Shown: positions 1 to 64,000 of the stretch, one piece after another | Layout of the letters: the number at the start of each line of letters is the position of its first letter | Position numbering within the stretch: the first letter of the stretch is position 1 | NCBI GenBank assembly: GCA_041661005.1 | Contig: JBAZVG010000001.1 | Location: 735,515-799,514, forward strand | DNA: 64,000 bases | Direction of reading: 5' to 3' | Source: Minisyncoccota bacterium | GTDB lineage: Bacteria > Patescibacteriota > Minisyncoccia > Phycocordibacterales > UBA9973 | Notes under the pieces: generated by a model | The model's database searches: none | What the model was told of the DNA's origin: nothing | What the model saw: only the letters and a program-made list of their open reading frames with translations | Position numbers and translations under genes: made by a program

Positions 1-204
1 AATGCCGGCATATTCCGATGAATTAGCATACAGAATTGGTCTTATAGATAATTCTGTTCCTCTAGAAACTTTGCGTGAAAAATATCACATAAACGAAAGG
101 GCCTTAAAATATGCTGATAGCTCTGATTTTTCAAAGATGATAAGGGAGTAAAGAGGACGTTTAAGAATATTGATTTTGTTTAGACGTTTGGATATAATAA
201 ACCC

Positions 205-735
205 ATGAAAAAAATACAAAATGGTGCAGCGTTTGTTTTTATTGTTTCTGTTTTTATTTTAACAGCTATTTCTATTTGTGGAGTCTGGAAAATATTTAGT
301 GACGATGTGATAACTAAATCTATTCAAACATTTGGCTTGCTTTCTATAGTCGCTGTTATTGTCATCATTGCTGGTAGATTTGTAGATTCTCGTGAGCAAC
401 TAGCTGTCTCTAGTACTGGTGCTGTTGAAACCGTGCCATTTTCTAACCCAGCTTTTACGACTACTAGAAAAATTACATTAGCAATTTTAATTATTTCCAT
501 TTCTCTTTTAGCGTTTCTGGGAGTGCTGGCGATTTGGGATGTTTTATCTGGAGAAATACTCAATAAATCTTTATCTAGTATTGCGATCATAGCATTTGCT
601 TCTGTCGTCGTTGTTATAACTTGTCTAGAGAGAGAAAAACATAAATTAATGCATCAAAAAATGTCTGGAGGAGTTATCCTTCTTATGTTGCTATTTGGTT
701 GGTTTTTTCTTTCCTTTCTTTTTAGGCTTTTTTAA
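205..735 (+). CDS. hypothetical integral membrane protein
   Basis: The 176-aa ORF has several hydrophobic helix-like segments. No motif was recognised. Confidence 0.4.
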   Translation: MKKIQNGAAFVFIVSVFILTAISICGVWKIFSDDVITKSIQTFGLLSIVAVIVIIAGRFVDSREQLAVSSTGAVETVPFSNPAFTTTRKITLAILIISISLLAFLGVLAIWDVLSGEILNKSLSSIAIIAFASVVVVITCLEREKHKLMHQKMSGGVILLMLLFGWFFLSFLFRLF

Positions 736-780
736 TCTAGAAGTGTAAAAACAAAGATTTTATGTTAAAATCAGCCAATA

Positions 781-3700
781 ATGGCTGAAAATGTAAATAA
801 TAGTAAATCAGACCCGCTTCGCCAAAGCAGAAGCGAGGCGAGTGTAGCACTTCCCGTCTCTGCTGGGAGCTCCGACGCGGCAAAGCGCGAAGAGGTGGTT
901 TTAGAATTTTGGCGTGAGAATAAAATTTTTGAAAAATCTGTAAAAGCCAGAGAAGGAAGAAAAGAATTTGTTTTTTACGATGGACCGGTTACGGCAAACT
1001 CTAAACCAGTTCTTCACACCATGGTGCCTTTTTCTTTTAAAGATGTAATCCCGAGATATAAAACCATGCGAGGTTATCACGTACGTCGTAAAGGTGGGTG
1101 GGATACACACGGTTTACCAGTAGAACTACAGATAGAAAAAAAACTAGGATTCAAGTCAAAAATAGATATTGAAAATTATGGTATTGCCGCTTTTAATAAA
1201 TTGTGCAAAGACAGTGTTTGGGAGTACATAGGGTTATGGAAAAGTTTTACTGAACGGATGGGTTATTGGGCTGATCAGGAAAATCCGTATGTGACATACC
1301 ACAATGATTATATTGAATCCGTATGGAACGTGGTAAAAAAAATAAATGATCGTAAATTGCTCTATAAAGATTACAAAGTTGTGCCTTGGTGTCCTAGATG
1401 TGGCACAGCTTTATCTTCGCATGAACTTGCGCAAGGGTATGAAGATGTAAAAGATTTGTCGGTGTATGTGAAATTCAAAATTATCGGATTTCCGAAAGCA
1501 TATTTCTTGGCTTGGACGACTACGCCGTGGACTCTGCCGGGAAATGTTGCTCTCGCTGTCGGTAAAGACATTATTTATGTGGAAGCGAAAGTAAAAGATG
1601 AAATTTTAGTGCTTGCCAAAGAACGACTTTCTGTAATCACTGATCCTTATGAAATTATTGCCGAGCATAAGGGAAGCGAAATGGTTGGTATGCAATATGA
1701 ACCGCTTTTTCCTTATCTCAATGAAACTATTTCGGGAAGCGAAAAATCAAAACTAGAAAAAGCATACAAAGTATATACTGCTGATTTTGTAAATACAGCA
1801 GATGGAACAGGCATTGTGCATACGGCTGTCATGTATGGTCAGGACGATTTTGTGCTTGGAACGCAAGTTGGCTTGCCAAAACATCACCTTGTGGATCTGG
1901 AAGGAAAATTTCTGAAGGGAGCTGGGTTTTTGGAAGCTAGATTTGTCAGAGAGACTGACCAGAATGGAAAACCGACTCTCGCGGTAGATATAATTGAGGA
2001 TTTAAAGAAAAGAAATTTATTTTTCAAGCAGGAAAATTACAAGCACTCTTATCCGCACTGCTGGCGCTGTCATACGGCGCTCATTTATTATGCGCGGGAT
2101 TCTTGGTATATCCGAATGTCTTCTCCCGCAATCAAAAAGCAATTAATCAGTGAAAATAAAAAAATAAATTGGGAGCCGGCGCATATTCGTGACGGACGTT
2201 TTGGCGAATGGCTACGGGAGATTAAAGATTGGGCGATATCGAGGGAGAGATATTGGGGGACGCCACTTCCGGTCTGGACATGTGAATCTTGCAAGGAGAT
2301 CAATGTTTTGGGAAGTCTGGATGAAATAAAATCAAAGACCAAAAAATCTGGCAATCAGTATTTTATCGCTCGTCATGGCGAGGCTATGAGTAACGTTAAA
2401 GGGGTTGTTGATTCAAAGGGTGACGAGAAGAACAATATGACTGAAAGGGGAATACAAGATGTAAAAAATAATATAAAAAGATGCAAGGAAACTCATTTTG
2501 ATTTCATTTTTAGCTCTCCGATGCTTCGCACTAGAGAAACAGCTTCAATCATTGCTGATACGATTGGTTTTGACAAAAATAAAATTATTTTCGATGAACG
2601 TTTATGGGAATTCAAAGTAGGAGATCTCGATGGAAAAAATATAGAAGAGTATTGTAAATATATCAAAACCATATCGGATTATTTTTCAACTCCGCTTCCA
2701 AGTGGAGAGAGTCGCCTCTCAGTGCATAAACGCATGGGAGATTTTATATATGAGTTGGAAAAGAAATATTCAAATAAAAAAATATTAATAATTTCTCATG
2801 GCGACCCTACTTTGGCAATGTTTTTAATTGCAAAGGGCTATACAAAAAGTGAGATAAAAAAAGAAGAAAATGATTTCAAATATTTACAGACAGGTGAGAT
2901 CAGAGAGCTTGATTTTGTCCCTCTTCCACACAATGAAGATTATGAATTGGATTTACATAAACCGTATATTGATGAGATTCCACTTACGTGTAAATGTGGT
3001 GGGAAATTAATTCGCACAAAAGAGGTGATGGACGTCTGGTTTGATTCCGGATGCATGCCTTTTGCGCAAGATCATTATCCCTTCGACTTCGCTCAGGGCG
3101 AGCCTTTTGAAAATGTGAAACTACCGTATCCGGCGGATTTTATTTGCGAAGCGATAGATCAGACTCGCGGTTGGTTTTACACTTTGCACGCTATTGGAAT
3201 TTTAATGGGGAAGGGTCAAGCATATAAGAATGTAATCTGCTTGGGGCACTTGCTCGATGCCAAAGGTAAAAAGATGTCTAAGTCTTTGGGTAATATCGTC
3301 GATCCTTGGAGCATGATAGAAAAATATGGTGTGGATACGCTTCGTCTGTGGATGTATTCAGTCAATCAGCCTGGAGAGTCAAAGAATTTTGATGAGAAAA
3401 CTGTCGCTCTGCTTTATAGTCAAGTTTTCGGGTTGCTTTACAATGTGCTTGCCTTTTATGAACTTTATAGAGATAAAAAAATAGAGACAAATGAACGGCC
3501 TAAGTCTAAAAATATTCTAGACAAATGGATTTTAGCTAGACTGGACGAACTAATAAAACTTTCTACGGAAAATCTGGACAATTATAAATTGCTTGAACCA
3601 GTGCGGGGAGTTAGGGATTTTATCAATGATCTGTCTACTTGGTATTTGCGTCGTTCACGCGAGCGAATTAAATCCGCCTCCGCTCAAGGCTCCGGCGAGA

Positions 3701-4866
3701 CAAGAGATGGAGACAATGCTAAAATGACACTTTATTTTGTATTGAAAACTTTGGCAAAAATTATGGCTCCTTTTGCTCCGTTTACAGCAGAGGATGTTTG
3801 GTCGAAATTGAGGAATGATGACGATAAAGAAAGTGTGCATCTGGAAAAATGGCCGACGGTGTCAAAGATGCCTTTTGACATATTTAGGAAGAAAAAAACA
3901 ACCATCTTGAAAGATATGAAAGTTGTTCGCGAAATCGTTACTCTCGGCTTAGAAGCTCGTCAAAGAGCGAAAATCCAAGTCCGTCAGCCACTCAACCAAT
4001 TACGGATTAAGAATCACGAATTAGGCGACGTCCATGTAGAATTAATAAAAGACGAATTGAATGTGAGAGAAGCTGTTTTTGATAATTCTATTTTAAGTGA
4101 AGTGGAGCTTGATACAAATATTACTCCGGCGCTCAAAGCAGAAGGAGAGTATCGAGAATTTATGAGAGAGCTTCAAGATGAAAGAAAAAAAATGGGTTTG
4201 AATCCGGGTGACAAAATGCCACTTAGTATTGATAAGATTTATAAAAAATATAAAATAATGCTCTCTTTGCAAAATCACATGCTTCGGGTGGCAGCGGTTG
4301 CGTCTCTCATCTGTGATAATTTTGACGAGCCTTTAAATAAAGAAGAAGTTGTTACTGCTTGTTTGCTTCATGATATGGGGAATATCATAAAATCAGACTT
4401 GAGTTACTTTCCTGAATTTTTAAAGCCTGAAGGTCTGGAATATTGGCAGAGCGTCAAAGATGAATATATCGCAAAATATGGAAATAACGAGCATGAGGCG
4501 ACAATAAAGATTATCAAAGAAATTGGTTTATCTGACCAAATGGTCAGACTTGCGGGTAAAATTGAATTTTCTCTTTTATGTATTCATCGAGATAGTGATG
4601 AGATGAGTATTAAGATAACTCACTATTGTGATTTACGGGTCGGCCCTCATGGAGTTTTGTCGTATGACGAGCGGATGGATGAAGGAAAAAAGAGATATGA
4701 GGGAAGAACTGACGTTTTTGCTGTTCAAGGACGTGAAGAACTCATAGTCTGCGGAAAAGAAATGGAAAAACAAATTTTCGAAAAATGCAAGATAAAACCG
4801 GAAGATATAAATGACGAAACAGTAACGCCTTTAATTTTAGAACTACGAGACTTCATGATAAAATAA
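781..4866 (+). CDS. ileS: isoleucyl-tRNA synthetase carrying an internal histidine-phosphatase (PGAM-like) domain and a C-terminal HD phosphohydrolase domain
   Basis: Class I aaRS signatures are present: PxxxxHxGH-like 'PVLHTM', KMSKS ('KMSKSLGN'), 'TTTPWTLPGN' (editing), 'DVWFDSG' and 'WYLRRSRER'. The insert at about 2330-2930 carries RHGE...SHGD histidine-phosphatase motifs. The C-terminus at about 4240-4866 has the H..HD..D motifs of an HD domain. Confidence 0.85.
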   Translation: MAENVNNSKSDPLRQSRSEASVALPVSAGSSDAAKREEVVLEFWRENKIFEKSVKAREGRKEFVFYDGPVTANSKPVLHTMVPFSFKDVIPRYKTMRGYHVRRKGGWDTHGLPVELQIEKKLGFKSKIDIENYGIAAFNKLCKDSVWEYIGLWKSFTERMGYWADQENPYVTYHNDYIESVWNVVKKINDRKLLYKDYKVVPWCPRCGTALSSHELAQGYEDVKDLSVYVKFKIIGFPKAYFLAWTTTPWTLPGNVALAVGKDIIYVEAKVKDEILVLAKERLSVITDPYEIIAEHKGSEMVGMQYEPLFPYLNETISGSEKSKLEKAYKVYTADFVNTADGTGIVHTAVMYGQDDFVLGTQVGLPKHHLVDLEGKFLKGAGFLEARFVRETDQNGKPTLAVDIIEDLKKRNLFFKQENYKHSYPHCWRCHTALIYYARDSWYIRMSSPAIKKQLISENKKINWEPAHIRDGRFGEWLREIKDWAISRERYWGTPLPVWTCESCKEINVLGSLDEIKSKTKKSGNQYFIARHGEAMSNVKGVVDSKGDEKNNMTERGIQDVKNNIKRCKETHFDFIFSSPMLRTRETASIIADTIGFDKNKIIFDERLWEFKVGDLDGKNIEEYCKYIKTISDYFSTPLPSGESRLSVHKRMGDFIYELEKKYSNKKILIISHGDPTLAMFLIAKGYTKSEIKKEENDFKYLQTGEIRELDFVPLPHNEDYELDLHKPYIDEIPLTCKCGGKLIRTKEVMDVWFDSGCMPFAQDHYPFDFAQGEPFENVKLPYPADFICEAIDQTRGWFYTLHAIGILMGKGQAYKNVICLGHLLDAKGKKMSKSLGNIVDPWSMIEKYGVDTLRLWMYSVNQPGESKNFDEKTVALLYSQVFGLLYNVLAFYELYRDKKIETNERPKSKNILDKWILARLDELIKLSTENLDNYKLLEPVRGVRDFINDLSTWYLRRSRERIKSASAQGSGETRDGDNAKMTLYFVLKTLAKIMAPFAPFTAEDVWSKLRNDDDKESVHLEKWPTVSKMPFDIFRKKKTTILKDMKVVREIVTLGLEARQRAKIQVRQPLNQLRIKNHELGDVHVELIKDELNVREAVFDNSILSEVELDTNITPALKAEGEYREFMRELQDERKKMGLNPGDKMPLSIDKIYKKYKIMLSLQNHMLRVAAVASLICDNFDEPLNKEEVVTACLLHDMGNIIKSDLSYFPEFLKPEGLEYWQSVKDEYIAKYGNNEHEATIKIIKEIGLSDQMVRLAGKIEFSLLCIHRDSDEMSIKITHYCDLRVGPHGVLSYDERMDEGKKRYEGRTDVFAVQGREELIVCGKEMEKQIFEKCKIKPEDINDETVTPLILELRDFMIK

Positions 4867-4870
4867 GAGG

Positions 4871-5509
4871 ATGAAAATAAGAAAACTCGGGCATTGTTGT
4901 TTGGTAATAGAAATAAATGGCAAAAAGATAATGACAGATCCGGGGTCTTATACTGTTGAGGAACAAAGTAGGGAATCCAATGTCGATCTGATTTTAATCA
5001 CACACGAACATCCAGACCATTTTCATTTGGAGTCTTTAAAAAAGATTTTGATAAATAATTCTAGTGCTATGGTCATTACAAACAACGGAGTAGGGAAATT
5101 ATTGAACGAGGTTGGAATTAAATATAAAGTTTTAGAAAATAAAATCCCAGAAGAATTTTTCGGGGTGGAGCTTGAGGCTCATGATTGCAAACATGAAGAA
5201 ATTTTTGAAGAGATAGGGCAGGTGCAGAATACTGGATACTTTATTGGTCAGAAATTATTTTATCCTGGGGACGCTTTTTATAATCCCGGTAAACCTGTTG
5301 AAATTTTAGCATTGCCGGTAGCTGGTCCATGGACTAGCATAAAAAATGCAATGAGATATGCTTTAGACATAAAACCAAAAGTTTGTTTTCCTGTGCACGA
5401 TGGAATGCTTAGATCATTTGGAACTTCTCACAGAGTGCCTGCGTTAGTTTTGCCAAAATTCAATATAATTTTTAAAAATTTCGAAGATAATAAAGAAGAA
5501 GAATTCTAA
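4871..5509 (+). CDS. MBL-fold metallo-hydrolase
   Basis: An HxHxDH motif ('ITHEHPDH') is present, and the beta-lactamase-fold hydrolase pattern follows. Confidence 0.7.
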   Translation: MKIRKLGHCCLVIEINGKKIMTDPGSYTVEEQSRESNVDLILITHEHPDHFHLESLKKILINNSSAMVITNNGVGKLLNEVGIKYKVLENKIPEEFFGVELEAHDCKHEEIFEEIGQVQNTGYFIGQKLFYPGDAFYNPGKPVEILALPVAGPWTSIKNAMRYALDIKPKVCFPVHDGMLRSFGTSHRVPALVLPKFNIIFKNFEDNKEEEF

Positions 5510-6090
5510 TGCACCACATTTATCACACAGAGGGAATAATATTGAGTAGCCGAAATTTTGGGGAAGCGGGGAAATATTATAGTGTTTTTACTCGTGATTT
5601 GGGGATGATTCATGCTTCCGCTCAGGGGGTGCGAAAAATGTCTTCAAAATTGCGTTTTGTGTTGCAAGATTTTTCTTATCTCAAGATTGATTTAGTCCAA
5701 GGCAAAAATATTTTTCGAATAACGAACGCGTCAAAGACAAACACACTTGAGCGCATCACCAGACAGCCTGAAAACTTTAAAGTCTTTGCGAATGTCGCGC
5801 GTTTATTGAAACGCTTGTTGGCCGGTGTCGAACCAAATGAAACTTTGTTCACAGATTTAGTGAATGGTTTGTTAATTTTAGAAAAGGCAAAGACTAAAGA
5901 AGATCTGAGCAACATCGAAGTAATCATAGTTCTGCGCATATTAAACAATCTAGGATATATCGGTGACAATGAAATATTGCAGAATCTTATAAAGTCTCCT
6001 TTCGAGGAAGATTTGATATTCGAAGTTTCGAAATCGAGAATTCATGTGTTACGTCAGATAAATAAAGCGCTCAAAGAGACGCATTTGTAA
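5509..6090 (+). CDS. recO: DNA repair protein RecO-like (short)
   Basis: The N-terminal OB-fold pattern 'EGIILSSRNFGEAGKYYSVFTRDLGMIHASAQGVRK' matches the RecO N-terminus. The start codon overlaps the upstream stop. Confidence 0.5.
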   Translation: MHHIYHTEGIILSSRNFGEAGKYYSVFTRDLGMIHASAQGVRKMSSKLRFVLQDFSYLKIDLVQGKNIFRITNASKTNTLERITRQPENFKVFANVARLLKRLLAGVEPNETLFTDLVNGLLILEKAKTKEDLSNIEVIIVLRILNNLGYIGDNEILQNLIKSPFEEDLIFEVSKSRIHVLRQINKALKETHL

Positions 6091-6160
6091 AAATAGCATA
6101 AATGATTTCAGATTCGTAGAAATTTTTTTAAATGCAATTTTGATGTTATAATGCTCCTAT

Positions 6161-8110
6161 ATGTCATTAAACGATAGGAATAAATTAAACAGGATAGAGG
6201 AGCTCAAAAGCAAACTTTTTAGTAAAAGTTACCAGACGAAAATGGAGCACCGAGACAGATTTACACCCTCGAGAAGGAATGATATTCCAGATGTTTGGGA
6301 AGGCGGGAAAAATATCGGGGCTAATTCTGTTTCAAATCGAGGCAGGTTTTTTATGAAGACCTCTGTATTCAAAAGTTTTTTCCTGTTTTCTTTGGTTTTT
6401 TTTGGTTTAACTCTTATTTATGCTTCTTACGTGTTTTTTGCCGGTGGCAATACTGTTTCGAGCGACAACATAGAGATCTCCATACTCGGAAATAATTTCA
6501 CTGCCGGTGGGGAAGATCTGTCGCTCATTGTGGGCATTGCAAATAAAAATAATTCCTCACTTGATTTAGTTGATCTTGTTGTGGAGTATCCCAAAGGCTC
6601 TTCCAATTCGGAAACGGGTTTGTCAACTGGGACAGAAAGGTTTCGAGAATCCTTGGGGGCGATTCCTGCTGGAGCGGTGCGTAATGAGAATATAAAAGTG
6701 GTGCTTTTTGGCGAACAAGGGGCTGTGCGTCCTATCAAAGTTTCTATTGAATATCGGGTGGAAGGTTCGAATGCTATTTTTGTGAAAGAAAAAAAATATG
6801 AAGTTACGATCAGTTCCACGCCCTTGAATCTTTCCATTGATGCTCCTCTTACAATAAGCCCAAATCAAGACATCACTCTGAACGTGAAGGCGACCCTGAA
6901 CGCTACTTATCCAGTTTCAAAAATACTTCTTAAGTTAGATTATCCGATCGGGTTCCAATTTGTATCATCTGTTCCAGCTCCTTCTCTCGGAAACAATGTC
7001 TGGAGTTTGGGAGATCTGGCTCCCGGCGCAGGGCGTAATATTTCTATAACTGGAAAAATGTTTGATGTTGTCGATGGAGAAGAAAAGACGTTTCACATAT
7101 CGAGCGGATCGCAGTCAGCGGGAGATAAGTCCATGATCGACATGGTTTTCAACTCCTTATCACATACTGTTGAAATAAAAAAACCTTTCATCGAAGCAAA
7201 GCTTTTTGTAAACGGCGCATATCAGAGAGAATATTCCACAAATGCGAAAACTCCATTTCGTGGAGAGATCAGGTGGACAAACAACCTAGACACCAAGGTG
7301 AACGATCTTGAAATCAGAGCGAAGATTTCTGGCAATGCCGTTGATCGTAGAACGATAAACTCTGATCAAGGTTTCTATAATTCATCGACTGACACAATAA
7401 TTTGGGACAAGAATTCCAAGGATGATTTCAGGGAAATAAATCCAGGAGATTCTGGTTCTGTAAGTTTTTCCATCTCTCCACTCTCATTGTTTTCTGTCGC
7501 GAGCGGGATGCTCACCGATCCTATTATCAGCGTCAATATTTCTATTTCTGGCAAACAGTTGTTGGCTGGCTATGCAACTACGGATTTGAATAATTCTGAT
7601 TCTTCGGTTATTAAAATTATTTCTGATGTTGGATTTGCGACTAAGGCGCTTTATTATTCTGGACCTTTTACAAATAATGGCCCTGTTCCTCCTAGAGTTG
7701 AACAGGAAACATCTTATACAATAGTCTGGTCTCTTTCGAATACTGCCAACAATATTTCAAAAGGCGTGGTTCGTTCCAGCATTCCTTCGTGGGTAAAATT
7801 TATGGATTCCGTCTCGCCAACCAGTGAAGACCTAGTTTTCAATTCCTCCACTAGAGAAATCACTTGGAATATAGGCAGGATTCCTAAAGGCACTGGCATC
7901 ACCGAAGCTCTACGCAGTGTCTCCTTTCAGATTGCGATTTCTCCTTCACTTTCTCAGGTCGGAACTATTCCAGTTATCATAAATGACAGTATTTTGACTG
8001 GACATGATGATTTTGCTAATGTAGACGTGAGAGTAAGTAAAAATGCGCTCCGCACGCAATTAGATAACGACCCTCAGTTTCCTCCTGCTGGAGGCACGAT
8101 AGTTGAATAA
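6161..8110 (+). CDS. hypothetical membrane-anchored extracellular protein
   Basis: It has a cytoplasmic N-terminus, a single TM helix (FFLFSLVFFGLTLIYASYVFF), and a ~550-aa Ser/Thr/Asn-rich ectodomain. No catalytic motif was recognised. Confidence 0.5.
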   Translation: MSLNDRNKLNRIEELKSKLFSKSYQTKMEHRDRFTPSRRNDIPDVWEGGKNIGANSVSNRGRFFMKTSVFKSFFLFSLVFFGLTLIYASYVFFAGGNTVSSDNIEISILGNNFTAGGEDLSLIVGIANKNNSSLDLVDLVVEYPKGSSNSETGLSTGTERFRESLGAIPAGAVRNENIKVVLFGEQGAVRPIKVSIEYRVEGSNAIFVKEKKYEVTISSTPLNLSIDAPLTISPNQDITLNVKATLNATYPVSKILLKLDYPIGFQFVSSVPAPSLGNNVWSLGDLAPGAGRNISITGKMFDVVDGEEKTFHISSGSQSAGDKSMIDMVFNSLSHTVEIKKPFIEAKLFVNGAYQREYSTNAKTPFRGEIRWTNNLDTKVNDLEIRAKISGNAVDRRTINSDQGFYNSSTDTIIWDKNSKDDFREINPGDSGSVSFSISPLSLFSVASGMLTDPIISVNISISGKQLLAGYATTDLNNSDSSVIKIISDVGFATKALYYSGPFTNNGPVPPRVEQETSYTIVWSLSNTANNISKGVVRSSIPSWVKFMDSVSPTSEDLVFNSSTREITWNIGRIPKGTGITEALRSVSFQIAISPSLSQVGTIPVIINDSILTGHDDFANVDVRVSKNALRTQLDNDPQFPPAGGTIVE

Positions 8111-9488
8111 AGATATGGCAGACAAAAATAAAAAAGAAGAAAAGAAAAATGATTTGATGGAAAAAATTGTCTCGCTATGCAAGAGGCGGGGGTTTGTTTA
8201 TCAAGGTTCAGAAATATATGGTGGACTAGGAGGGACTTACGATTGGGGGCATTTTGGCGTGGCGTTGAAAAATAATATCAAACAATCTTGGTGGAAAAAG
8301 TTTGTTGACTCTCGCAGAGACATGTATGGAGTGGATGCGGCTATTTTAATGCGCCAGGAAGTCTGGCAAGCGTCTGGGCACGTGGCGGGTTTTGCTGATC
8401 CGTTGGTTGAATGTAAAAAATGTGGAGAAATGTTTAGAATGGATGATGGTAAGTTATCAAAAGAAATGATGGATCACCAAGAAAAAAAACATCTTGGGTC
8501 GGTAAACTCTTATGAGTTGGTAGAATTAGTAAAACAGAATTTTACCAATGAGCGCAAATTCAACATGATGTTTCAGACGAAAGTTGGCGCTTCAGATGAT
8601 TCCAGCGCGATATCATACTTGCGTCCGGAAACGGCGCAAGGGATGTTTGTGAATTTCAAAAATACCGTCGATGCTTTTCATCCGAAACTTCCTTTTGGTA
8701 TGGCGCAGATCGGAAAGGCTTTTAGAAATGAAATAACTCCTCGTGATTTCCTTTTCCGTCAGCGTGAATTCGAGCAGATGGAAATAGAATACTTCATCAG
8801 ACCCGGCGATTGGGAAAAGTATTTTGAATATTGGAAGGATGAAATGTTGTCCTGGATGGAAGAAGTGGGTTTCGATATGGCAAAAGTCCACGAGCTCGAG
8901 GTGGCAAAGGAAGACAGGGCGCATTATTCCAGTCGAACGGTTGATTTTGAATTTGATTACCCGTTTGGGAAAAAAGAACTTTTCGGTCTCGCATATAGGA
9001 CGGATTTTGATTTAAAGAATCACAAACTTGAATATATAGATGAGGATGAGAAAGAAAAGATAATTCCACATGTCATAGAACCGACTTTTGGTGTGGACCG
9101 AGCTGTGCTCGCCTTGCTTCTTTCAGTTTATGTTGAAGACCAAAAAGGTGAAGAAATGCGTTCGTATTTAAAATTCAAACCCAGCATTGCGCCAATAGTT
9201 TGCGCCGTCTCGCCACTTCTAAAGAACAAGCCCGAACTTGTCGAATATGCAAATGTTAAAGTCTATGCGCCACTCAAGGCAGAATTTGGCAGGGTAGCAT
9301 GGGATGATAATGGCAACATCGGCAAGCGTTATCGCCGTCAAGATGAGATCGGCACGCCGTTTTGCATCGTGGTTGATTTTGATACATTGACTGATGACAC
9401 AGTAACCGTTCGTGACCGTGATACAGGCAAGCAGGAGAGAATAAAAGTGGCTGATTTACAAAATTATATAAAAGAGAAGATAAGTTAA
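8103..9488 (+). CDS. glyQS: glycyl-tRNA synthetase (alpha2 dimeric type)
   Basis: The GlyRS N-terminal signature 'RRGFVYQGSEIYGGLGGTYDWGHFG' is present, together with class II motif 2 'FRNEITPRDFLFRQREFEQME'. Confidence 0.85.
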   Translation: MNKDMADKNKKEEKKNDLMEKIVSLCKRRGFVYQGSEIYGGLGGTYDWGHFGVALKNNIKQSWWKKFVDSRRDMYGVDAAILMRQEVWQASGHVAGFADPLVECKKCGEMFRMDDGKLSKEMMDHQEKKHLGSVNSYELVELVKQNFTNERKFNMMFQTKVGASDDSSAISYLRPETAQGMFVNFKNTVDAFHPKLPFGMAQIGKAFRNEITPRDFLFRQREFEQMEIEYFIRPGDWEKYFEYWKDEMLSWMEEVGFDMAKVHELEVAKEDRAHYSSRTVDFEFDYPFGKKELFGLAYRTDFDLKNHKLEYIDEDEKEKIIPHVIEPTFGVDRAVLALLLSVYVEDQKGEEMRSYLKFKPSIAPIVCAVSPLLKNKPELVEYANVKVYAPLKAEFGRVAWDDNGNIGKRYRRQDEIGTPFCIVVDFDTLTDDTVTVRDRDTGKQERIKVADLQNYIKEKIS

Positions 9489-9562
9489 AATACACAATTC
9501 TTACTTAGTGAATCAATCTCAGTCTGGTTGATTTTGAAATAGTATAATTATATTATGTTTAT

Positions 9563-10888
9563 ATGTCGCTTTCAATCTTATTTTTCTCTTTATATATAAT
9601 CATTGTATTAATTATTGGTATCATCTCTTCCAAAAAAGAAACCGAAGAAGGTTTTATGATTGCTGAGAGAAATGTGGGAAGTATTCAACTATCGACTTCT
9701 ATGAGTGCGGGATTTTTTGATGGAGCTGTGCTTACTGCTTATACTGGGTATGTTTATCAGTATGGACTTTCAGCAGCGTGGCTTTTTGTTGGTTTTGCTC
9801 TTGGGTTTATCTTTCTTCGTAGATATTCAACTCGAATTAAACAAAAAGCTGACGAACTTAAGGTTTATTCAATGCCAGAATATTTTTATCGTCTACTTGG
9901 TAAACGTAATGGATTGATGTTTTCTTTATTTCTCATTACACAATTTTTTCTTTTTTTAATAATCGGGCTGATTGCTAGTGGTAAAGTCTTGTCAGGTATT
10001 TTCCCAATCCAATATTTTATATCTATTTTCATTGGAGGCGTAATTATTCTAACCTATCTTCTTTTGGCAGGATTCAAGGCGGTTGTGAAAACTGATTTTT
10101 TTCAGTTTCTTGTCATGATTTTAATGACTTTGATTGTTGGTATTTTTTTGTTTGGAAAAGTTGATTTTGATAGTTCAAATTTAAATCTTACTGCTATTGG
10201 AGTTGGAAACATAATTAGTTTTGTTATTCTTGGGGGTCTTGGTATTATGGTCGCGCCAGATATTTGGCAAAGAATGTTTGCAGCTAGAGATGTTAAAACA
10301 TTAAAACGAGGTCTTGGATATTCTGCCATATCCTTGGTTTTGCTTGGGTTGGTTATTAGTGTGTTGGGACTTGCAACCAAGCAATTTTTTCCTAATATTT
10401 TGCCGGAAGACGCTCTTGTTACTGGATTTAAAAATCTTTTACCATCTACGCTTGAAGCATTTGGCATGGTTCTACTGTATGCAGTAGCGCTTTCTTCTGC
10501 GGATACAGTTACATTTGTTATATCTTCAATATTCACTCGCGATTTACAAAATTATTCCACTAAGTATAGTCAAAAATCCATGAAAAACTTGAGTAGGTTT
10601 TTTATGGTTTTACTTGTTTTTGTGGCTATGCTTATTGCCATCTTTTATCAAAATATTATTCACCTAGGGCTGGCTCTTTTGAGTCTTAATCTCGCTCTTT
10701 TTCCAGTTGTTTTTGGAACACTTTATTGGACTCTAAAAAGGGTAGCTGTTTTTTGGAGCTTAATGTGTGCCTATGTCAGTGTAGTGGTATTATTTTTCTT
10801 AGGTAATCTTACTCCTGAAACTGCGATTATTTCTTTGCCTGTCGCTTTGTTTTCTTTATTAATTTTTCAGAAAATATTAAAAGGTTAA
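9563..10888 (+). CDS. sodium:solute symporter family transporter
   Basis: The polytopic membrane protein has an SSS-like N-terminus, and the AERNVG motif resembles the SSS signature. Confidence 0.55.
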   Translation: MSLSILFFSLYIIIVLIIGIISSKKETEEGFMIAERNVGSIQLSTSMSAGFFDGAVLTAYTGYVYQYGLSAAWLFVGFALGFIFLRRYSTRIKQKADELKVYSMPEYFYRLLGKRNGLMFSLFLITQFFLFLIIGLIASGKVLSGIFPIQYFISIFIGGVIILTYLLLAGFKAVVKTDFFQFLVMILMTLIVGIFLFGKVDFDSSNLNLTAIGVGNIISFVILGGLGIMVAPDIWQRMFAARDVKTLKRGLGYSAISLVLLGLVISVLGLATKQFFPNILPEDALVTGFKNLLPSTLEAFGMVLLYAVALSSADTVTFVISSIFTRDLQNYSTKYSQKSMKNLSRFFMVLLVFVAMLIAIFYQNIIHLGLALLSLNLALFPVVFGTLYWTLKRVAVFWSLMCAYVSVVVLFFLGNLTPETAIISLPVALFSLLIFQKILKG

Positions 10889-10892
10889 TTTT

Positions 10893-11324
10893 ATGCAAAA
10901 AGGAGTTGATTATATTGGAATTTCTGTTGTTTATTTTTGTCACGACGGCAATGGAAAGGTTTTATTAGCAAAAAGAAGTAAAAATGCTAGAGATGAGCAA
11001 GGCAATTGGGATATTGGTGGAGGTGGGGTAGAGTTTGGCGATACTGTCGTTAATACTTTAAAAAAAGAAATTAAAGAAGAATATTGTGCAGATGTTTTGG
11101 ATTATGAATTTCTTGGATACCGAGATGTGCACAGAGAACATAATGGCAAAAAAACCCATTGGATTACACTTGATTTCAAGGTGCTCATTGATAAAGAGAA
11201 AGTAAAAAATGGTGAGCCACACAAGTTTGATGCTGTTGAATGGTTTACACTAGAAAATCTACCTACCCCAATTCATTCTCAACTGCCAAATTTTTTAGAA
11301 AAATATAAAGATAATATTAAATGA
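10893..11324 (+). CDS. NUDIX hydrolase
   Basis: A Nudix box 'GGGVEFGDTVVNTLKKEIKEEYC' (Gx5Ex7REUxEExGU-like) is present. Confidence 0.75.
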   Translation: MQKGVDYIGISVVYFCHDGNGKVLLAKRSKNARDEQGNWDIGGGGVEFGDTVVNTLKKEIKEEYCADVLDYEFLGYRDVHREHNGKKTHWITLDFKVLIDKEKVKNGEPHKFDAVEWFTLENLPTPIHSQLPNFLEKYKDNIK

Positions 11325-12589
11325 AATTCTCAAAAAAAGTTTTAAAAAATGGGTTACGGGTTATCACTGTGCCGATGAAAGACAACCCGACGGTGACGGT
11401 TTTGGTCTTGGTGGAAGCTGGATCTAAATATGAAGATAAGAAAGTGAATGGCATTTCACATTTCTTGGAACATATGTGTTTTAAAGGAACTACAAAAAGG
11501 CCAAAAGCTATTGATATCTCGAAGGAACTTGATAGTTTAGGGAGTTTGTATAACGCTTTTACCGCGCAGGAGTATACGGGCTATTATGCCAAATCCGATG
11601 CCAGGCATTTCAAACAGATTTTTGATATTGTGTCGGATATTTATCTCAATTCTACTTTTCCAGACTCTGAAATGCAAAAAGAAAAAGGCGTAATAATCGA
11701 GGAGATAAATATGTATGAAGACATGCCCCAGAGGCACGTGCAGGATCTAATGATGAAATTGCTTTATGGGGATCAGCCGGCGGGATGGAACGTCGCGGGT
11801 GAAAAGAAAAATATTTTGAACATGAAACGCGAAGATTTTGTGGAATACAAAAATCAGCATTACTTGCCAGAGGCCACTGTGCTTATAGTCGCAGGGCAGG
11901 TTACTGAAAAAGAAGTTTTGCAAGAAGTAAATAAAATTTTTGGCAGAGTCTTGCGTGGTAAAAAGGGCGGTAAGGCGAAAGTGAAAGATGCGCAAAGTAA
12001 AACCGAAGTGTTGGTAAATTTCAAAAAGACAGACCAGACGCATTTTGTTTTGGGTGTGCGAACTTATGACCTATTCAATAAAAAAAACGCAGTCCTTTCC
12101 GTGCTCGGCGGGGTGCTCGGCGGGGGAATGAGTTCAAGACTTTTTGTAAAACTTCGCGAAGAAATGGGTGTTGGTTATTATGTTCGCGCATATAACGATT
12201 CTTATACCGACCACGGATTTTTTCAAATTTCGGCCGGAGTCGACAACAAGAGAATTGATGAAGTCTTGCTGGCTATTCTTCTTGAATGTCGTAAATTAAA
12301 AGAATTCAAGGTTTCTGAAGAAGAACTAAACAAGGTAAAAGAATACTTGGTGGGCACCATGAAATTATCTTTAGAATTGACTGATGATATGGCTAATTTT
12401 TATGGCGGGCAAGAGCTTTTGAAACGGGAAATTCTTGAAGCTGAAGAAAAAGCCGCAAAAATACGCAAAGTTACAGCAAAGCAGATTCAAGATTTAGCAA
12501 GAGATATTTTCAAAGACAATAAGCTTAATCTGGCGCTTATTGGGCCATTCAAGGAGAAGGATAAGTTCTTAAAACTGTTGAGATTTTAG
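11321..12589 (+). CDS. M16 family zinc peptidase (insulinase/pitrilysin-like)
   Basis: The inverted zinc motif HxxEH ('HFLEHMCFKGT') sits near the N-terminus. The ATGA overlap with the upstream gene indicates translational coupling. Confidence 0.8.
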   Translation: MKFSKKVLKNGLRVITVPMKDNPTVTVLVLVEAGSKYEDKKVNGISHFLEHMCFKGTTKRPKAIDISKELDSLGSLYNAFTAQEYTGYYAKSDARHFKQIFDIVSDIYLNSTFPDSEMQKEKGVIIEEINMYEDMPQRHVQDLMMKLLYGDQPAGWNVAGEKKNILNMKREDFVEYKNQHYLPEATVLIVAGQVTEKEVLQEVNKIFGRVLRGKKGGKAKVKDAQSKTEVLVNFKKTDQTHFVLGVRTYDLFNKKNAVLSVLGGVLGGGMSSRLFVKLREEMGVGYYVRAYNDSYTDHGFFQISAGVDNKRIDEVLLAILLECRKLKEFKVSEEELNKVKEYLVGTMKLSLELTDDMANFYGGQELLKREILEAEEKAAKIRKVTAKQIQDLARDIFKDNKLNLALIGPFKEKDKFLKLLRF

Positions 12590-12628
12590 GCGCTTTTTCT
12601 CTGTGCATTTTTATGGTATTATGTTTTT

Positions 12629-13705
12629 ATGTTTGAAAGAAGCACTTCCACTTCTGTTTATGTAACTACTGGGACAATGGTTCGAGCGGTTCTTGTCCTG
12701 CTTTGCGTATTTTTGTTCTGGTTTTTGCGAGATTTGGTTTTAGTAGTTTTGACCTCCATCGTGATTGCTTCTTTTGTAGAATCAGCAGTTTCTTACTTTA
12801 ACAAATTCAAAATCAATAGAGTGCTTGGGATTGTGATACTTTATGTTTTTGCGATTTCTATTTTTGCTGGATTATTTTATCTTTTTGCTCCGCTTCTGAT
12901 AACAGAAATTTACAATTTTTCCATTTTTATTTCAACGTATGTTCCAGGTGTTTCTTTCTTGAATTTTTTTCAAAATGAAGCATTTTCTGGCGCAAAAGAC
13001 ATAGTGAGTTCCTTGGGTGGCAGTTTCTCGATCACTACGTTGTTTTCGGTATCCAAGGCTTTTGTGTTGAATCTCTCGGGGGGATTTTTTCAGACCCTTT
13101 CTGTCGCTTTCGGAAGCGTCTTTAATTTTATATTAATTATTCTTATTTCTTTTTATCTTTCAATTCAAGAAAAGGGAATTGAAAATTTTCTCCGACTTAT
13201 TTTCCCGATTCAGCATGAGGATTATGTGGTGGATCTCTGGGAGCGTTCTCGTCGCAAAATCGCCCTTTGGATGAAAGGGCAAGTGGTTTTGGGAATAGTC
13301 GTGGCAGTTCTCATTTATTTGATTTTGTCACTTCTCGGTATAGATTATGCCCTTCTTTTGGCTATAATCGCAGGGATAATGGAGCTGGTTCCTTATGGCA
13401 TCTGGGTTGCTTTGATTCCGGCTTTTGCCTTTTCTTATCTTTCTGATGGGATTTCAAGCGCTTTGATGGTGGCTGGCGCTTACCTCATTATTCATCAATT
13501 TGAAGTTTTTCTTTTTGCTCCGCTTATTATCAAAAAAATAGTAGGTCTTTCTCCGATTGTCATAATCCTGTCTGTTCTGATTGGTTTTGAATTAGGCGGA
13601 ATATGGGGCGGAGTTCTCGCTATTCCAGTGGCTGTGATCGTGATGGAATTTTTGAGCGATATAGAAAAAAATAAGATCCTAGCTCGCACCAGTAGCAAAC
13701 AATGA
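12629..13705 (+). CDS. AI-2E family transporter (PerM-like)
   Basis: The ~8-TM architecture, length and hydrophobic pattern are typical of UPF0118/AI-2E proteins. Confidence 0.5.
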   Translation: MFERSTSTSVYVTTGTMVRAVLVLLCVFLFWFLRDLVLVVLTSIVIASFVESAVSYFNKFKINRVLGIVILYVFAISIFAGLFYLFAPLLITEIYNFSIFISTYVPGVSFLNFFQNEAFSGAKDIVSSLGGSFSITTLFSVSKAFVLNLSGGFFQTLSVAFGSVFNFILIILISFYLSIQEKGIENFLRLIFPIQHEDYVVDLWERSRRKIALWMKGQVVLGIVVAVLIYLILSLLGIDYALLLAIIAGIMELVPYGIWVALIPAFAFSYLSDGISSALMVAGAYLIIHQFEVFLFAPLIIKKIVGLSPIVIILSVLIGFELGGIWGGVLAIPVAVIVMEFLSDIEKNKILARTSSKQ

Positions 13706-15156
13706 TCAGTAAAGAAAAAAAACCTTTCTATATCACAACCACGCTTCCTTATGTAAATGCAGATCTTCACATGGGTCATGCTCTTGAGTTCGTGCGGGCA
13801 GACGTTATCGCTCGATATAAAAAACTTCAAGGGTTTGACGTGTTTTTCAATAGTGGGACGGATGAGCATGGAATGAAAATATATGAAAAGGCCACATCTG
13901 TTGGAAAAAATCCGCAGGAGTTTGTCGACGAAAATTTTCTAAAGTTCAAAGAATCAGTGAAAATTTTTGGTATGGATGAGAGTATTTTGCATTTTGTGCG
14001 CACTACAGATGAATGTCACATAAAATCAACGCAAGAATTTTGGAGACGAGTTGATAAAAATGGTTATATCTATAAAAAAAATTACGAAGCGAAATATTGT
14101 GTCGGTTGTGAGGAAAATAAAAATGATTCTGAGCTTGTAAACGGTGAATGCCCAGTTCATCCCGGTAAAAAAATAGAAATTATTAGTGAAGAAAATTATT
14201 TTTTCAAATACAGCGAATTTGCAGACAGGTTACTGAATTTTTATTCAGATAATCCAAATTTTGTAATACCAGATTTTCGTTTTAATGAAATAAAAGCCTT
14301 TGTGGCGGGGGGATTGCAAGATTTTTCCATATCACGGCTAAAAAGCAAAATGCCTTGGGGTATAGAAGTGCCGGGGGATAAAGATCATGTTATGTATGTG
14401 TGGTTTGACGCGCTTACAAACTATATATCCACCTTAGGTTGGCCGGAGAATCAGGAACAATTTGAAAGATTTTGGATAAATGGAAATCCTGTCCAATATT
14501 GCGGTAAAGATAATACTCGTTTCCAGTCTGCCATGTGGCAGGCCATGTTGATGGCGGCTGGTTTACCGAATTCTCGCCAGATAGTAGTGAATGGTTTTAT
14601 TACTGCAGATCATGGCATAAAAATGTCTAAGACACTAGGCAATGTGGTTGATCCCAAAGAAATTGTAAAAGAATATGGGACAGACGCTCTGCGATATTTT
14701 CTTTTGCGTGAGATTTCTTCGTTTGAAGATAGTCCATTTACAATAGAGCGCTTTAAGGATGCCTATAATTCCAATTTGGCCAATGGACTCGGGAATTTAA
14801 CTTCAAGAATTTTAACTCTTTCAGAAAAGTATTTAGACAAGTGCCCGGAGATTCCGGAAAAATCAGATTTTACCGAATACTTTAATTTTTTTGAAAAATT
14901 TGATATCAAACAAGCTGTTGATTTTATTTGGGATGAAATAGGAGGATTGGATAAATTTATTCAGGAGACAGAACCGTTTAAAGTAGTAAAAGCAGATGCA
15001 AAAAAAGGCAGAGTTTTAATTTCGGATATGGTTCTCCGTTTGTATAAAATTGCCAGAATGTCAAATCTAATAATACCGGAAACATCAGAAAAAATAAAAA
15101 AACTCATTCAAGAAAATAAAAAACCAGAGAAGCCATTATTCCCACGAAAAGACTAA
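13702..15156 (+). CDS. metG: methionyl-tRNA synthetase (short form)
   Basis: The HIGH-region 'TTLPYVNADLHMGHALE' and KMSKS ('KMSKTLGN') motifs are present. A CxxC...CPVH knuckle is also present. Confidence 0.85.
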   Translation: MISKEKKPFYITTTLPYVNADLHMGHALEFVRADVIARYKKLQGFDVFFNSGTDEHGMKIYEKATSVGKNPQEFVDENFLKFKESVKIFGMDESILHFVRTTDECHIKSTQEFWRRVDKNGYIYKKNYEAKYCVGCEENKNDSELVNGECPVHPGKKIEIISEENYFFKYSEFADRLLNFYSDNPNFVIPDFRFNEIKAFVAGGLQDFSISRLKSKMPWGIEVPGDKDHVMYVWFDALTNYISTLGWPENQEQFERFWINGNPVQYCGKDNTRFQSAMWQAMLMAAGLPNSRQIVVNGFITADHGIKMSKTLGNVVDPKEIVKEYGTDALRYFLLREISSFEDSPFTIERFKDAYNSNLANGLGNLTSRILTLSEKYLDKCPEIPEKSDFTEYFNFFEKFDIKQAVDFIWDEIGGLDKFIQETEPFKVVKADAKKGRVLISDMVLRLYKIARMSNLIIPETSEKIKKLIQENKKPEKPLFPRKD

Positions 15157-15157
15157 T

Positions 15158-16060
15158 ATGCCAAAATACATAGACATACACAGTCACGTTAATTTCCACG
15201 CCTTCGATGAAGACAGGGGAGAGGCCATAAAGCGCGCCCTGGATAGCGGAACTTGGATGATAAATGTCGGCACCCAAATAGATACTTCAAGGACGGCAGT
15301 GGAGATAGCGAATCAATATAAAGAAGGTGTCTATGCGATTATTGGATTACATCCGATACACACAGGTGTTTCATATCATGATGAAAAAGAATTGGGTGAG
15401 GGTGGTAAGGAATTTGCTTCTCGTGGAGAAATTTTCGATAAAGAATCTTATCGAAAACTCTTGCAAGATAAAAAAGTTGTCGGGATAGGTGAATGCGGAC
15501 TTGATTATTACAGATGCACAGAGGAATCAATAGCGAAACAAAAAAATGCTTTTATAGAACAGATAGAACTGGCGAATGAATTTGACAAGCCGTTGATGCT
15601 CCATATTCGCAACAACCCAAAAAAAATCCACCCCACTCCGACTAAAGTCGGAGCACCCCTCAACGAGGGGAATTTAAATGCTTATACTGATGCTCTTGAG
15701 ATTTTAAAAATTCATTCAAAAGTTAACCCACGCCATGGCGGGGCAAGAGGCAACGTGCATTTTTTTGCGGGGACTTCCGAAGAGGCAAGAGGTTTTCTTG
15801 ATTTCGGTTTCACTCTTTCTTTTACCGGAGTCATCACATTTACACATGATTATGATGAGGTTATAAAGAACACTCCGCTTGATATGATCATGTCGGAGAC
15901 GGATTCTCCTTATGTCGCTCCTGTTCCGCACAGGGGGAAACGCAACGAGCCGTTTTATGTAAGTGAAGTGGTTAAGAAAATTGCCAAAATTAAAAATTTG
16001 CCCGAAGCTGAAGTAGCCGAAGCTATCATGGCAAATGCTAGGCGACTGTTTAATATTTAA
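15158..16060 (+). CDS. tatD: TatD family deoxyribonuclease/hydrolase
   Basis: The N-terminal 'IDIHSHVNF' metal-binding motif is present, along with 'GECGLDYY' and a C-terminal TatD pattern. An internal insertion of about 45 aa is also present. Confidence 0.75.
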   Translation: MPKYIDIHSHVNFHAFDEDRGEAIKRALDSGTWMINVGTQIDTSRTAVEIANQYKEGVYAIIGLHPIHTGVSYHDEKELGEGGKEFASRGEIFDKESYRKLLQDKKVVGIGECGLDYYRCTEESIAKQKNAFIEQIELANEFDKPLMLHIRNNPKKIHPTPTKVGAPLNEGNLNAYTDALEILKIHSKVNPRHGGARGNVHFFAGTSEEARGFLDFGFTLSFTGVITFTHDYDEVIKNTPLDMIMSETDSPYVAPVPHRGKRNEPFYVSEVVKKIAKIKNLPEAEVAEAIMANARRLFNI

Positions 16061-16075
16061 TTAGAGTGTTCACCC

Positions 16076-16112
16076 CCACACCTTTCACAGAATGAAAGGT
16101 GTGGGGGTTTAC
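16076..16112 (+). terminator. rho-independent terminator after tatD
   Basis: A perfect 13-bp stem 'cccccacaccttt/aaaggtgtggggg' is followed by a T-rich tract. Confidence 0.7.
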
Positions 16113-16134
16113 TTTCTAGGGAGTTTTTGCTAAT

Positions 16135-16668
16135 ATGAAATTTATGCAGACAAGCGAACAAAACAGCGAAAAAGACATAATAATTGAAGAAAAAAAGGAA
16201 ATCTCAGGAGCAGGAGATTCTAAAGTTTATGAACTTGGCTATCTTTTAGTGCCTACGATCAAAGAAGAGGACTTGGGCGCTGTTTATGGCAATCTCAAAG
16301 AACTTGTTTCGTCTTTTAAAGGCGAGATTATTTCAGATGAAATGCCAAAGATGATCAATCTTGCCTATTCTATGCAAAAAGTAACGTCCAACGTGCGCAA
16401 TAAATTTAGCACAGCATACTTTGGTTGGATAAAATTTATTATGGATCCGCAAAAGATTTTAGAGATGAAGAAGAATCTTGATCTTGACTCTAATCTTGTC
16501 CGATTTTTAATTTTGAAGACTGTGAAAGAAAACACTATTGCCGCAAAGAGATTTGTGCGTGGAGAAACATACCGAAAACCAAAGTTTAAAGGCGCAGAAA
16601 ATGAAACAGTTACACCAATTAATAAAGAGGAAATTGATAAAGAAATAGATGCGCTAGTTGTAGCATAA
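16135..16668 (+). CDS. rpsF: 30S ribosomal protein S6 (extended)
   Basis: It sits in the conserved rpsF-ssb-rpsR arrangement. An S6-like 'VRFLILK' region is present. Confidence 0.65.
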   Translation: MKFMQTSEQNSEKDIIIEEKKEISGAGDSKVYELGYLLVPTIKEEDLGAVYGNLKELVSSFKGEIISDEMPKMINLAYSMQKVTSNVRNKFSTAYFGWIKFIMDPQKILEMKKNLDLDSNLVRFLILKTVKENTIAAKRFVRGETYRKPKFKGAENETVTPINKEEIDKEIDALVVA

Positions 16669-16672
16669 AGAT

Positions 16673-17125
16673 ATGTATTTAAATAAAGCAATTTTAATAG
16701 GGAACCTTACTCGAGATCCAGAGCTCAAGTCACTGCCTTCAGGGGTGAAAGTTTGCTCATTTTCTTTGGCAACTAATCGTGTCTGGAAAGACAAGAATGG
16801 CGCGCGTCAAGAATCTGCTGATTACCACAATGTCGTCGTCTTTGGTCGCCAAGCGGAGACTGTGGCTCAGTATATGAAAAAAGGAAGCTCGATCTTGGTG
16901 GAAGGCAGAATGCAAACGCGAAGTTGGGAAGACAAGACAAGCGGAGAAAAAAAATATCGCACAGAGGTTGTGGCAGATCGAACTCAGTTTGGTCCTAGAC
17001 CCAACAATACTGGAGGATCAAGTCCAAACAAAATAGTGGAGAACGCAAGTCCAAAGAATTCCGAAGAAGTAGACAGTATAGAATATCCCGAGGAAGACAT
17101 TAATCCCGAAGACATACCATTCTAG
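16673..17125 (+). CDS. ssb: single-stranded DNA-binding protein
   Basis: The OB-fold 'NKAILIGNLTRDPELK...HNVVVFGRQAE...GRMQTRSWED' is present, and the acidic tail ends in DIPF. Confidence 0.9.
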   Translation: MYLNKAILIGNLTRDPELKSLPSGVKVCSFSLATNRVWKDKNGARQESADYHNVVVFGRQAETVAQYMKKGSSILVEGRMQTRSWEDKTSGEKKYRTEVVADRTQFGPRPNNTGGSSPNKIVENASPKNSEEVDSIEYPEEDINPEDIPF

Positions 17126-17149
17126 TTATAAAGTAAATAAAAAAAATAC

Positions 17150-17350
17150 ATGAAACAAGATTATTTTTCAGCTAATAATATAAAATATATAGACTATAAG
17201 GATGTTGAAATTCTAAAGAAATTCGTGAATCCTAATGGCAAAATCATAAGCCACAAGAGGACTGGTGTGACTTCCAAAAATCAGCGCCAACTGGCTAATG
17301 CCATCAAACACGCAAGGTTTCTAGGTTTGCTTCCCTTTGTAGTTAAATAA
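17150..17350 (+). CDS. rpsR: 30S ribosomal protein S18
   Basis: The S18 signature '[50 protein letters not shown]' is present. Confidence 0.85.
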
Positions 17351-17932
17351 TTAAACTCTCTCGACGTATTCTCCAGTTTCTGTGTTGATGCTGACAACAT
17401 CACCTTCTGCTATGAACATGGGGGCATTCAAGGTTGCTCCATTTTCAAGAGTTATGACTTTCACTCCGCCTTTGGAAGTATCTCCGCGCACAGCCGGAGG
17501 AGCTTCTTTAACTTTAAAATTCATTTTGATTGGCAGGGTGACTTTTATAATCTGTTCAATTTCATCTTCATTTTCCCAAACCAAAGCTTCTACGTCACCA
17601 TTTTGTTTCAAGAATTTTATTCCATTACCGATAAGCGTAGCATCTAATTTAAATCTTTTACTTTTATCGCTTGGATCACAGAACCAGTATTCACCCCTGT
17701 TGTGATATAGAAAGGTGATGGGTTTTTTCGTGATGTCTGCTTCATCTGCTGATTCAGAAACGTGAAAGGTGGCATTGATAGTCTTGCCAGAAATTAAAGT
17801 TTTGAGTTTTACCTGATTTTGCGGTTTTCTTTGCTGGGTCCTGGCGACATGGGACTCGATGACCTCGCACGGTTCGCCATCATAAATGATTATTTTCTTC
17901 TCGCGAATTTCGCTGTATTCTAATTTTGCCAT
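17351..17932 (-). CDS. efp: elongation factor P
   Basis: The 193-aa ORF has the N-terminal KOW-like pattern 'IIIYDGEPCEVIESHVARTQQRKPQNQVKLKTLISGK'. Confidence 0.85.
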   Translation of the reverse strand: MAKLEYSEIREKKIIIYDGEPCEVIESHVARTQQRKPQNQVKLKTLISGKTINATFHVSESADEADITKKPITFLYHNRGEYWFCDPSDKSKRFKLDATLIGNGIKFLKQNGDVEALVWENEDEIEQIIKVTLPIKMNFKVKEAPPAVRGDTSKGGVKVITLENGATLNAPMFIAEGDVVSINTETGEYVERV

Positions 17933-17995
17933 GGGGATATACTAACAAAAAATCTTTAAAACATCAACTTGTAAAATAAAAAGATATTTTTTATT

Positions 17996-19093
17996 TTACG
18001 CTTCTTCCGCAAATTTTTTAGATATCTCTTTTAAGATTTTGTCTGCGATTTTTTTGTCTTCCTTCAAAAACTTACGTGTTGCATCGTATCCTACGCCCAG
18101 TTTCGTTTTTTCTTTCCCTTCACCCTCCTCTGCAAAGAAATATGAATTTCCAGTTTTTTCTATTATTTTGAATTTCTCCCCGAGCGCCATTATCTCGCCC
18201 TCTTTTGAAATGCCTTCATTGTAAATAATGTCAAATTCCGTTTGTTTGAACGGGGCAGCGACTTTATTTTTCACTATTTTTACACGAGTGCGTGAGCCCA
18301 CGACTTCTTCTCCTTTTTTGATTTGGGCGATTTTACGAATATCCAGACGCACAGAAGTGTAGAATTTTAAAGCCTTACCTCCTGGAGTAGTTTCTGGATT
18401 GCCGAACATTACTCCGATTTGCATTCTGATTTGGTTTATAAAGATGACGACAGTTTTACTTCTAGCGACGATGGCTGTGAGCTTGCGAAGCGCCTGAGAC
18501 ATCAAGCGGGCTTGCTTGCCTACATGATATGCGCCCATGTCGCCCTCGATCTCGTCTTTTGGGGTGAGTGCCGCCACAGAGTCGACGACGATGACGTCAA
18601 TCTTGCCTGTTCGCACCAGAGACTCTACGATCTCGAGCGCCTGTTCGCCATTGTCTGGCTGGGATATAAGCAAATTGTTTATATTGACTCCGAGCTTTTT
18701 AGTATATTCTGGATCCATGGCATGTTCAGCATCTATATACGCGCAGACACCTCCGAGTTTTTGCGCTTCCGCTACGATGTGGAGCGAAAGGGTGGTCTTT
18801 CCAGAAGATTCAGGTCCAAATATTTCAATAATTCTTCCTCGCGGTATTCCGCCGACTCCGAGCGCCATATCTAGGCCGATAGAGCCGGTAGGGATGACGT
18901 TGACGTCCACTTTCGGCGAATCGCCAAATTTCATTATTGATCCCTCGCCAAATTTTGTTTGGATTGCTTTTAAAGTGTCTTCTAGCACAGCTATCCCCAA
19001 AGTTTTGTCTTCTTTCTTGTCTTTTTTCTTTTGCATGATTTTCTTTAGAATCAAAAAACTCTTTCTTGGCATAAGTTTCCGCTCAACACGCAT
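17996..19093 (-). CDS. recA: recombinase RecA
   Basis: Walker A '[10 protein letters not shown]', '[11 protein letters not shown]' and loop L2 '[20 protein letters not shown]' are present. The 5' end (first ~13 codons) lies inside an inverted repeat; the true start may be an internal Met. Confidence 0.9.
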
Positions 19094-19170
19094 AATTTTC
19101 TGCTGAAAATTTGCTATGCTCGGCTACCCGCCTGCGCAATGTTTCTCAGAAACTACGCCTGCGACGAGTT
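19054..19170. repeat. left arm of a ~115-bp inverted repeat (recA leader and first codons)
   Basis: Its reverse complement is about 93% identical to 21935-22052. Confidence 0.8.
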
Positions 19171-19535
19171 TATTGATTCTGATTACTCTCGTATATTAAC
19201 TTATAATTCTTCTCATCAATATATCCAAATTTGTCTTTGGCTGTTATATTAATAACATTATACCCCGGAAGTAGGGCTATTGTCTCGTTGAAATCACCGG
19301 CTTGATTTACTGATATTTCTCGACCATTTAAGACTAGATTTATGGCATTCTGCGCATTGCCTGTTATCTCAATGACACTATTTTCAACCCTTGTGCCGTC
19401 AGATATGTTCACGTTCTTTATTTTCACCCCAAAGATCAAATTATGAGAACCCCAAAAAGCATAGATAACAAGAAAAAGGAAAAAGATGACAAGCGCGCTG
19501 GTTTGTAATATTTTTTTAGATAACGTTTTCTCCAT
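19170..19535 (-). CDS. hypothetical membrane-anchored protein
   Basis: It lies downstream of ftsK on the same strand, has an N-terminal TM helix, and the likely start is an internal Met. Confidence 0.4.
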   Translation of the reverse strand: MEKTLSKKILQTSALVIFFLFLVIYAFWGSHNLIFGVKIKNVNISDGTRVENSVIEITGNAQNAINLVLNGREISVNQAGDFNETIALLPGYNVINITAKDKFGYIDEKNYKLIYESNQNQ

Positions 19536-21747
19536 TCTCGTTGCGGTTAATTTTTTCCAGCACCTCTCTCGGTTTGGCGCCATCTCCCGGTCCTATTATT
19601 CCACGTTCTTCTAGTTTATCCATCAAACGAGCCGCGCGCGCGTAGCCTAATTTTAATTTTCTTTGCAAGTAAGAAGTTGATGCTTTGCCGGCTTCGATCA
19701 CGCACAGTCTGGCTTCCTCATACATTTCATCATCATCGTCCGCATCTTCATCTTCAAGTGTGCTTTCAAAGATGCTTTTATCAGCCGATATAGATCCTGA
19801 AGTCAGCGTTATTTCTCCCAATATCTCGTCTTTATACGCATCCGCTAAATAGTTGACGACTTTTTTAACTTCCACCTCCGAAATGAATGCGCTCTGCAAA
19901 CGTTCTGGTTGAGCGTCGCCCGAGGAATACAGCATGTCGCCGGCACCCAAGAGCTTTTCAGCTCCGCCAGCATCGAGAATAGTGCGTGAATCTACCTGCG
20001 AGGACACCTTTAATGCGACACGGGCGGGGATGTTTGCCTTGATTAGCCCAGTGATGACGTTTACTTCCGGACGTTGTGTAGAGAGTATGAGGTGTATACC
20101 CACAGCTCTCGACATCTGCGCCAGACGGACGATAGCGGATTCGAGTTCTCGCGGATAGGAGCTCATTATATCTGCCAGTTCGTCTATAATGATGACTATA
20201 TAAGGCAAGCGGTCGATATTTGTCTCCTCAGTAGAGGTGCCGTCTTCGTTTGTTTTAGCCTTGCTCTTTACTTTGCCAAAGACGTTATTGTGATAAGATT
20301 CTATGTCTCGTACTGATTCTGCTTCTAATATGTCATAACGGCGGTCCATCTCTTTGGCCGCCCATTTTAGAGCCAGAATTGTCTTTTTAGCCTCAGTTAT
20401 TACCGGGGTCAACAAGTGTGGAATGTTGTTATACAGGGTTAGTTCTACACGTTTTGGATCGATCAATATAAATTTTAAATCATCCGGTCCGTTTCTGTAT
20501 AGAAGGGAAGTAATCATAGAATGAATAGTAACTGACTTTCCAGAACCAGTCGTGCCGGCGACGAGACAATGAGGCATTTTGGCGAGGTTGCCGAACACTG
20601 ATCTGCCTCCGATGTTGCGACCGAGGGCGATAGTAAGTGGTTTAGGAGAATTTCGAAACTTATCGTCGGAAAGGAGAGTAGCGAGGCCGACTAGAGATTT
20701 TGTTTTATTTGGAATTTCGATGCCGACTAGAGATTTTCCTGGAATCGGCGCTTCTATACGTATAGGATGCGCGGCGAGCGCGAGCGATAGATCATTTTGC
20801 AGGGCAATAATGCGCGACAGTTTCATCCCTTCTGCTGGTTTGAGCGCGTAACGTGTGACCGTCGGTCCGATTGTTATTTCATCCATCTCCACTTCAATGC
20901 CGAAGTTTAATAGCGTGCGTTTTATAATATTTGCATTAGCTTTTATGTCGCCAGTGTTCGGCTTGCCTTGATCTTCTTCTAATAGAGAGATGGGAGGGGG
21001 GATATAGGTGGAGATTAGTCCACTCCTTCTTGTTTTGATTGGCATCTCTTCCTCTTCTTCTTTTTTATCTATACCTAGCGCTTTTTTAATTTTTTCTTTA
21101 GCGCTTTCTTTTTCTCCCGATTCTTCCTCTTCTTCAGGCTCAGGTTCCTCGATCTCCGATTCTTTTGAAGAATTTTCTGCAGGGACACTTAGAGTATCAT
21201 CGAGGGGTTTTTTTCTTGTTATCAAGTCCCAGATTTTTTTAATAAACGGACTGAGGTCTGGTTTTGTATCAAACATCGCCAGGATGGAAATTATTAAAAT
21301 TGCTCCGAGGAAGATGGTGCTGGCATATACATCAAATAAGGAGACGAAAGGTGTCGATAAAATTTCTCCCAATAATCCGCCTGCATGCCTATATACTCCC
21401 GCAGAGTTTACACCTGAAGCAATGTCGATTATTCCCAGACTCGAAAGCAGAAACATTACCCCGCTCCCCATACTTCTCCATCCGATGTTTGGAGTTTCGG
21501 ATTTGATAAATGAGATTCCAAGTAAAATAAAAAGAGCGGGCAGGAGGATATCGCCAATGCCGAGCAAGAGGTGAAGTTTTTCATTTACAAAGACACCCGC
21601 AACTCCAGCCATGCTGAATTTGGACATTAAAAAAAATAACGCAAAAACAAAAAAAACTATTGCTAAAATTCCGTATTTAGTTTGAGTTTTTAGTCCTAAA
21701 GAATTTTCTTTCTCGTCATCTTTTTTCTTATTTGCATTTTTCGCCAT
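19516..21747 (-). CDS. ftsK: DNA translocase FtsK/SpoIIIE
   Basis: The domain order is N-terminal TM helices, an acidic linker, a motor with Walker A 'GTTGSGKS', and a C-terminal gamma winged-helix domain 'TSYLQRKLKLGYARAARLMDKLEERGII'. Confidence 0.9.
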   Translation of the reverse strand: MAKNANKKKDDEKENSLGLKTQTKYGILAIVFFVFALFFLMSKFSMAGVAGVFVNEKLHLLLGIGDILLPALFILLGISFIKSETPNIGWRSMGSGVMFLLSSLGIIDIASGVNSAGVYRHAGGLLGEILSTPFVSLFDVYASTIFLGAILIISILAMFDTKPDLSPFIKKIWDLITRKKPLDDTLSVPAENSSKESEIEEPEPEEEEESGEKESAKEKIKKALGIDKKEEEEEMPIKTRRSGLISTYIPPPISLLEEDQGKPNTGDIKANANIIKRTLLNFGIEVEMDEITIGPTVTRYALKPAEGMKLSRIIALQNDLSLALAAHPIRIEAPIPGKSLVGIEIPNKTKSLVGLATLLSDDKFRNSPKPLTIALGRNIGGRSVFGNLAKMPHCLVAGTTGSGKSVTIHSMITSLLYRNGPDDLKFILIDPKRVELTLYNNIPHLLTPVITEAKKTILALKWAAKEMDRRYDILEAESVRDIESYHNNVFGKVKSKAKTNEDGTSTEETNIDRLPYIVIIIDELADIMSSYPRELESAIVRLAQMSRAVGIHLILSTQRPEVNVITGLIKANIPARVALKVSSQVDSRTILDAGGAEKLLGAGDMLYSSGDAQPERLQSAFISEVEVKKVVNYLADAYKDEILGEITLTSGSISADKSIFESTLEDEDADDDDEMYEEARLCVIEAGKASTSYLQRKLKLGYARAARLMDKLEERGIIGPGDGAKPREVLEKINRNENGENVI

Positions 21748-21799
21748 ATAGTTATTCTAACATATTCAACGATTTTTGAAACTCTTCATCGGCACTAAC

Positions 21800-21935
21800 T
21801 CTTCTCCGGTACGGATTTTTTTAAGCTTAAAAAATCCTGCCTAGCCCGTGCTGGTACGGCCAAGGGAAGTTTTCGCGCCGTCGCGCTCAAAACCCCTGCG
21901 AAGAGTTGTGCCTCAACGAGTTTCATAATTTAAAA
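21800..21935 (+). repeat. repeat family X copy 1 (hairpin GGATTTTTT-AAGCTT-AAAAAATCC element)
   Basis: The 'ccggtacggattttttaagcttaaaaaatcctg...aaacccctgcgaagagttgt' motif is shared with the copies at 47221 and 48727. This copy has an internal insertion. Confidence 0.7.
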
Positions 21936-22052
21936 AACTCGTCGCAGGCGTAGTTTACAAGAGACATTGCGCAGGCTGGCGAGCCGAGCATAGCAAATTT
22001 TCAGCAGAAAATTATGCGTGTCGATTGGAAACTTATGCCAAGAAAGAGTTTT
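21935..22052. repeat. right arm of the ~115-bp inverted repeat
   Basis: It is the reverse complement of 19054-19170. It includes a duplicated 'atgcgtgt..cttatgccaagaaagagtttt' recA-like start. Confidence 0.8.
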
Positions 22053-22133
22053 TTAAAAAAATATGCCCTTGCCTTTTTCTACGTCCGACCCACCTAGACT
22101 TGCGTCTACGCGAGGCTGGTATATAATGGACAT

Positions 22134-23012
22134 ATGTTATCCATGAATAAGGACATGAATAAAAACCTCAAAGACTCCGAAGGAAAGCTCTCGGCTTCCT
22201 ACTCGCCTCGCTTACGCTCCGGCGAAGCGGGCGAGGAAGGCAACTATTCCATGTCCGTTATGAGTTATACAAAAACTCAGAAACTCATTACAGCTTTGTA
22301 TATGGTAACGGACGTAATGGACAACGAAGAGCCAATAAGAAATAAATTAAGGACATTGGGGACAGAAATAGTATCAGACTCCTCGACTACGCTCGGGGCA
22401 AACATGTCCATTAGAAGAATAGAGCAAATAATGTCCTTTTTAGATATTGCTTCTGCTATGAATTTTATCTCTGAAATGAATTGTGCTGTTTTGAAAAAAG
22501 AATTTTTTGGACTAAAAATGTCTCTGCAAGAATCAATGCAAGTAAAGCCAGTGTGGCTCGAAGAATTTTTAAATTCTCCTCTTGAGGAGTACTCCGACAT
22601 GGGGTCGGAGGGAGGTGGAAAGAATTTATCCACCCCGGCCTTTGGCCACCCCTCAAGAGGGGAATCAAAACACAAGGGATATTCTAACGGACATCAAACA
22701 AGTACCAGAATTGGTGTCCAAAAGGGAAGTACTCTTATGCAAGCCCTGGGAGAGATAAAAATGTCCGATAGAAGTCCTTTTGATATGAAAAATGATTTTT
22801 ATGTTCTTAAGAAACAAAGACGAGATGAAATAATAAATACTGTAAAGACAAATCCAAATGGTACTACTATAACGGACATTAAAACAAGAGCCACTGGGGT
22901 ACTTGTTTCTTGTAGTGAAAAGACACTGCAGAGAGAATTGGTGTCCATGACGAAAGATGGTGTCCTTAATAAAACAGGGGAGAAACGTTGGACTCGATAT
23001 TTCGTTAAATAA
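22134..23012 (+). CDS. hypothetical protein with a C-terminal winged-helix-like region; carries an in-frame copy of repeat family Y
   Basis: The 292-aa ORF has a C-terminal 'TITDIKTRATGVLVSCSEKTLQRELVSMTKDGVLNKTGEKRWTRYFV' region that resembles a wHTH. The internal GC-rich element at 22575-22662 is translated as NSPLEEYSDMGSEGGGKNLSTPAFGHPSRGES. Confidence 0.45.
   Translation: MLSMNKDMNKNLKDSEGKLSASYSPRLRSGEAGEEGNYSMSVMSYTKTQKLITALYMVTDVMDNEEPIRNKLRTLGTEIVSDSSTTLGANMSIRRIEQIMSFLDIASAMNFISEMNCAVLKKEFFGLKMSLQESMQVKPVWLEEFLNSPLEEYSDMGSEGGGKNLSTPAFGHPSRGESKHKGYSNGHQTSTRIGVQKGSTLMQALGEIKMSDRSPFDMKNDFYVLKKQRRDEIINTVKTNPNGTTITDIKTRATGVLVSCSEKTLQRELVSMTKDGVLNKTGEKRWTRYFVK
22575..22662. repeat. repeat family Y copy A (TIR-bounded ~90-bp GC-rich element, inside CDS)
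   Basis: It has terminal inverted repeats 'ctcctcttgaggagtac ... ccacccctcaagagggg', plus internal ggtgga/tccacc and ccgac/gtcgg hairpins. Confidence 0.75.
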
Positions 23013-23020
23013 TCCCTTAT

Positions 23021-23115
23021 TGAGCCTATTCTCCTCTTGAGGAGTACCCCGACTTTGGTCGGGGAGAGGTGGAATATCCACCCCGTCTCGCAAGCGAGCC
23101 ACCCCTCAAGAGGGG
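23021..23115. repeat. repeat family Y copy B
   Basis: It shares the TIRs and internal hairpins of copy A and lies immediately after the stop of ORF 22134-23012. Confidence 0.75.
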
Positions 23116-23548
23116 GATAAAGGGGGTTGCAATTTGCATTTTAACTCAAATATGATAGTATTGATATGTGGGTTATATCCCGCCGTTGGCGGGATCCTCA
23201 AATTCTATAGGCGCTTTTGCTTCTTAGAATTTGGGAGTTATCCACATAGTATGTTGCTCTACTATGGAGCTATGTATTATAATATTTTAGTTAGTATATT
23301 TGTTTTCTTTTTGTCGTCGCTTTTTATTTCGTCGAAAAAATTCTAAGCGAAGCTTTGAGAAAATAAATGCCCATTGAAAACTGAATAGCTATGTTTTTAA
23401 TGGTTTAGTTTACATCTGTTCGCCATTTGATTATTTGCCACATTATTAATTATTATTATTTATTGGCGAAGAAAAAATAGCGATAGAAAAAAATACGCTT
23501 TTAGTTTTGTCGAAACTTATTAATGGCGTAAAAGTTAGAAAAAAATTT

Positions 23549-25561
23549 ATGAGTAATTTATTAAAATCAAAATTCCTTCTTGGAGTTATGACTGTTGCGA
23601 TCATGTTCGTAGGCGCAGTTGCAGTTGCAACTACAGCTTCCGCTGACTGTACGGTCACTCCTACAGTAAAAGTTGGTTCTACGGGTGTGAACGTACAATG
23701 CGTTCAGACTATAGTAGGAGCAACAGCAGACGGTAGTTTTGGTCCTTTGACCAAAGCTGCAGTTATGGCTTGGCAATCAGGTCACAACTTGACCGCTGAC
23801 GGAGTAGTTGGCCCTATGACCGCTACTGCAATGAATAGCGGATCAACCAGTGCTAATCTCCCAGCAGGATGTCAAACTGGTGACTTGTTTAGTGGAACAA
23901 CCGGACTTTCATGTTCTGGAGGTTCTTCTAATCTTCCAGCAGGATGTCAAACTGGCGACTTGTTTAGTGGAACAACCGGACTTTCATGTTCTGGTGGTTC
24001 AACACCTTCAACACCTTCAAACACTGGTCCTCTAGTGGGAACAGACGGAACAATTTCTGACATTAATCAACTTTCTTCTTTTAACAATGAAGAAGTTGGT
24101 GATGGTGCAAACGATGTTAAAGTTATGGGATTTGATCTTGTGACTTCAAATGATGGAGATGTCGCTGTTAAATCAATCAAATTGACTTTTGATGGTGCAG
24201 ACAGTTCAGGTTCAACTCGTGTTGCTGATTATCTAGATTCTGTTAAAATCCTTATGGGTTCAACAGAAGTTGGAGTAGCAGATATGTCTGATTTCAACAA
24301 AGATAGTACAGGAGTATATTCAAAGACCATCACTCTTAGTGGTGCAGTCCTAAGAGCTGATACTACTACAAAGTTTTATGTAGCAGTTGATGCAGTATCA
24401 AATCTTGATTCAGGAGATATTGCGACAACAGCTGATAACTGGGAAGTAGGTATTAACAATATCCGTTATGAAGATGGATCAGGAGTTGTAACAACTGAAT
24501 CTGATTTAATGCCAGCTGCTATTGAATATAATTCAACAGGAGATGGTGTAAATATTTCATTTGTTTCTTACTCAACTTCAGCTGATACTGAACTTAAGAT
24601 TTCCTTAAACAGTACTCCAGTTGCACAAGTTGTTAAAGTAAGTGCTACAGCAGATTCTGTTTCACCGCTTGTTATCTTAAAGGGTAAATTAAAATTGGAA
24701 GGTACGTCTGACGTTTTGTTAGATTCATTCCCAATTTTGTTTACTACTACTGAATCAGATCTTGTTGAAGTAACACCAACTGTATATCTTACACTTGGAA
24801 CAGAAGAATTTTCAGAGTCAGTAACAGGAGGTGCTTCAACAGAGACAGTTGCTTTTGACAATCTTGATTACACCATTGATGCTGGTTCAACTGTAAACTT
24901 CACTGTTTCCGTAGATCTAAATGATATACAATCTTCAACATTTGATGAAGGAACAACTTTGAAGGCAGAGTTAACAACCACACTTCGTGATGGTGCAAGC
25001 TTTGTTGCTGAAAATGCACAAGGTGATGCCTTGGTAGATGCGACAGAAAAAACTGGTTCTGCTCTAGGTGAAGTTCAGACATTCCGTTCTACAGGTATCA
25101 ATGTTGTATTAGTAGGTACCACTGCCGATGTGGCAAAGGGACTTACTACTGCTCCAGATGTTGGAACATATACAATTACATTTGATGTAACTGCATTTGG
25201 TGCTGATATGTATATTGATGGTACTAAGCCAACTCTAACAGGCGAAGATTCAACCACTTTGACTATCAATGATCCTGGTACATCTACTCAAACTGCAGTT
25301 ATAACTTCACCAACAGGTGCAACTATGACTGGAACAGTAGATACTACTTCTAGATTCTTAGTCACAGAAGGTGAAACTGAAAGATTTACTATTACTTCTA
25401 TAGTTACTCCTACTGTTACAGGTGGACTAACTGCTGTATCACTCACAAGTCTTGCTTACGATGATGCTGATATAGATCTAGTAGATGCTACAAATATAGA
25501 ATACACAACAAATCTTACTCAGTTCATTACATCATACAAAAACTTGGTGTTAACAAACTAG
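23549..25561 (+). CDS. secreted Thr/Ser-rich surface protein with a peptidoglycan-binding (PG_binding_1-like) domain and Cys-containing tandem repeats
   Basis: It has a signal peptide/TM 'FLLGVMTVAIMFVGAVAVATTASA' and a PG-binding-like 'DGSFGPLTKAAVMAWQSGHNLTADGVVGPMT'. A 2 x 25-aa repeat 'NLPAGCQTGDLFSGTTGLSCSGGS' follows, then a long beta-rich T/S/D/V region. Confidence 0.6.
   Translation: MSNLLKSKFLLGVMTVAIMFVGAVAVATTASADCTVTPTVKVGSTGVNVQCVQTIVGATADGSFGPLTKAAVMAWQSGHNLTADGVVGPMTATAMNSGSTSANLPAGCQTGDLFSGTTGLSCSGGSSNLPAGCQTGDLFSGTTGLSCSGGSTPSTPSNTGPLVGTDGTISDINQLSSFNNEEVGDGANDVKVMGFDLVTSNDGDVAVKSIKLTFDGADSSGSTRVADYLDSVKILMGSTEVGVADMSDFNKDSTGVYSKTITLSGAVLRADTTTKFYVAVDAVSNLDSGDIATTADNWEVGINNIRYEDGSGVVTTESDLMPAAIEYNSTGDGVNISFVSYSTSADTELKISLNSTPVAQVVKVSATADSVSPLVILKGKLKLEGTSDVLLDSFPILFTTTESDLVEVTPTVYLTLGTEEFSESVTGGASTETVAFDNLDYTIDAGSTVNFTVSVDLNDIQSSTFDEGTTLKAELTTTLRDGASFVAENAQGDALVDATEKTGSALGEVQTFRSTGINVVLVGTTADVAKGLTTAPDVGTYTITFDVTAFGADMYIDGTKPTLTGEDSTTLTINDPGTSTQTAVITSPTGATMTGTVDTTSRFLVTEGETERFTITSIVTPTVTGGLTAVSLTSLAYDDADIDLVDATNIEYTTNLTQFITSYKNLVLTN
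23860..24009 (+). repeat. 2 x 75-bp tandem coding repeat
   Basis: The two units are near-identical and in-frame within the surface protein gene. Confidence 0.8.
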
Positions 25562-25689
25562 TAGATGGTTGTTTAGTCTAAATTATAATCTGGTCAATAC
25601 ACCTTAAAAAGTATTACGTTTAATCTCTTTAATCCTTCGATGCCAATATATGGTCACGGATGGAAACAAAAGAGAAAAAACGGTAAACA

Positions 25690-25722
25690 AAAAACCACCC
25701 CGACGGGGGTGGTTTTTTGTTG
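25690..25722 (+). terminator. rho-independent terminator
   Basis: The stem 'ccaccccgacgggggtgg' is followed by 'ttttttgttg'. Confidence 0.75.
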
Positions 25723-25755
25723 TGTATTTTTATGGTATTATTATGTATATTTTAG

Positions 25756-27870
25756 ATGACTAAAATTATAAAAATATGTCTTTTAGCGCTTGCTTTCGCA
25801 CCTCTGATCTTTGATTTGAATGTTTTTTTCCCTTATATATCCAGTAAGAGTCTTTTTATACAGTTTTTTTTGCTTTTGGCTACTCTTTTATTTGCTGGTT
25901 ATTTTATTTATTCTAGAAGTTTCAGACAGGAAATCAGTGATAAGATTTCCATACATCTAAAGCATCCGCTTGTCCTTTCTATTCTATCTTTCATTCTTGT
26001 GTTCGCAGTGAGTGCTATTTTTGCTGTAGATAAGTATGGCGCTTTTTGGGGAAATATAGAACGGGCAGAAGGATTAGCTAACACGATGTTTTTCTTCGTT
26101 TTCTTTATTTTAAGTTTACTAGTATTTAAAAAAAAGGATTGGGTGTGGTTTTTAAAGTTGAGTTTGTTAACAACTTTGATTTTATTGGGCAAAGAATTTT
26201 TTGAGTTTTTCAATGGGGTACCACGACCAGGGTCATTTGCTGGCAACCCGACATTTTTGGCTGGATACTTACTTTTTTCAATCACTGCGTCAATAATTGT
26301 GTTTAGGGAGTCAATCCCGTTAGAGATCACGAGGGTTCGCAGTGGGCGTCTATCTCTAATGGGATGGAAATCTTTATCTGTAATTGTCGTTATTTTTTCG
26401 GTTTTAGGCATATTTATCGCTCAGACTAGGGGTACAATATTAGGGCTTGCTTTTGGTGTTTTAGGCTCTCTAATTTATTGTGTTTTCAGGGGTAAAAATA
26501 TTGTTTACAAAGGTCTTAATTTACGTAAAATATCGGCTGGCATTCTTTTTTTCTTTGTTCTTTTTTCTATAATCTTTATTTTAACCAGAGAGAATGATAT
26601 ATGGCAAAAAGTTCCCGGTTTATCCAAAGTGGCGTTAATAAATATTAATAACATTGAAGATGGTTCAATGAAGGACAGATTGCTTGCCTATAAGCCAAGC
26701 ATAGAAGCCGTCAATCCAACACAGAATGGATGGAAAAAATTTTTAATCGGCTGGGGTCCGGATAATTTTATTCTTGCTTATGGTGAGTATTTCAGTCCAG
26801 CGCAAGCGCAACATGACTCAACCTGGCTTGACAGAGCTCACAATCAACTCTTGGATGTTTTAGTGATGAGTGGGCTTCTGGGGCTTTTAGCATATTTGTC
26901 AATATGGTTTTTATTTTTTCGTTCCATTCTGAATAGAAAAACGGATTTCTCTTTAATCAATATGGGGTTTCTTCTTTTTGGTATTTCATTTTTCGTTCAC
27001 CTTTTATTTGTTTTTGAACAAACAACATCATCTATAGCATTTTTTACCGTTCTTGCTTTTGCCGTCTATTCTACCACTGACGATGTCTCCAAAGAGTCAA
27101 GGAATGATTCAAAAAAATCTAAAACAAGTGGTAGGGGGACATTGATAATGGGAAGTTTTTTTGTATTTTCGACATTTTTCTTGTGTTTTATTTTTTTTAG
27201 AAATACTTTACCCTCCTATTTTCAAATGAGGAATTATTTTTCTATAATAAAAAATCCAAGTCCTACCACTTTTGAAAGTATTGATTCAGTTTTTTTTCCG
27301 TTTACCACTGCCCAAATGGATATTAGAGAGAACTTTTTGAAATGGGTTGGTGATAATTACTACAAAATAGACGCTAAAATAGCCAAACCGTTATTTGAAA
27401 AGGCGCTCATTAGAGCGGAAGAATATATAGCGAAAAGACCACAGAATTTTTTATTTCTAGCTTCTCTGGCTGATGTCTATACAAATAAGGGCGACTCTTT
27501 AAAGAGTATTGCATATGTTGAGAAAGGGGAGGAATATTTCAGGCAAATGCTTTTATTTGCTCCAAACAAGTCAGATATTAATTATGGCTTGGCTATAAAT
27601 TTAGCTTACCAGAAAAAGTTTGAAGAATCTTTTAGTTTTTTTGAAAAAGTATTTTTTATGAACCCAAAATTTTTCTCGCAACACAGAAAGGTAGCCGAAA
27701 GTATTTATACTAATTTTATTAAATATTTTTACGAAAAAAGAGACAAAAAAAATTTTTTAAGAACAGTTGAAAGACTGAAGAAAAATAACTATACCAATTC
27801 AGCTCCCCTCGATAAAATTCTTGAGTATTTAGAAAAAAATAACACTTGGCCAAGGGTTGATTTTGAATAA
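25756..27870 (+). CDS. O-antigen ligase/polymerase-like membrane protein with C-terminal TPR-like region
   Basis: The N-terminal half has about 10 TM helices, and 'GWGPDNFILAYGEYF...WLDRAHNQLLDVLVMSGLLGLLAYL' matches the Wzy_C/WaaL signature. The C-terminal soluble region is helical-repeat-rich. Confidence 0.65.
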   Translation: MTKIIKICLLALAFAPLIFDLNVFFPYISSKSLFIQFFLLLATLLFAGYFIYSRSFRQEISDKISIHLKHPLVLSILSFILVFAVSAIFAVDKYGAFWGNIERAEGLANTMFFFVFFILSLLVFKKKDWVWFLKLSLLTTLILLGKEFFEFFNGVPRPGSFAGNPTFLAGYLLFSITASIIVFRESIPLEITRVRSGRLSLMGWKSLSVIVVIFSVLGIFIAQTRGTILGLAFGVLGSLIYCVFRGKNIVYKGLNLRKISAGILFFFVLFSIIFILTRENDIWQKVPGLSKVALININNIEDGSMKDRLLAYKPSIEAVNPTQNGWKKFLIGWGPDNFILAYGEYFSPAQAQHDSTWLDRAHNQLLDVLVMSGLLGLLAYLSIWFLFFRSILNRKTDFSLINMGFLLFGISFFVHLLFVFEQTTSSIAFFTVLAFAVYSTTDDVSKESRNDSKKSKTSGRGTLIMGSFFVFSTFFLCFIFFRNTLPSYFQMRNYFSIIKNPSPTTFESIDSVFFPFTTAQMDIRENFLKWVGDNYYKIDAKIAKPLFEKALIRAEEYIAKRPQNFLFLASLADVYTNKGDSLKSIAYVEKGEEYFRQMLLFAPNKSDINYGLAINLAYQKKFEESFSFFEKVFFMNPKFFSQHRKVAESIYTNFIKYFYEKRDKKNFLRTVERLKKNNYTNSAPLDKILEYLEKNNTWPRVDFE

Positions 27871-28856
<986 letters not shown>

Positions 28857-28873
<17 letters not shown>

Positions 28874-29834
28874 AAAAAGAGCGTTAGTGTGTGGTGCCGG
28901 TGGTTTTATCGGCAGTCACTTAGTCAAAAGATTAAAAAAAGAGGGATATTGGGTGCGTGGAGTTGATTTAAAAAATCCGGATTTTAGTCCGACCGAAGCT
29001 GACGAATTTGTTATTGGCGATTTGCGGGATCAGGCAGTATGTAGGAAAGTTCTTGATCAATCATTTGAAGAAGTATACCAATTGGCCGCTGATATGGGTG
29101 GCGCAGGATACATTTTTACCGGAGAACATGATGCAGATGTTATGCACAATTCGGCAACTATAAATTTAAACATTGTAGACCTAGCTCATAAAAATAAAGT
29201 TGGTAAAATATTCTATTCTTCATCTGCTTGTATATATCCAGCTTATAATCAAGAAGATCCGAACAATCCGAAATGTTCCGAAGATTCTGCATATCCAGCT
29301 GCACCAGATTCAGAATATGGTTGGGAAAAGCTTTTTAGCGAACGTCTTTATCTTAGTTATTTTCGTAACTATGGTTTACAAGTGCGAATAGCTCGATTTC
29401 ATAATATTTTTGGTCCCGAAGGGACATGGAAGGGCGGTAAAGAAAAGGCTCCCGCCGCTATTTGTCGAAAAATAGCTGAAGCAAAAGAAGAAGATGAAAT
29501 TGAGATTTGGGGTGATGGTGAACAAACCAGATCTTTTCTTTATATTGATGAGTGTGTTGAGGGCGTTAGACGTCTTATGGATTCTGATTTTACTGGTCCT
29601 GTAAACATTGGTTCTGATGAAATGGTTACAATTAATCAATTGGCTGAGGTGGCAATGAGTGTGGCAAACAAAAAACTTTCAATAAAACATATTTCAGGCC
29701 CACTCGGAGTTAGGGGCAGGAATTCTGATAATGCTCTTATTAAACAAAAGTTAAATTGGGCTCCCAATGCACCGCTTACCGAAGGGATAGAGAAAACTTA
29801 TACCTGGATTGAAAAGCAGGTTGCGAAAAAATAA
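28857..29834 (+). CDS. GDP-mannose 3,5-epimerase (GME-like SDR)
   Basis: It is near-colinear with plant/bacterial GME: 'LAADMGG.G.I', 'FYSSSACIYP', 'YG.EKL', 'RIARFHNI.GP.GTWKGG.EKAPAA.CRK', 'WGDG.QTRSF..IDECVEG', 'NIGSDEMV', 'RGRNSDN'. Confidence 0.8.
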
Positions 29835-29939
29835 TTGTTTTTCATATTATTTTATGATATAAATAAGAAGCAATGAAAAAGGTTATAATCACCTCTGGAT
29901 TTTTTGGTTTTTAGCAAATGGCAAATAAGCTTAAAAAAT

Positions 29940-30701
29940 ATGAAAACAATTATACTTTGCGGGGGTATGGGTACTCGTATGAAAGAAGAAACTGAATTTA
30001 AGCCAAAACCAATGGTTTTGATAGGTGGCAAGCCGATTTTGTGGCACATAATGAAAATATACAGCCATTACGGGCATAACAATTTTGTTTTGGCTTTAGG
30101 ATATAAAGGGGATATGATTAAAAACTATTTTTTGGATCAAAGGGCTTTCCTTAATGATTTCACCATAAATGTTTTAAACGGAAAAACAGATTTTCATAAC
30201 AATGAGGGAGATGATTTTAATGTTACCTTAGCTGAAACTGGCCAGGAGTCAGAAACAGGAGAAAGGATATTGAAATTAAAAAAGTATATTACAGAGGATG
30301 AATTTATGGTGACTTTCGGAGATGGGGTTTCCGATATTGATATTAATAATCTTGTGGATTTTCATAGAAAACAAGGAACCGTCGGGACAATAAGCGGCTT
30401 CCACCCATATAGTAAATATGGATTAGTCAAGATAGATGAAAACAGCAACAAAGTTATTAATTTTGAACAAAAGCCAATTCTTTTTGATTATACAAGCGGA
30501 GGATTTATGATTTTTAATAAAAAGGCATTTGATTATTTTGATAATGGCCCCATGGAAAACGGATTGATAAAAATGGTTAAAGATGGTCAATTATCTATGT
30601 ATAAACACGAAGGGTTCTGGAAACCGATGGATACATACAGAGAAGTGGAGGAATTAAATAAGCTTTGGGAAGAAGACCCAAAGTGGAAAATATGGAAATA
30701 A
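29940..30701 (+). CDS. rfbF: glucose-1-phosphate cytidylyltransferase
   Basis: 'KTIILCGGMGTRMKEETEFKPKPMVLIGGKPILWHIMKIYSHYG' matches the RfbF/DdhA N-terminus. Confidence 0.8.
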   Translation: MKTIILCGGMGTRMKEETEFKPKPMVLIGGKPILWHIMKIYSHYGHNNFVLALGYKGDMIKNYFLDQRAFLNDFTINVLNGKTDFHNNEGDDFNVTLAETGQESETGERILKLKKYITEDEFMVTFGDGVSDIDINNLVDFHRKQGTVGTISGFHPYSKYGLVKIDENSNKVINFEQKPILFDYTSGGFMIFNKKAFDYFDNGPMENGLIKMVKDGQLSMYKHEGFWKPMDTYREVEELNKLWEEDPKWKIWK

Positions 30702-31627
30702 AAAGAAAAAAAATTTTAGTTACAGGAGGAGCTGGTTTCATTGGTTCCAATTTGGTTAATGAATTGATAAGGCGGGGCAATAAAGTTGTTGTAGTAGACG
30801 ACCTGTCTTCGGGTAGAAGAGAAAATATAAATAAAAAGGTTAAATTTTATAAAGTCGATGTCAGAAGTAAAAAAATTGTTGAAATATTTAAAAAGGAAAA
30901 ACCAAAAATAGTTTTTCATCTTGCTGCAAAGGCATTAGTTGAAGACGTTTTTAAAAACCCCCAAGAAGCGATTGATGTTAATGTTATGGGTACAGTAAAC
31001 GTTTTGGAAGCTTGCAGACAGCAAAAGGGCATAGAATCAATTATAGTAGCCTCTTCTGATAAAGCATATGGTAAGTCAAAAAATCTTCCCTATGCAGAGC
31101 ATTATTCTTTAATGGGGGATCATCCTTATGACGTCTCAAAAGCATCGGCTGATTTAATAGCTAAAACATATTTTTCAACATATGGTTTACCGGTTAAAAT
31201 TACAAGATTTTCAAATGTTTTCGGTCAAGGGGATTATTCTTTTTCAAGAATAATCCCGGCTATAATGGAAGCCGTAGCGAGAAATAAGATATTGCTTATA
31301 AGAAGCGATGGAAAAATGATTAGAGAATATACTCACGTTAAAGACATTGTGGAAGGTTGCATAAGGCTTGCCGAGCATAAAGAAAATTATGGCGAAGCTT
31401 TTAACTTTGGAAGCAAAAATATTTTTAGCGTTATAGAATTAGTTGAAAAATCAGGACACATTCTCGGGGCGAAAATCAATTGTAAAATATTAAACACGAC
31501 AAAAAATGAGATTCCCGAACAATACCTTGATTGGACCAAAGCAAAAACAATATTAAATTGGGAGCCAAAAATAAGTTTTGATCAAGGAATTAAAGAAACT
31601 TTTAACTGGTTTATAAATGAATTGTAA
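30692..31627 (+). CDS. NDP-sugar 4,6-dehydratase/epimerase (extended SDR; CDP-glucose 4,6-dehydratase-like)
   Basis: 'TGGAGFIGS', 'SSDKAYG' and YxxxK 'YDVSKAS' motifs are present. The start overlaps the rfbF stop. Confidence 0.6.
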   Translation: MEIKRKKILVTGGAGFIGSNLVNELIRRGNKVVVVDDLSSGRRENINKKVKFYKVDVRSKKIVEIFKKEKPKIVFHLAAKALVEDVFKNPQEAIDVNVMGTVNVLEACRQQKGIESIIVASSDKAYGKSKNLPYAEHYSLMGDHPYDVSKASADLIAKTYFSTYGLPVKITRFSNVFGQGDYSFSRIIPAIMEAVARNKILLIRSDGKMIREYTHVKDIVEGCIRLAEHKENYGEAFNFGSKNIFSVIELVEKSGHILGAKINCKILNTTKNEIPEQYLDWTKAKTILNWEPKISFDQGIKETFNWFINEL

Positions 31628-32834
31628 AAATTGTGAAAATGAATTAAAAGAATTTCTTTCTTTGGGGCAGATGCCTTTGATTAATTCTTTTTTAAAGGAA
31701 GAGGATATTGCAAAGGAAAAGAAATTCAATCTTAGCGTGGGGTTTTGCCCAAAATGTTTTTTAGTACAACTTATGGATATAATTCCGCCGGAAGAACTTT
31801 TTAGAGACTATATTTATTTTTCTTCCACCTCTCAATACTTTTTAGATCATTGTAAAGAAGTTGCTGATGACATGGTTAAAAGATTTAATCTTAATAAAGA
31901 CAGTTTGGTTTTGGAAATCGCCAGCAACGACGGAGCACAACTACAATATTTTAAAGAATTAGGAGTGTCCGTGTTGGGCGTTGACCCTGCAAAAAATATT
32001 GCAAAGGTTGCAAACGAAAAAGGAATAGAAACTATTACAGAATTTTTTAATTTTGATTTTGCTAAAAAGTTAAAAACGAAAAAAAAGATACAAGCAGATT
32101 TGATTTTTGGTGCCAATGTTTTAGCTCATGTGCCAGAAATTGTTGATTTTGTAAAAGGCGTAAAAGAAATTTTAAAACCAAAAGGCACTGCTGTTTTTGA
32201 ATTTCCTTATGTAAAAGGCTTGATGGATAATAAATTCGACACCATTTATCACGAGCATGTTTTTTATTATTCTTTATTGGCTTTGATAAATTTATTCAAA
32301 TCTGTGGATCTGGAAATTTATGATGTAAAGCTTACGCCAATGCAAGGCGGTTCGCTTATGATTTTTATCTCTAATTCTGGAGTTTTTCAAATAAGTGAGA
32401 ATATAGTAAATCTTAAAGCAGAAGAACTTAAAAGTGGATTTGATAAATTTGAAACCTACCAAAAAATGAATGAGAATATTCTAAAATTAAAAAATGAATT
32501 GATTAGTTTTTTAGAAAAAATTAAAAAAGACGGTAAAAAAATTGCAGCTTATTCAGCTCCAGCAAAAGGAAATATTTTATTAAATTATTTTGGGATTAAT
32601 GAAAATTATTTAGATTTTATTGTCGACAAGTCAAAAGCAAAGCAAGGTTTATATACACCAGGAACTCATTTGTTGGTATATCCTTTAGAGAAGATATATC
32701 AAGGAAAGCCAGACTATCTTTTGATTCTGTGTTGGAACATTACTCAAGAAGTAATGGATATGATAGAATTACAAGAATATAAGAATAAAGGAGGGAAGTT
32801 TATTACACCAATACCAAATATAAAAATATTATGA
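31617..32834 (+). CDS. NDP-hexose C-methyltransferase (TylC3/NovU-like; zinc-ribbon plus SAM-MT plus C-MT C-terminal domain)
   Basis: The N-terminal CxxC...CxxC ('CKNCENEL...CPKCFLV') is followed by SAM-binding 'LEIASNDG'. The C-terminal domain and the ~405-aa length are typical of sugar C-3/C-5 methyltransferases. Confidence 0.7.
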   Translation: MNCKNCENELKEFLSLGQMPLINSFLKEEDIAKEKKFNLSVGFCPKCFLVQLMDIIPPEELFRDYIYFSSTSQYFLDHCKEVADDMVKRFNLNKDSLVLEIASNDGAQLQYFKELGVSVLGVDPAKNIAKVANEKGIETITEFFNFDFAKKLKTKKKIQADLIFGANVLAHVPEIVDFVKGVKEILKPKGTAVFEFPYVKGLMDNKFDTIYHEHVFYYSLLALINLFKSVDLEIYDVKLTPMQGGSLMIFISNSGVFQISENIVNLKAEELKSGFDKFETYQKMNENILKLKNELISFLEKIKKDGKKIAAYSAPAKGNILLNYFGINENYLDFIVDKSKAKQGLYTPGTHLLVYPLEKIYQGKPDYLLILCWNITQEVMDMIELQEYKNKGGKFITPIPNIKIL

Positions 32835-33355
32835 TTTTTAAAGAAACAAAAATTAAAGATCTATATATAATTAAGCCTGAGTTGAAGATTGATGAAAGGG
32901 GAAATTTTGCAAGAACTTTTTGCAAGGAAGAATTGAAAAAACAAGGCTTGGTTTTTGATATTGTGCAGGCAAACCAATCATTGACAGTTAAAAAGGGAAC
33001 GATTAGGGGGATGCATTTTCAAAAAGAGTCTAAAGCAGAGGGGAAAATTGTTCAATGTTTAAAGGGGAAAATTTATGATGTGGCTGTTGATTTGAGAAAA
33101 AATTCTTTAACTTATGGGCAATGGGTAGCCGAGAAGTTAACAGAGGAAAATAAAAAAATGTTTTTTTTGCCAAAGGGATTTGCTCACGGCTTTCAAACTT
33201 TAAGTGGTGATTGCATTGTCCAATATTTTATGTCGGAATTCCATTTTCCAGAATATGGCTCTGGGGTAAGATACAATGACCCATTTTTAAATATAGCTTG
33301 GCCGATTAAAAACCCTAATCTTTCAGAAAAAGATAAGAATTGGCCTTTATTATAA
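32831..33355 (+). CDS. NDP-4-keto-6-deoxyhexose 3,5-epimerase (RmlC-like cupin)
   Basis: 'IKDLYIIKP....DERG.F.....K......G......Q.N.S....G..RG.HFQ' is the RmlC pattern. Confidence 0.7.
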   Translation: MIFKETKIKDLYIIKPELKIDERGNFARTFCKEELKKQGLVFDIVQANQSLTVKKGTIRGMHFQKESKAEGKIVQCLKGKIYDVAVDLRKNSLTYGQWVAEKLTEENKKMFFLPKGFAHGFQTLSGDCIVQYFMSEFHFPEYGSGVRYNDPFLNIAWPIKNPNLSEKDKNWPLL

Positions 33356-33369
33356 TTATGAGAAATAAA

Positions 33370-34431
33370 ATGATGAGCGAAATTAATATAATTGAACAAG
33401 ATTGGAAAGAAGTCATTTTAAATGTCGGCTCAAAAAGGCTGAAAAATTTTAGTAAAAAGACAATATTAATAACCGGGGCAAATGGCTTTATTGGCAGGTC
33501 TTTAGTTTATTTTTTTATATATTTAAATGAAAATTTTTCAACAAATATTAAACTTATTTTAATTGCTAAAGAAGCAAAATTTGATTCAAAGATAAGCAAT
33601 TTGATAAAAAACAAAAAATTAAAATTTATTAAACATGATATCTTAAAAAAAACTAGCATTAATGAAAAAATTGATTATGTTTTTCATTTGGCAGCTGTAA
33701 TTTCTCCTAAATTTAATTCAACAAACCCTGTGGAGGCTTTAAAAATAAATGTTATTGGAACGGAAAATATATTAGATGCTTTAAAAAATATAAAAATTAC
33801 CAAATTCTTATATTTTAGTAGTGCTGGAGTTTATGGTAATCCAGATAAAAAAAATATTCCTACTAAAGAAGAATTTAATGGAAATGTGTCTCCAGTTTCT
33901 TTTAGGTCTTGTTATGCTGAGGGCAAACGAGCTGGAGAAGCTTGCACTATGGCTTATTTTAGGCAATATAATCTTCCTATAAATATAGTGCGCCCAGCTC
34001 ATATGTATGGTCCATTAATGAGGCTTAATGAAGATGTTACTATAAATTATTTCTTAAACTGCGGTTTAGCAAAAAAAGATATTGTTTTGCAGACCAAAGG
34101 CCAAGATACAAGATCTTTTTGCTATATAACAGATGTTTTATCAATTGTTTTGTTAGTTTCTTTAATGGCAAAATCTGGAGAAATTTTTAATATTAGTAAT
34201 GAAAAAGCAGAAGTTAAAATAATAGATTTGGCTGAATTAATATGTAAAATTTTTGATAATAAAATTAAGGTTAAAATTCAAGAGAAAAGCAAGACAAATT
34301 TTTTTAAGTCGCCCATGACAAGAAATGTTCCCAGTATGGAAAAAGTTAAAAATGTTTTAAAATTTACTCCAAAAATTACTTTAAATGATGGATTAGTGAG
34401 AATAATTAATAATTTAAAATTAAATAAATAA
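33370..34431 (+). CDS. NAD(P)-dependent sugar epimerase/reductase (SDR)
   Basis: 'ILITGANGFIGRS' and a YxxxK motif ('YAEGKRAGE') are present. It is probably the 4-ketoreductase of the pathway. Confidence 0.6.
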   Translation: MMSEINIIEQDWKEVILNVGSKRLKNFSKKTILITGANGFIGRSLVYFFIYLNENFSTNIKLILIAKEAKFDSKISNLIKNKKLKFIKHDILKKTSINEKIDYVFHLAAVISPKFNSTNPVEALKINVIGTENILDALKNIKITKFLYFSSAGVYGNPDKKNIPTKEEFNGNVSPVSFRSCYAEGKRAGEACTMAYFRQYNLPINIVRPAHMYGPLMRLNEDVTINYFLNCGLAKKDIVLQTKGQDTRSFCYITDVLSIVLLVSLMAKSGEIFNISNEKAEVKIIDLAELICKIFDNKIKVKIQEKSKTNFFKSPMTRNVPSMEKVKNVLKFTPKITLNDGLVRIINNLKLNK

Positions 34432-34437
34432 AAATAA

Positions 34438-36033
34438 ATGATTGTTTTAGGACTACATAAAAATCCATGGCACGACACAGGAGCTTGCATTATATCTGAT
34501 AAAAGCGGTTCTTTTGAAGTGTGCTCTATAAGCGAAGAAAGGCTAAATAGAGAGAAAGATTCAAGAGTTTTCCCGGAAAGAGCCATAAAGGCTTGTATGG
34601 AAAAGCTGGATATTAAAAGTTATGCTGAAATTGATTTTGTGGTAATGGACTATATTGAAGATAAAGATTGGCGCAAAGACAACATTGAACATAAAGAAAG
34701 AATCCATGAAATTTTAAAAGAATTTCCTGAAGATAAAATAATTGTTATTAATCACCATTTGGCTCATGCCTCTGCGACATACTTTTCATCACCTTTTAAT
34801 AGCGCATCAGTTTTAGTGATAGATGGGAGAGGGTCGAATAAAGAAACTCAAAGCATTTTTATTGCCAAAGATAATCAAATAAAACCCTTGGAATCAACAA
34901 GTAAAATGGGAATTGGGCTGTTATATTCGACTGTAACTAGAAAGATTGGATTTAAGGTTTTAGAGGAAGGAAAAGTAATGGGACTGGCTCCGTATGGAAA
35001 GGAATATAATCGAAAGATTTTTAATTTTCCCGAAAGATTCAGTGGCATAGAAACTGACTTTGAAGATGTTATGGTTTTAGGCAAATATGAATTAACAAAG
35101 GAATATGATAAAAATATAGAAACACTTGAGGATAAAAAAGTAGCAGCCTTTGAAATCCAAGACTTGTGTGAAAAAGTATTTTTGCACTTGGCAAATTATG
35201 CTAAAAAAATAACCAATGAAGATTATTTATGTCTTTCTGGGGGAAGTTCTTTAAACTCAGTCTCAAATTACAAAGTATTAAAATCAGGGTTTTTTAAAGA
35301 TGTTTTTATTAATCCCGCAGCTTCAGATACAGGAATTCCGTTGGGGTGCGCGCTTTATGGTTACCATGTTTTAGGAAATAAACCTAAAACATATAAAGAG
35401 ATAAGCCCTTACTTGGGACCAGAATATACAATTAATGATATAAAAAAAGCTATTAAAGAATTTAGCGGTTATAAAATAGTACGCAAAGATGCAAAACCCG
35501 AGGCAGTTAAAATGCTTTTAGAAAATAAAATTATTTCAATATTTTGGGGAAGGTCTGAAACAGGTCCTAGGGCTTTGGGAAATAGATCCATTGTGATGAG
35601 TCCAATGATTGCTGAAAATAAAGATGTTTTAAACGCTAGAGTAAAACACAGAGAATCTTTTAGGCCTTTTGCTCCAGCAATATTAGTAGAACATTTGCAA
35701 GAATATTTTGATATACCAAGACCAGAGCCATATATGCTTACTGTTCCTATGGTTAAAGAAGATAAAAAAAAGTTAATTCCAGCTGCCACTCATTATGACG
35801 GCACAGGCAGAGTGCAAAGTGTTTCCAAAGAATTAAATAAAAATTTTTATGAATTAATTGAATTATTTTATAAAAAAACTAAAGTGCCTGTATTGATTAA
35901 TACGTCATTTAATGTGGCGGGAGAACCAATAGTTGAAAGCCCCAAAGATGCTATTAAGTGTTTTTTGGGAACTGATATTGATGCTTTATTATTTGAAAAT
36001 ATTTTATTGATAAAAAATAAACTTGCTAATTAA
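34438..36033 (+). CDS. carbamoyltransferase (NodU/CmcH/NovN family)
   Basis: The N-terminal 'ILGL...HD..A........E.ER..R.K' is present, along with 'INHHLAHASATYF' and 'LVIDGRGS'. The ~530-aa length fits the family. Confidence 0.8.
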   Translation: MIVLGLHKNPWHDTGACIISDKSGSFEVCSISEERLNREKDSRVFPERAIKACMEKLDIKSYAEIDFVVMDYIEDKDWRKDNIEHKERIHEILKEFPEDKIIVINHHLAHASATYFSSPFNSASVLVIDGRGSNKETQSIFIAKDNQIKPLESTSKMGIGLLYSTVTRKIGFKVLEEGKVMGLAPYGKEYNRKIFNFPERFSGIETDFEDVMVLGKYELTKEYDKNIETLEDKKVAAFEIQDLCEKVFLHLANYAKKITNEDYLCLSGGSSLNSVSNYKVLKSGFFKDVFINPAASDTGIPLGCALYGYHVLGNKPKTYKEISPYLGPEYTINDIKKAIKEFSGYKIVRKDAKPEAVKMLLENKIISIFWGRSETGPRALGNRSIVMSPMIAENKDVLNARVKHRESFRPFAPAILVEHLQEYFDIPRPEPYMLTVPMVKEDKKKLIPAATHYDGTGRVQSVSKELNKNFYELIELFYKKTKVPVLINTSFNVAGEPIVESPKDAIKCFLGTDIDALLFENILLIKNKLAN

Positions 36034-36634
36034 TATGGAAAAAAAATTGGATAAAATATTTTATTTTTACACTCGGCCAATATTTTTTTGGGCAAAAATT
36101 AAAACTCAGTTTTTTTATAAATTATTTTTTGGAAAAATTGGCAGTGGCACAATGATTGTTAAAGCTGATTTAATTTTAAATCCGTCAAATATTTTTATTG
36201 GTAAAAATACAGTTATTCATAGTAATGCTAGGATTTTATGTATTACAAAGCACCGTGGCGGGCAAAAATTTAATCCTAAAATTGATATTGGAGATGATGT
36301 AAAAATTCAGCAAGGATCTCATATTTCTTGCACCAATGAAATAACTATTGAAAGTGGTGTCTCTATTGCTCCGAATGTAAAAATACTAGATAGTGACCAC
36401 ATGTATACTAACACATCAACGCCTATTCATAATCAAAAACTTTCGATAGGTTCAATTTTTATTGGTGAAAATTCTTTGATTGGAGCAGGGGTGGTTATTT
36501 TAAAAGCTAAAATAGGTAAAAATTGCATAGTGGGAGCGAATGCAGTAGTTAAAGGAGATTTCCCTGATTACTGTATTATAGCTGGTGTGCCAGCTAAAAT
36601 TATTAAATATATAAATGAAGGAGCTAATAAGTAA
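36023..36634 (+). CDS. hexapeptide-repeat acyl/acetyltransferase (TTG start)
   Basis: It has left-handed beta-helix repeats '[LIV]G.N..IG.G..I' and a C-terminal 'IIAGVPAKIIK'. Confidence 0.7.
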   Translation: MLINMEKKLDKIFYFYTRPIFFWAKIKTQFFYKLFFGKIGSGTMIVKADLILNPSNIFIGKNTVIHSNARILCITKHRGGQKFNPKIDIGDDVKIQQGSHISCTNEITIESGVSIAPNVKILDSDHMYTNTSTPIHNQKLSIGSIFIGENSLIGAGVVILKAKIGKNCIVGANAVVKGDFPDYCIIAGVPAKIIKYINEGANK

Positions 36635-36638
36635 GATT

Positions 36639-38153
36639 ATGTCAAAACTCTCACGAAATATTATTTATAATTTACTTGGTCAAGGGTCATTATTGATAAT
36701 CAGTTTTTTGGCGGTTAAATATATTTTTCATCAATTAGGCGCCGAGGCCTTGGGCATAATATATTTTACAATAGCCATGAATACAATCTTGGCTGTGGCC
36801 CTTGAAATGGGAGTTTCTTCTGCTTTAGTTAGAGAAATTTCAAGCCATTTTGATTCTGATAAAGAATATATCAAGAAACTCATACATACTTTTTCATTTT
36901 TTTATTGGGGTATTTATTTAGTAGCTGCTTTGATAATTTTTTTTATGGCGCCATTTTTTGTTCAAAAATGGATTCATTTAAGCTCAATAAGTCCTGATCT
37001 TGCTATAAATATTATTAGAATTTTAGGTATTACATCTGTCACAACTTTATTAGTTTCTTTTTATTCTAGTTTAATACGTGGGTTGCAAAAGATGAAATTT
37101 AATAATTTAATTGATGTAGTTTCTGGCATATTGCAACAGGGCGGGGCTCTTTTGATTTTGATTTTAAATGGAAGTTTGATGTTGGTAATTTATTGGTTTG
37201 CTATAAGTTATATTTTAAAAGTATGTATTTATTTTCTAGTTTCTGGTTATTTATTTTCCTTTCCAGCTCTTACGCCCAAATTTTCAAGTGCAGTTATTAA
37301 AAGAAATTTTAAATTTATTTTAAACACAACTTTTATTTCTATTTTTTCCACTATTCATATCCAGGCAGATAAAATTTCTATTAGTAAGTTTTTACCTATT
37401 TCAACCTTAGGATATTACAGTTTAGCTTATACTGCTGTTTCGCAGGCCACTTTGCTTACTGATTCAGTTAGCATGGCAGCTTATCCTTCTTTTTCTTCTT
37501 TGGCAAAAGAAAAAGATAAAAATGAGTTAATGTCGCAGTATTACAAATTGCAAGATTTACTTTGTTTTGGTATTCTGCCAATATTTGCAGCTATTCCCTT
37601 TGCTCTGGTGCCGGTATTTTCTTTTCTTTTTAATGCTCAGATTGCTAACTTATTACTGTTGCCAACAACTTTCCTATGTTTGGGTATTTATATGAATGGA
37701 ACAGTAACAATACCTTATGTGTTTTCCCTTGCTGTTGGTAAACCAAATATTACTGCAAAGATGAATTTTTACGCTTTATTTATTGTTTTGCCTCCGTCGG
37801 TGATTTTAATTTATTTTTTTGGTTTGCCTGCTGCTGGTTTATATTTAGTGTTTTATCATATCTTTGCTTATTTTTATAGCATACCCAAAATATGTAAAGA
37901 ATGTTTGGGCATTAAAGTAAAAGATTGGTATTTTCATATTTTTAGAATTTTTATTCTTGCAATTTTAACTTATGGCACGTCTTGGTTTATTTTAGGAGTA
38001 ATCAACAACCATTCAATTTTTGCGTTAATTTTAGCTTATTTACTTTCCTCAGTTGTTTATTTATATTTTTCTTATTTTTTAATTACAAAAGAGCTTAAAA
38101 AAACACTTTTTTATTATGTGCAATTATTATTAAATATTAAAAAATCAAAATGA
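36639..38153 (+). CDS. oligosaccharide flippase (Wzx/MOP superfamily)
   Basis: It has ~12-14 TM helices and starts with the typical 'LSRNIIYNLLGQGSLLIISFLAVKYI'. Confidence 0.65.
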   Translation: MSKLSRNIIYNLLGQGSLLIISFLAVKYIFHQLGAEALGIIYFTIAMNTILAVALEMGVSSALVREISSHFDSDKEYIKKLIHTFSFFYWGIYLVAALIIFFMAPFFVQKWIHLSSISPDLAINIIRILGITSVTTLLVSFYSSLIRGLQKMKFNNLIDVVSGILQQGGALLILILNGSLMLVIYWFAISYILKVCIYFLVSGYLFSFPALTPKFSSAVIKRNFKFILNTTFISIFSTIHIQADKISISKFLPISTLGYYSLAYTAVSQATLLTDSVSMAAYPSFSSLAKEKDKNELMSQYYKLQDLLCFGILPIFAAIPFALVPVFSFLFNAQIANLLLLPTTFLCLGIYMNGTVTIPYVFSLAVGKPNITAKMNFYALFIVLPPSVILIYFFGLPAAGLYLVFYHIFAYFYSIPKICKECLGIKVKDWYFHIFRIFILAILTYGTSWFILGVINNHSIFALILAYLLSSVVYLYFSYFLITKELKKTLFYYVQLLLNIKKSK

Positions 38154-39310
38154 ACGAGAATCAAAATTCAAAGCCTTTAATTTCTTTAATTATCCCAACC
38201 CGAGAGCGAGCTGATACTCTGTTGTTTGCTATAAAAACTGCGCTGGATCAAGACAGTAATTCTTATGAGGTAATTATTAGTGATAACTTTAGTCAGGATA
38301 ACACAAAAGAAATTGTTCAAGGTTTTAATGATTCGCGTTTGGTTTATATTAACACTGGTAAGCGTTTATCAATGTGTGATAATTTTGAATTTGCTCTAAA
38401 CCATGCCAAAGGGGAATATACAATTTTTATTGGAGACGATGATGCCATTATGCCACATGCTATAGACAAATTGCAGAATACCATTAAAAATAAATCTGAT
38501 TATTCTGTATTTTGTTGGCACAAACCAATTTATCTTTGGCCAAAAGGCGGGCAGGATGCTTCTATTTGGATTTTACCTTTTAACACGCGATTATATGAAG
38601 TTGATTTAAAAAAGCGAGCAAAGTTTGTAATTAGCATGGGTGGAACTGGCTGCGGTCTTTTACCCTCAATATATCATTGCGCTGTTAAGAAATCTGTCTT
38701 AGAAAAAATAAAAAACCAGACTGGTCGGGTTTTTCATTCCACAACTCCAGATATTGGTACAGCTTTTGCTTTACCGGTTTTTTTAGATAAAGCTCTTAAC
38801 GTTGATTATTTAGTAACCATTACTGGTCAATCTCCTAAATCAAATAGCGTGACAACATACACAAAGGGTGATCAATTAAATACAAGAAAATTTCTTGAAG
38901 AATACAAAGGTTATAAAATTCATAAATCCTTATTCCCTGGGATAGATCCAGTGGCTAATTTAATGCCAGATACTATTTTAGTTGCAATGGATAAGTTTCC
39001 TAAATTCTATAGTGGCATGAAGTTTAATTATAATGCTATGTGGTCCAGGTTGCTTAAATCATCAAACGATTATAATTTAGGGCTTACTATTACTAAAATT
39101 ATTCAGAAAAGAAAACAAATAAATCAGTATCATAATTTTAACTCAATTAAGTTCTTGTTTTATTGTATTTTCTGGAAATTACCTGATTTGTATAGGCAGT
39201 TATCTCATAAAACTGTGGAACTGGGGCCTTTTGCAAAAAAAGTACCAGATAATATTAGTGACTTTGTTAAACAACTCGCTATTTATGAAAAATCGCGTAA
39301 AATAAAATAA
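38150..39310 (+). CDS. family 2 glycosyltransferase
   Basis: 'ISLIIPTRERADTL..AI.....Q.....EVIISDNFSQDNT' is the GT-A DxD-type N-terminus. Confidence 0.7.
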   Translation: MNENQNSKPLISLIIPTRERADTLLFAIKTALDQDSNSYEVIISDNFSQDNTKEIVQGFNDSRLVYINTGKRLSMCDNFEFALNHAKGEYTIFIGDDDAIMPHAIDKLQNTIKNKSDYSVFCWHKPIYLWPKGGQDASIWILPFNTRLYEVDLKKRAKFVISMGGTGCGLLPSIYHCAVKKSVLEKIKNQTGRVFHSTTPDIGTAFALPVFLDKALNVDYLVTITGQSPKSNSVTTYTKGDQLNTRKFLEEYKGYKIHKSLFPGIDPVANLMPDTILVAMDKFPKFYSGMKFNYNAMWSRLLKSSNDYNLGLTITKIIQKRKQINQYHNFNSIKFLFYCIFWKLPDLYRQLSHKTVELGPFAKKVPDNISDFVKQLAIYEKSRKIK

Positions 39311-39325
39311 AGTAATATAAAAAAT

Positions 39326-40240
39326 ATGAATGTTAAAAATAAAAGAATTTTAGTAACTGGAGGAGCTGGGTTTATTGGATCACATGTTACAGATGCGCTT
39401 ATTAAAGCTGGAGCTATTGTAAGTATAATTGATAATTTGTCTACTGGCAGGAAAGAAAACATAAATCCAAATGCTACATTTTATGAAATAAATATTGCTG
39501 ACTTAAAAATTAAAGATATTTTTGAAAAAGAAAATTTCGAGATAATTTATCATTTTGCTTTTAATGTTTTAGTTCCTAAATCGGTTGAAAATCCTTTAAT
39601 TGATATGGACAGTATTGCGGGGTCTCTTAATGTTTTGATTAATGCGCAAAAATATGGAGCAAAGAAAATTATTTTTTCTTCTTCGGGTTTTATATATGGC
39701 AATACACAGAATTTACCAGCCAAAGAATCAGAACCAGTTGATCCAATTTCTCCGTATGTTGTTTCAAAATATGCAGTTGAAAATTATTTAAAATTCTTTA
39801 ATAAAGCCTATAATTTGCCTTATGTAGTTTTTAGAAATGCAGCGGTTTATGGTCCAAGGCAAATAACAGGAGCAATGGCAGATTATATCAGAAAATTAAA
39901 GGCAGACAAGCAAGCTGACATTTGGGGAGATGGAAACAAGACAAGGGATTATGTTTTTATTGATGATGTTGTAAATGCCAATATTTTAGCTCTGGATTTA
40001 CCAGATGATTTTTCAGATCCAGTTTTTAATTTAGGAAGTGGCAAAGAAACAACTTTAAATGATTTATACAAAGGCATTGCTAAACTGCTGGGCAAAGAGG
40101 CAAAACCCATTTATCATCCCGAAAGGCCAGGAGAGCAAATTAGATATTGTCTTGACAATTCAAAGGCAAAAAGAGAACTTGGATGGAAGATTAAATATAA
40201 TCTAGATGAAGGATTAAAAATTTTAATATCTAAACAATGA
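39326..40240 (+). CDS. NAD-dependent sugar epimerase/dehydratase (SDR)
   Basis: '[13 protein letters not shown]' and YxxxK 'YVVSKYAVE' motifs are present. Confidence 0.7.
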   Translation: MNVKNKRILVTGGAGFIGSHVTDALIKAGAIVSIIDNLSTGRKENINPNATFYEINIADLKIKDIFEKENFEIIYHFAFNVLVPKSVENPLIDMDSIAGSLNVLINAQKYGAKKIIFSSSGFIYGNTQNLPAKESEPVDPISPYVVSKYAVENYLKFFNKAYNLPYVVFRNAAVYGPRQITGAMADYIRKLKADKQADIWGDGNKTRDYVFIDDVVNANILALDLPDDFSDPVFNLGSGKETTLNDLYKGIAKLLGKEAKPIYHPERPGEQIRYCLDNSKAKRELGWKIKYNLDEGLKILISKQ

Positions 40241-41079
40241 AGAAATTATTTTTTAACGCGTATAGAATATTTTTGATTGGTATGTCTTTGCCTATTATTT
40301 TATCTGGTTTTTTTAATAAAAGAACTGGTCAAGAATATGGGATTACATTTTTTAGCAAAATTCGTCTTCTCCTACAGATGGTGAGAAATAACTTTAAAAT
40401 AAAGACGGCATCACGATTTGTAGAACATATTTTAATGGCTGAGGCGATATTTAGAGTTCCTAAATCTGTTGAAGGAGCCGTAGTTGAGGCAGGTGTTTTT
40501 AAAGGGGGAAGCGCAGCAAATTTATCATTAGCATGTGCAATGTGCTCCAGAGAGTTGCTACTCTTTGATTCGTTTAAGGGTCTTCCTGAGCCAGATTTGA
40601 AAGACAAAAAGCATATAATTTTAAGTAATAAAGAAACGCACGCCTACCAGAAGGGTGCTTGGACCGGAACATTGAGCGAAGTCAAGAAAAATATTTCTAA
40701 CTATGGGAATATAAATGTCTGTAAATTCTATGAAGGATTTTTTGATCAGACTCTGCCCTTGTTTGAAGATGATGTAATTTTAGTTTTTTCTGACGCAGAC
40801 CTTAAAAAATCCACTGAAACGTGCTTGAAATATTTGTGGCCATTGTTGAATGATAACGGACTGTTTTTTATACATGAGGCGGCTCACAATGATTTGGTTT
40901 CTTTATTCTTTGATAAATTATGGTGGAGAGATAATTTAAATTCAGAGGTGCCATGTTTGATAGGGGCGGGCAACGGGTTAGGTTTGTATCCTAGCGACGG
41001 AGGATACAAAAGCAGTCTAGCTTACACAATAAAGAATCCAGATGTTTCTAAATTCAAGGAGATGCCGCCTGAAGTATGA
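40237..41079 (+). CDS. TylF/MycF/NovP-family sugar O-methyltransferase
   Basis: 'GAVVEAGVFKGGSAANLSLA' and 'LLLFDSFKGLPEPD....DADL..ST...L' match the macrocin-O-methyltransferase fold. Confidence 0.65.
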   Translation: MKKLFFNAYRIFLIGMSLPIILSGFFNKRTGQEYGITFFSKIRLLLQMVRNNFKIKTASRFVEHILMAEAIFRVPKSVEGAVVEAGVFKGGSAANLSLACAMCSRELLLFDSFKGLPEPDLKDKKHIILSNKETHAYQKGAWTGTLSEVKKNISNYGNINVCKFYEGFFDQTLPLFEDDVILVFSDADLKKSTETCLKYLWPLLNDNGLFFIHEAAHNDLVSLFFDKLWWRDNLNSEVPCLIGAGNGLGLYPSDGGYKSSLAYTIKNPDVSKFKEMPPEV

Positions 41080-42347
41080 AAAATTTAAAAATGACTTCAA
41101 ATAACAAAATTAAAGTTTTGGTTTGCGCATTTGCGTGCTTAAAGAACCCTGACACAAGGTTTGGTTTTGGCGATGGCGGGGAAGGAGTTTTGGGTTGGAA
41201 CATAGTTTTACAATTAAACAGGTTTTTTGATGTTTCGGTTTTAACCCATTCTGACAATAGGGCAGCCATAGAAGAAAAAATTGCAGTTAGTAAGGTTACG
41301 GGAATAGATTTTTATTACTTAAAACTCCCTGCATTTTTAAATTTTACAAAAAGAGTAATGCAGATTTATGCTTATCTTTGGCAAATAAAAGCTTATTTTG
41401 TTGCAAGAAAACTGAATAAAGGGAATGGGTTTGACGTTTTTCATCACGTTACATATGCAAACGATTGGATGGCCAGTTTTATTGGAGCGCTTTTGCCCAT
41501 TCCTTATGTAAGGGGCCCGGGAGGAGGCGCCCATAGAGTGCCAAAACGATTTGTTGACGAATATTCTATCAAGCAGCGGGCGGCAGAAAAAATTAGAAGT
41601 ATTGGGCAGTGGGTTTTTAAACGAGATTTTTTTTTTATAATTGGAAACAATCGAGCGAAAGCTATTTTGGTTTGCAATAAAGAGGCCTTTGATGCCTTGC
41701 CTAGAAAATGGCAAAAAAAATCATACTTTTTCCCTGTTAACGGGATTTCTGCCGAGGATTTAAAACTGCTTGATTTGCATAAGGAAAAAATAAGATATGG
41801 TTTTTCTGTTTTGACTGTTGGGAAATTGGTCAAATTAAAGGGATTTGATATGGCGATAAAGGCTTTTAAAATTTTCAGTGACAAAGTTCTAGAAGCAAAA
41901 TTAGTTATTGTCGGCAAAGGGCCTGAAATAAATAATTTGGAAAATTTAGTGGCAGAATTTGATATAAAAGATAAGGTCGTTTTTGAGGGCTGGCTTTCTC
42001 GTGAGGAAGTTTTAAAAAAGATGTCCCTTTCAGATGTTTTTTTGTTTGCGAGTTTAAGGGATGGCGGAGGCGCAGTTGTTGTGGAGGCTATGGCGGCAGG
42101 CAAGCCAGTCATTTGTTTTGATCTGGCCGGACCGGGTCTTCATATTGATGAAAAGTGTGGGATAAAAATAAGGCCTGATAGTCCTGGCCAGGCAGTTAGA
42201 GACATGGCGACGGCTTTAGAAAAATTGTATTTTAGTGAAGACTTAAGATTAAGTCTTGGTAAAGAAGCAAGAAAGAAAGCGGAAAGGGAATATGATTTGG
42301 ATAAGCTGGGCAATAAGTTAAATGAAATTTACAAAAATATTTTATGA
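41076..42347 (+). CDS. family 4 (GT-B) glycosyltransferase
   Basis: A C-terminal 'E..G......VV.EAMAAGKPVI' motif is present. Confidence 0.75.
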   Translation: MKNLKMTSNNKIKVLVCAFACLKNPDTRFGFGDGGEGVLGWNIVLQLNRFFDVSVLTHSDNRAAIEEKIAVSKVTGIDFYYLKLPAFLNFTKRVMQIYAYLWQIKAYFVARKLNKGNGFDVFHHVTYANDWMASFIGALLPIPYVRGPGGGAHRVPKRFVDEYSIKQRAAEKIRSIGQWVFKRDFFFIIGNNRAKAILVCNKEAFDALPRKWQKKSYFFPVNGISAEDLKLLDLHKEKIRYGFSVLTVGKLVKLKGFDMAIKAFKIFSDKVLEAKLVIVGKGPEINNLENLVAEFDIKDKVVFEGWLSREEVLKKMSLSDVFLFASLRDGGGAVVVEAMAAGKPVICFDLAGPGLHIDEKCGIKIRPDSPGQAVRDMATALEKLYFSEDLRLSLGKEARKKAEREYDLDKLGNKLNEIYKNIL

Positions 42348-44554
42348 TAGGATTTATTTTAGAAAAAATTAAAAAAAATTGGGAGTGGTTTTTTTCAGGA
42401 TTTTTATGGCTTTGTATCTGGGGCGGTTACTCCACCGATGTGAGTCGTTTTTTTGCTCCCGGATTCCCGCATAATACGCTTGATTTGATACATGCTTTGC
42501 GCGCGCTCTTACCCCTTTTTGCATTGGCCGTTTCCTCCTTCATTCTTGTCAGGAAAAAAAACCTGTCTAGGAAATTTTTTGCAACTCCGCTTGGGTTGCT
42601 TTGCTTTTTTGCATTTATAGGCTTGTTTTCTTCCATATTCTCGGAAGACCCATTAAAAGCTTTTTATTGGGGTATTCTGTACATGTCTGTTATATCCGTC
42701 CTTCTTGTTTTTTTAGATAATAAAAGTTTTTTGAAAAATATCATAATAATTAATTGGATAATAGCGGGTATCTTAGCGGTTGGCTTGACCGCATTCTTTT
42801 TCCTGCAACCTGGTGCGCTAAATTCTTTAACTTTTAATTATTTGGTGTGCATACAAAGACCATATGAAAGTCTTGCCAATATACCAGCGGGAATTGATAC
42901 GTTTGGAATAATGGGCACGAGACCCACCGGACTGGGCAGGTATGCGGGAGTTGTCGCAATAGCCGCCTTGGCGGGCTTCTTGCTAGCGGAAAAAAGAAAC
43001 AAAAAGAAAATTATTTGGGCTCTTATTTTTACTGTTTTCTTACTTATTTTTATGTTTACCAAGGGTAAAGCCAACATCGTAGCTTTTTTAGCGGCCGCAT
43101 CTTTTTTATTTTTTATGGTAAAAAGAATAAGTAAGCCCATGATTTTGGTCATGTGCTGTATAGTCTCGCTGTCCGTTTTTGTTGTGTTTTATAATATTCC
43201 ATGCACCAACTCGCTGAGCTTAATAGAATCACCATTTTCTAAAATTTTCGGTGCTAAAAATTCTGTAACGTCAGTCATGAGCTCTGCTTTAAGCGAGCCA
43301 TCAATTAAAACCGAAATCGCGCAGGCGCCTGCCGTGGAAGTCAAACATAAACTTGCTTTTAATACAAATAATTATACGTTGAGCGGAAGGACTATTATTT
43401 GGCGTGACGCGTGGCGTCTTTTTCTGAAAAATCCTTTATTTGGCTATGGATTCCAGGCAGACAGGATTATGCTAGATGGACGCAATGCGCAAAATTCTTT
43501 TATTCAAGCTTCCTTGGAAGCCGGAGTTTTGGGGGTTGTTTCTTTTACTTTTGCTTTTATCTTGGTTTTTATATATTTAATCAGACTTTTTAATTCTCCG
43601 CAAAATGAATTTTATGCGGCAGGATCATTTGAAAGAACATTTTTAATAATGGTTTCTGCAGTTTTGGTTTTTTTTGCGGTAAACAGTATGAGTGATTCTG
43701 TTGCTGTGGTATTTCAACCCGGCTGGTTTTTCATAGCTCCGATAGTAGCTTACATACAAAGCTTAAATGGGGACTTGGTAAATAAGAAGAATCATTTCGG
43801 GAAAAAAAGCTTTAAGTTTTTTGGAAATGAAATAAGCGTTGTTACAGTTGAAGATACCGTGGAAAACATGTCCGAATGGATTAAGCGCGATCCTACCAAA
43901 TTGCATTGGATGGTTGGCAAGGATATGAACGGAGCTGTACAAGGAGAAAAGCAAGCTGATTTTAAATACATACTTAAATTTGTAGATTTATTTACTCCCG
44001 ACGGGATTCCTTTTGTTTGGATCGCCAGATTGAAAGGTTTTAACATCAAAAAAAGGGTTCCAGGCCCGGATATTATGGCTGGATTTTTTAAAATTGCCGA
44101 AAAAGAGGGGTTCAGCAACTATTTTTATGGCGATACAGCAGATACTCTGCAAGCTCTGAAAATAAAATTATTAGAAAAATTTCCCAATTTAAGAATTGCA
44201 GGAAGTTATTCTCCGCCGTTCAGAAACATATCCGAAGAAGAAGATAAAGAAATAATTGAAAAAATAAACCAGGCTAGGTCTGATGTCCTGTGGGTGGGAT
44301 TGGGGGTCCCGAAGCAGGAAAAATGGATTTTTGAGCATAGGGATAAATTGAAAGTTCCGGTTGTGATGGGGGTTGGAGCGGCATTTAAATTTTTGAGTGG
44401 TGAGATTAAAAGAGCCCCTGAATGGATTGGAGATTTAGGATTTGAGTGGCTTTGGAGACTTTTTCGTGAGCCAAAAAGAATGTGGAAAAGAGTTTTTATT
44501 GACGGGCCGATTTTCTTCTGGCTCATGGTAAAACATTTTATTCAAAATAAATAG
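42344..44554 (+). CDS. fusion protein: Wzy/WaaL-like O-antigen polymerase/ligase membrane domain plus C-terminal WecB/TagA/CpsF (GT26) glycosyltransferase
   Basis: The N-terminal ~470 aa is polytopic with a Wzy_C-like 'GRTIIWRDAWRLFLKNPLFGYGFQ......NAQNSFIQASLEAGVLG'. The C-terminus has 'VLWVGLGVPKQEKWI' and 'PVVMGVGAAF', which are the GT26 signature. Confidence 0.7.
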   Translation: MIGFILEKIKKNWEWFFSGFLWLCIWGGYSTDVSRFFAPGFPHNTLDLIHALRALLPLFALAVSSFILVRKKNLSRKFFATPLGLLCFFAFIGLFSSIFSEDPLKAFYWGILYMSVISVLLVFLDNKSFLKNIIIINWIIAGILAVGLTAFFFLQPGALNSLTFNYLVCIQRPYESLANIPAGIDTFGIMGTRPTGLGRYAGVVAIAALAGFLLAEKRNKKKIIWALIFTVFLLIFMFTKGKANIVAFLAAASFLFFMVKRISKPMILVMCCIVSLSVFVVFYNIPCTNSLSLIESPFSKIFGAKNSVTSVMSSALSEPSIKTEIAQAPAVEVKHKLAFNTNNYTLSGRTIIWRDAWRLFLKNPLFGYGFQADRIMLDGRNAQNSFIQASLEAGVLGVVSFTFAFILVFIYLIRLFNSPQNEFYAAGSFERTFLIMVSAVLVFFAVNSMSDSVAVVFQPGWFFIAPIVAYIQSLNGDLVNKKNHFGKKSFKFFGNEISVVTVEDTVENMSEWIKRDPTKLHWMVGKDMNGAVQGEKQADFKYILKFVDLFTPDGIPFVWIARLKGFNIKKRVPGPDIMAGFFKIAEKEGFSNYFYGDTADTLQALKIKLLEKFPNLRIAGSYSPPFRNISEEEDKEIIEKINQARSDVLWVGLGVPKQEKWIFEHRDKLKVPVVMGVGAAFKFLSGEIKRAPEWIGDLGFEWLWRLFREPKRMWKRVFIDGPIFFWLMVKHFIQNK

Positions 44555-45865
44555 TCAATGTGTAAAAATAATTTGGATTGTTCGAAGAATAATACCAAAA
44601 TCCATAAAAATATTTCTGTTTTTTATGTAATATAAATCGTATTCAAATTTTTCTTTTGATTCTTCTATCCCTCTTGCATTTCTAAATTTTATTTGCGCCC
44701 AGCCGGTAAATCCGGGTGTAATTATATGACGCAATCCGTAATGAGGTATTTCTTTGCTGAGTTTTTCTTCGAAAGAGATAATTTCCGGCCTTGGTCCCAC
44801 TAAGGACATTTCGCCTTTTATCACATTCCAAAGTTGCGGAACTTCATCAATGTGAAGTTTACGAATAATTTTACCCACTTTTGTAATTCTCTGGTCATTT
44901 TTTTCAGTCCACTCTGCTCCATTTTTATCGGCATTTACAAACATTGAACGGAATTTGTAAAGCTTGAAAATTTTACCGTTCTTTCCAACTCGGAGTTGAG
45001 TATAAAATACAGGACCCCTGTCATTGAGTTTGATAAATAAAGCAACAATAAGAAGAAAAGGAAAGGTAGCTAAAAGAATAATAAAAGCAACAACGACGTT
45101 CATAAGATGACTAATTATTTTGTGAAAAATTGTAGTTGTGTTTTGGATATTATGCAGGAACCATGTTTCATCGATAGAGTCGACTGGAATTTTTCCAAGG
45201 ATGTTTTCGTATGCATATGTTAAATCCAAGATATTTTTTGCCACACTATATATTAGTATTAAATCCTTTGTTTCCTTCAATGAATTTTTAGATATTATAA
45301 GCGTATCAACTTGTTTTTGGTCTTGTCTTGTCATAAATTCTTCTAAAGAAGAATATGTACCCAAAACGTAAAAACCGGATTGTGGGCAAATTTTTATGTA
45401 ATTTATAATCTTTCTTATGCAATTACTGTCTTTGTTTTGTTCCACAACAAAAGCTATTTCTTTACGAAAATATACCGAGAAAATATTGTAAAAAATTCTT
45501 CTCCAAATTAGAAAGAAAAGAACAAAGATCGCGCTGAATATAACTAAATTGGTTTTTGGCGTAATGCCGAAAGATGGAACCAAATAAAACAAAATAGTAC
45601 TTGTAGCTAAAGCTACCATAGAAGCAATGCCGATTATTCTTAGGTGGGGGATGGTTGGTTTTACCGACTCTGTTTCGTATAAATTAAAAAGGAAAAAAAC
45701 CAAAAGCCATATACCAAAGACAAGCAAGAAAGGAAAAAAGTGGTCACTGATGACATCATGCGAAATTCTATTAGGGAACCTTATTACAAGCATCAAAAAA
45801 AATGCTACAACTAACATTATTATGTCGCCAAGGAGAAGTAGTACTGTTCGAACCTTATTTCTCAT
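44555..45865 (-). CDS. polyprenyl-phosphate sugar phosphotransferase (bacterial sugar transferase, WbaP-like)
   Basis: The C-terminal 'DEVPQLWNVIKGEMSLVGPRPE' is present, with N-terminal TM helices. Confidence 0.8.
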   Translation of the reverse strand: MRNKVRTVLLLLGDIIMLVVAFFLMLVIRFPNRISHDVISDHFFPFLLVFGIWLLVFFLFNLYETESVKPTIPHLRIIGIASMVALATSTILFYLVPSFGITPKTNLVIFSAIFVLFFLIWRRIFYNIFSVYFRKEIAFVVEQNKDSNCIRKIINYIKICPQSGFYVLGTYSSLEEFMTRQDQKQVDTLIISKNSLKETKDLILIYSVAKNILDLTYAYENILGKIPVDSIDETWFLHNIQNTTTIFHKIISHLMNVVVAFIILLATFPFLLIVALFIKLNDRGPVFYTQLRVGKNGKIFKLYKFRSMFVNADKNGAEWTEKNDQRITKVGKIIRKLHIDEVPQLWNVIKGEMSLVGPRPEIISFEEKLSKEIPHYGLRHIITPGFTGWAQIKFRNARGIEESKEKFEYDLYYIKNRNIFMDFGIILRTIQIIFTH

Positions 45866-45930
45866 GCCTTTATGATACTTTTTTAAAGACGAAAAAACAA
45901 GTTGATATTTTTTATGTTTTTTGTGCTAGA

Positions 45931-47208
45931 ATGCCAAATATGAAATACGAAATTAAAGATATAAGCTTGGCAGACAGGGGGTTGATCAAAATTGAATGGG
46001 CGGGCAAAGATATGCCGGTGCTTGCTGGTATTAGGGATACTTTCAAGAAATCAAAACCATTTAAAAATCTCACCATTGGAGCTTGTTTGCATGTTACAGC
46101 AGAGACAGCTAATTTGATGATTGCCCTAAAAGAAGCTGGCGCGGAAGTTTCGCTTTGCGCTTCAAATCCTCTTTCCACCCAAGATGACGTGGCGGCGGCT
46201 TTGGTAAAAAAATTTAACATTTCTGTCTTCGCTAAAAAAGGCGAGAGCAAAGAAGAATATTTTTCACACCTAAAAGCGGTGCTCGATACAAACCCAGATA
46301 TGACTATGGATGATGGCGCTGATCTAGTCGGGGAGTTGCATTCTTTGCGTCTTGATCAAGCTAAAAAAATACTTGGCGGAACGGAGGAGACCACTACCGG
46401 TGTTACTCGGCTAAAATCAATGGCAAAAGAGGGGAAACTTCTTTTCCCGGTTATTGCAGTAAATGATTCTATGACCAAGCATTTCTTTGATAACCGTTAT
46501 GGCACTGGCCAATCTACACTAGACGGTATAATTCGCGCTACGAATAAATTGATCGCTGGCTCGGTGTTTGTCGTCGCGGGATATGGATGGTGTGGAAAGG
46601 GGCTGGCGATGCGCGCTCGCGGGATGGGAGCGAATGTCATAGTTACTGAGATTGACGCTGTCAAAGCGCTCGAAGCGTTGATGGATGGATTTCGGGTTAT
46701 GCCGATGGTGCAGGCAGCTCGTGAGGCTGATTTTATTTGCACTGTCACTGGGAACACCAGTGTCGTGGGATTGGATGCATTTAAGGTTATCAAAGACGGA
46801 TGTATAATTTCTAATTCCGGACATTTTGATGTGGAGATCGATCTTGTCGCGCTTCAGAAGATTACCAAGACTAGAAAAGTCTTACGCGATTTCGTTGAAA
46901 GCTACCAGATAAAAATCGGGAAAAATGAAAAGACCGTGTTTGTGTTGGCTGGCGGGAGATTAGTAAATTTGGGTAGCGCTGAAGGGCATCCAGCTTCGGT
47001 GATGGATATGAGTTTTGCCAATCAAATATTGTCAGCGGAATTTGTGTTAAAGAATAAGGGTAAACTCTCTAATTCAGTTCATACATTGCCCGAAATTCTT
47101 GATAGAAAAATTGCTATTTTGAAATTAAAAAGCTTGGGAGCAAAAATAGATACTTTATCAAAAAAACAAACAGAATATATGGCTGGTTGGAAGGAAGGCA
47201 CAAATTAA
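45931..47208 (+). CDS. ahcY: S-adenosyl-L-homocysteine hydrolase
   Basis: 'KDISLADRG...IEWA...MP.L', 'CLHVTAETANL' and an NAD-binding 'VVAGYGWCGKGLA' are present. Confidence 0.85.
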   Translation: MPNMKYEIKDISLADRGLIKIEWAGKDMPVLAGIRDTFKKSKPFKNLTIGACLHVTAETANLMIALKEAGAEVSLCASNPLSTQDDVAAALVKKFNISVFAKKGESKEEYFSHLKAVLDTNPDMTMDDGADLVGELHSLRLDQAKKILGGTEETTTGVTRLKSMAKEGKLLFPVIAVNDSMTKHFFDNRYGTGQSTLDGIIRATNKLIAGSVFVVAGYGWCGKGLAMRARGMGANVIVTEIDAVKALEALMDGFRVMPMVQAAREADFICTVTGNTSVVGLDAFKVIKDGCIISNSGHFDVEIDLVALQKITKTRKVLRDFVESYQIKIGKNEKTVFVLAGGRLVNLGSAEGHPASVMDMSFANQILSAEFVLKNKGKLSNSVHTLPEILDRKIAILKLKSLGAKIDTLSKKQTEYMAGWKEGTN

Positions 47209-47220
47209 TTTAGGTATAAC

Positions 47221-47305
47221 TTTTTTCCGGTACGGATTTTTTGAAGCTTAAAAAATCCTGAAGTTCTCGGCTCGTCAGCCTCGAAACCCCTACAAAAAGT
47301 TTACC
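47221..47305 (+). repeat. repeat family X copy 2
   Basis: It is near-identical to copy 3 at 48727-48815. Confidence 0.8.
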
Positions 47306-47332
47306 TCAATTAATTTCTTTATTTTAAATTAT

Positions 47333-47848
47333 ATGAAAATTGTAATTATTGGCGCTCAAGGTGTAGGTAAAACTACTTTAGCCAAACAAATTAATAAGCA
47401 TTACCCTGATTTTAAAATCTTGCCCGAAGCGGCACGACTGGCCTTGGAGGCAGGGTATAAACTTGACCAAACGGCAACAATAGAGACAGAACACTGGTTA
47501 ATTGCGAAGCAAATTGAGTTAGAAAGTGGAGAGGGTAAATGGGTGGCTGACCGTTCCTGCATAGATTTGCTCGCATATATACATCATTTATTTTCCGAGG
47601 AATCGGCTCTGATTGAATTTGCTACTAAAACCTTAGTGCCAAGATTTGATAAATATGATTTAGTTTTATATTTACCTAGTGGAGAATTTGATATTGAAGA
47701 TGATGGTGTGCGTTCAACTGATATTGAATTTCAACGAGCTATAGACGAGCGTTTTAAGGATGTTCTCAAAAAACACAAAATTCCATTTGTTAAGATAGTT
47801 GGTTCACCAGGAGAACGGTTAGCCAGGGTTAAAGATTTGCTTGCTTGA
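47333..47848 (+). CDS. P-loop NTPase (AAA_28/NadR-like kinase domain)
   Basis: Walker A 'IGAQGVGKTTLAKQ' is present. The small size is similar to the NadR ribosylnicotinamide kinase domain. Confidence 0.45.
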   Translation: MKIVIIGAQGVGKTTLAKQINKHYPDFKILPEAARLALEAGYKLDQTATIETEHWLIAKQIELESGEGKWVADRSCIDLLAYIHHLFSEESALIEFATKTLVPRFDKYDLVLYLPSGEFDIEDDGVRSTDIEFQRAIDERFKDVLKKHKIPFVKIVGSPGERLARVKDLLA

Positions 47849-47882
47849 CTTTAAAAATTACTTTGTATATACTTTAGGTATT

Positions 47883-48152
47883 ATGAAAACATCAGCATTA
47901 AGCATTAAAATAGATCCAAAAGTAAAAAAGGGAGCCCAGAAAGTTGCCGATGAACTTGGTTTTTCTCTTTCTGCGATAGTCAATGCTTCTTTGAAAAATC
48001 TAATGCGAAGTAAAACTGTTTCATACTCTGTGCTCGAACCTTCCCCGATGCTGAAACACGCTATTAGATCCGCTCGTCAAGACAGGGTGCAAGGTAAATC
48101 TTACGGACCTTTTTCCCTTAAGGATTCTATTGCTTTCTTGAAGTCAAAATAA
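47883..48152 (+). CDS. dinJ: DinJ/RelB-family antitoxin
   Basis: It shows the ribbon-helix-helix-like pattern 'LSIKIDPKVKKGAQKVADELGFSLSAIVNASLKNLM'. It lies immediately upstream of the toxin gene. Confidence 0.55.
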   Translation: MKTSALSIKIDPKVKKGAQKVADELGFSLSAIVNASLKNLMRSKTVSYSVLEPSPMLKHAIRSARQDRVQGKSYGPFSLKDSIAFLKSK

Positions 48153-48156
48153 ACTA

Positions 48157-48417
48157 ATGCACTTTAGTTACAGTAAAAAGTTCATCAAGCAGTATACTAA
48201 AAAGTCTATCGACATTAAGAATAAATTTATTGAACGTCAGACCTTACTAGCTACTGATTTTTTTAGTCCGATTCTTAATAATCATAAATTAACCGGAGAA
48301 TATGAAGGTTGTAAAAGTATAAACATAACGGGCGACATACGCGCCGTCTTTGAAGAGATTTCTGAATACCATGTTGAATTCGTTGCTATCGGCACACACA
48401 GTGAACTTTATTCTTAG
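48157..48417 (+). CDS. yafQ: YafQ/RelE-family mRNA interferase toxin
   Basis: 'HKLTGEYEGCKSINITGDIRAVFE.....V.FVAIGTHSELY' matches the YafQ C-terminus. Confidence 0.6.
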   Translation: MHFSYSKKFIKQYTKKSIDIKNKFIERQTLLATDFFSPILNNHKLTGEYEGCKSINITGDIRAVFEEISEYHVEFVAIGTHSELYS

Positions 48418-48496
48418 ATTTCTTGCATTTGCAAAATAGATTTGTTACAGTTTACCTACCTGCCTTCGCACGATGCTACGGCAAGGCAAGTAATTA

Positions 48497-48642
48497 AATA
48501 TATCAAGAGTGGCGACGATCCTCCTTCGTAAAACTACGGACGGAGAACGAGAATTGGCTCGTATGACTCGCCCAGCAACCTTTTTAAACAAGGTGCTAAA
48601 TCCAACCAAGTGCTGATGAATCAGCACGAGGAAAGATAAGTA
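48497..48642 (+). ncRNA. candidate SAM-I (S-box) riboswitch in the metK leader
   Basis: Ordered consensus blocks are present: 'TATCAAGAG.GGC', 'CAGCAACC', 'GGTGCTAAATCC', a P4-like hairpin gtgctga/tcagcac, then 'GAAAGATAAG' closing P1 against the 5' 'CTTATC'-like strand. Confidence 0.55.
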
Positions 48643-48663
48643 TGTCTAGTCCACATAAAATCT

Positions 48664-48692
48664 TTCCTCATTATTTGAGGAATTTTTTGTTT
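48664..48692 (+). terminator. putative riboswitch expression-platform terminator
   Basis: The stem ttcctca/tgaggaa is followed by 'attttttgtttt'. Confidence 0.5.
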
Positions 48693-48726
48693 TAATGGTA
48701 GATTACGAAATTCACAAAAATACGAA

Positions 48727-48815
48727 CTTTTTTTCGGTACGGATTTTTTGAAGCTTAAAAAATCCTGAAGTTCTCGGCTCGTCAGCCTCGAAACCCCTTC
48801 AAAAAGTTGTATTTT
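48727..48815 (+). repeat. repeat family X copy 3 (between riboswitch and metK start)
   Basis: The sequence is 'cggtacggattttttgaagcttaaaaaatcctgaagttctcggctcgtcagcctcgaaaccccttcaaaaagttg'. Confidence 0.8.
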
Positions 48816-48846
48816 AGCGAATTTCGTAATTCACAGAGTAAAATAT

Positions 48847-49911
48847 ATGTTTTACAAACACAACAATAATTATACAGTGGAGAGCGTAACCTCTGGACAT
48901 CCAGACAAAGTCTGTGATCAAATATCGGATGCTATCTTGGATGCGTATTTGAAGTTAGATCCAAAGAGTCGAGTGGCAGTGGAAACTTTCGGTGGACACG
49001 GTAAACTCGTCATCGGTGGGGAAGTGACTTCCAAGGGCGACGTTGATTATGTAAAAATTGCTCGTGAAATTTACAAAAATATTGGCTATAAAGGGGAACT
49101 CGAAATTTCTGCTAACATTGTCAAACAATCTCCAGATATTGCTATGGGGGTAGATACCGGTGGAGCGGGGGACCAAGGCATCATGTATGGATTTGCGACT
49201 GATGAAACACCAGAATTCTTGCCGAAGGGTGTGGTGCTTGTTCACAAATTAGCTAAACGTTTAGAGGAGATGAGAAAAAGTGGAAAAATAAAATGGCTTG
49301 GAGCTGATGGAAAAACTCAAGTAACTTATACAAATGGAAAATTACACACGGTATTGGTCAGCACCCAACATGCGTCAAATATAAAGCTGGAACAAATTAA
49401 AAAAGAAATTACTAAAAAAATAATTAACCCCCTCCTGTCTCCCGCAGAGAGAAAAACAGTTAAAATTCTTGTAAATCCAACAGGGCAATTTATTACTGGT
49501 GGTTTCGAAGCGGATACTGGATTGACCGGACGAAAATTAATGGTGGATACTTATGGCGGATTGATTCCGCATGGTGGAGGATGTTTTTCTGGAAAAGATG
49601 CGACGAAGGTAGATCGCTCAGCAGCTTATATGTGTCGCTATGTTGCAAAGAGTTTGGTAGCTTCCGGATATGGCAAGGAAGCGCTGGTGTCGGTGGCTTA
49701 TGCTATTGGCATGGCTGAACCTTTAATGATAGAAGCGATAAATGAAAAGGGTGAAGATTTGGCAAAAATTGTCCGAGACAATTTTGATTTCAAGCCACTT
49801 GCCATTATCGAACGCTTGGGGCTTCGTAAACCTATCTTCAATCAGACTGCCACTTATGGACACTTTGGCAAGAAAAATCTTCCGTGGGAGAAAATTAAGA
49901 AGATAAAGTAA
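48847..49911 (+). CDS. metK: S-adenosylmethionine synthetase
   Basis: 'ESVTSGHPDKVCDQISDAILDA', 'GGGAFSGKD' ('HGGGCFSGKD') and 'DTYGG' are present. Confidence 0.9.
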   Translation: MFYKHNNNYTVESVTSGHPDKVCDQISDAILDAYLKLDPKSRVAVETFGGHGKLVIGGEVTSKGDVDYVKIAREIYKNIGYKGELEISANIVKQSPDIAMGVDTGGAGDQGIMYGFATDETPEFLPKGVVLVHKLAKRLEEMRKSGKIKWLGADGKTQVTYTNGKLHTVLVSTQHASNIKLEQIKKEITKKIINPLLSPAERKTVKILVNPTGQFITGGFEADTGLTGRKLMVDTYGGLIPHGGGCFSGKDATKVDRSAAYMCRYVAKSLVASGYGKEALVSVAYAIGMAEPLMIEAINEKGEDLAKIVRDNFDFKPLAIIERLGLRKPIFNQTATYGHFGKKNLPWEKIKKIK

Positions 49912-49971
49912 TTATTTTCTAGCAACTTAAGAAAAATGTTCTGAACCAGCACAATTTCCTGACTTCCTTTT

Positions 49972-50826
49972 TTGGTGTATACTATATGTATGTTTAAAAA
50001 ACTACTTCTATTTTCGATTATCTTAGGAATCTATTTTGTAGCAAATAGCGCATTTGCTACTGTCGGCGGACCGACTTATATTTCTGAGATCGCTTTTAGT
50101 GCTGTTAATAATTCTATCTATTACAAAGTGCATGATGGAGGTGGCAGGGGGTGCCCGCCGATTATCCACCGGATTGATTTAGTTACTCTCAAAGATTCGG
50201 AAGTGAAATCATGCAATCAAGTGGAGCGAGAATTTCCATATAGTGAAACAAACACACAAAAGTATAACCAATTTATCGCAGATACTTATGAGAGTCTTTC
50301 TTATCTCGGAAGTGTCAGTCTAAAAAAGAATAATATCGATGTTCAGGTTGAATTTCTATCCGAAAATAAATTAGAAGGAGAAGATAATTGGATTATTTCG
50401 CGCAATTTTCGCGCGACCATCACTCAAGATGATAAAGAAATTGGCGCAATAAATTTTAAGGGGTGTGATAAAGATCAGCCACATGTTTTCGAAGGATATA
50501 TGATTCCAAATTCTGATAAAATGGCTATGTTAATTTCTAACAAAGGAGATTGTTTTGAAGGTGGATATTTAGGGGAAAGTTTACATATTGTGAAAGGTGT
50601 AAAATATTATGATAAAAATATAGTGAGAGGTTTTAAACAAGCATCAGCAACAGAACCGAATATGGGTAATGTCGTGGTGTATGCTGGGGTGGCTAATAAT
50701 CCAGAGCGGGAAGCACCAGCACCTGGAGAGGCTACTACCCCTAATAAAAATAGTAACTATATTCTATATATTATAGTGATTGCTCTAGGATTAGGACTAG
50801 GGTATTTCTTTGGAAGAAAAAGATAG
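49972..50826 (+). CDS. hypothetical secreted protein with C-terminal membrane anchor
   Basis: It has an N-terminal signal/TM and a C-terminal 'YILYIIVIALGLGLGYFFGRKR' TM plus basic tail. Confidence 0.4.
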   Translation: MVYTICMFKKLLLFSIILGIYFVANSAFATVGGPTYISEIAFSAVNNSIYYKVHDGGGRGCPPIIHRIDLVTLKDSEVKSCNQVEREFPYSETNTQKYNQFIADTYESLSYLGSVSLKKNNIDVQVEFLSENKLEGEDNWIISRNFRATITQDDKEIGAINFKGCDKDQPHVFEGYMIPNSDKMAMLISNKGDCFEGGYLGESLHIVKGVKYYDKNIVRGFKQASATEPNMGNVVVYAGVANNPEREAPAPGEATTPNKNSNYILYIIVIALGLGLGYFFGRKR

Positions 50827-50852
50827 ATAATAACTTCTTGACACAGGATTAT

Positions 50853-50937
50853 TCTCCTCTTGAGGAGTACCCTTTAGGGGGAGGTGGATTGAATTTATCC
50901 ACCCCGTCTCGCAAGCGAGCCACCCCTCAAGAGGGGA
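50853..50937. repeat. repeat family Y copy C
   Basis: It has the same TIRs and internal hairpins as copies A and B and lies directly after the stop of ORF 49972-50826. Confidence 0.75.
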
Positions 50938-50979
50938 ATTATGGTTGCAAAATCTAAGGATAAGTTATAAAATAGACGT

Positions 50980-51204
50980 ATGAAGATAAGTTACGATAAA
51001 GAGGCAGATGCCCTAAATATAGAATTTAAAACTGGTCCAGTAGAAAAAACTGTGGAACTTTCTCCTTTGGTTTTTATGGATTTGGATAAAAAAGGGAATC
51101 CGCTTTATTTGGAAATAATTGGCGCTAGTGAAAAATTTGGTAAGAAAAATTTTGGGAAAATAATGATTGGTAAAAAACTTATTGGCTTGCCAGCATTTGC
51201 GTAA
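50980..51204 (+). CDS. DUF2283-like small protein
   Basis: 'MKISYDKEADALNIEF......VE....' is the DUF2283 N-terminal pattern. Confidence 0.5.
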   Translation: MKISYDKEADALNIEFKTGPVEKTVELSPLVFMDLDKKGNPLYLEIIGASEKFGKKNFGKIMIGKKLIGLPAFA

Positions 51205-51699
51205 TTATAATCAATCGAAATTATTAAAGTTGAAATATAAAATTTATACCAGGTGACAAAGTTCCAGGTAGCCAACCAGAAAATATTTCCAAACCTCTTT
51301 CAATAGAGGAATTTGAAAAGCTTAAAGCAGGAGTTACTTTTTGGGCTATTTCAAATCCTGCTGGGAATCCAGATAAGAGTATGGATACAACCCCCATGGA
51401 AATTTATAAGTTTTATAATCTAAACTCTGTGAAAGTGAGAGTGCCTAAATTTAAATTTCCTCTTGATTTCCTTACCGCAGATTTTCTAAATAAGTATAAG
51501 GTTTTTCGCAGTGAAAGTGACGCTAAAGAAGAATTAGAAAGGCAAATAAAATTAAACTAAAAATAAGAAAAAGATGTCCCCAAGTTATCCCCGAATGGAC
51601 CTATTTGACATCATATTTCCTTTCGTATATACTCTCCTAATCAGTATGAATATAACAAGAAACAGTTTAAAAGGCAGGCCTTAATAGACTATTTCTTTT

Positions 51700-51730
51700 G
51701 TCTGTAGGCCGCCTCGAAGGCGGTTTTTTG
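51700..51730 (+). terminator. rho-independent terminator
   Basis: The stem ggccgcctcg/cgaaggcggc is followed by 'ttttttgttt'. Confidence 0.7.
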
Positions 51731-52470
51731 TTTACCCTGAGCTTAGTCGAAGGGTTTAAAAATCAGGACGAATGACACTTTGAAAATTTAATTCTTATCC
51801 TAAATTTGCTGGAGATACAATCTGTATGTCCGGGGTCTTTTTTGGAGATAAGAAAAAGCCAAAAGGTATTCTAGGTAGCGAGCGGTCGCAAACAGAATAT
51901 CTGTTAATTTTTTGGCTTAAAAATTCCCCGCCTATTTCAAGGACGGGGTAAAGTGGTTTTCAAATTTCTTAACAGGAAATTTAAGGGCGTACGGTGGATG
52001 CCTTGACTTTAAGAGGCGATGAAGGACGTGGCGTTGCTGCGATAAGCTTCGGGGAGGTGCTTAGCAACCTTTGATCCGGAGATTTCCGAATGGGGAAACC
52101 CTGTTGAGTATCCCTCAACAATTTTTATCTTTATGATAAAAGAGCGCACCCTGGGAAGTGAAACATCTCAGTACCAGGAGGAGTAGAAACAAATATGCAT
52201 TTCCCCAGTAGCGGCGAGCGAAAAGGAAGAAGCCCAAACTTTAGTCGCAAGACTAAGGGGTTGTAAGGTAGCAGTTTAGAATTTAATTTTTAGAAGAGTC
52301 AAAAAATAAGTTATTAGCTTAAGTTGCTGGAAAGCAACACCATAGGAGGTGATAGTCCCGTGAGCGAAAATAATTTATCTCTTTTATTGCTATTCTTGAG
52401 TACCCCAGGACATGAATGGCCGGGGGGAATCTAGCGGAACTAACCGCTAAGGCTAAATACTCTTAAAGAT

Positions 52471-52507
<37 letters not shown>

Positions 52508-54053
52508 CAGCCCGATTAGGGCGGTGAAATAGACCTGAAACCGTATGTCTACAAGGAGTCGATGCTCCGCTTCGGCGGGGCTACGGCGTGCCTATTGAAG
52601 AATGAGCCAACGAGTTTATTCATGTTGCTGGCAAAGCTGGCTAAAACAGCAGAGCCATAGGGAAACCGAGTGTTAATAGCGCGACCAGCCTCGCGTAGAC
52701 GCAAGTCTAGGCGGGCATTATAGTAACATGCATAAGACCCGAAACTAGGTGAGCTTGCCATGAGCAGGTTGAAGTAGGTCGAAAGACTTATGGAGGACCG
52801 AACCGGTAGATCGTACAACGTCTTCGGATGACTTGTGGTAAGGAGTGAAAAGCTAATCGAACCTAGTAATAGCTGGTTCTCTCCGAAATAGCTTTAGGGC
52901 TAGCGTCGTGTGTTTCTTTTGGGGGTAGAGCACTGGAAGGTTCGGACAGACCGCAAGGCCGCTGAACCTATCAAACTCCGAATACCAGAAGTAAGAACAC
53001 GGCAGTTAGGCTATGGGGGCGAAGCTCCATTAGCCAAAAGGGAAACAGCCCAGATCTCAAAATAAGGTCCCTAAATATATACTAAGTGTAAGACAAGAAG
53101 GTGAAGTTTCTTAAACAATGAGGAGGTTGGCTTAGAAGCAGCCATCCTTTAAAGATAGCGTAACAGCTCACTCATCTAGAGATTTTGCGTCGAAAATAAT
53201 TGGGGCTAAGTATATTACCGAATTTGAGGATTTTAATTCTGTTTACAGAACTAAAGTGGTAGGAGAGTGTTCCACTCTGCTGTGAAGGAAGACCCGTGAG
53301 GGCTTCTGGAGCGTGTGGAAGTAAGAATGTTGGCACAAGTAACCGCAATGATGCTGAGAACGCATCACGTCGAAAGATCAAGGTTTCCTTGGTAATGTCA
53401 ATCAGCCAAGGGTTAGTCGGGCCTAAGGGAATGGCGAAAGCCGTACTCGATGGACACAGGGTTAATATTCCCTGACTTCTGTATTTTGTGATGGGATGAC
53501 GGAGGGTAGTATGTATCGCTCATTATTGGATTTGAAGTTTGTGTCTTGATTGTGCTCTGTAGGAAAATCCGCAGAGTGCCTTAAATGGCGCATGAAAGAG
53601 AAGCAAAAAGTTTTATTCTTCGGGATAGGACAATGATACAAAGCACGCTTCCAAGAAAACTCTCTAAACTTATGAATATAGAATCCGTACCGCAAACCGA
53701 CACAGGTGATCAGGTCGATTAGACCAAGACGAACGAGTGAGTGGTCCCCAAGGAACTCGGCAAAAAAGCAGCCGTAACTTCGGGATAAGGCTTCCCTTCG
53801 ATTCGATACTGCGTATCTCACTCAGGGCAGGCCCCATTTAAGATTTCAATTTCTTATTGGGGTTTACCCTGAGCGAGGTGCTTAGCACCGAGTCGAAGGG
53901 CGCAGTGAAAGTATCTCTGGCAACTGTTTACCAAAAACACAGCTCCCTGCGAACTCGCAAGAGGATGTATAGGGGGTGACACCTGACCAATGCCAGAAGG
54001 TCAAATATCGCCGTTGGTAGTAGCAATATTATTAGTGAGTGATATAAGCCCTG

Positions 54054-54096
<43 letters not shown>

Positions 54097-54752
54097 ACCT
54101 TGTCGGGTAAGTTCCGACGCGCACGAATGGTGTAATGACTGGAGAACTGTCTCGGGGACCAGCTCGGTGAAAATACAATACCGGTGAAGATGCCGGTTAA
54201 GTGCAGTTAGACGAAAAGACCCTATGAAGCTTTACTATAACTTTATATTGAGCATGTTTTTGGACTGCGTAGAATAGATGGGAGAGGTCTGATGGATTCG
54301 TTCTTGGATGAATTCTACTCAACAGTGAAATACCATTCTTTTTGAAGGCATGTTCTAACCAAAACGGCAAAAACGTTTTGAGACAGTATATGGTGGATAG
54401 TTTTACTGGGGCTGTACCCTCCTAAAGAGTAAAGGAGGGGTTTAAAGGTCAGCTAGGCGCGAATGGAAACCGTGCCGATAGTGTATGAGCACAAGCTGGC
54501 TTGACTGTAAGAGGTACATCTCAAGCAGGTGGGAAACCAGAATCAAGTGAACCGACCACCCGTGTTAGACGCGGTGGAAGATTAACGGATAAAAGCTACT
54601 CTAGGGATAACAGGCTAGTTCCGCCCAAGAGTTCATATCGACGGCGGAGTTCGGCACCTCGATGTCGGCTCACCTTAGCGCGGCGGCGGAGAAGCTGCCA
54701 AGCGTTTGGCTGTTCGCCAATTAAAAAGGTACGCGAGCTGGGTTCAGACCGT

Positions 54753-55289
54753 TAAAATTATAAATTTATTTTTGTAGTTTTGACAGTTTGAACCCTCAGA
54801 GGAAAGTTTTGAACTTATGTTATAAAAATTAGTGAGGAGTAAAACAAAATTTATTTTTATTTTGTCCGAGCGAAATTTTTATATGAAATGTTTACATTTC
54901 ATATTTAAAATTGTTTTGTTTATGAAATTGAAAGATAGAACCAATCAAATCACGGCGGTCGCATAAAGTAATTTATGTAGATCAAGCTAATGAAATCGGT
55001 GAAGTCCACATGAAAGGGATAATACCGAGGGGTTTATTGTGTGCTAGTTAGTGGGGGAATATCATAGAAGACTCCAACCAAGGAAGTCTCGAGAACGACA
55101 CACTGTTCCGTGCCAAATCCTAGGAATGTACAGAGTACATGGAGCGCCTACCACTGTTGGTGACGATGCGAAAGCGTGTCGTCACCTCCACTAATCAGCA
55201 CATAATAAATTTCCGTAGAGACTAACAATTAGCCATCCTAGAATGGATGAAGATATAGTCCAATGCACAAAGTAATTTGTGATATCATG
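54753..55289 (+). other. intron 1 in 23S rRNA (ORF-less, ~537 nt) at the GAACGU|CGUGAGACAG site of domain V
   Basis: The flanking exons join to the conserved 'gaccgt|cgtgagacagg'. The upstream exon ends in U and the insert ends in G (group I-like). The 3' terminal ~45 nt are similar to those of intron 2. Confidence 0.6.
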
Positions 55290-55352
55290 CGTGAGACAGG
55301 TTGGTCTCCTATCTACTGCACTCGTTGATTCTTGAAAAGATTTGCGCTTAGT

Positions 55353-56176
55353 AAACCCGCAAGGGTTATTGCTACTTCCTGTAGAAATACAGGATGACAA
55401 TGTGGCTAATAACGGTGGAGTCTTCATCTATGTTTCTAGTCCGATGAAAAATAATATCGAACGGTCTTTGGTGTTATGGTTCGCTTGAGGACCAGAAATG
55501 TGATAAGATAATACCGTGGGAAGTCAATCTAAAATCAAATTAGCGTATATTGCCGGTTTTCTTGATGGAGATGGTAGTCTGATGCTTCAGCTTAAAAAGC
55601 GAAGCGATAGTAAACGAGCAATTCGTTTTATGACTACAATTTGTTTTTATCAAGACACTAGGCATGAAAAAACTTTGTATTGGATAAAAGAAGTTTTAGG
55701 TATCGGTTATATTTCCCATAGAAATGATGGAATGACTGAACTGCGAATAAATGGTTATAAACAAATAAGAGATATTCTTACAAGTTTGTTGCCATATATT
55801 CAATTCAAAAAACTTCAAGCTTATGCGCTTTTACAAGCATGTAAGGTGTTATCTGAAACAAAGTTCAGTAAGCTAACAAAAAGGCAACTATTTAAACTTG
55901 TCGATCTAATTTTAGTTATTCAAAGTGAGAACTATGTGACTAAAAAGAAGAAAACAATAGAAGAGTTGCATAAAGTTTTAGGTTTGACCCCGTAACGACT
56001 TATCTCTGACATGTGTCAGAGTGGACTTGCATGACGCTGGAAAGTTTCTTTCAGAAATTTTTTTTGAGAAACAGGCTTATGCTTGTAATACGCCAACATC
56101 CTCCTTCAGCATTATTTATTTTGTTGAAAAGGATGAAGATATAGTCTGCACTCCTAGAAATAGGGGATATAATGTG
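55353..56176 (+). mobile_element. intron 2 in 23S rRNA (~824 nt) inserted in the sarcin-ricin loop region (CUAGU|ACGAGAGGACC) and encoding a LAGLIDADG endonuclease
   Basis: The exons join to 'cttagt|acgagaggaccgg'. The upstream exon ends in U and the insert ends in G. It shares the 3' block 'ggatgaagatatagtc...gatata.atg' with intron 1. Confidence 0.6.
55516..55995 (+). CDS. LAGLIDADG homing endonuclease (single-motif, GTG start)
   Basis: 'KLAYIAGFLDGDGSL' is the LAGLIDADG motif. The 159-aa ORF lies inside the 23S insert. Confidence 0.85.
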   Translation: MGSQSKIKLAYIAGFLDGDGSLMLQLKKRSDSKRAIRFMTTICFYQDTRHEKTLYWIKEVLGIGYISHRNDGMTELRINGYKQIRDILTSLLPYIQFKKLQAYALLQACKVLSETKFSKLTKRQLFKLVDLILVIQSENYVTKKKKTIEELHKVLGLTP

Positions 56177-56457
56177 ACGAGAGGACCGGCGTGAACTGAC
56201 CTCTGGTGTACGAGCTGTCCTGCCAAGGGCACTGCTCGGTAACTATGTCGGGATTGGATAACCTCTGAAAGCATCTAAGAGGGAAGCCAGCTTTAAGATT
56301 AGGAATCGTTAAGAACCGTGAGAGATGATCACGTTGATAGGCTTTAAGTGTAAGGCGAGTAATCGCTTGAGCTGAGAAGTACTAATGTTTCGATTCCTGT
56401 TAAGAAATTTGGAAACCACAACTTGCCTCGCCGAAACCTCGGTGTAGGCGGGAAAAA

Positions 56458-56630
56458 TTGAAAACTGAGTATTGGGAGTGTTTGTGTATTAATGCGAGCT
56501 GTATTAAAGCTTTAAGGACGTGATCCTGCAATACACTGCACCCCCATTATGCTCTTTTTGCACTTTTGTAGCGCAAATATCGATCCGGTTTCAGCTGAAT
56601 TTCTCACTGAAACCCAATACTCAGTTTTCA
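56458..56630. repeat. ITS element bounded by 19-bp perfect inverted repeats
   Basis: 'ttgaaaactgagtattggg' at 56458-56476 is the reverse complement of 'cccaatactcagttttcaa' at 56612-56630. It lies between 23S and 5S. Confidence 0.7.
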
Positions 56631-56650
56631 ATGATTTTAGTGAGGATGTT

Positions 56651-56771
<121 letters not shown>

Positions 56772-56811
56772 AAAGTGTTTAAAACCTTATGTATGTTATA
56801 ATAATAAAGTT

Positions 56812-57102
56812 ATGACAATTATAATTTCTCTTGTTTATCTTCTCTCTTTTGCTGGTATCTTTATGGCCGTAGGATTATCAGGTTCTTCTTCAGTTGTAGA
56901 AAGTATTATTCAGGAACCAATGCTGGGTCTAGTTTTAGTATTTTTATTATTTGGATTTTTTGCAACCATTATGTGGCATAGAAAATCGCAAAGACAAGAA
57001 AATTATAAAATTTGGTTTTATTTTTCTGTTGGCGTTATTTTGTTGCTACTCCTTGTTCCGATGGCTATGAATTGGCAAGTATTTTTAAGGGGTCTATCAT
57101 AA
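56812..57102 (+). CDS. small hypothetical membrane protein
   Basis: The 96-aa ORF has three predicted TM helices. Confidence 0.35.
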   Translation: MTIIISLVYLLSFAGIFMAVGLSGSSSVVESIIQEPMLGLVLVFLLFGFFATIMWHRKSQRQENYKIWFYFSVGVILLLLLVPMAMNWQVFLRGLS

Positions 57103-57279
57103 TTTTAATATCTTAAATTGTCGCAAGTTGTCCCGCCTTTGGAGGGCACCGAGCATGCCCCGTAGTGAAATGAAGTTTCTACTACTGGGGTACTTGATTC
57201 TAGAATTACCAGTAAACAAATTGCTGGTTTTTTGTGCTATAATTTATTTATTACTATAATAGTACAAAAATAAAATTTT

Positions 57280-57528
57280 ATGTCATCAGAAGAAAACCCT
57301 TTTAATCTTACTGGAGCTGAAACCGAAGAAGGTCGCAGACTTGCCAACTCTCCTGAAATTAAAGCAATGATGGAAAGAGCTCGGGAACAAGATGTTGTCG
57401 AGGAGGTAGAAAGTAGGAGGAAATTTGAGGAAGTTGAAATGTTGCTAAAGGAAGTTGAAACCTTAGAAGAAAGGGTAATAGAAATTGACACTAAATTAGC
57501 CGAATTAGGCCATCCTAGAATAAAATAA
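57280..57528 (+). CDS. small acidic coiled-coil hypothetical protein
   Basis: The 82-aa ORF has an E/K-rich heptad-like pattern. A -10-like 'tataat' lies upstream. Confidence 0.35.
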   Translation: MSSEENPFNLTGAETEEGRRLANSPEIKAMMERAREQDVVEEVESRRKFEEVEMLLKEVETLEERVIEIDTKLAELGHPRIK

Positions 57529-57647
57529 TAAATATTTGCTGGTTTTTTGGAGTTGATTTGACTTATCCCCAACTCTTGACTTTTTAGGTAAAAAAAGAGT
57601 ATAATAGCCGTATCAATACGAAAAAGGATCCGAAAGGTGCTAGTGCC

Positions 57648-58280
57648 TTAGGAGCCTTTTTCATTTATGGGCCCAATTTCTTCTGTTGGTTTATCAACTG
57701 CATCATTATTTTTAACTTTTTCAATATAGCTTTTTATGTTGTCTAGGTAGTCGTAATGCTCAGATCCTAGAGCCTTATATAAAGAAGAAGCAAATTTCTT
57801 ATTAGGAAATAGTATTTTCTTGAATTTATTCTTACCTACTAAGTAATATATCAATTTTTTATAATCTCCATCCCCCGAAACTATAATTACTTTATCAAAG
57901 CTATTCTCAATTAAGCTTCTCATTACTTCAAATACAATGTCGGTATCAACATTTCCTTTCTTTAATGATTTTGCTTTACTGTTGTGTTCTTTAAATAAAA
58001 TAATAAAACCTGCTTTTTGAATCTCTTTATATAACTCATCATGTTTCTCATTGAAATATCCCAAAACATAATAAGCTTCTTTTACAGCATAATTTTCAGC
58101 TAAATAGATACGAAATTTCTCTAAGTCTACCTCCCAAGCGTCAGAACAAGTGCAGTCTGTAAGTTGCATTTGTTTTAATTCTATACCAAGCGCTTTTGCA
58201 CATGAGTCGCATTTTGTAGTACCAAAGTATAGGTTTTGAGCATCTATGAGAGCAAATTTTTTTTCGTTTTCCGTGTCCAT
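57648..58280 (-). CDS. NYN-domain (LabA-like) protein
   Basis: 'FALIDAQNLYF...GNVDTDIVFEVM...VIIVSGDGDY' is the PIN-like NYN signature. The likely start is the internal Met 'MDTENEKK'. Confidence 0.6.
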   Translation of the reverse strand: MDTENEKKFALIDAQNLYFGTTKCDSCAKALGIELKQMQLTDCTCSDAWEVDLEKFRIYLAENYAVKEAYYVLGYFNEKHDELYKEIQKAGFIILFKEHNSKAKSLKKGNVDTDIVFEVMRSLIENSFDKVIIVSGDGDYKKLIYYLVGKNKFKKILFPNKKFASSLYKALGSEHYDYLDNIKSYIEKVKNNDAVDKPTEEIGPINEKGS

Positions 58281-58428
58281 GTTGCAATTATAGTATTTTT
58301 GAGCTTTTTTCCAAAAAATAAAACAGCGAAAGCACATGCCCAGCACTAAGCTATGCTTTAGTGCTGGGGTAGGTAGGCGCCAGAACAATGTATTTGAGAA
58401 ATCTCTTGTATAATGATAAAATATTCTC

Positions 58429-59220
58429 ATGGCACTCATGACATGGGCTTTAAAGAGACAGATTTTTTATGTGTTAATACTTGTTTCATTTCTTGCAATT
58501 TTTGGGTTTTTAATAGTCTATCCAAAAATAAATAAAGCGCCGAGTTGCGCTGATAATAAACAGAATGGAAATGAAACTGGCATAGATTGCGGAGGATCGT
58601 GTCTGAATGCGTGTATTGCAGAAGTAAGTCCTGTTTCAATTCTCTGGTCTCGCGCCTTCAAAGTCATTCCAGGACGCTACAATGCTCTAGCTTATCTCGA
58701 AAATCAAAATGGAAATGTGGCCATCAGTAAAATAAATTACAAATTTCGTTTTGCTGATGGAAATAATGTTTATATTGGCAAACGTGAAGGTAGCGCATAC
58801 GTGCCTCCTTCGGGTCGTTTTGCTATCTTTGAACCGGGCATAGACATTGGCAATTCTGTTCCCGTCTATACTACTTTCGAGTTTACGCAAACACCGCAAT
58901 GGATCACAGTTCCGCAAGAGAAGATCAATCAGTTGAAAGTGTTGGTTTCAAATATAAATCTTATAAATGAGGAAACAAATCCAGCACTCTCTGCTGTTAT
59001 AAGAAACAATTCTCTTTATTCTATACCAAAAATAGACGTGATTGCTATTTTATATGACGCCGACAACAATGCCGTCTCTGCCAGTCGCACTTATTTAGAA
59101 ACGCTGGCAGGCGAAGAAAGCAAAGAGGTAAATTTCACTTGGCCGGAACCTTTTTCAGGTAAAGTTATCGCCAAGGAAATAATACCCATGTATAACATTC
59201 TCTCGGTGCAATTAAGGTAA
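58429..59220 (+). CDS. hypothetical membrane-anchored protein upstream of rodA
   Basis: It has an N-terminal TM helix, a Cys-rich 'CADNKQNGNETGIDCGGSCLNAC' segment, and a beta-rich ectodomain. Confidence 0.4.
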   Translation: MALMTWALKRQIFYVLILVSFLAIFGFLIVYPKINKAPSCADNKQNGNETGIDCGGSCLNACIAEVSPVSILWSRAFKVIPGRYNALAYLENQNGNVAISKINYKFRFADGNNVYIGKREGSAYVPPSGRFAIFEPGIDIGNSVPVYTTFEFTQTPQWITVPQEKINQLKVLVSNINLINEETNPALSAVIRNNSLYSIPKIDVIAILYDADNNAVSASRTYLETLAGEESKEVNFTWPEPFSGKVIAKEIIPMYNILSVQLR

Positions 59221-59222
59221 TT

Positions 59223-60353
59223 ATGATAGAGAAAGCTGTCAATAGAATAGATTGGCTCTTGGTTTTTTTTATGCTTCCAATAATCTCGGCAGGGCTAGTT
59301 ACGATGAAATCATTTGCTCCGCTCGAAGACTATGGCGAGTTTTTCAATAAACAGATCATCTGGATTTTGGTTGGTTTTTCAGTCTTTTTTATTTTTTCTT
59401 TCATGGATTTTCGTTTTTTGAAACGTACCGAAGTACTAGTGTTTATATTTCTTTTGAATTCGTTGATCCTGCTCGCACTCTTTGTTTTAGGAAATGTTTC
59501 TCATGGCGCAAAGAGCTGGTTTAGTTTCGGACTTTTTTCCTTTCAGCCGGTTGATATGATGAAGCTAGTCTTGGTTCTTATCTTGGCGAAATATTTTTCT
59601 CGTCGGCATGTGGAGATCGGAGACATAAAACATATTTTCATTTCCGGTTTTTATGCGTTTGTGCCTTTTATCTTGGTGTTATTCCAGCCGGATTTCGGTT
59701 CGGCGATGATTATATTTTTTATATGGCTTGGCATGGTGCTTGTTTCAGGGATTTCTAAAACGCATCTATTTACAGTGTTTGCGATTGGTCTTGTCGTTTT
59801 TGCATCGTTCTGGTTTTTAGTTTTTGCTCCATATCAGAAGGCTCGTATTGTTAATTTTATCCATCCACTCACTGACATACATGGAACAGGCTATAATGCA
59901 TTCCAATCCACCATTGCTGTAGGTTCTGGAGAAATTGTCGGTAAAGGTTTAGGATTTGGCACGCAGTCGCGGTTGAAGTTCTTGCCACAGCCTCAAGCTG
60001 ATTTCGTTTTTGCTGCGTATTCCGAAGAGTGGGGGTTCATAGGATCTTTCTTAATCTTGCTACTTTACTTAGCCATTATTTGGAGGATTCTCTATTCTGC
60101 CACTCTTGGAGCGTATAATTTTGAAATACTTTTTGGTATAGGCATTGCTATTTTGTTTATGAGTCATATACTCATAAATATCGGCATGAATTTAGGATTG
60201 ATGCCGGTGACTGGAATACCACTACCTTTCATGAGTTATGGCGGGTCACATCTTTTGTTTGAATTTGCGGGTTTAGGAATTTTAATGAGTATGAGGAAAT
60301 ATGCAAGATCAGTGCATCGAGATGACACAAAGAATGAATTTTTAGGAGTCTGA
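59223..60353 (+). CDS. SEDS-family peptidoglycan polymerase (RodA/FtsW)
   Basis: It has 10 TM helices and 'PDFGSAMI', plus the C-terminal 'GGSHLLFEFAGLGILMSM' pattern. Confidence 0.8.
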   Translation: MIEKAVNRIDWLLVFFMLPIISAGLVTMKSFAPLEDYGEFFNKQIIWILVGFSVFFIFSFMDFRFLKRTEVLVFIFLLNSLILLALFVLGNVSHGAKSWFSFGLFSFQPVDMMKLVLVLILAKYFSRRHVEIGDIKHIFISGFYAFVPFILVLFQPDFGSAMIIFFIWLGMVLVSGISKTHLFTVFAIGLVVFASFWFLVFAPYQKARIVNFIHPLTDIHGTGYNAFQSTIAVGSGEIVGKGLGFGTQSRLKFLPQPQADFVFAAYSEEWGFIGSFLILLLYLAIIWRILYSATLGAYNFEILFGIGIAILFMSHILINIGMNLGLMPVTGIPLPFMSYGGSHLLFEFAGLGILMSMRKYARSVHRDDTKNEFLGV

Positions 60354-60355
60354 AA

Positions 60356-60399
60356 ATACACAGGCGTTGCCTAGGTATCCTAGGCAACGCCTGTGTATA
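60356..60399. promoter_or_regulatory. perfect 20-bp inverted repeat (3-nt spacer) between rodA and folD
   Basis: The sequence is 'atacacaggcgttgcctagg tat cctaggcaacgcctgtgtat'. It is GC-rich in AT-rich surroundings. Confidence 0.6.
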
Positions 60400-60405
60400 A
60401 ACTTT

Positions 60406-61296
60406 ATGCAAATAATTGACGGAAAAAAATTACGAGTAAAAATTTTGGAAAAAGTAAAAAGTGAAGTAGCTTCACTTGCTTTTCAGCCAGTTTTTTGCGA
60501 TGTCTTGGTGGGTGGTGATCCGTCCTCGGCGCAGTATGTCAAAATGAAAGCTAAAACAGCAGAATCAGTTGGTATTAAGTTCCATAACGCGGATTTTCCC
60601 GAGTCTATAACTACTGACGAACTCATAAAAGAAATAAAGATTTTGAATAAAGTAAAAAATATGTGCGGAATTATAATCCAGCTTCCATTGCCGGAACATT
60701 TAGATAAAAGTAAAATACTGAACAGCATTGATTCGCATCTAGATGTAGATTGTTTAGGAGATGTTGCGAGCGAGAAATTTTACAATGACTATAATATTCA
60801 AACAGATCTAGGATATCCCACAGCTTTGGCTTGTATGGCGCTTCTTGATTCTATCGATTTGGATTTGGACCCCTCGACTCCGCTCGGGGCAGGCAAAAAA
60901 ATAGTAGTTCTGGGGCAGGGGATGTTGGTCGGTAAACCCGTTTCTGCTTTGTTGAAGTATAGAGGATTAAATCCGATCATTATTAGAAGTAAAACTCCTG
61001 ACAAAGAACAGCTCATCAAAGAAGCAGACATTATAATTTCAGGCATGGGTAGTGGAAAATATTTGACAGGCAATATGGTCAAGAAGGGCGTGGTTATTAT
61101 TGACGCTGGAACTTCTGAAGAAGTAAGTGGCTCACTCTCAGGACAGGGACGAGTAAACATAGTCGGTGATGTTGATTTGGAATCCGTGAAAGATGTTGCT
61201 GGGTATGTTTCACCCGTTCCGGGAGGTGTCGGACCAGTGACTGTCGCAATGCTTCTCAGTAATGTATTAAAAGTTGCAAAGAGTTTGAATAAATAA
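60406..61296 (+). CDS. folD: bifunctional methylenetetrahydrofolate dehydrogenase/cyclohydrolase
   Basis: 'IIDGKKLRVKILEKVK', 'VGGDPSSAQYVKMKAK' and 'GVGP.T.AML' are present. Confidence 0.8.
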   Translation: MQIIDGKKLRVKILEKVKSEVASLAFQPVFCDVLVGGDPSSAQYVKMKAKTAESVGIKFHNADFPESITTDELIKEIKILNKVKNMCGIIIQLPLPEHLDKSKILNSIDSHLDVDCLGDVASEKFYNDYNIQTDLGYPTALACMALLDSIDLDLDPSTPLGAGKKIVVLGQGMLVGKPVSALLKYRGLNPIIIRSKTPDKEQLIKEADIIISGMGSGKYLTGNMVKKGVVIIDAGTSEEVSGSLSGQGRVNIVGDVDLESVKDVAGYVSPVPGGVGPVTVAMLLSNVLKVAKSLNK

Positions 61297-61297
61297 C

Positions 61298-61834
61298 ATG
61301 AACGAAACAATTTTTTATTTTTTTTATAATTTAGCGCATCAGTCAGTTTGGCTGGATAAGTTTATTATTTTCACGGCTGTTTATTTTCCGTTCGCTGTGG
61401 TCTTTTTGGCAGGGATATTTATTATCATGCATCATGAAGTTTTTAGAAGCAGAGAGCCTTTTAAAGTTTTTATGCAGAAGAAGAAAGAAATACTTGAGGT
61501 ATTTTTGTCTGCTTTTTCGGCTTACTTTCTAGCTGTAATTTTAAAACTTTTAATTCATACCCCAAGACCATTTTTAGCGCTTACTAATGTTAAGGCACTT
61601 TTTCCTGAAACTGGTTTTGCTTTTCCATCAGGCCATGCTGCTTTTTTTGCGGCACTCAGTATTTCTATATTTTTTAGTCACAAAAAAGCTGGTTACTTAT
61701 TTATGTTTTTTGCGTTTTTGATAGGTCTTGCGCGCATCATGGCTGGTGTTCATTTTCCGATTGATATTTTAGGCGGGTTTATATTGGGTGCTTTAGTTTC
61801 TTATCTGGTTGCTTATTTTGTAAAAAAGATATAA
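61298..61834 (+). CDS. PAP2 family phosphatase (possible undecaprenyl-diphosphate phosphatase)
   Basis: PAP2 motifs 'KLLIHTPRP', 'PSGHA' and 'ARIMAGVHFPID' are present. It is a multi-TM protein. Confidence 0.65.
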   Translation: MNETIFYFFYNLAHQSVWLDKFIIFTAVYFPFAVVFLAGIFIIMHHEVFRSREPFKVFMQKKKEILEVFLSAFSAYFLAVILKLLIHTPRPFLALTNVKALFPETGFAFPSGHAAFFAALSISIFFSHKKAGYLFMFFAFLIGLARIMAGVHFPIDILGGFILGALVSYLVAYFVKKI

Positions 61835-61849
61835 TATACTCCTATCTTT

Positions 61850-63220
61850 ATGAAGAAGAGAATAATTTTGGCACTGATAATACTTATTTTAGGCTCCGGC
61901 GTAGCCTTTTTTGTTTTCAAAACCGAATCTAAATTGAATAAGAATTTTGAGACGCAGAGTTCATTTTTTAAGAAATTTCCTTTTCGCTTAGGTCTTGATT
62001 TGTCTGGAGGTACTCATTTGATATACAAAGCTGATGTTAGCGCGGTGGCCTCTGGTGAAATATCGAGTTCGATGGAAGCGCTTCGCGATGTCATAGAACG
62101 TAGGGTGAATCTTTTCGGAGTTTCCGAGCCGGTAATCCAAGTGCAACATGGTGGATTAATTTCCGGCAAAGATGAACAATTGATAGTTGATTTGCCGGGC
62201 GTGACTGATGTAAAGCAAGCGATAGAAATGATTGGTCAGACTCCAGTTTTGGAATTTAAAACTGAAGCTCCTGAAGATGCGCCCAAAACAGTGAAAGTTG
62301 GCAAAGATGGGAAAGTAGATCTGGGTAGTATAGACTTAGCACAGCAATTTATCGCGACAGAGCTGACAGGTAGATATTTAAAAAAGGCTACTTTGGAATT
62401 TAATCCAAATACTCGCGAGCCTATGGTAAATTTGCAGTTTGACGAAACAGGTACAAAACTTTTCGCGCAAATCACAAAAGACAATATAGGAAAAATGGTG
62501 GCTATATATTTGGATGGCGCGCCAGTATCCACTCCTAGAGTTAATGAAGAAATTCCGAACGGTCAAGCTGTGATTTCCGGCAATTTTACTCCTAATGAGG
62601 CAAAGCTTTTAGTGGGTAGATTGAATTCCGGCGCTCTTCCTGTGCCTATCACCCTTCTCTCCACACAAACCATCGGGGCTACTTTAGGGGAGTCGGCTGT
62701 CAATGCTGGAGTCAAGGCAGCCGTTATAGGATTCTTGCTAGTAGCTCTTTTCTTGATTCTTTGGTATCGCTTGCCTGGCCTCATAGCAACCCTTGCGCTT
62801 GTTTTCTACACCAGCATTCTTTTGGCCATTTTTAAACTTTTGCCTGTCACTTTGACGGCTGCTGGGATTGGCGGATTTATCATTTCACTCGGTATGGCAG
62901 TTGATGCAAATGTGCTTATTTTTGAAAGAATGAAGGAAGAAATAAGAAATGGACACAACATTTTCGAAGGCATTCATGCTGGTTTTGCTAGAGCTTGGCC
63001 TTCAGTTCGAGATTCGAATACTTCCAGCATCATCACTTCAATAATTTTATTTTGGCTAGGTACCCCGCTCATAAAAGGCTTCGCGCTCGCATTTGGCTTG
63101 GGTGTCTTGGTGTCAATGTTTTCCGCAATTACCGTTTCTCGCATTTTTCTTTACGCTCTCGGCATTGAAAGAAATAATTCATTTACGAAATTTCTTTTCG
63201 GCAGCGGTTTTTCTAAATGA
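61850..63220 (+). CDS. secD: protein translocase subunit SecD
   Basis: 'LGLDLSGGTHLIYKAD' and a C-terminal RND-like TM bundle 'LILWYRLPGLIATLALVFYTSILLAIFKLL' are present. Confidence 0.85.
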   Translation: MKKRIILALIILILGSGVAFFVFKTESKLNKNFETQSSFFKKFPFRLGLDLSGGTHLIYKADVSAVASGEISSSMEALRDVIERRVNLFGVSEPVIQVQHGGLISGKDEQLIVDLPGVTDVKQAIEMIGQTPVLEFKTEAPEDAPKTVKVGKDGKVDLGSIDLAQQFIATELTGRYLKKATLEFNPNTREPMVNLQFDETGTKLFAQITKDNIGKMVAIYLDGAPVSTPRVNEEIPNGQAVISGNFTPNEAKLLVGRLNSGALPVPITLLSTQTIGATLGESAVNAGVKAAVIGFLLVALFLILWYRLPGLIATLALVFYTSILLAIFKLLPVTLTAAGIGGFIISLGMAVDANVLIFERMKEEIRNGHNIFEGIHAGFARAWPSVRDSNTSSIITSIILFWLGTPLIKGFALAFGLGVLVSMFSAITVSRIFLYALGIERNNSFTKFLFGSGFSK

Positions 63221-63258
63221 TTTTTGATTTTATAAACTTTATAACTTTTAACTAAATT

Positions 63259-64000
63259 ATGTTTATTGTAAAATACAAAAAAATATTTCTTTATCTCTCG
63301 ACTGCTCTGGTTGTTATTTCTGTTATTTTTATTTTTACTTTTGGTCTTAAACCCGGTATTGATTTCAAAGGAGGCGCTTTACTTGAAGTTTCTTATTCTG
63401 GTGGCCGTCCGGAAATATTAATGATTCAGGGGAGCATTGAGACGCTTGATATGGGTCAAGCTCTTGTCCAGCCGACTGGAGAAAATGATTACATAATTAA
63501 AACTCGCGATTTGAGCCAATCAGAACACGAAACACTTTTTGATTCTTTGTCACTTGGGGGCAAATATCCCGTTTCAGAAAAGAGTTTCAATTCGATTGGT
63601 CCATCTGTCGGAAGTGAACTTGCGCGAAAGGCTATTGTTTCTATAGTTGTGGTCATACTGGCTATCATCCTTTTTATAACTTATGCTTTTCGCAAAGTCT
63701 CTCAACCGGTGGCGTCTTGGAAATATGGAGTTATTACCGTCGTGACTCTTCTTCACGACATTATTATTCCGACGGGAATTTTTGCACTGATGGCTCATTA
63801 TACCGGCGCAGAAGTTGACACGCTTTTCGTTTTAGCGCTTCTGACCATTTTAGGCTTATCAGTTCATGATAAGATTGTGGTTTTCGATAGAATCCGAGAA
63901 AATCTAAGAGAAGGAGATAAGAAAAGTTTTGAAGAAACAGTCGGCATGAGCACCAGCCAGACCATTGTCCGCTCAATCAATATCACTCTCACCATTATTT
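63259..64000 (+). CDS. secF: protein translocase subunit SecF (3' truncated by window end)
   Basis: 'KPGIDFKGGALLEVSYSGGRPE' matches the SecF N-terminus. There is no stop before the window end, and the ORF track omits it for that reason. Confidence 0.75.
   Translation, partial: MFIVKYKKIFLYLSTALVVISVIFIFTFGLKPGIDFKGGALLEVSYSGGRPEILMIQGSIETLDMGQALVQPTGENDYIIKTRDLSQSEHETLFDSLSLGGKYPVSEKSFNSIGPSVGSELARKAIVSIVVVILAIILFITYAFRKVSQPVASWKYGVITVVTLLHDIIIPTGIFALMAHYTGAEVDTLFVLALLTILGLSVHDKIVVFDRIRENLREGDKKSFEETVGMSTSQTIVRSINITLTII

What the first reader, a model, noticed from the sequence alone, without database searches (positions are those of the whole stretch)
781..4866. IleRS carrying an internal histidine-phosphatase domain and a C-terminal HD phosphohydrolase domain
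The 1361-aa ileS is about 300-400 aa longer than typical. A complete PGAM-like histidine phosphatase module (RHGE...R...H...SHGD) is inserted between the 'PVWTCESC' and 'DVWFDSG' segments of the catalytic core. An HD-domain (H..HD..D) module is appended after the anticodon-binding region. aaRSs make Ap4A, and HD-domain proteins of the YqeK type hydrolyse it. HD domains also degrade (p)ppGpp. Two phosphohydrolase modules fused to an essential synthetase suggest built-in nucleotide-signal turnover or an unusual editing or moonlighting activity. The function is speculative.
Basis: partly seen in the sequence, partly recalled or inferred. Interest (0 to 1): 0.65.

Follow-up and report, generated by a model that had tools for sequence, protein, structure and literature searches.

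The report
Isoleucyl-tRNA synthetase with two captured phosphohydrolases
An essential protein-synthesis enzyme (isoleucyl-tRNA synthetase) of a tiny uncultured Paceibacteria bacterium has absorbed two neighbouring phosphate-cleaving enzymes into its own chain; the fusion is real, is shared by hundreds of species, was not found in the literature searched, and its purpose is unknown.

Summary
ORF 781-4866 (1361 aa) is a full type-2 IleRS (TIGR00392: 865 bits, cutoff 621). A complete branch-1 histidine phosphatase (residues 517-714) is nested in a CP2 loop that is about 3 residues long in P. megaterium IleRS2. An HD phosphohydrolase (1146-1361) is fused to the C-terminus.

It is not a chimera. 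119 of the 120 closest homologs carry the insert. At least 567 stretches in species-representative Paceibacteria genomes encode it. 41 of the 120 also carry the HD fusion, always with the same junction.

Both modules have free-standing counterparts next to ileS:
- In Staskawiczbacteria-like lineages the phosphatase is a separate gene just upstream of an insert-less ileS (5 of 6 loci).
- In close relatives the HD gene lies just downstream of ileS.

Catalytic residues are invariant (phosphatase 80/80 and 119/119; HD H..HD..D). Some relatives carry 2-4 tandem phosphatase copies, and one lost the insert.

Substrates remain unknown, because no curated subfamily threshold is reached. My best guess is active small-molecule (nucleotide-type) phosphohydrolases working alongside aminoacylation.

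The architecture was not found in the searched literature. I class it as a new variant of a known kind.

The parts
781..4866 (+). ileS ORF, 1361 aa plus stop: a three-module polypeptide (IleRS2 + nested histidine phosphatase + C-terminal HD hydrolase). Public record MFA6077220.1, Candidatus Paceibacterota MAG, on an 813-kb contig.
781..2328 (+). IleRS N-terminal part (residues 1-516): first half of the HUP/Rossmann core, the CP1/editing domain (about residues 219-426) and the start of CP2. Editing motifs AWTTTPWTLPGN and DGTGIVHTA..YGQDDF are conserved.
   Evidence: E 1e-230 to PmIleRS2 8c8u/8c8w; editing-domain PDB hits 1wk8/1wny at residues 219-426
1009..1020 (+). Class I 'HIGH' signature position, here V77-L-H-T80. 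This is a derived variant of the GXHH form seen in some IleRS2.
   Evidence: PMC10485003 for GXHH
2281..2292 (+). First Cys pair (C501, C504) of the CP2 zinc knuckle that brackets the insertion.
   Evidence: all four Cys present in 107/120 homologs
2329..2922 (+). Nested module (residues 517-714). It consists of a Lys-rich linker (KSKTKKSGN, 517-525) and a complete branch-1 histidine phosphatase (Pfam 528-694). Catalytic residues are R531, H532 (nucleophile), N538, R583, E610, R651 and H673.
   Evidence: pLDDT 95; TM 0.75-0.78 to PspA/PhoE
2923..4215 (+). IleRS C-terminal part (residues 715-1145). It holds the second Cys pair (C737/C739, nt 2989-2997), DVWFDSG, the second half of the HUP core, KMSKS (831-835, nt 3271-3285), Anticodon_1 (914-1071), ARD2 and the truncated ARD3.
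4174..4200 (+). Retained wobble-base (G34) recognition pocket: Q1132, R1135, K1136 and L1140 correspond to PmIleRS2 Q961, R964, K965 and L969. It ends 6 residues before the HD module begins.
   Evidence: bioRxiv 10.64898/2026.02.03.703510
4216..4863 (+). C-terminal HD-superfamily phosphohydrolase module (residues 1146-1361). M1146 corresponds to the start codon of the free-standing HD gene of relatives. Metal ligands are H1166, H1197, D1198 and D1284. The additional His H1238 and H1269 are present in this protein.
   Evidence: (pLDDT 94)
4871..5509 (+). Downstream MBL-fold metal-dependent hydrolase gene (212 aa). It is part of the conserved gene block, 4 nt after the ileS stop.
5509..9488 (+). 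Rest of the conserved syntenic block: recO (5509-6090), a 649-aa DUF11/CLIPPER-like protein (6161-8110) and glyS (8103-9488).

Best explanation
The ORF is a genuine three-enzyme polypeptide. It arose when a type-2 isoleucyl-tRNA synthetase captured two phosphohydrolase genes that were its operon neighbours.

Shown:
1. A PhoE/CobC/PspA-like branch-1 histidine phosphatase is a separate gene immediately upstream of ileS in sister Parcubacteria lineages. Here it is nested in the CP2 zinc-knuckle loop of the catalytic domain. This looks like essentially one event, now shared by several hundred Paceibacteria species.
2. In a subclade, a ~216-aa HD-superfamily gene lying just downstream of ileS was fused once, by an in-frame deletion. 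The deletion removed the last ~55 aa of ARD3 and joined the HD start codon 6 residues after the retained wobble-base pocket.
3. The synthetase keeps KMSKS, the editing motifs and the anticodon determinants. Both hydrolase modules keep every canonical catalytic residue.

Inferred: all three activities are live. The two hydrolases act on small phosphorylated molecules rather than on protein or tRNA. The most likely substrates are nucleotide-type phosphoesters or phosphoanhydrides produced or consumed around the aminoacylation reaction (AMP, ADP, ApnA-type by-products, possibly PPi). Physical linkage to IleRS would give co-localised, stoichiometric turnover.

Sub-confidences: architecture and evolutionary origin about 0.9; both modules catalytically active about 0.75; substrates being nucleotide-type and functionally coupled to IleRS about 0.3. 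The overall figure given (0.4) is for the whole statement, including the inferred part.
For: Architecture:
- Domain scans and PDB alignment.
- Recurrence: 119/120 closest homologs carry the insert and 41/120 carry HD.

Origin of the HD module:
- Free-standing 216-aa HD proteins are 55-77% identical to the fused module.
- They lie 1 nt after ileS in L001, and after an intervening HAD gene in L003/L004 and L006/L007. Downstream synteny is the same as in the window.
- The junction is identical in 37/37 scorable fused proteins.
- M1146 aligns with Met1 of the free-standing protein.

Origin of the phosphatase:
- Free-standing 189-195-aa proteins score E 1e-42 to 1e-52 against the insert profile.
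- They lie 1-98 nt upstream of an insert-less ileS of 931-990 aa in 5 of 6 loci.
- Nested and free forms split almost cleanly: 129/133 fit one bipartition.

Activity:
- R, H, G, N, R, E, R and H are invariant in 119/119 and 80/80 sequences, and intact in nearly every copy of the 2-4x tandem arrays.
- HD H1166, H1197, D1198 and D1284 are conserved in 99-100% of 142 sequences.
- Both models are high-confidence (pLDDT 94-95).

Small-molecule type:
- The nearest solved relatives are PhoE, CobC (substrate is a nucleoside-5'-phosphate analogue), PspA, TIGAR and a riboflavin-pathway phosphatase.
- HD profile hits go to HD_3/YfbR-like/HDIG. Fold hits go to YqeK-type and uncharacterised HD hydrolases, and there is a PHROG dATP-triphosphohydrolase hit.
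- A third phosphatase superfamily (HAD-IA, PGP/PpaX-like) joins the same cluster in some genomes.
Against: - No substrate is identified. Every curated equivalog (dPGM, CobC, PspA, SixA, YfbR-like, HDIG) scores below its cutoff.
- Only IleRS carries the modules. MetRS and GlyRS in the same window are plain, which is odd for general by-product clearance.
- From my own knowledge, IleRS is not among the strongest Ap4A producers.
- The HD module sits at the anticodon end of the enzyme, about 70 A from the synthetic site in IleRS-tRNA complexes (distance from PMC11685878).
- HD adjacency and fusion are confined to a subclade. 0 of 80 sampled species loci have an HD or HAD gene within 6 kb.
- One lineage (P0100) lost the phosphatase, so it is dispensable for IleRS itself.
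- The insert evolves much faster (37-45% identity) than the core (70-80%).
- The HIGH signature is VLHT, so full synthetase activity is itself an inference.
- Geometry between active sites could not be measured.
Confidence: 0.4

Rival explanations
1. Co-expression fusion without mechanistic coupling. The phosphatase and the HD hydrolase are ordinary housekeeping or salvage enzymes (for example nucleotidases of a nucleotide-auxotrophic symbiont). They happened to sit in the ileS operon and were welded to it during genome streamlining. Linkage would give only co-regulation, not a shared reaction.
For: - Free-standing versions exist and presumably work alone.
- The phosphatase was lost once without loss of the gene.
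- The insert diverges fast, at 37-45% identity against 70-80% for the core.
- HD association is restricted to a subclade.
- The syntenic block also holds unrelated genes such as recO, argS and glyS.
Against: - Nesting a 198-aa domain inside the catalytic domain of an essential enzyme is not a simple stop-codon loss, yet it is retained in hundreds of species.
- The nested domain has been amplified in tandem 2-4 times inside the same loop, with all catalytic residues kept.
- The nested forms gained a near-invariant Lys-rich linker that free forms lack.
- Two independent hydrolase genes both ended up inside the same synthetase.
Confidence: 0.3
2. tRNA-directed phosphoesterases. One or both modules act on tRNA-Ile bound to the synthetase. 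The CP2-nested phosphatase would remove a 3'- or 2'-phosphate, or open a 2',3'-cyclic phosphate, at the acceptor end. Alternatively the HD module would act at the anticodon loop. This would be end-healing coupled to charging.
For: - Both modules are grafted onto tRNA-contacting regions. CP2 lies next to the catalytic core. The HD module starts 6 residues after the G34 pocket.
- There is precedent for HD domains in tRNA enzymes. The bacterial GlyRS beta subunit (7eiv) appears among the fold hits. The CCA-adding enzyme HD has phosphatase and cyclic-phosphodiesterase activity (my own knowledge).
- The conserved Lys-rich linker could contact RNA.
Against: - All close solved relatives of the phosphatase are small-molecule enzymes.
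- No RNA ligase or kinase partner is present in the loci examined.
- Four tandem copies make little sense for a single tRNA end.
- The HD module cannot reach the 3' end in cis, because the anticodon-to-CCA distance is about 70 A (PMC11685878).
- No fold match to RNA-repair phosphoesterases reached E <= 0.001.
Confidence: 0.15
3. Non-catalytic structural modules. The domains would serve only as tRNA-binding or scaffolding elements. For example, the HD module would structurally replace the deleted half of ARD3.
For: - The HD module replaces ~55 aa of ARD3, so some structural substitution is implied.
- C-terminal remodelling of IleRS is a known evolutionary theme (bioRxiv 10.64898/2026.02.03.703510).
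Against: - The full catalytic sets are invariant across hundreds of sequences, while surrounding positions drift to 37-45% identity.
- Pseudo-enzymes normally lose such residues.
Confidence: 0.05
4. Assembly chimera or frameshift artefact that joins separate genes.
For: - In close relatives ileS and the HD gene are separate and only 1 nt apart. A single-base error could in principle fuse them.
Against: - The fused form lacks ~55 aa of the unfused IleRS, so it is not a simple read-through.
- The same junction occurs in 37/37 scorable fused homologs from different assemblies.
- The phosphatase is flanked in frame on both sides by IleRS sequence in 119 homologs.
Confidence: 0.01

Closest known systems
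Type-2 isoleucyl-tRNA synthetase (IleRS2), e.g. Priestia megaterium IleRS2 (PDB 8C8U/8C8V/8C8W)
   Same: - Full-length homology at E about 1e-230, with the same domain order: HUP core, CP1/editing, CP2, ARD1-3.
- KMSKS is present.
- The G34 pocket Q..RK...L is retained.
- The family's common GIHH motif matches the GXHH variant described for some IleRS2 (PMC10485003).
   Different: - It carries a 198-aa enzyme nested in a CP2 loop that is about 3 residues long in PmIleRS2.
- The distal ~55 aa of ARD3 are replaced by an HD hydrolase.
- The HIGH position reads VLHT in the window protein.
IleRS with an appended N-acetyltransferase domain (NCBIfam NF040702, ileS_w_GNAT)
   Same: It is a precedent for a bacterial IleRS that carries an extra enzymatic domain.
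   Different: - The extra domain is different (GNAT) and its position is different.
- The window protein scores 335 bits against a cutoff of 1999, so it is not a member.
Broad-specificity / small-molecule branch-1 histidine phosphatases: PhoE (1EBB/1H2E), CobC alpha-ribazole phosphatase (6NRU), PspA phosphoserine phosphatase (4IJ5)
   Same: - Same fold (TM 0.75-0.78).
- Full catalytic set (RHG, R, E, H).
- Phosphatase-type 'L.E...G.(F/W)(E/D)G' segment rather than the mutase 'ERHYG'.
- Evidence: the ERHYG signature is from my own knowledge.
   Different: - Only 22-28% identity, and no equivalog cutoff is reached.
- It is nested inside another enzyme, or encoded next to ileS.
- The substrate is unknown.
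Bifunctional RNase H / acid phosphatase (NCBIfam NF005567, Rv2228c type)
   Same: It is a precedent for a CobC-like histidine phosphatase fused to a nucleic-acid enzyme. It is hit by both the nested and the free-standing forms (54.6 and 80.5 bits).
   Different: - Scores are far below the cutoff of 326.
- That fusion is terminal, not a nested insertion, and the partner enzyme is different.
YqeK (COG1713) HD-domain Ap4A hydrolase (2O08, 2OGI, 8WMY)
   Same: - HD-superfamily all-helical fold of about 200 aa.
- Best TM-scores among the PDB hits (0.43-0.49).
- The window protein has two His between the HD dyad and the final Asp.
   Different: - No sequence or profile match.
- The two extra His are present in only 84% and 65% of members and do not co-vary, whereas YqeK is defined by six conserved ligands (PMC8177086).
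- The residue at HD+3 is an invariant Asn.
HD domains in tRNA enzymes: bacterial GlyRS beta subunit (7EIV) and the class II CCA-adding enzyme
   Same: These are HD-fold modules attached to proteins that bind tRNA.
   Different: - Only a marginal fold hit (E 1.2, TM 0.37).
- Those HD domains contact or service the acceptor end, whereas this one is attached at the anticodon end.

Membership tests
Isoleucyl-tRNA synthetase, type 2 (IleRS2) | Whole-protein match to the curated ileS equivalog model above its cutoff | tested here: met
   TIGR00392 scores 865.2 bits against a cutoff of 621.4. E is about 1e-230 to PmIleRS2 and 1e-225 to T. thermophilus IleRS.
Isoleucyl-tRNA synthetase, type 2 (IleRS2) | Class I signature motifs: KMSKS, and HXGH (or the IleRS2-tolerated GXHH) | tested here: inconclusive
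   KMSKS is present in 120/120 sequences. The HIGH position is V-L-H-T in the window protein and in 43/120 homologs; the others have GIHH, GTHH or ALHH. The third-position His that substitutes functionally in GXHH (PMC10485003) is kept, but the fourth His is Thr. Activity of this variant is untested.
Isoleucyl-tRNA synthetase, type 2 (IleRS2) | CP1 editing domain with conserved Thr-rich and GTG.VH...D motifs | tested here: met
   AWTTTPWTLPGN and DGTGIVHTA.MYGQDDF are conserved in at least 90-98% of homologs. Editing-domain PDB entries match residues 219-426.
Isoleucyl-tRNA synthetase, type 2 (IleRS2) | Type-2 C-terminal organisation (ARD1-ARD3) with the G34-reading residues Q961/R964/K965/L969 | tested here: met
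   Anticodon_1 and DUF5915 are present. Q1132, R1135, K1136 and L1140 align to those residues. The distal ~55 aa of ARD3 are missing and replaced by HD.
Histidine phosphatase superfamily, branch 1 (Pfam His_Phos_1) | Profile match above the gathering score | tested here: met
   94.3 bits against a cutoff of 21.7, E 9.6e-27. The PDB profile search gives PhoE at E 8e-22.
Histidine phosphatase superfamily, branch 1 (Pfam His_Phos_1) | Catalytic core: RHG nucleophile His, two Arg, Glu proton donor, second His | tested here: met
   R531, H532, G533, N538, R583, E610, R651 and H673 are invariant in 119/119 homologs and 80/80 species loci.
Histidine phosphatase superfamily, branch 1 (Pfam His_Phos_1) | Alpha/beta PGM-like fold | tested here: met
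   AF2 model at pLDDT 95.1. Foldseek gives TM 0.75-0.78, prob 1.00 to PspA and PhoE.
Cofactor-dependent phosphoglycerate mutase (dPGM) | Equivalog score above cutoff | tested here: not met
   The best dPGM model (NF038349) scores 83.2 bits against a cutoff of 225, and the others are lower. The segment after E610 is phosphatase-type, not ERHYG (sequence read directly; the signature is from my own knowledge).
CobC / PspA / SixA phosphatase subfamilies | Equivalog score above cutoff | tested here: not met
   CobC TIGR03162 scores 63.4 (cutoff 162.9). PspA scores 56.2 (cutoff 350). SixA scores 25.7 (cutoff 74.5).
HD-domain metal-dependent phosphohydrolase superfamily | Profile match above the gathering score, and the H..HD..D metal ligands | tested here: met
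   Pfam HD scores 32.4-35.5 bits against a cutoff of 22, in 25/25 members. H1166 is at 99%, H1197/D1198 at 100%, and D1284 is conserved at >=97% of 142 sequences. Only the first ~45 profile positions align.
HD-domain metal-dependent phosphohydrolase superfamily | All-helical HD fold matching solved members | tested here: inconclusive
YqeK-type Ap4A hydrolase | Six conserved ligands H..HD..H..H..D for a dinuclear site (PMC8177086) | tested here: inconclusive
   The window protein has His at two intermediate positions (H1238, H1269). Across 142 members these are at 84% and 65% and do not co-vary: 77 have both, 42 only the first, 15 only the second, 8 neither. Equivalence to YqeK H83/H109 is not established.
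YqeK-type Ap4A hydrolase | Detectable sequence or profile homology to YqeK | tested here: not met
   The profile search of the PDB at E <= 10 returns HDDC2 and an HDOD protein but no YqeK. Foldseek hits to 2ogi and 8wmy have E 0.11-0.33.
YfbR / HDDC2 5'-deoxynucleotidase | Family profile above cutoff | tested here: not met
   PF12917 YfbR-like scores 14.5-17.9 bits against a cutoff of 25.9. The HDDC2 PDB hit covers only 57 N-terminal residues at E 3e-3. The position equivalent to the catalytic Glu (HD+3) is an invariant Asn1201 (the role of the Glu is from my own knowledge).
RelA/SpoT/Mesh1 (p)ppGpp hydrolase | HD followed by an ED motif (HDxxED), and homology to RSH hydrolase domains | tested here: not met
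   The sequence is HDMGNIIK. No Pfam or NCBIfam RSH hit was found. The MESH1 fold hit has E 0.84 and TM 0.30. The motif definition is from my own knowledge.

The most novel reading that the evidence does not exclude
The nested phosphatase and the fused HD hydrolase could be a previously unrecognised kind of aaRS accessory catalysis. They would be phosphohydrolase sites that act in cis on something generated on, or bound to, IleRS. Candidates are adenylate-derived dinucleoside polyphosphates, AMP or PPi product removal, or a phosphorylated or cyclic-phosphate tRNA-Ile end or anticodon-loop intermediate. Charging by IleRS in Paceibacteria would then be coupled to a phosphate-removal step. Tandem amplification of the phosphatase would tune its capacity.
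Probability: 0.2. Interest if true: 0.85.

Novelty: new variant of a known kind. Interest (0 to 1): 0.6.

Why it matters
- Bacterial aminoacyl-tRNA synthetases rarely acquire new catalytic domains. An active enzyme nested inside the catalytic (CP2) region of an essential synthetase, and conserved across a whole class of candidate-phyla-radiation bacteria, is unusual.
- The series of arrangements (separate neighbouring genes, nested domain, tandem amplification, second fusion, secondary loss) is a clean natural record of how operon neighbours become one protein. It predicts a functional link between IleRS and phosphate-ester hydrolysis that nobody has tested.
- If the link is mechanistic, it would add a new type of accessory activity to the aaRS repertoire. 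It would also say something about nucleotide or tRNA economy in ultra-small symbionts.
- If the link is only co-expression, it is still a striking example of how tolerant CP2 is to insertions, and a ready-made site for engineering.
- The VLHT replacement of the HIGH signature also extends the known plasticity of that motif in IleRS2, which bears on mupirocin resistance.

Tried and rejected
1. Neighbour-joining tree of the IleRS core, to count HD fusion events. It gave 17 state changes. I rejected this as an artefact, because all 37 scorable fused proteins share one junction. Signal for the HD state and for the HIGH state is confined to opposite ends of the gene, which points to a star-like or mosaic phylogeny.
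2. HIGH-variant (VLHT) correlation with the HD fusion. None was found.
3. HD or HAD genes near ileS across Paceibacteria generally. 0 of 80 sampled species loci had one, and the pipeline was verified on control loci. That association is therefore subclade-specific.
4. YqeK, SpoT, YfbR, dPGM, CobC, PspA and SixA membership. None was met.
5. Defence-system and phage family screens (PADLOC, PHROGs). Only marginal generic HD hits were returned.
6. Literature searches. 'isoleucyl-tRNA synthetase' + 'histidine phosphatase' gave 0 papers. aaRS + 'phosphoglycerate mutase' + 'domain fusion' gave 0. 'tRNA synthetase' + Patescibacteria + 'HD domain' gave nothing relevant. The two most relevant IleRS2 papers do not mention phosphatase, HD or Patescibacteria.
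7. A second IleRS in the window. The extra class I hit at 13702-15156 is MetRS.
9. A full-length model for inter-domain geometry was not possible, because of the 1200-aa limit and because no coordinates are returned.

Full report
**1. Observation**

The + strand carries one uninterrupted ORF, 781..4866, of 1361 aa. Pfam finds:
- tRNA-synt_1 in two stretches
- His_Phos_1 at residues 528-694 (E 9.6e-27, 94 bits, cutoff 21.7)
- Anticodon_1 at 914-1071
- DUF5915 at 1082-1156
- HD at 1165-1206 (E 1.3e-7, 32 bits, cutoff 22)

NCBIfam's ileS equivalog scores 865 bits against a cutoff of 621. The best solved relatives are the Priestia megaterium IleRS2 entries (8c8u/8c8w, E about 1e-230) and T. thermophilus IleRS.

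In that alignment query 516 pairs with PmIleRS2 residue 474 and query 715 pairs with residue 478. A 198-aa segment (517-714) therefore replaces a loop of about three residues. The loop lies between the two Cys pairs of a zinc knuckle (C501/C504 and C737/C739; all four Cys are present in 107/120 homologs). It is about 35 residues before 'DVWFDSG'. In PmIleRS2 the catalytic HUP core is residues 40-168 and 513-632, with CP1 and CP2 in between (PMC10485003). The insertion is therefore in CP2.

**2. Not an artefact**

The exact protein is in NCBI (MFA6077220.1, Candidatus Paceibacterota MAG, 813-kb contig).
- Of the 120 best homologs (59-73% identical, from NCBI, JGI, ENA and Logan), 119 carry the nested module and 41 also carry the C-terminal HD module.
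These are in Nomura-, Vogel-, Lloyd-, Yonath-, Adler-, Kaiser- and Zambryskii-bacteria, Minisyncoccia and unnamed Paceibacterota.
- All 80 loci fetched have the order IleRS-N / phosphatase / IleRS-C in one ORF. The classification pipeline was checked on control loci.

**3. The phosphatase module**

A profile of 30 diverse inserts hits these PDB entries:
- B. stearothermophilus PhoE, E 8e-22
- CobC, E 2e-21
- phosphoserine phosphatase PspA, E 4e-21
- further hits to TIGAR, FBPase-2 and dPGMs

An AlphaFold model (pLDDT 95) superposes on PspA and PhoE with TM 0.75-0.78.

The catalytic set is R531, H532, G533, N538, R583, E610, R651 and H673. It is invariant in 119/119 homologs and in 80/80 species loci. 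The rest of the module has drifted to 37-45% identity, against 70-80% for the synthetase core.

No curated subfamily threshold is reached: dPGM 83 (cutoff 225), CobC 63 (cutoff 163), PspA 56 (cutoff 350), SixA 26 (cutoff 75). It is a generic small-molecule-type branch-1 phosphatase with an unknown substrate.

**4. The HD module**

All 25 aligned members hit Pfam HD and HD_3, but only over the first ~45 profile positions. No NCBIfam model passes its cutoff (HDIG 21.8 bits, cutoff 27.6).

The model is all-helical with pLDDT 94. PDB fold matches are all HD proteins but weak. The best TM scores (0.43-0.49) go to the YqeK-type entries 2ogi and 8wmy, at E 0.1-0.3.

In 142 fused and free-standing members:
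- H1166, H1197, D1198 and D1284 are conserved at 97-100%.
- Two more His columns between the dyad and the last Asp (H1238, H1269) are present in 84% and 65% of members and do not co-vary.

The HD review PMC8177086 diagnoses YqeK by six conserved ligands and mononuclear hydrolases by H..HD..D. This family fits the latter. The window protein itself does have both extra His. The motif after the dyad is HDMGNIIK, with an invariant Asn where YfbR-type nucleotidases have Glu.

**5. Where the modules came from**

HD module:
- A profile of the module finds 2245 proteins. Most are free-standing ~216-aa proteins, 55-77% identical to the fused module.
- In L001 this gene starts 1 nt after the stop of a phosphatase-bearing ileS. 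It is followed by a serine-hydrolase gene (absent from the window), then MBL hydrolase, recO, a 649-aa protein and glyS, as in the window.
- In L003/L004 and L006/L007 a HAD-IA phosphatase gene sits between ileS and the HD gene.
- Window residues 1146-1361 align end to end with the free-standing protein P0130. M1146 falls on its Met1.
- Fused proteins lack the last ~55 aa of the unfused IleRS.
- All 37 scorable fused proteins share one junction, GLNPGDKM(P/A)(L/M)S..IYKKYKI. This was therefore a single in-frame deletion-fusion.

Phosphatase module:
- An exhaustive profile search finds 451 clusters (50% identity) at E <= 1e-30. They include complete free-standing proteins of 189-205 aa (sequences).
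- Many of these are labelled Candidatus Staskawiczbacteria or Parcubacteria.
- In 5 of 6 loci examined the gene lies 1-98 nt upstream of an insert-less ileS of 931-990 aa. The order is argS, phosphatase, ileS, (small ORF), recO. The sixth locus is a 3-kb contig without ileS.
- Nested and free forms separate almost cleanly in a distance tree: 129/133 fit one bipartition, and one outlier is visibly a fragment of a nested copy.

Both extra modules of the window protein are thus former, or elsewhere current, operon neighbours of ileS. This is a double Rosetta-stone relationship.

**6. Variants that bear on function**

- Some IleRS relatives carry two to four tandem phosphatase copies in the same insertion, and essentially every copy keeps the catalytic residues.
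- One HD-fused lineage (P0100, locus L005) has lost the phosphatase. It is 79-81% identical to insert-bearing relatives and keeps a linker remnant 'KEKTKNK'.
- Nested copies share a near-invariant Lys-rich linker (K.KTKKSGN) that free copies lack.
- The HD adjacency and fusion are restricted to a subclade. None of the 80 sampled species loci has an HD or HAD gene within 6 kb.

**7. State of the synthetase**

- KMSKS is present in 120/120 homologs, and the editing motifs are conserved.
- Q1132, R1135, K1136 and L1140 align with PmIleRS2 Q961, R964, K965 and L969. Those residues read G34, and R964A lowers aminoacylation about 1000-fold (bioRxiv 10.64898/2026.02.03.703510).
- The HD module begins six residues after this pocket, at the anticodon end of the enzyme.
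- The HIGH position is unusual. Most family members have GIHH, the GXHH variant that gives IleRS2 mupirocin hyper-resistance (PMC10485003). The window protein and 43/120 homologs have VLHT or VFHT.
- This state does not track the HD fusion. Each state correlates only with its own end of the gene, which suggests mosaic alleles.
- No second IleRS is present in the window. The other class I enzyme is MetRS.

**8. Interpretation**

Shown:
- The polypeptide is a real fusion of IleRS2 with two phosphohydrolases of neighbouring-gene origin.
- The active-site residues of both are under strong purifying selection.

Inferred:
- Both are active enzymes.
- Because all near relatives are small-molecule enzymes, they most likely hydrolyse small phosphorylated compounds.

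My preferred reading (about 0.3) is nucleotide-type substrates linked to the aminoacylation reaction, such as AMP, ADP, ApnA or PPi. The reasons are that three different arrangements keep these genes with ileS, a HAD phosphatase joins the cluster in some genomes, and the nested domain is amplified in place.

The main rival (0.3) is co-expression without mechanistic coupling. It is supported by the free-standing forms, the fast drift of the insert, the one loss, and the subclade-limited HD association.

A tRNA-directed role (0.15) is suggested by the grafting sites and by HD precedents in tRNA enzymes. It is disfavoured by the small-molecule relatives, the tandem copies, and the ~70 A anticodon-to-CCA distance (PMC11685878).

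A purely structural role (0.05) conflicts with the invariant catalytic residues. An assembly artefact is excluded.

**9. Comparison with the known, and novelty**

The closest systems are:
- IleRS2 itself
- the NCBIfam 'ileS_w_GNAT' class, another IleRS with an extra enzyme domain
- PhoE/CobC/PspA phosphatases
- the RNase H/acid-phosphatase fusion
- YqeK and other HD hydrolases
- the HD domains of GlyRS-beta and CCA-adding enzymes

None has this architecture. Full-text searches found no paper describing a phosphatase- or HD-bearing IleRS. The two most relevant IleRS2 studies do not mention one. Database annotation calls the protein only 'class I tRNA ligase family protein'.

I rate it a new variant of a known kind, with interest 0.6. 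The anatomy and evolutionary history are clear and surprising for an aaRS, the function is open, and it is directly testable.

Noticed in passing
window 1009-1020 (residues 77-80): The class I HIGH signature reads V-L-H-T. Most relatives have GIHH/GTHH/ALHH, the GXHH type linked to mupirocin hyper-resistance in IleRS2, but 43/120 share VLHT or VFHT. The universally conserved fourth His is Thr. I found no description of this variant.
   Followed up: partly
window 781-4215, compared with homologs P0001-P0120: The HIGH-motif state correlates only with the N-terminal ~200 aa. The HD-fusion state correlates only with the last ~70 aa of the IleRS part. The middle of the gene tracks neither. This suggests recombination or mosaic ileS alleles among Paceibacteria.
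   Followed up: partly
proteins P0241, P0265, P0274, P0278, P0297, P0301, P0338 (no locus fetched): These IleRS relatives carry 2-4 tandem copies of the histidine phosphatase in the same insertion. Almost every copy keeps RHG..R..E..R..H.
   Followed up: partly
protein P0339 (no locus fetched): A 1066-aa protein combines an IleRS N-terminal part, an IS200-like Y1 transposase hit inside the editing region, one histidine phosphatase and a C-terminal GNAT acetyltransferase. It could be a degraded or chimeric gene, or another domain-accretion variant.
   Followed up: no
L005:5001-8513 (protein P0100): This HD-fused IleRS has secondarily lost the phosphatase. It is 79-81% identical to insert-bearing relatives, and its loop reads KEKTKNK-LPLNDKKELDLH. 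It is a natural deletion design for experiments.
   Followed up: yes
window 2329-2355 (residues 517-525): There is a near-invariant Lys-rich linker, K-x-K-T-K-K-S-G-N, at the N-terminal junction of nested phosphatases. Free-standing copies lack it. K519-T-K-K-S523 fits the K-x-x-K-S pattern of KMSKS. Its significance is unknown.
   Followed up: no
L003:9493-10092, L004:3897-4496, L006:5393-6004, L007:5393-6004: A HAD-IA hydrolase gene lies between ileS and the HD gene in some Nomurabacteria-like genomes. Its best hits (phosphoglycolate phosphatase, PpaX pyrophosphatase) are below cutoff. It is a third phosphatase superfamily in the same cluster.
   Followed up: partly
window 4871-9488 and loci L001, L003, L006, L008, L011, L013, L095, L096: A syntenic block is conserved across Parcubacteria: argS, [phosphatase], ileS, ..., recO, a ~650-aa DUF11/CLIPPER-like protein, glyS. 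In the window the MBL-fold hydrolase (4871-5509) and recO (5509-6090) share a base, and the 649-aa ORF overlaps glyS (8103 against 8110).
   Followed up: partly
window 2400-3000: G+C drops to 0.32-0.33 across the phosphatase insert, against 0.40-0.44 in the flanking IleRS core. This is consistent with its Lys/Asn/Ile-rich, fast-evolving sequence.
   Followed up: no
window 1-64000: ARAGORN finds no tRNA or tmRNA gene anywhere in the 64-kb window.
   Followed up: no
window 205-735: The ORF upstream of ileS encodes a 176-aa multi-pass membrane protein with no Pfam match. argS, which precedes the cluster in many relatives, is not here.
   Followed up: no

Follow-up and report, generated by a model that had tools for sequence, protein, structure and literature searches.

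Inverted repeats around ftsK in a Minisyncoccota bacterium are probably two copies of a MITE-like, hairpin-forming element family

The 64,000-nt stretch of contig JBAZVG010000001.1 analysed here (Minisyncoccota bacterium, assembly GCA_041661005.1; hereafter “the window”) carries recA, a small membrane ORF and ftsK on the reverse strand and, divergent from ftsK, ORF22134 (Table 1). Nine related recA homologues start at a methionine aligned to residue 20 of the listed ORF, which places the true recA start at ATG 19036, as in 10 of 10 aligned genomes and 14 nt beyond the left arm (copy A) of the inverted repeat considered below. An initial annotation of this DNA had taken that arm to contain the recA start and its first 13 codons; an in-frame ATG does lie inside the arm, but the homologues start outside it, so the repeat is non-coding here and holds no recA codons, and the sole ORF crossing it is a spurious N-terminal extension of recA. 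The small membrane ORF is kept between recA and ftsK in relatives and probably starts at a later methionine (19535), giving a range of 121–137 aa. The motif TGTTAAAAT was found again before ftsK in relatives, and the TTGnnn...TATATAATGGAC layout of the putative ORF22134 promoter, which ends 6 nt before ATG 22134 and lies downstream of copy B, also precedes ORF22134 homologues. ORF22134 itself matched no Pfam or NCBIfam family; its AlphaFold model predicts a four-helix bundle at the N terminus, joined by a disordered linker to a winged helix at the C terminus, and the gene is a neighbour of the element rather than a component of it. A second palindromic family lies at 22573-22668, in frame within the ORF22134 coding sequence.

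Table 1. Genes, putative promoters and element copies discussed in the text (positions are those of the window)
Feature	Position	Strand	Evidence and remarks
recA, start corrected, 346 aa	17996..19036	-	Pfam RecA, E 1e-136; N-terminal alignment with nine homologues
Copy A, left arm, type-1 core	19050..19175	-	cmsearch 130.4 bits, E 1e-27; RNA fold -52.1 kcal/mol, z -7.0; between stop of the 137-aa ORF (19170) and true recA start (19036)
Small membrane ORF, 137 aa as listed	19170..19583	-	ORF list; weak Glucodextran_B match; synteny
ftsK, 743 aa	19516..21747	-	Four Pfam domains (FtsK_SpoIIIE, alpha, gamma, 4TM)
Putative ftsK extended -10, TGTTAGAAT	21754-21762	-	6 nt before ATG; predicted
Copy C, type-2 core plus extra hairpin	21773..21927	-	cmsearch 51.1 bits, E 2.5e-9 (other strand 18.8 bits); fold -59.7 kcal/mol, z -4.95
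Copy B, right arm, type-1 core	21931..22057	+	cmsearch 140.4 bits, E 5e-30; RNA fold -48.0 kcal/mol, z -5.4; in divergent ftsK/ORF22134 spacer, upstream of ORF22134 promoter
Putative ORF22134 promoter, TTGCGT/16-nt spacer/TATAAT	22100..22127	+	Sequence; predicted
ORF22134, conserved Paceibacterota protein	22134..23012	+	1145 homologues; AlphaFold model; Foldseek matches
Copy D, type-2 core	47196..47320	-	cmsearch 47.3 bits, E 1.9e-8; sequence, fold
Copy E, type-2 core	48702..48828	-	cmsearch 58.8 bits, E 4e-11; fold -47.8 kcal/mol, z -7.1

The inverted repeats of ~115 bp and ~93% identity that had been reported to flank ftsK were confirmed, with coordinates correct to within 1–4 nt. The two inverted copies, A and B, are ~122–126 nt long and 91–93% identical, which is far beyond chance. 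An inverted-repeat search recovered them as two pairs of blocks (19053-19125/21982-22054, 73 nt, 96% complementary; 19127-19174/21932-21979, 48 nt, 88%), which in the alignment join into one ~122-nt inverted repeat with a single 1-nt indel. The arms have in common an exact 40-mer and an exact 22-mer that are absent from the rest of the window and for which shuffled sequences give an expectation of 0. Pfam domains and the ORF list agree with the initial annotation that the segment between the arms consists of ftsK and a small ORF, and also that no site-specific recombinase is encoded nearby, as neither recombinase nor transposase domains were found in the ORFs scanned (13.7–27.9 kb). The arms also proved, as had been proposed, to be copies of one another: at an identity of 0.91 they are each other's best match, compared to at most 0.87 to any copy from another genome, and the equivalent pair in a related genome (L006) is 0.95 identical. 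As mutually closest relatives, they would have arisen by local copying or gene conversion, and the similarity within both genomes suggests exchange between arms. Because A and B are alike over the interior 122 nt only, the outermost terminal repeats not being common to both, gene conversion fits better than clean transposition.

The arms belong to a larger family. A covariance model built on 10 copies and searched against the window and 80 related genomic loci returned 92 distinct copies, and 80 metagenome loci fetched with the core pattern gave 101 more, so that ~190 further copies are found in genomes and metagenomes of Nomurabacteria/Paceibacterota. These elements are 115–160 nt long (typically ~115–145 nt), without coding capacity, and were seen solely in intergenic DNA. 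Five lie in the window: A, B, C (upstream of ftsK), D (after ahcY) and E (before metK). The terminal inverted repeat of copy A is diverged yet recognisable (AGAATCAATAAACTCG...GAGTTTTTTGATTCT), and copy B has lost the outermost part of its own. Copy C stands back-to-back with B, only 3 nt apart, and its other end is 26 nt upstream of the ftsK start. Copy D fills the spacer between ahcY and an ATPase gene, overlapping the ahcY stop codon and antisense to both genes; copy E, antisense to metK and 18 nt upstream of its ATG, has terminal repeats (GAATTACGAAATTC...GAATTTCGTAATC) that resemble those of a young MITE subfamily described below, and the cores of D and E have 2 differences over ~82 positions. 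When the window was compared with Rfam 15, rRNAs alone passed the gathering threshold, and at E ≤10 the only overlaps with the elements were spurious snoRNA- or miRNA-like matches; searches of phage, plasmid and viral collections and of the literature gave no match to the family.

The housekeeping genes next to the copies (ftsK, ahcY, metK, map, rsmH, mraZ, rpsT, miaA, pnp, ftsZ, rny, uvrB, ruvC) have no common functional theme. The element typically fills its spacer (median distances of -4 nt from the preceding stop and +15 nt to the following start), and in many cases it overlaps the preceding gene's stop codon. In the second set of copies, tandem, convergent and divergent spacers were occupied 57, 12 and 9 times, equal to their usage in the background (376/78/73), while the first set included 13 copies in convergent spacers and 50 in divergent promoter spacers. 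Orientation in the home spacer was 24 vs 22, and in tandem spacers 9 sense vs 15 antisense, then 17 vs 40 in the later set. Absence of the right copy from related genomes, which would have counted against the initial finding, is not what was observed: 42 of 78 related genomes have a member of the family in the ftsK/ORF22134 spacer. By comparison, 5 of 73 relatives carry an element in the recA/small-ORF spacer, which measures 150 nt when occupied and 35.5 nt when empty.

Several lines of evidence indicate that members of this family have moved. Over the span from TGAATTACGAAACTCG to GAGTTTCGTAATTCA five copies have the same sequence, with unrelated DNA on either side, and the ends TGAATTACGAAACTC / GAGTTTCGTAATTCA form perfect 15-nt inverted repeats that continue imperfectly to ~38 nt. 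In the young subfamily, direct repeats of at least 6 bp abut the ends in 7 of 13 distinct insertions, six of them perfect 7-mers (TTGGTAA, TCTTTAA, TATTATA, TATACAA, TCAAAAC, ATAAAAA), compared to 0.5 on average, and 4 at most, when flanks were re-paired. Such target-site duplications were not significant family-wide (15 of 190 vs 9.3 expected), and none was detectable around arms A and B and most older copies, so that the direct proof of transposition comes from the young subfamily. With respect to the outermost 4–5 nt, which are slightly asymmetric, the interior of this subfamily was found either way round. Copies 5.5 kb apart (L120:5434 and L120:10932) are 100% identical, as are copies at separate places of contig Ga0155365_110; L083:2519 and L156:5056, on one contig, are 99–100% identical. 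In orthologous alignments the L083 insertion is missing from L087, L170 and L138, and the L190 insertion is absent from L164 and L118 and in the opposite orientation in L107; spacer lengths across 50–78 relatives further support empty orthologous sites. The elements thus resemble MITEs in being small and non-coding, with terminal inverted repeats, near-identical copies at unrelated loci of one genome and empty orthologous sites. A related autonomous element was not among the ~1.5 Mb of loci, where the only matching ends 400–4000 bp apart belonged to two adjacent MITEs, and it is the internal core that the family conserves most, the reverse of the classical MITE pattern.

We therefore consider it likely that arms A and B are copies of a MITE-like, non-coding, hairpin-forming family residing in intergenic regions of Nomurabacteria/Paceibacterota. 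Mechanistically, the elements would be mobilised in trans by a transposase making 7-bp target-site duplications and would land in short spacers in either orientation, with a possible tendency to gather in the efp-recA-ftsK-ORF22134 neighbourhood. Copy A may have been inserted or copied into the normally ~35-nt recA/small-ORF spacer, and copy B sits in the ftsK/ORF22134 spacer, which would collect palindromic elements. Local copying or gene conversion may since have kept the two alike, their likeness yielding the 122-bp inverted repeat around ftsK.

The fold of the elements is a long stem closed on a three-way junction. Each is a long imperfect palindrome, the two halves of which are the terminal inverted repeats that form stems P1 and P2, around a conserved T-shaped core of two hairpins, one G+C-rich and containing tandem G-A residues in its internal loop, the other A+U-rich and closed by an AGCW loop. 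Across 109 distinct rows, 94.3% of cells are paired (60% in shuffles), compensatory changes occur in all 43 modelled pairs, and the covariation score is 0.68 vs 0.08–0.14 for slid controls. Fold z-scores were between -3.6 and -9.4. Hairpin P5 has wholly different sequences across copies and retains its pairing. The ~60-nt core is near-invariant across genomes, with loop and junction nucleotides kept, while the outer and closing stems are often copy-specific yet paired, and hairpin insertions of variable length occur at helix tips (L040, L190). On one strand, G-U pairs outnumber A-C mismatches by 161 to 22 (102 to 15 in the variable outer stems), and this G-U-rich strand folds more stably in ~95% of copies. 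Judged from these patterns, the G-U excess and stability bias suggest a strand-specific functional fold, which simple selfish DNA does not predict; core and pairing could have been maintained by selection acting on the fold of a single strand (RNA or ssDNA) or by palindrome-correcting replication. Since the core and stem pairing are kept after insertion, the elements may also act as putative transcript-embedded structures.

This raises the alternative that the elements are primarily functional structured RNAs, e.g., a new cis-acting module for processing, stability or termination, a small RNA acting in trans, a protein-binding RNA or a self-cleaving ribozyme, with mobility secondary or apparent and A and B as paralogous modules beside recA and ORF22134. 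Very strong covariation in every helix, including two internal hairpins that the terminal repeats leave unexplained, argues for it, as do the near-invariant core among varying closing stems, the strand asymmetry, the fold z-scores and the helix-tip insertions, which are typical of structured RNAs. Yet orientation is independent of the neighbouring genes, which lack a functional theme, a dedicated promoter has neither room nor a conserved sign (B and C are 3 nt apart and spacers are filled), no Rfam family matched, and the mobility of the elements is evident from terminal repeats and target-site duplications as well as from identical copies and empty sites, so that we regard this alternative as improbable. 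A cis-regulatory leader or riboswitch was rejected, as orientation is random to genes and neighbours are unrelated; the predicted ORF22134 and ftsK promoters, lying between element and gene, also oppose it. Ordinary, possibly bidirectional, intrinsic terminators or REP-like extragenic palindromes at transcript ends are extremely unlikely: an A-run and a T-run border the closing stem (AAAAAACTC...GAGTTTTTT), and the stop-codon overlaps and convergent copies would suit a terminator, but the T-run pairs within the stem instead of following it, copies occupy divergent promoter spacers in both sets, and within apparent operons their median distance to the following start codon is 15 nt, with spacer-type usage as in the background. 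At 115–145 nt with a conserved three-way junction, they are also far above 20–40-nt REPs, and their terminal repeats and target-site duplications indicate insertion.

The arms might alternatively serve as a recombination switch, in which RecA-mediated crossover inverts the 2.8-kb ftsK segment and alters expression of recA, ftsK or ORF22134. Inversion would be physically possible in principle, as 122 bp with an exact 40-nt identity is long enough; the higher similarity within than between genomes (window and L006) is suggestive of ongoing exchange, and inversion could be tolerated given that ftsK seems to carry its own promoter inside the segment. We nevertheless find a switch very unlikely, since ftsK is divergent from ORF22134 in all 78 relatives with both genes, L006 included, and no invertase was found among the ORFs scanned; because single copies of these elements are scattered over the whole genome, the pairing of A and B looks incidental. 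Hardly credible are two regulatory readings that had been suggested on first reading, duplication of the recA promoter or leader and a DNA-damage operator common to recA and ORF22134. Copy A does point towards recA and B towards ORF22134, the modelled C-terminal winged helix of which could make it a regulator. However, recA starts after the element, so that the “first 13 codons” are not conserved coding sequence, and among relatives the element precedes recA only in the five occupied spacers, in the opposite orientation in L036 and L046. The conserved putative ORF22134 promoter lies downstream of the right arm, which is thus not its leader, and identical or related elements flank unrelated genes in either orientation. 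No SOS box (CTGT-N8-ACAG or CGAAC-N4-GTTCG) was found in 19050-19175 or 21931-22057, even with 1–2 mismatches, and window-wide counts of the same two consensuses were at chance level. The inverted repeat around ftsK is probably a by-product of paired hairpin mobile elements and not a recA-leader duplicate or SOS operator.

Hairpin-forming MITEs are known from other bacteria, including Neisseria Correia elements, enterobacterial ERIC/IRU, and pneumococcal RUP and BOX. Like the Correia, ERIC, RUP and BOX elements, the family described here has ~100–150-nt non-coding members that form whole-element hairpins via terminal inverted repeats, occur in tens of copies per genome in intergenic regions and both orientations, and show presence/absence polymorphism and, in the young subfamily, target-site duplication; by analogy, they may frequently be co-transcribed with flanking genes. 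Correia elements are associated with a TA target, unlike the 7-bp duplication seen here, and our family further differs from all of these in its host, an ultra-small Patescibacteria genome with very short spacers, in that conservation is greatest not at the termini but in the internal three-way-junction core with its covarying hairpins, and in having no parent insertion sequence in the ~1.5 Mb of loci. REP/BIME sequences with their RAYT (Y1) transposases are likewise dispersed extragenic palindromes with one strand favoured for folding; adjacent inverted copies cluster, as B and C do, and some copies here carry GTAG (GGCGTAGTTT in type 1). REPs, however, are simple G+C-rich hairpins of 20–40 nt that bear a GTAG or CGTC tag and no target-site duplications, whereas the present elements are longer, with long terminal repeats and, in the young subfamily, 7-bp duplications. 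Membership in REP/BIME was rejected, as the elements are 115–160 nt with a three-way junction, GTAG is absent from type-2 cores and the tag is not conserved across subtypes. Rickettsia palindromic elements (RPEs) are also structured palindromic repeats of a reduced genome, and the second family at 22573-22668 is in frame in coding sequence as RPEs are; the arms' family, in contrast, was seen only in intergenic DNA, and there is no sequence relationship. The T-shaped termini of parvoviruses (AAV ITR) offer a possible structural analogy, being ~125–145-nt hairpins with a long stem on two small internal hairpins, and their flip/flop isomers may parallel the two interior orientations of the young subfamily. 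Unlike AAV ITRs, the elements are chromosomal, interspersed and, in the young subfamily, flanked by target-site duplications rather than genome termini, with no Rep or nickase gene and no evidence for hairpin-primed replication.

Beyond the MITE-like reading of the arms, the covariation of the internal hairpins, the near-invariant core, the G-U excess and the lack of a known RNA family keep a functional fold under consideration. Specifically, the T-shaped core might be a new class of functional single-stranded fold that is carried by, or has spread as, a mobile element of Patescibacteria, an idea built on comparative sequence patterns that we hold to be unlikely. If true in ssDNA form, the hairpin itself would be a transposition or replication intermediate, which would be consistent with the interior occurring as flip/flop isomers with respect to the ends; if true in RNA form, the core would be a self-cleaving, protein-binding or RNase III/processing module that may rewire operon expression wherever the elements land.

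A pair of inverted repeats around the ftsK segment had been reported in the initial annotation, and a repeat search, an alignment of the two arms and exact k-mer counts confirmed both their existence and their coordinates. The repeat search returned two complementary blocks (see table), which, when aligned in the same sense, form a single repeat of ~122 nt with one 1-nt indel. Two exact words taken from this repeat, a 40-mer and a 22-mer, are each found at only two places in the 64-kb window, one per arm, where shuffles lead one to expect 0.00 occurrences. Between the arms (A on the left, B on the right) lie ftsK and a small membrane ORF, with recA to the left and the 292-aa ORF22134 to the right.

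The further proposal that the repeat comprises the recA leader and its first 13 codons did not hold. The first ATG of the recA frame (19093) lies within the left arm. Homologues of recA from related genomes (n = 9) are 89–94% identical to the window protein, and because all nine begin at a methionine that aligns with residue 20 of the window ORF (motif M-x-KKK-x-KKEDKT), we place the true start at ATG 19036, 14 nt beyond the element. The 13-residue peptide at the left arm and its truncated right-hand twin are translations of a non-coding repeat. Nor did a LexA-type operator emerge: scans with two common LexA-box consensus sequences found none in either arm, with window-wide counts at chance. 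A scan for sigma-70 promoters and terminators across 18.9–22.3 kb stayed at chance level. A reading of the arms as regulatory or as a recA duplication is not supported. This corrects an annotation trap: both the long recA ORF and what looks like a duplicated recA start are artefacts that the repeat produces.

Read towards their downstream genes, both arms form a long stem capped by a three-way junction, with folding energies of −52.1 kcal/mol (z = −7.0) for arm A and −48.0 kcal/mol (z = −5.4) for arm B; the folds of the opposite strands are ~11 kcal/mol weaker, and the few differences between the arms are compensatory. The window belongs to an 813-kb contig of a Candidatus Paceibacterota MAG. 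Using the ORF22134 protein family (1145 homologues) as an anchor, we collected 80 loci from different Nomurabacteria/Paceibacterota species, in many of which blastn detected the element. The consensus fold from a 10-sequence alignment contained 43 pairs, with double compensatory changes already present in 22; one copy carries an extra hairpin, and in another the internal hairpin P5 is wholly different in sequence yet paired. A covariance model gave 110 matches, or 92 once opposite-strand echoes were removed. In its alignment, standard pairs made up 94.3% of cells versus 60.0% in shuffles, changes were seen on both sides in 43 of 43 pairs, and the covariation score was 0.68, compared with 0.08–0.14 when partners were slid by 1–3 columns.

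Run with all filters off, the covariance model recovered five copies in the window, of which A and B share one variant of the core (type 1) and C, D and E the other (type 2, GGGGUUUCGAGGCUGACGAGCCGAGAACUUCAGGAUUUUUUAAGCUUCAAAAAAUCCGUACC). Copies D and E, in direct orientation and with cores differing at 2 of ~82 positions, bracket a stretch between ahcY and metK (47333–48417) that encodes a NadR-like P-loop ATPase and a RelB/RelE-type toxin-antitoxin pair and could be a small inserted island. Upstream of metK, a sub-threshold match to the SAM-I riboswitch was also detected (RF00162; 48497–48642, + strand; 32.1 bits versus a gathering score of 44.4; E = 7.6e-5). The antisense copy E lies between this sub-threshold aptamer and the metK start at 48847, and thus represents a mobile hairpin embedded in a riboswitch-controlled leader.

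Inverted-repeat blocks around ftsK and copies of the element recovered in the window
Feature	Position	Strand	Extent or score	Source or setting
Inverted-repeat block 1	19053-19125 with 21982-22054		73 nt, 96% complementary	repeat search
Inverted-repeat block 2	19127-19174 with 21932-21979		48 nt, 88% complementary	repeat search
Copy A	19050-19175	-	130 bits	before recA
Copy B	21931-22057	+	140 bits	ftsK/ORF22134 spacer
Copy C	21773-21927	-	51 bits	abuts B, just upstream of ftsK
Copy D	47196-47320	-	47 bits	between ahcY and ATPase gene
Copy E	48702-48828	-	59 bits	18 nt before metK

Gene order is kept in the 80 genomes, with S18/SSB (+), then efp, recA, the small ORF and ftsK (all −), and ORF22134 (+), and elements were found in any of the spacers along it, varying by genome and in both orientations. 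The ftsK/ORF22134 spacer was occupied in 42 of 78 cases (median length 243.5 nt occupied versus 185 nt empty), efp/recA in 7 of 50 (159 versus 100 nt), recA/small ORF in 5 of 73 (150 versus 35.5 nt), and small ORF/ftsK in 3 of 75 (154 versus 1.5 nt). Within the ftsK/ORF22134 spacer, 24 copies point towards ftsK and 22 towards ORF22134; tandem spacers of the anchored loci hold 9 sense and 15 antisense copies, and in two loci (L036 and L046) the copy before recA is oriented opposite to that of the window. To remove the anchoring bias, metagenome contigs were scanned for the type-2 core, and the covariance model identified 101 further copies on them, adjacent to unrelated housekeeping genes (map, rsmH, mraZ, rpsT, miaA, pnp, ftsZ, rny, uvrB, ruvC, an xerC-like gene, and others). 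In this metagenome set, copies are spread over tandem, convergent and divergent spacers (57/12/9) in proportions like those of the background (376/78/73), and tandem spacers hold 17 sense and 40 antisense copies. The element usually fills its spacer, with a median of −4 nt to the upstream stop (i.e., an overlap) and 15 nt to the next start. This distribution argues against a gene-specific regulatory role. Since the conserved putative promoter of ORF22134 (TTGnnn, ~17 nt, TATATAAT-GGAC, then ATG) and a putative extended −10 before ftsK (TGTTAAAAT) both lie downstream of the element, the spacer copies would not be leaders of these genes; upstream of the elements, no dedicated conserved promoter was found.

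The frequent occupancy of the ftsK/ORF22134 spacer had suggested ORF22134 as a cognate protein of the element, an idea left unsupported, as the element is common far from ORF22134 and the same spacer holds unrelated palindromic families in genomes without the element family. At nine loci (L014, L025, L077, L079, L045, L068, L036, L046, and L040; ~5700–5990 in each), the spacer contains other distinct palindromic families, including CTAG-rich long hairpins and G+C-rich hairpins, and the three-way-junction family is absent there. Palindromic insertions in general appear to collect in this spacer.

Evidence for mobility came from comparing copies with one another. Those of the same genome are mutual closest relatives (0.91 for A and B, 0.95 for the pair in locus L006, and 1.00 for that in L120), and copies at two sites of contig Ga0155365_110 are 0.99–1.00 identical. 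When identical copies were aligned with their flanks, identity ran from TGAATTACGAAACTCG to GAGTTTCGTAATTCA between unrelated flanks; these ends form terminal inverted repeats, perfect over 15 nt and extended imperfectly through the stem helices P1 and P2. Among 13 distinct insertions of the young subfamily to which these copies belong, seven are bounded directly at both ends by a direct repeat of ≥6 bp, six of them perfect 7-mers, compared with an average of 0.5 and never more than 4 in 2000 trials with randomly re-paired flanks. Orthologous sites also differ in occupancy: the insertion in L083 is missing in L087, L170, and L138, and that in L190 is missing in L164 and L118 and is found inverted in L107. 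The element is small and non-coding, ends in terminal repeats, occurs as identical copies at dispersed loci, leaves empty sites in relatives and, in the young subfamily, is flanked by 7-bp target-site duplications, a combination that defines a MITE. The arms can be placed in the same family because the termini of the young subfamily also occur on the type-1 copy L148 and on copy E, with a diverged version on arm A. Overall, we consider it quite likely that the arms are two copies of a MITE-like structured repeat.

At several loci (L120, 5420–5565 and 10918–11062; L083, L156, L162, L179, and L057), the outermost 4–5 nt differ slightly between the two ends (TCGTG versus CTTTG), and the interior with its conserved core can face either way relative to them, even between 100% identical copies of one genome. 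This is a flip/flop isomerism of the young subfamily, and it suggests inversion by way of the long terminal repeats or a hairpin intermediate. Two further hairpins consist of the outer module without the three-way-junction core, namely L081:1631–1690 (P1, a GTCGAAGG/CCAAGAAAG internal loop, and P2) and L017:3524–3617 (one long, perfect stem); they may have arisen by deletion, or may represent the hairpin that receives core insertions.

Several features are at odds with a plain selfish MITE. Family-wide, target-site duplications (15 of 190 versus 9.3 ± 3.0 expected) are not significant, none is detectable around A and B, and no autonomous parent element was found among the loci searched. The internal core is the best-conserved part, while many outer stems are copy-specific yet paired. 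G-U pairs outnumber A-C mismatches (161 versus 22 overall; 102 versus 15 in the variable outer helices), and, as RNA, the sense strand of the model folds more stably than its complement in 85 of 92 and in 97 of 101 copies, independent of orientation to genes. These features would be compatible with a role that depends on structure, in RNA or ssDNA, and the three-way-junction core may conceivably have a function of its own; the conserved fold may reflect either selection or palindrome-correcting replication. No Rfam 15 family was recovered for any subtype at gathering or permissive thresholds (E up to 10), a tRNA/tmRNA scan returned nothing, no match was obtained among IMG/VR viral contigs, PLSDB plasmids, or INPHARED phages, and the searchable literature, queried by core string and for MITEs and structured RNAs in CPR/Patescibacteria, yielded nothing relevant. 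Compared by eye with hammerhead, twister, SRP, 6S, Y RNA, and K-turn motifs, the core bears, to our knowledge, no convincing likeness to any of them. In its behaviour the family is similar to structured bacterial MITEs (e.g., Correia, ERIC, RUP, or BOX). In size and complexity it goes far beyond REPs.

Of the pair around ftsK, arm A lies in a spacer that is empty in 68 of 73 relatives, and the spacer of arm B gathers palindromic elements of several unrelated families. The arms share the interior 122 nt only, and each resembles the other more closely than its counterpart by position in L006, which has the same arrangement; this pattern points to local copying in each lineage or to gene conversion acting on an old pair. 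A homologous exchange between arms A and B could possibly invert the ftsK/small-ORF segment, which seems, from its sequence, to carry its own ftsK promoter. Synteny of recA and ftsK lent no support to the inversion raised in the initial annotation, in that 0 relatives have the inverted order; almost none carries the repeat pair, so this uniform gene order is weak evidence against a population-level polymorphism. Searches for contigs with alternative junctions by exact protein (recA, small ORF, and ftsK, each tried with several starts) had no hit. An identical ORF22134 is carried by only one other contig, from an independent assembly (L001, Logan SRR18595301_2526095, 1103 nt); this contig starts at position 68 of arm B, the point where the two arms become identical, as expected when a repeat interrupts an assembly.

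Another family of structured palindromic repeats, ~95 nt long and unrelated to the first (ATTCTCCTCTTGAGGAG...CCTCAAGAGGGGAAT), is present at 22573–22668, 23028–23121, and from 50851, i.e., in frame in the disordered linker of ORF22134, just after the ORF22134 stop, and after ORF 49972–50826, respectively. It folds (z = −5.8 and −4.1) into a closing stem around three small hairpins, in which the copies differ by compensatory changes. The motif fills the ftsK/ORF22134 spacer of L007, L020, and L048, and probably accounts for the variable 'PLEEY...SRGE' inserts in the ORF22134 protein alignment; its behaviour is similar to that of Rickettsia palindromic elements. ORF22134 (22134–23012; homologues P0001–P0120) belongs to a large Paceibacterota-specific family (1145 matches) with no Pfam or NCBIfam model. 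Its AlphaFold model comprises an N-terminal four-helix bundle (residues 39–135, pLDDT ~90), a disordered linker, and a C-terminal winged helix, and the best Foldseek matches of the bundle, all weak (E 1e-3 to 0.1), were to the S23-ribosomal/23S-IVS family (2gsc, 2rld) and the DGR accessory protein Avd (4dwl, 8ub7_B). In relatives, a near-palindrome (GTCC-N10-GGAC) over the −10 box of its putative promoter suggests autoregulation. Further downstream (23853–24000), two tandem 75-bp units, 96% identical, lie inside the gene for a 684-aa PG_binding_1 protein and encode a repeated NLPAGCQTGDLFSGTTGLSCSGGS segment.

Streamlined Patescibacteria genomes of <1 Mb are usually regarded as poor in mobile DNA. 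The element class is an ordinary one, yet its host is unexpected, its core is unusually conserved and covarying, and a model is at hand and predictions can be tested: the covariance model, together with the terminal-repeat and duplication signature, makes the family searchable, and biochemical tests have a concrete candidate in the three-way-junction core. Our data indicate that Patescibacteria genomes of <1 Mb harbour two or more families of structured palindromic mini-elements, which fill whole intergenic spacers and in one case sit in frame inside a gene. The elements put strong hairpins within operons and riboswitch-controlled leaders (e.g., metK), and repeats of this kind break short-read assemblies and offer sites at which essential genes, recA and ftsK among them, can be caught up in inversion and gene conversion.

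Follow-up and report, generated by a model that had tools for sequence, protein, structure and literature searches.

Family Y, a palindromic repeat of Paceibacteria that is often read through in frame within genes

Patescibacteria (CPR) have tiny, streamlined genomes that are thought to be poor in mobile DNA. In a 64,000-nt stretch of one such genome, from a Minisyncoccota bacterium (hereafter the window), a GC-rich block of about 90 bp lies inside an open reading frame (ORF) and recurs twice outside genes. An earlier note, made from the letters of the window, had likened this block to the Correia, RUP and ERIC elements that colonise genes, with a structured non-coding RNA or a border between two genes as alternatives. 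Is the block, which we call family Y, a mobile repeat, an RNA, a piece of conserved protein or a gene boundary, and what keeps it in place?

Anatomy of the copies in the window

To fix the copy boundaries, we aligned the window copies with 117 copies from other genomes. Copy A (22573-22665; 93 nt, GC 0.56) lies inside ORF 22134-23012, whereas copies B (23028-23118; 91 nt, GC 0.59) and C (50851-50939; 89 nt, GC 0.54) are intergenic; all three are full elements on the forward strand, and the GC content of the whole window is 0.37. The earlier note had placed these copies correctly but had drawn the conserved blocks slightly too narrow. The 17-nt termini that it quoted each have three exact matches in the window, against a chance expectation of 0.05, so the three GC-rich copies bounded by terminal inverted repeats are real.

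The inverted repeat of the family is ATTCTCCTCTTGAGG / CCTCAAGAGGGGAAT, 15 bp long with one conserved T.G position. Folding indicated that this stem closes three internal hairpins in copies A, B and C, rather than the two described before, with z-scores of -5.3 to -7.0 on either strand. The closing-stem arms of copy A occupy 22573-22587 and 22651-22665 on the forward strand, and enclose hairpin 1 (22592-22610), hairpin 2 (22611-22636) and hairpin 3 (22637-22647) on the same strand. Across the three copies, hairpin 1 reads CUCCGAC/GUCGGAG, CCCCGAC/GUCGGGG or CCC/GGG, and hairpin 3 reads GGCC/GGCC or CUCGC/GCGAG; copy B differs from copy A in both hairpins, and the changes are paired.

Copies B and C do lie downstream of stop codons, as had been reported. 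Copy B starts 16 nt past the TAA stop of the co-oriented ORF 22134-23012, and copy C starts 25 nt past the stop of the co-oriented ORF 49972-50826, with a 23S rRNA gene about 1 kb further downstream.

The three full copies are not the whole complement of the window. A profile search recovered a half element (singlet unit), previously missed, at 15627-15673 on the forward strand, in frame within ORF 15158-16060 (forward strand). This ORF encodes a TatD-like DNase with 61% identity to the TatD_DNase gene of another Y-bearing locus (L004). The half element consists of TCCACCCC, the hairpin CTCCGAC/GTCGGAG and then CACCCCTCAACGAGGGGAAT, and falls where the L004 ortholog has a gap of 14 aa, opposite PKKIHPTPTKVGAP. 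The basic unit of the family is about 45 nt long and comprises TCCACCCCG, a variable hairpin and then CCACCCCTCAAGAGGGGAAT. Right halves stand alone eight times in the loci of the matches listed and once in the window; no solitary left half was found in these loci or in the window. Two loci carry symmetric doublets (L177:1231-1354 and L162:162-282), built from the reverse complement of a right half, an AT-rich spacer and a right half. The solitary right halves and symmetric doublets together indicate that the common form of about 90 nt, copies A, B and C included, is an inverted doublet of the 45-nt unit whose left half has diverged, an organisation like that of REP/REPIN.

The site of copy A in its host gene

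ORF 22134-23012 (forward strand) translates copy A in frame as NSPLEEYSDMGSEGGGKNLSTPAFGHPSRGE (aa 147-178), which bears out the earlier observation that the copy adds about 30 residues and keeps the frame. The host is a conserved winged-helix protein of Paceibacteria, 100% identical to a hypothetical protein of a Candidatus Paceibacterota MAG; over 1,100 homologs are present in Nomurabacteria, Paceibacteria and their relatives. Synteny around the gene is kept, with ftsK divergent upstream and a PG_binding gene downstream. AlphaFold predicted two domains with confidence, an N-terminal helical (four-helix) bundle at residues 40-146 and a C-terminal winged-helix domain at residues 218-285; residues 148-199 between both domains had pLDDT values below 50. 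Copy A falls within this low-pLDDT interdomain linker and is predicted to be a translated insertion in a disordered segment.

We classified 120 homologs at the site directly after the conserved WLEEF motif. The element is present in the forward orientation (SPLEEYP...HPSRGE) in 12 of the 120 and reversed (SPLEGW...KGYSSRGE, which matches the translation of the window's minus strand) in about 11. Other palindromic repeat families (PLLDKEG..., HPNPLLxKERG) occupy the site in about 20 homologs, decayed copies occupy it in some, and it is empty in several (P0082, P0095, P0027, P0044, P0051 and P0110). At the DNA level, locus L001 carries the element forward, with 19-nt termini identical to those of the window, and L004 carries it reversed, with synteny kept. 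A similar segment of about 30 aa thus recurs in some orthologs, but others have it reversed, replaced by another family, decayed or missing. Because forward, reversed, other-family, decayed and empty states meet at one site, we read the WLEEF-motif site as an insertion hotspot for several repeat families, and neither as conserved protein nor as a gene boundary. The proposal that the ORF is really two genes falls with the element-free orthologs, which are single continuous proteins.

Two pairs of closely related strains show how such sites change. Between L116 and L117, the hotspot flanks are 93-97% identical and the hotspot segment is completely different; between L118 and L119, the flanks are 99.6-99.9% identical and a cassette has been replaced at a second, N-terminal hotspot. 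The hotspots thus turn over quickly, probably by recombination. In 77 ortholog loci picked by protein similarity, a sample unbiased by the element pattern, the termini had either 0-1 mismatches or background similarity, with few intermediates. We do not claim a special tie between Y copies and the winged-helix gene: copies flank this gene in about ten loci, but the excess over a rough expectation for intergenic DNA is only 3-6-fold at best.

Distribution, sites and constraint across genomes

We scanned a species-representative genome collection with the pattern CTTGAGGAGTAC-N35-65-CCACCCCTCAAG, which finds copies through 24 exact nucleotides and favours intact elements. The scan returned at least 110 loci; the matches listed contain 117 unique copies in about 50 genomes, with up to eight copies from a single genome (MAG). 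Further copies therefore exist well beyond the window. For phage carriage, viral contigs gave no match to the family Y pattern. Almost every carrier among the matches listed bears the label Nomurabacteria, Paceibacterota or Patescibacteria. A few carrier contigs are labelled Simkania, Burkholderiales or 'Saccharibacteria', which probably reflects binning or naming problems. These odd labels, together with the fact that all data come from MAGs, could be taken to mean that the family itself is an artefact of assembly or binning. We find this hardly credible: the same element occupies the same sites in independent ENA, JGI, Logan and NCBI assemblies, and is embedded in intact homologous ORFs with kept synteny.

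Over the 117 copies listed, the terminal 8 nt on each side are 91-100% conserved, and conservation falls to the background level one base outside. The consensus runs ATTCTCCTCTTGAGGAGTAC, hairpin 1, GGGAGGTGGA, a loop, TCCACCCCG, hairpin 3 and CCACCCCTCAAGAGGGGAAT. The conserved block measures 77-104 nt (cores of 61-88 nt plus 16 nt) and has no transposase ORF; its reading frames are host read-through only. We enumerated the hairpin variants and folded them directly instead of using a covariance model, because MAFFT misaligns the length-variable hairpins. Among the copies listed, hairpin 1 has 40 sequence variants; nearly all of them pair perfectly over 3-9 bp, and their stems differ. Hairpin 3 has about 55 variants, most of which fold, and several of the shortest (e.g. 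GGCTTTCAGC) pair only with a flanking C included. At minimum energy, 94 of the 111 copies listed fold into the closing stem and exactly three hairpins, and the closing-stem T.G is kept in 105 of the 109 listed. The subfamilies are genome-specific: a hairpin-3 variant is common to 19% of within-genome pairs versus 4.7% of between-genome pairs (permutation p<0.0005; copies listed), which indicates spread or gene conversion within genomes.

This structure does not behave as a strand-specific non-coding RNA. In an Rfam 15 scan of the window, only rRNAs passed the gathering threshold, and at E values up to 10 nothing else matched except miRNA-hairpin models far below threshold. Of the 111 copies listed, 94 fold more stably as the antisense strand, on which ground we rejected a structure specific to the sense RNA. 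The terminator role suggested for copies B and C fared no better. No T-tract follows the stem in the copies listed, the right flank being A-rich (A at +9/+10 in 52-61%), and terminator scans detected no canonical terminator at B and, at C, only the 5-bp arm hairpin with a weak tail. Promoter-like sequences (TTGCAA-17/18-TATGAT/TAAAAT) that stand 6-9 nt after B and C were also dismissed, as such 9/12 matches occur at chance frequency.

Comparison of the flanks yielded no target-site duplication: flank-to-flank direct repeats (k=1-4) and extensions of the inverted repeat were at or near the shuffled expectation. The terminal AT...AT is self-complementary, both inverted and direct, and hence uninformative on duplication. 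About 0.9 Mb of flanking DNA contained no autonomous element with Y termini; in it, no left terminus lacked its partner and no pair of termini stood widely apart. Among the copies listed, the left flank favours T-W-A, and C never occurs at position -9. An outer repeat, GAATTT...AAATTC, is enriched (21 versus 1.1 and 13 versus 1.6), but at variable distance, and orthologous sites account for part of the enrichment; a weak target preference is possible. The right flank TATGATACAATAATA is conserved in five loci; it adjoins no RNA gene and is probably just an orthologous site.

Where do the copies lie? Of the 117 listed, 52 are inside ORFs in the sense direction, 7 are inside ORFs in the antisense direction, 19 overlap an ORF end and 39 are intergenic. 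The 59 copies in ORFs are spread over at least 15 different gene families. Hosts confirmed by Pfam include Tgt (TGT), UvrB, KsgA/RsmA (RrnaAD), PheT domains, TsaD, PurD (GARS), IF-2, UvrD/PcrA, RNase R (RNB), DNA polymerase I (DNA_pol_A), LeuRS, an FAD-linked oxidase, a Xer-type recombinase (Phage_integrase) and a phosphoglucosamine-mutase-like enzyme (PGM).

Most copies within genes use one frame, SPLEEYP...TPQEGN, and the peptide segments encoded by the element include SPLEEYPLGGGG and TPQEGN. Avoidance of stop codons was rejected as the cause of the 52:7 sense bias, since copies listed have on average 1.28 open frames in sense and 1.18 in antisense. The preferred frame gives the most hydrophilic peptide among the open frames (GRAVY -1.14), and tolerance of this peptide may be the cause of the bias. 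One might go further and suppose that the peptide of about 30 aa is itself selected as a protein module, with the DNA repeat as a by-product; the single frame and its hydrophilicity would agree with that. We consider this very improbable. One third of the copies listed are intergenic, the 3' half is read in three frames (HPSRGE, TPQEGN and PPLKRG), antisense readings occur too (SPLEGW and IPLLRGG), and the peptide lies in a predicted disordered segment. Moreover, synonymous positions of the constant modules are equally invariant while the host flanks vary, which places the constraint at the nucleotide level.

Some sites are occupied in several genomes: among the matches listed, the same site carries a copy in seven genomes in Tgt, seven in KsgA, six in PheT and five in UvrB. 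The junctions at these four sites agree within 1-3 residues and fall between conserved blocks. Such same-site occupancy requires one of two things: the insertions are old and selection or conversion has kept them intact, or re-insertion is very site-selective. At orthologous sites, the host flanks have 60-74% nucleotide identity and the variable modules 54-73%, whereas the 32 constant-module positions outside the search pattern are 92-98% identical. Near-invariant cores are not what pure selfish drift predicts.

Orientation and position near gene ends are also biased. Copies follow the G-rich/coding strand in 83 of the 101 copies listed, including 29 of the 35 intergenic ones; a replication bias and a transcription bias are inseparable here because GC skew and coding strand coincide. 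Among the copies listed that lie downstream of a sense ORF, 17 of 36 abut the stop codon, lie within 6 nt of it or form it, the first A being common to a TAA or TGA stop or the stop coming from an internal TCTTGA. This proximity could instead reflect a function in cis.

Taking these results together, we think that family Y is probably a non-autonomous palindromic repeat of Paceibacteria (Nomurabacteria lineage) that is maintained in trans and persists at tolerated places. Copies would spread within genomes, or be homogenised between copies, and would be exchanged between strains by recombination. They would persist only where the harm is small, a pattern visible in their positions: between genes, in short spacers and very often at or directly beside a stop codon, or inside a gene where one open frame is kept, usually the sense frame SPLEEYP..., which adds about 30 hydrophilic residues rich in Gly, Pro and Ser to a loop or linker. 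The constant modules would most likely owe their constancy to a protein that acts in trans and recognises them, a transposase or other DNA-binding factor, and this factor would act on DNA because the structure is strand-symmetric. Mobility would likewise be provided in trans.

In the main rival account, family Y is a structural element that acts in cis and that selection keeps at orthologous positions; it may be a repeat that has been domesticated. The closing stem and its three hairpins would work in the transcript or in the DNA: they might stabilise mRNA 3' ends or stall ribosomes next to stop codons, be processed by an RNase, or bind a nucleoid or repair protein common to the lineage. The constancy of the modules against the divergence of the host DNA, the bimodal distribution of intact and absent termini, the paired changes in the hairpins, the sharing of orthologous sites by up to seven of the genomes listed, the clustering at stop codons, the strand preference and the kept T.G wobble all speak for such an element. 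We nevertheless judge it unlikely. The structure is strand-symmetric, with the antisense fold usually the more stable; a single site can hold either orientation, and the element is absent or decayed in many orthologs. There is neither a terminating T-tract nor an Rfam family, copies are sparse (about 1 per 20 kb), and internal loops, hairpin lengths and total length vary freely. Even without selection, pairing could be preserved through gene conversion or through quasipalindrome correction by template switching. A related and equally doubtful proposal takes the constant core of about 56 nt as a lineage-wide functional DNA/RNA module, domesticated and REPIN-like, that is read by a conserved Paceibacteria factor. 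If so, the core would stay intact at orthologous positions within essential genes, among them Tgt, KsgA, PheT and UvrB, as well as at stop codons; it might, for instance, tune expression or translation termination, or organise or repair the very small chromosome, and its being read as peptide would be a side effect that the cell tolerates.

The presence of family Y has practical consequences. The repeats add low-complexity segments of about 15 aa (half unit) to about 30 aa (full element) to annotated CPR proteins. Clustering by single linkage, for example, joined Tgt to the winged-helix protein and others; such spurious similarity between unrelated proteins can confound analyses of orthology, protein families and structure. 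The near-invariant core offers a simple DNA marker for the lineage, which flagged contigs binned as Simkania and Burkholderiales, and a handle for finding the putative recognising protein.

Comparison with known systems

A full-text literature search returned no account of family Y in CPR/Patescibacteria, nor of any repeat there that resembles MITEs, RPEs or REPINs. The family is apparently undescribed and of a known kind of selfish DNA (RPE/REPIN/MITE-like). The MITEs named Correia, ERIC, RUP and BOX are small, have terminal inverted repeats and many dispersed copies, and occasionally include in-frame intragenic copies (PMC10969869). Family Y is likewise small, dispersed, bounded by terminal inverted repeats, without coding capacity of its own and polymorphic for presence or absence, and to that extent the earlier comparison with Correia, RUP and ERIC elements stands, as does the picture of a family that colonises coding sequences in frame. 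Strict membership does not, for lack of a TA or other target-site duplication. In addition, about 0.9 Mb around Y copies contained no insertion sequence whose inverted repeats would mark it as the parent, the share of intragenic sense copies is far higher than in MITEs, and family Y has a three-hairpin junction with paired variation.

The likeness to REP/REPIN sequences lies in the hairpin unit, which is present both singly and in inverted doublets able to fold into one long hairpin, in the genome-specific subfamilies and in the lack of a target-site duplication. A REP family is defined by a GTAG or CGTC head by the palindrome (PMC3733652). Family Y has a GT tetranucleotide next to its hairpins, GTAC before hairpin 1 and GTGG before hairpin 3 (on the other strand), similar to those heads but not identical. 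Half of the copies listed (59 of 117) are intragenic, whereas REPs are extragenic by definition, and the stems of family Y are variable and its flanks constant, the reverse of classical REPs.

RAYT-like genes are present in three Y-bearing genomes (L022 5781-6476, L090 1099-1761 and L004 5089-5736), with a weak Y1_Tnp match (20.6 bits) and HFH and YIHLNP motifs; none was found in the window. These three genes are flanked by genome-specific palindromes of their own, which interrupt two of them, and no Y unit flanks any of the three. We therefore set these RAYTs aside as the mobiliser of family Y. On the evidence of these genes, REP/RAYT systems exist in the Y-bearing lineage, but a link between a RAYT and family Y is only a hypothesis. 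Strict membership thus breaks down for MITEs on target-site duplication, and for REPs on extragenic location and RAYT flanking.

By analogy, REP/REPIN doublets and Rickettsia palindromic elements (RPEs) are the closest counterparts of family Y. Ogata et al. reportedly described, in 2000 and 2002, RPEs that are read as extra peptide segments, often at the same position in related species, and Amiri et al. are said to have found in 2002 that RPEs decay with species divergence. As with family Y, no transposase or target-site duplication is known for RPEs. Family Y further resembles them in being small, palindromic, in frame in unrelated housekeeping genes, often at the same position in related species, and read through, with a peptide that, in copy A, lies outside the folded core (residues 148-199, pLDDT below 50). 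It differs in occurring in Patescibacteria rather than Alphaproteobacteria, in its length (77-104 nt versus about 100-150 nt) and in being an inverted doublet of a 45-nt unit that also occurs as singlets. In about 50 genomes its core hardly varies, whereas RPEs reportedly decay. The comparison with RPE families 1-10 is an analogy by description, the hosts being Paceibacteria and not Rickettsia.

RPEs insert in frame into the housekeeping genes of a reduced genome (PMC10969869). Family Y places one repeat family inside core information-processing genes across a class-level lineage, in parallel with Rickettsia, whose genomes are also reduced. This parallel suggests that in-frame 'coding palindromes' are a recurrent outcome when almost no non-coding DNA remains.

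Inserts and predicted fold of the copy A host gene

ORF 22134-23012, the gene that carries family Y copy A, contains at least two additional GC-rich in-frame inserts. The first spans 22190-22240 and encodes a peptide containing ...SPRLRSGEAGEEG..., and the second (22377-22400) is a 24-nt repeat, GACYCCTCGACTMCGCTCGGGGCA, translated as DSSTTLGAN, with similar copies within two other ORFs of the window (3077-3100 and 60868-60891). Because orthologs vary at both positions, we regard these as further insertion hotspots, occupied by other repeat families. Structure prediction gave an N-terminal four-helix bundle for residues 40-146 of the encoded protein. Its best structural match was the '23S rRNA intervening-sequence protein'/DGR Avd fold (2gsc, 2rld and 4dwl), with a target-normalised TM-score of ~0.75 and a Foldseek E-value of ~2e-3. 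As a weak lead from this modelled fold, the protein may have a nucleic-acid-binding role.

Other repeats and a conserved gene start

A separate repeat of ~84 nt (AACTTTTTTCCGGTACGGATTTTTTGAAGCTTAAAAAATCCTGAAG...) is present in the window as two full copies that are 98% identical (47217-47301 and 48724-48808), together with a partial copy in the intergenic region between ftsK and ORF 22134 (21796-21839). Downstream of copy B, the segment 23170-23250 holds a small GC hairpin (CCCGCCGTTGGCGGG) and, after it, the inverted repeat CTCAAATTCTA...TAGAATTTGGGAG. We also observed that a stretch of ~82 nt (23509-23590), located where the gene encoding a PG_binding domain begins, shares 94% identity with a related genome (L004:11356-11436) and 85-96% nucleotide identity with many other ortholog loci; protein identity for the surrounding genes was only about 50-60%. 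The stretch is unusually well conserved at the nucleotide level, which could point to a leader, an RNA element or a signal-peptide region.

Unusual locations, forms and taxon labels of family Y

Among the related genomes, a copy of family Y lies close to the anticodon-binding domain in the LeuRS gene at L098:1579-5070. This gene also holds inserted Ser_hydrolase and DUF559 (endonuclease-like) domains and is thus a heavily invaded essential gene. Composite copies exist as well: L130:2170-2291 consists of a full element with an extra right half directly after it, and the hotspot peptide of P0062, a homolog of the ORF 22134-23012 protein, corresponds to one element and a half. Some carrier contigs are filed under unrelated taxa, namely 'Simkania sp.' (L006 and L024), 'Burkholderiales' (L064) and 'Saccharibacteria' (several TPA contigs). 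Those examined had typical Paceibacteria host genes, such as PheT in L064, and the labels probably reflect mis-binning or mislabelling. Family Y could be usable as a lineage marker.

RAYT-like genes in Paceibacteria

Paceibacteria genomes contain genes resembling RAYTs (IS200-type Y1 transposases), at L022:5781-6476, L090:1099-1761 (minus strand) and L004:5089-5736, with a weak Pfam Y1_Tnp match and HFH and YIHLNP motifs. The syntenic EF-P/RecA position in the window lacks a RAYT-like gene. The palindromes bordering the three genes are genome-specific, each genome having its own (CCCATAGGTCAGACCTATGGG, GACAAGGTCGAACCTTGTC or AAACTTGTCGACCTGGCAGGTTGACAAGTTT); those at the L022 gene lie at 5760-5790, 6067-6090 and 6470-6492. 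In L022 and L090, the RAYT-like gene also carries its own flanking palindrome in-frame within the coding sequence.

Follow-up and report, generated by a model that had tools for sequence, protein, structure and literature searches.

A GDP-mannose 3,5-epimerase orthologue in a surface-glycan operon of Candidatus Paceibacterota

Bacterial GDP-mannose 3,5-epimerase (GME, or GM35E) has been characterised since 2019, when Gevaert et al. described MfGM35E (UniProt I0K0X9) of Methylacidiphilum fumariolicum SolV, the first such enzyme from a bacterium (PMC6678494). MfGM35E is experimentally active and was reported to be 50.5% identical to the Arabidopsis thaliana enzyme, AtGME. Its gene adjoins glycosyltransferase and methyltransferase genes, and a role in LPS or glycan synthesis was proposed (PMC6678494). 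For further bacterial GME homologues, a supply of L-gulose or L-galactose units has been proposed or demonstrated; these include BlmG of the bleomycin cluster (Q9FB21; 42% identical to AtGME), a proposed maker of NDP-L-gulose, and the GM35E step of the A201A pathway (PMC6678494). A 2022 review also states that GM35E is present in bacteria, with a role in LPS or glycan synthesis (PMC8787198). The gene described below is a further, uncharacterised member of this group, and the nearest relatives of its product with solved structures are AtGME (Q93VR3; 2C59, 2C54, 2C5A and 2C5E) and the GME of Myrciaria dubia (8SG0 and 8SKB).

We analysed a 64-kb stretch of DNA (hereafter, the window) from a low-GC (29–46%) genome of Candidatus Paceibacterota (Patescibacteria/CPR), a phylum that NCBI now calls Minisyncoccota. 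The gene lies on the + strand at 28857..29834, stop codon included. It starts with ATG, is the sole intact ORF at that position in the ORF list, and encodes an extended short-chain dehydrogenase/reductase (SDR) of 325 aa. The first-pass annotation of this DNA had taken the product for a GME homologue and quoted a set of motifs in support. All of these motifs (AADMGG, SSSACIYP, RFHNIFGPEGTWKGGKEKAPAAICRK, WGDGEQTRSFLYIDECVEG and RGRNSDN) were found in the 325-aa translation, and in the alignment that phmmer made against PDB each motif fell into the same columns as its counterpart in Arabidopsis GME.

A phmmer search of all PDB chains bore out the homology at full length, as the top characterised homologues were GDP-mannose 3,5-epimerases. 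The five best distinct PDB sequences were all GME, comprising four Arabidopsis variants and the Myrciaria dubia enzyme (2c59, 2c54, 2c5a, 2c5e and 8sg0; 338–349 bits; E = 4e-103 to 6e-100). The best match (E = 4.1e-103, 348.6 bits) extended over query residues 9–324 of 325, and the parsed alignment gave 164 identities to AtGME in 311 aligned positions (52.7%). The runner-up enzyme class, UDP-xylose synthase, reached 103 bits, while GalE-type chains scored 65–93 bits and GDP-fucose synthase chains ~81 bits. In Pfam the protein matched only the generic Epimerase family (PF01370, 157.9 bits). Its best NCBIfam match was the Fcl equivalog NF047922, at 122.7 bits against a cut-off of 500 bits, and the GalE model TIGR01179 gave 75.6 bits against a cut-off of 262.3. 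No GME-named model was among the NCBIfam matches of the window protein, which probably explains the generic name of P0001, an NCBI protein from a Candidatus Paceibacterota MAG (813-kb contig) that is 100% identical to the ORF product; its label is only ‘NAD-dependent epimerase/dehydratase family protein’. Many close homologues carry the name ‘GDP-D-mannose 3',5'-epimerase’ at JGI.

The residues that define GM35E, and that separate it from GalE and GMER, are set out in the GM35E review, from which we took the roles given here (PMC8787198). All eight were present in the window protein when mapped through the phmmer alignment to 2c59. The segment S123-A-C125 of SSSACIYP (29223..29231, +) supplies the triad serine (At S143) and the predicted catalytic acid cysteine (At C145). 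Y154-G-W-E-K158 (29316..29330, +; At Y174 and K178) is the YxxxK of the SDR catalytic triad, so that the [ST]xnYx3K pattern is made up of S123, Y154 and K158. K197 (29445..29447, +; At K217) is the putative catalytic base and completes the Cys acid/Lys base pair with C125; at this position GM35E has Lys, whereas GDP-fucose synthase (GMER) has His. R288 (29718..29720, +; At R306) corresponds to the Arg that acidifies the catalytic Cys, for which GDP-fucose synthase has Lys. [quoted passage not shown] The eight residues were invariant in 120 of 120 close homologues, and each was kept in 74–89 of 91 full-length representatives of 50%-identity clusters. The NAD-binding glycine motif, read from the translation, is GAGGFIG at residues 13–19 (GxxGxxG; 28893..28913, +), and its G13, G16 and G19 were invariant in 119–120 of 120 close homologues and 88–90 of 91 representatives. 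The first-pass annotation had allowed that generic UDP-sugar epimerases might turn out to be the best homologues and that the GME-specific Cys/Lys pair might be missing. GME chains led the search at 338–349 bits, and C125 and K197 were both in place, together with the Cys-acidifying R288.

Structure prediction agreed with the sequence searches. The AlphaFold2 model of the window GME (mean pLDDT 80.6, pTM 0.83) has the extended-SDR Rossmann fold with the N-terminal NAD+ glycine motif. A Foldseek search of PDB with this model returned GME chains in all of the top 14 places (TM 0.81–0.87, E from 1e-36 to 4e-32); the leading GME match had a TM of 0.86 with E of about 1e-36, and the first non-GME SDR appeared at 2e-22. 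The protein is thus nearer to characterised GMEs than to other characterised NDP-sugar SDRs in both sequence and fold. On every feature by which a sequence can be tested for GM35E, an extended SDR of the CEP1 family, the window protein belongs to this class, and catalysis itself is predicted. We concluded that, judged by its sequence, the window gene is a clear GDP-mannose 3,5-epimerase orthologue. Pairwise codon comparisons with Patescibacteria relatives gave dN of 0.07–0.16 and saturated dS, for a dN/dS of about 0.03–0.08; the low ratio indicates that the gene is under strong purifying selection.

Genes for close homologues proved to be widespread. A word-indexed search produced at least 8,000 candidates, of which the best 120 clusters were all 77–100% identical to the window GME. 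An exhaustive search of representatives found 1,118 clusters at 50% identity with E ≤ 1e-30; scores above 266 bits were reached by at least 150 clusters. When one genome per GTDB species was scanned with only six peptides of the window GME, at least 510 encoding stretches came to light. The best 80 of these at least 510 stretches encode proteins 72–89% identical to the window GME, and come from Patescibacteria, Bacteroidota, Ignavibacteriota, Acidobacteriota, Planctomycetota, Omnitrophota, and Alpha-, Gamma- and Deltaproteobacteria; the best 80 include the cultured Bradyrhizobium, Pseudokordiimonas and Antarcticirhabdus. The first-pass annotation had implied that the trait is rare. L-galactose and L-gulose may indeed be rarely reported in bacterial glycans, but at the level of the gene the implication did not hold, because a bacterial GM35E was already characterised (PMC6678494) and close homologues occur in at least 510 species-representative genomes of many phyla. 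The GME gene itself cannot be called rare, and for an enzyme of a glycan locus it is unusually well conserved from phylum to phylum. One homologue, P0134, is a GME that contains an intein.

Within the window, the GME gene stands third in a long surface-glycan operon on the + strand, and the earlier placement of the gene in a glycan locus was sound: the operon is of the Wzx/Wzy type. A strong, bidirectional, terminator-like hairpin of 16 pairs, located by hairpin search at 25686..25721, is the likely 5' boundary of the operon; apart from this hairpin, the search for promoters and terminators between GME and the adjoining genes gave no signal above that expected from shuffled sequence. The first gene (25756..27870, +) encodes a membrane protein of 704 aa that a profile scan assigned to Wzy_C (O-antigen ligase/polymerase). 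Immediately upstream of GME is a GalE-like SDR gene (27871..28873, +), delimited from the sequence and its frame translations, which overlaps the GME start by 17 nt. A +1 frameshift within the A8 run at 28047–28054 breaks the GalE-like gene, which was called as two fragments in the Logan assembly; part of the locus may therefore be decaying or phase-variable.

The remaining genes of the glycan locus on this strand lie 3' of GME (29940..44554, +) and were annotated with Pfam and NCBIfam scans. They open with an RfbF-like glucose-1-phosphate cytidylyltransferase (29940–30701, +; 271 bits against a 300-bit cut-off), and the nucleotidyltransferase that adjoins GME is therefore of the RfbF-like (CDP-glucose) type, not ManC-like. 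It is followed by an NDP-hexose 4,6-dehydratase (30665–31627, +), a sugar 3-C-methyltransferase with 272 bits to the D-mycarose 3-C-methyltransferase structure 4RV9 (31617–32834, +), an RmlC-type 3,5-epimerase (32831–33355, +), an SDR reductase (33340–34431, +), and a GdmN/NovN-like carbamoyltransferase (34438–36033, +) that is placed within this separate CDP/NDP-6-deoxyhexose gene block. Next come a hexapeptide acetyltransferase (36023–36634, +), the Wzx flippase (36615–38153, +), a GT2 glycosyltransferase (38150–39310, +), a further SDR (39326–40240, +), a TylF-family O-methyltransferase (40237–41079, +), a GT4 glycosyltransferase (41076–42347, +) and a Wzy_C-WecG fusion (42344–44554, +). 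A convergent gene for the initiating phosphoglycosyl transferase Bac_transf (44555..45865, −) marks the far end of the locus.

[quoted passage not shown] Because GME is the third gene of an operon that also carries Wzy-like, Wzx, GT2, GT4, WecG-like and Bac_transf genes, its product is most likely an L-Gal or L-Gul donor for a lipid-linked cell-surface glycan. We infer the substrate and products, a GDP-mannose source outside the window and the transferase that uses the product; for GDP-L-Gal or GDP-L-Gul as the envelope-glycan donor, it is the operon position that points this way. Following the enzymes of Arabidopsis and Methylacidiphilum (PMC6678494 and PMC8787198), tightly bound NAD+ and the S123/Y154/K158 triad would oxidise C4 of GDP-alpha-D-mannose. 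C125 as acid and K197 as base would then invert C5, followed by C3, via enolate intermediates, with R288 lowering the pKa of C125. Re-reduction of the 4-keto group would give GDP-beta-L-galactose, with the 5-epimer GDP-beta-L-gulose as side product. Judging from gene content, a glycosyltransferase of the locus might add the L-hexose to an undecaprenyl-phosphate-linked repeat unit, which Bac_transf would start, Wzx would flip and the Wzy_C proteins would polymerise or ligate.

Pfam and NCBIfam scans of ~50 window ORFs revealed no mannose-1-phosphate guanylyltransferase, phosphomannomutase, phosphomannose isomerase or GMD, and the supply of GDP-mannose would have to be encoded elsewhere in the genome. 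A GT11/NodZ-type (fucosyltransferase-like) transferase was also not found in the 64 kb, nor were GDP-L-galactose phosphorylase or other downstream genes of the ascorbate pathway. Within the window, only the GT2 and the GT4 come into question as users of the GME product, and clustering showed that neither is shared by the neighbours of GME in 80 related loci, so that no conserved glycosyltransferase partner emerged from this comparison.

For the 80 related loci we called ORFs, clustered the neighbours and annotated the cluster representatives. The closest Patescibacteria loci (L003–L007) share the left flank of the window, with hyp292, a PG-binding protein, a large membrane protein, the GalE-like SDR and GME, while to the right of GME the loci and the window diverge completely. 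GME thus stands at the border where the conserved flank gives way to a hypervariable glycan locus. A Wzy_C protein occurs near GME in 13 related loci. Genes of the GT11 (alpha-1,2-fucosyltransferase) family are near GME in 14 of the 80; in three of the closest relatives, GT11 is either directly downstream of GME (L004) or one gene further downstream (L005 and L007). GMD was found near GME in 7 of the 80 and an Fcl-like gene in 8; together with GT11, these neighbours suggest that GDP-mannose-based chemistry is common around GME. A nucleotide-sugar 6-dehydrogenase, which matched TIGR03026 and passed no specific equivalog, adjoins GME in 16 of the 80 loci. The two genes are separate yet adjacent in L041 and L067, and are fused in L048 (6687–8978), P0124 and P0192. 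In P0121, GME is fused to a NodZ-like domain, for which the match was weak (31 bits). None of these partners (GT11, 6-dehydrogenase, GMD, Fcl-like) is present in our window, where tblastn with GMD, Fcl-like, GT11 and 6-dehydrogenase queries from the related loci detected paralogous SDR matches and no orthologue.

Fucosyltransferases accept GDP-L-galactose. The association of GME with GT11 fits the heading of a review section, whose title speaks of promiscuous L-fucosyltransferases and L-galactoside production (PMC8787198). A broader reading of the related loci, which we offer as a tentative possibility that is more apt to be wrong than right, is that in Patescibacteria and many uncultivated bacteria GME is the conserved edge gene of hypervariable surface-glycan loci, where it would feed L-galactose to GT11/NodZ-type ‘fucosyl’transferases as a fucose surrogate. 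The adjacency or fusion of GME and the 6-dehydrogenase in some lineages could point to an undescribed pathway to a GDP-L-hexuronate (L-galacturonate or L-guluronate) donor. In the window itself, the glycan would combine the L-sugar with a 3-C-methyl, O-methyl, O-carbamoyl 6-deoxyhexose of the kind normally found in actinomycete antibiotics.

The protein might also be a GME-clade enzyme whose role has shifted, either a dedicated 5-epimerase that forms GDP-L-gulose or a GDP-hexuronate epimerase that acts with a 6-dehydrogenase to give a GDP-L-guluronate/L-galacturonate-type donor. The adjacency of the dehydrogenase in 16 of 80 loci and its fusions to GME argue for the hexuronate version; the absence of a 6-dehydrogenase from the window by tblastn argues against it, as does the 72–89% identity of our protein to homologues in loci that lack the dehydrogenase. 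The gulose version recalls bleomycin, whose sugar pair is L-gulose and carbamoyl-mannose, and the window does contain a carbamoyltransferase. We ranked this bleomycin-like pairing low because the carbamoyltransferase belongs to the separate deoxysugar block. BlmG, at 42% identity to AtGME, is a precedent for a homologue proposed to make NDP-L-gulose (PMC6678494), but the window protein keeps all of the catalytic and diphosphate-binding residues of the GDP-mannose enzyme, and we consider a shifted role distinctly unlikely.

Much less probable is a reading in which the gene has decayed to an inactive remnant, or came in by horizontal transfer and is carried along with no part in building the glycan. 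The frameshift in the neighbouring galE-like gene and the lack of GDP-mannose supply genes in the window would suit a remnant, and the identity of 72–89% between family members from unrelated phyla would be in keeping with frequent horizontal transfer. Against this, the ORF is intact with all catalytic residues, its dN/dS is about 0.03–0.08, and the left-flank synteny with L003–L007 argues for stable inheritance. The idea that the protein only looks like GME and is in fact a GDP-L-fucose synthase (GMER/Fcl) or a generic GalE is hardly credible and effectively refuted, since, although Fcl is its best NCBIfam match and the Pfam and NCBI annotations are generic, it falls far below the curated Fcl and GalE cut-offs (122.7 against 500 bits and 75.6 against 262.3), PDB Fcl chains score ~81 bits against 348 for GME, the base is K197 and not His, the Cys-acidifier is R288 and not Lys, and, according to the review (PMC8787198), GalE is without any Cys/Lys pair such as the window protein has.

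A functional GM35E that supplies an L-sugar donor to the glycan therefore remains the preferred reading, and it gives a protein with a generic NCBI label its correct functional assignment. On this reading, the surface glycan of this CPR bacterium should contain an L-galactose or L-gulose residue; in chemical terms, the envelopes of the CPR group are almost uncharacterised. The GME family is very common and conserved in bacteria and documented L-Gal/L-Gul glycans are few, which suggests that these sugars are under-detected. Our literature search for L-galactose in bacterial polysaccharides returned nearly exclusively papers on plant ascorbate, and that for GME in Patescibacteria yielded no paper linking the two; the observation is therefore new at the level of the phylum but incremental. 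The gene raises no new mechanistic question, since the class of enzyme, how it works and its occurrence in bacteria had all been established before. It is a possible source of GM35E biocatalyst for L-sugar synthesis. More interesting as leads are the associations of GME with GT11 and with the 6-dehydrogenase at related loci and, beside GME in the window, the deoxysugar genes of antibiotic type.

At 52.7% identity over 311 residues, the catalytic core of the window protein is equal in length to that of AtGME; the S/Y/K triad, the Cys/Lys pair and the equivalents of R306, R243 and N203 are identical, and the predicted fold superposes with a TM of 0.86. The plant extensions (~25 residues N-terminal and 30 C-terminal) are absent from the window protein, and its glycine motif is the canonical GxxGxxG, whereas AtGME has GxxGxxA. 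The predicted roles also differ, being bacterial surface-glycan synthesis for the window protein and ascorbate and cell-wall synthesis for plant GME. GDP-L-fucose synthase (GMER/Fcl/WcaG) is a more distant likeness, in that it is also an extended SDR that carries out GDP-hexose 3,5-epimerisation with a catalytic Cys. However, as the review describes it, Fcl uses a His base and a Lys Cys-acidifier where the window protein has Lys and Arg. Its substrate is GDP-4-keto-6-deoxymannose and its last step a net NADPH reduction, unlike GM35E.

By its published description (PMC6678494), MfGM35E is, like the window protein, a bacterial, self-sufficient single polypeptide of similar size, and the two stand in the same range of identity to AtGME (50.5% and 52.7%). 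The catalytic residues of MfGM35E are the same as those of the window protein, including the conserved Arg (R281 in Mf; PMC6678494). Their hosts differ, MfGM35E being from a thermoacidophilic verrucomicrobium and the window GME from a small-genome Patescibacteria MAG. BlmG and the A201A enzyme act in actinomycete secondary-metabolite pathways, whereas the window GME is encoded in a Wzx/Wzy-type surface-glycan operon.

We compared the protein encoded by the GDP-mannose 3,5-epimerase (GME) gene of the window with its orthologues in the 80 related loci, L002-L081. Identities ranged from 72% to 89%, from Patescibacteria to distant phyla, with the distant hosts including Bradyrhizobium, Bacteroidales, Planctomycetota and Acidobacteriota. 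Such cross-phylum identity is unusually high for an enzyme of a glycan locus, and suggests that the gene may be under very strong constraint, frequently transferred horizontally, or both.

GME was also found joined to other domains. Some metagenomic sequences, Patescibacteria among them, carried it fused in frame to a nucleotide-sugar 6-dehydrogenase (locus L048, 6687–8978, and proteins P0124 and P0192), and in the sister loci L041 (6686–8005 and 8007–8978) and L067 the same two genes were separate, one base apart. The dehydrogenase partner passed only the generic TIGR03026 model. Judged from gene arrangement, this fusion and adjacency hint at an undescribed pathway that would lead to a GDP-L-hexuronate. 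Of two further proteins, both from the representative search, P0121 carried a NodZ-like (alpha-1,6-fucosyltransferase family) domain at the C-terminus of GME, albeit as a weak match (31 bits), and in P0134 GME was interrupted by a LAGLIDADG-type intein-like insertion.

Directly 5' of the window's GME lies a gene for a GalE-like epimerase (27871–28873), which is divided by a +1 frameshift at a run of eight A residues (28047–28054) into an N-terminal fragment (27871–28086) and a C-terminal fragment (28100–28873). Removal of one A from this run restored the GalE-like protein sequence. The independent Logan assembly L001 (run SRR18595301) was identical to the window at 14,147 of 14,147 bases, including the frameshift. 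There are three candidate explanations: the gene may be a pseudogene, it may undergo slipped-strand phase variation, or assemblies made from the same reads may share an error.

The window encodes two proteins with the O-antigen ligase/polymerase-like membrane domain Wzy_C: a stand-alone form of 704 aa (25756–27870), and a 736-aa form fused to a WecG/TagA-family glycosyltransferase domain (42344–44554). Elsewhere, a class I aminoacyl-tRNA synthetase of the Ile/Leu/Val/Met type (781–4866; 1,361 aa) had a His_Phos_1 (histidine-phosphatase) domain inserted at residues 528–694 and an HD domain close to its C-terminus. A complete 23S rRNA (51970–54824) and a 5S rRNA (56663–56770) were spaced ~1.8 kb apart, with an ORF (55516–55995) in the gap. 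A scan of the 47–58 kb part of the window revealed no 16S rRNA; thus, the rRNA genes appear unlinked.

Genes for S-adenosylhomocysteine hydrolase and SAM synthetase (45802–47208 and 48847–49911) lie just outside the glycan locus, which fits the three methyltransferase steps encoded within it. Inside this CPR surface-glycan operon, a deoxysugar gene set occupied 29940–36634 and 40237–41079. The first segment included an RfbF-like nucleotidyltransferase, a 4,6-dehydratase, RmlC, a reductase and an acetyltransferase, and the second was a TylF-family O-methyltransferase. The set also contained a sugar 3-C-methyltransferase (272 bits to PDB 4RV9, a D-mycarose 3-C-methyltransferase) and a GdmN/NovN-like O-carbamoyltransferase (245–258 bits). 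From these homologies, its predicted product is a branched, methylated and carbamoylated 6-deoxyhexose. The set resembles the mycarose- or noviose-like deoxysugar pathways of actinomycete antibiotics, for which such genes are typical.
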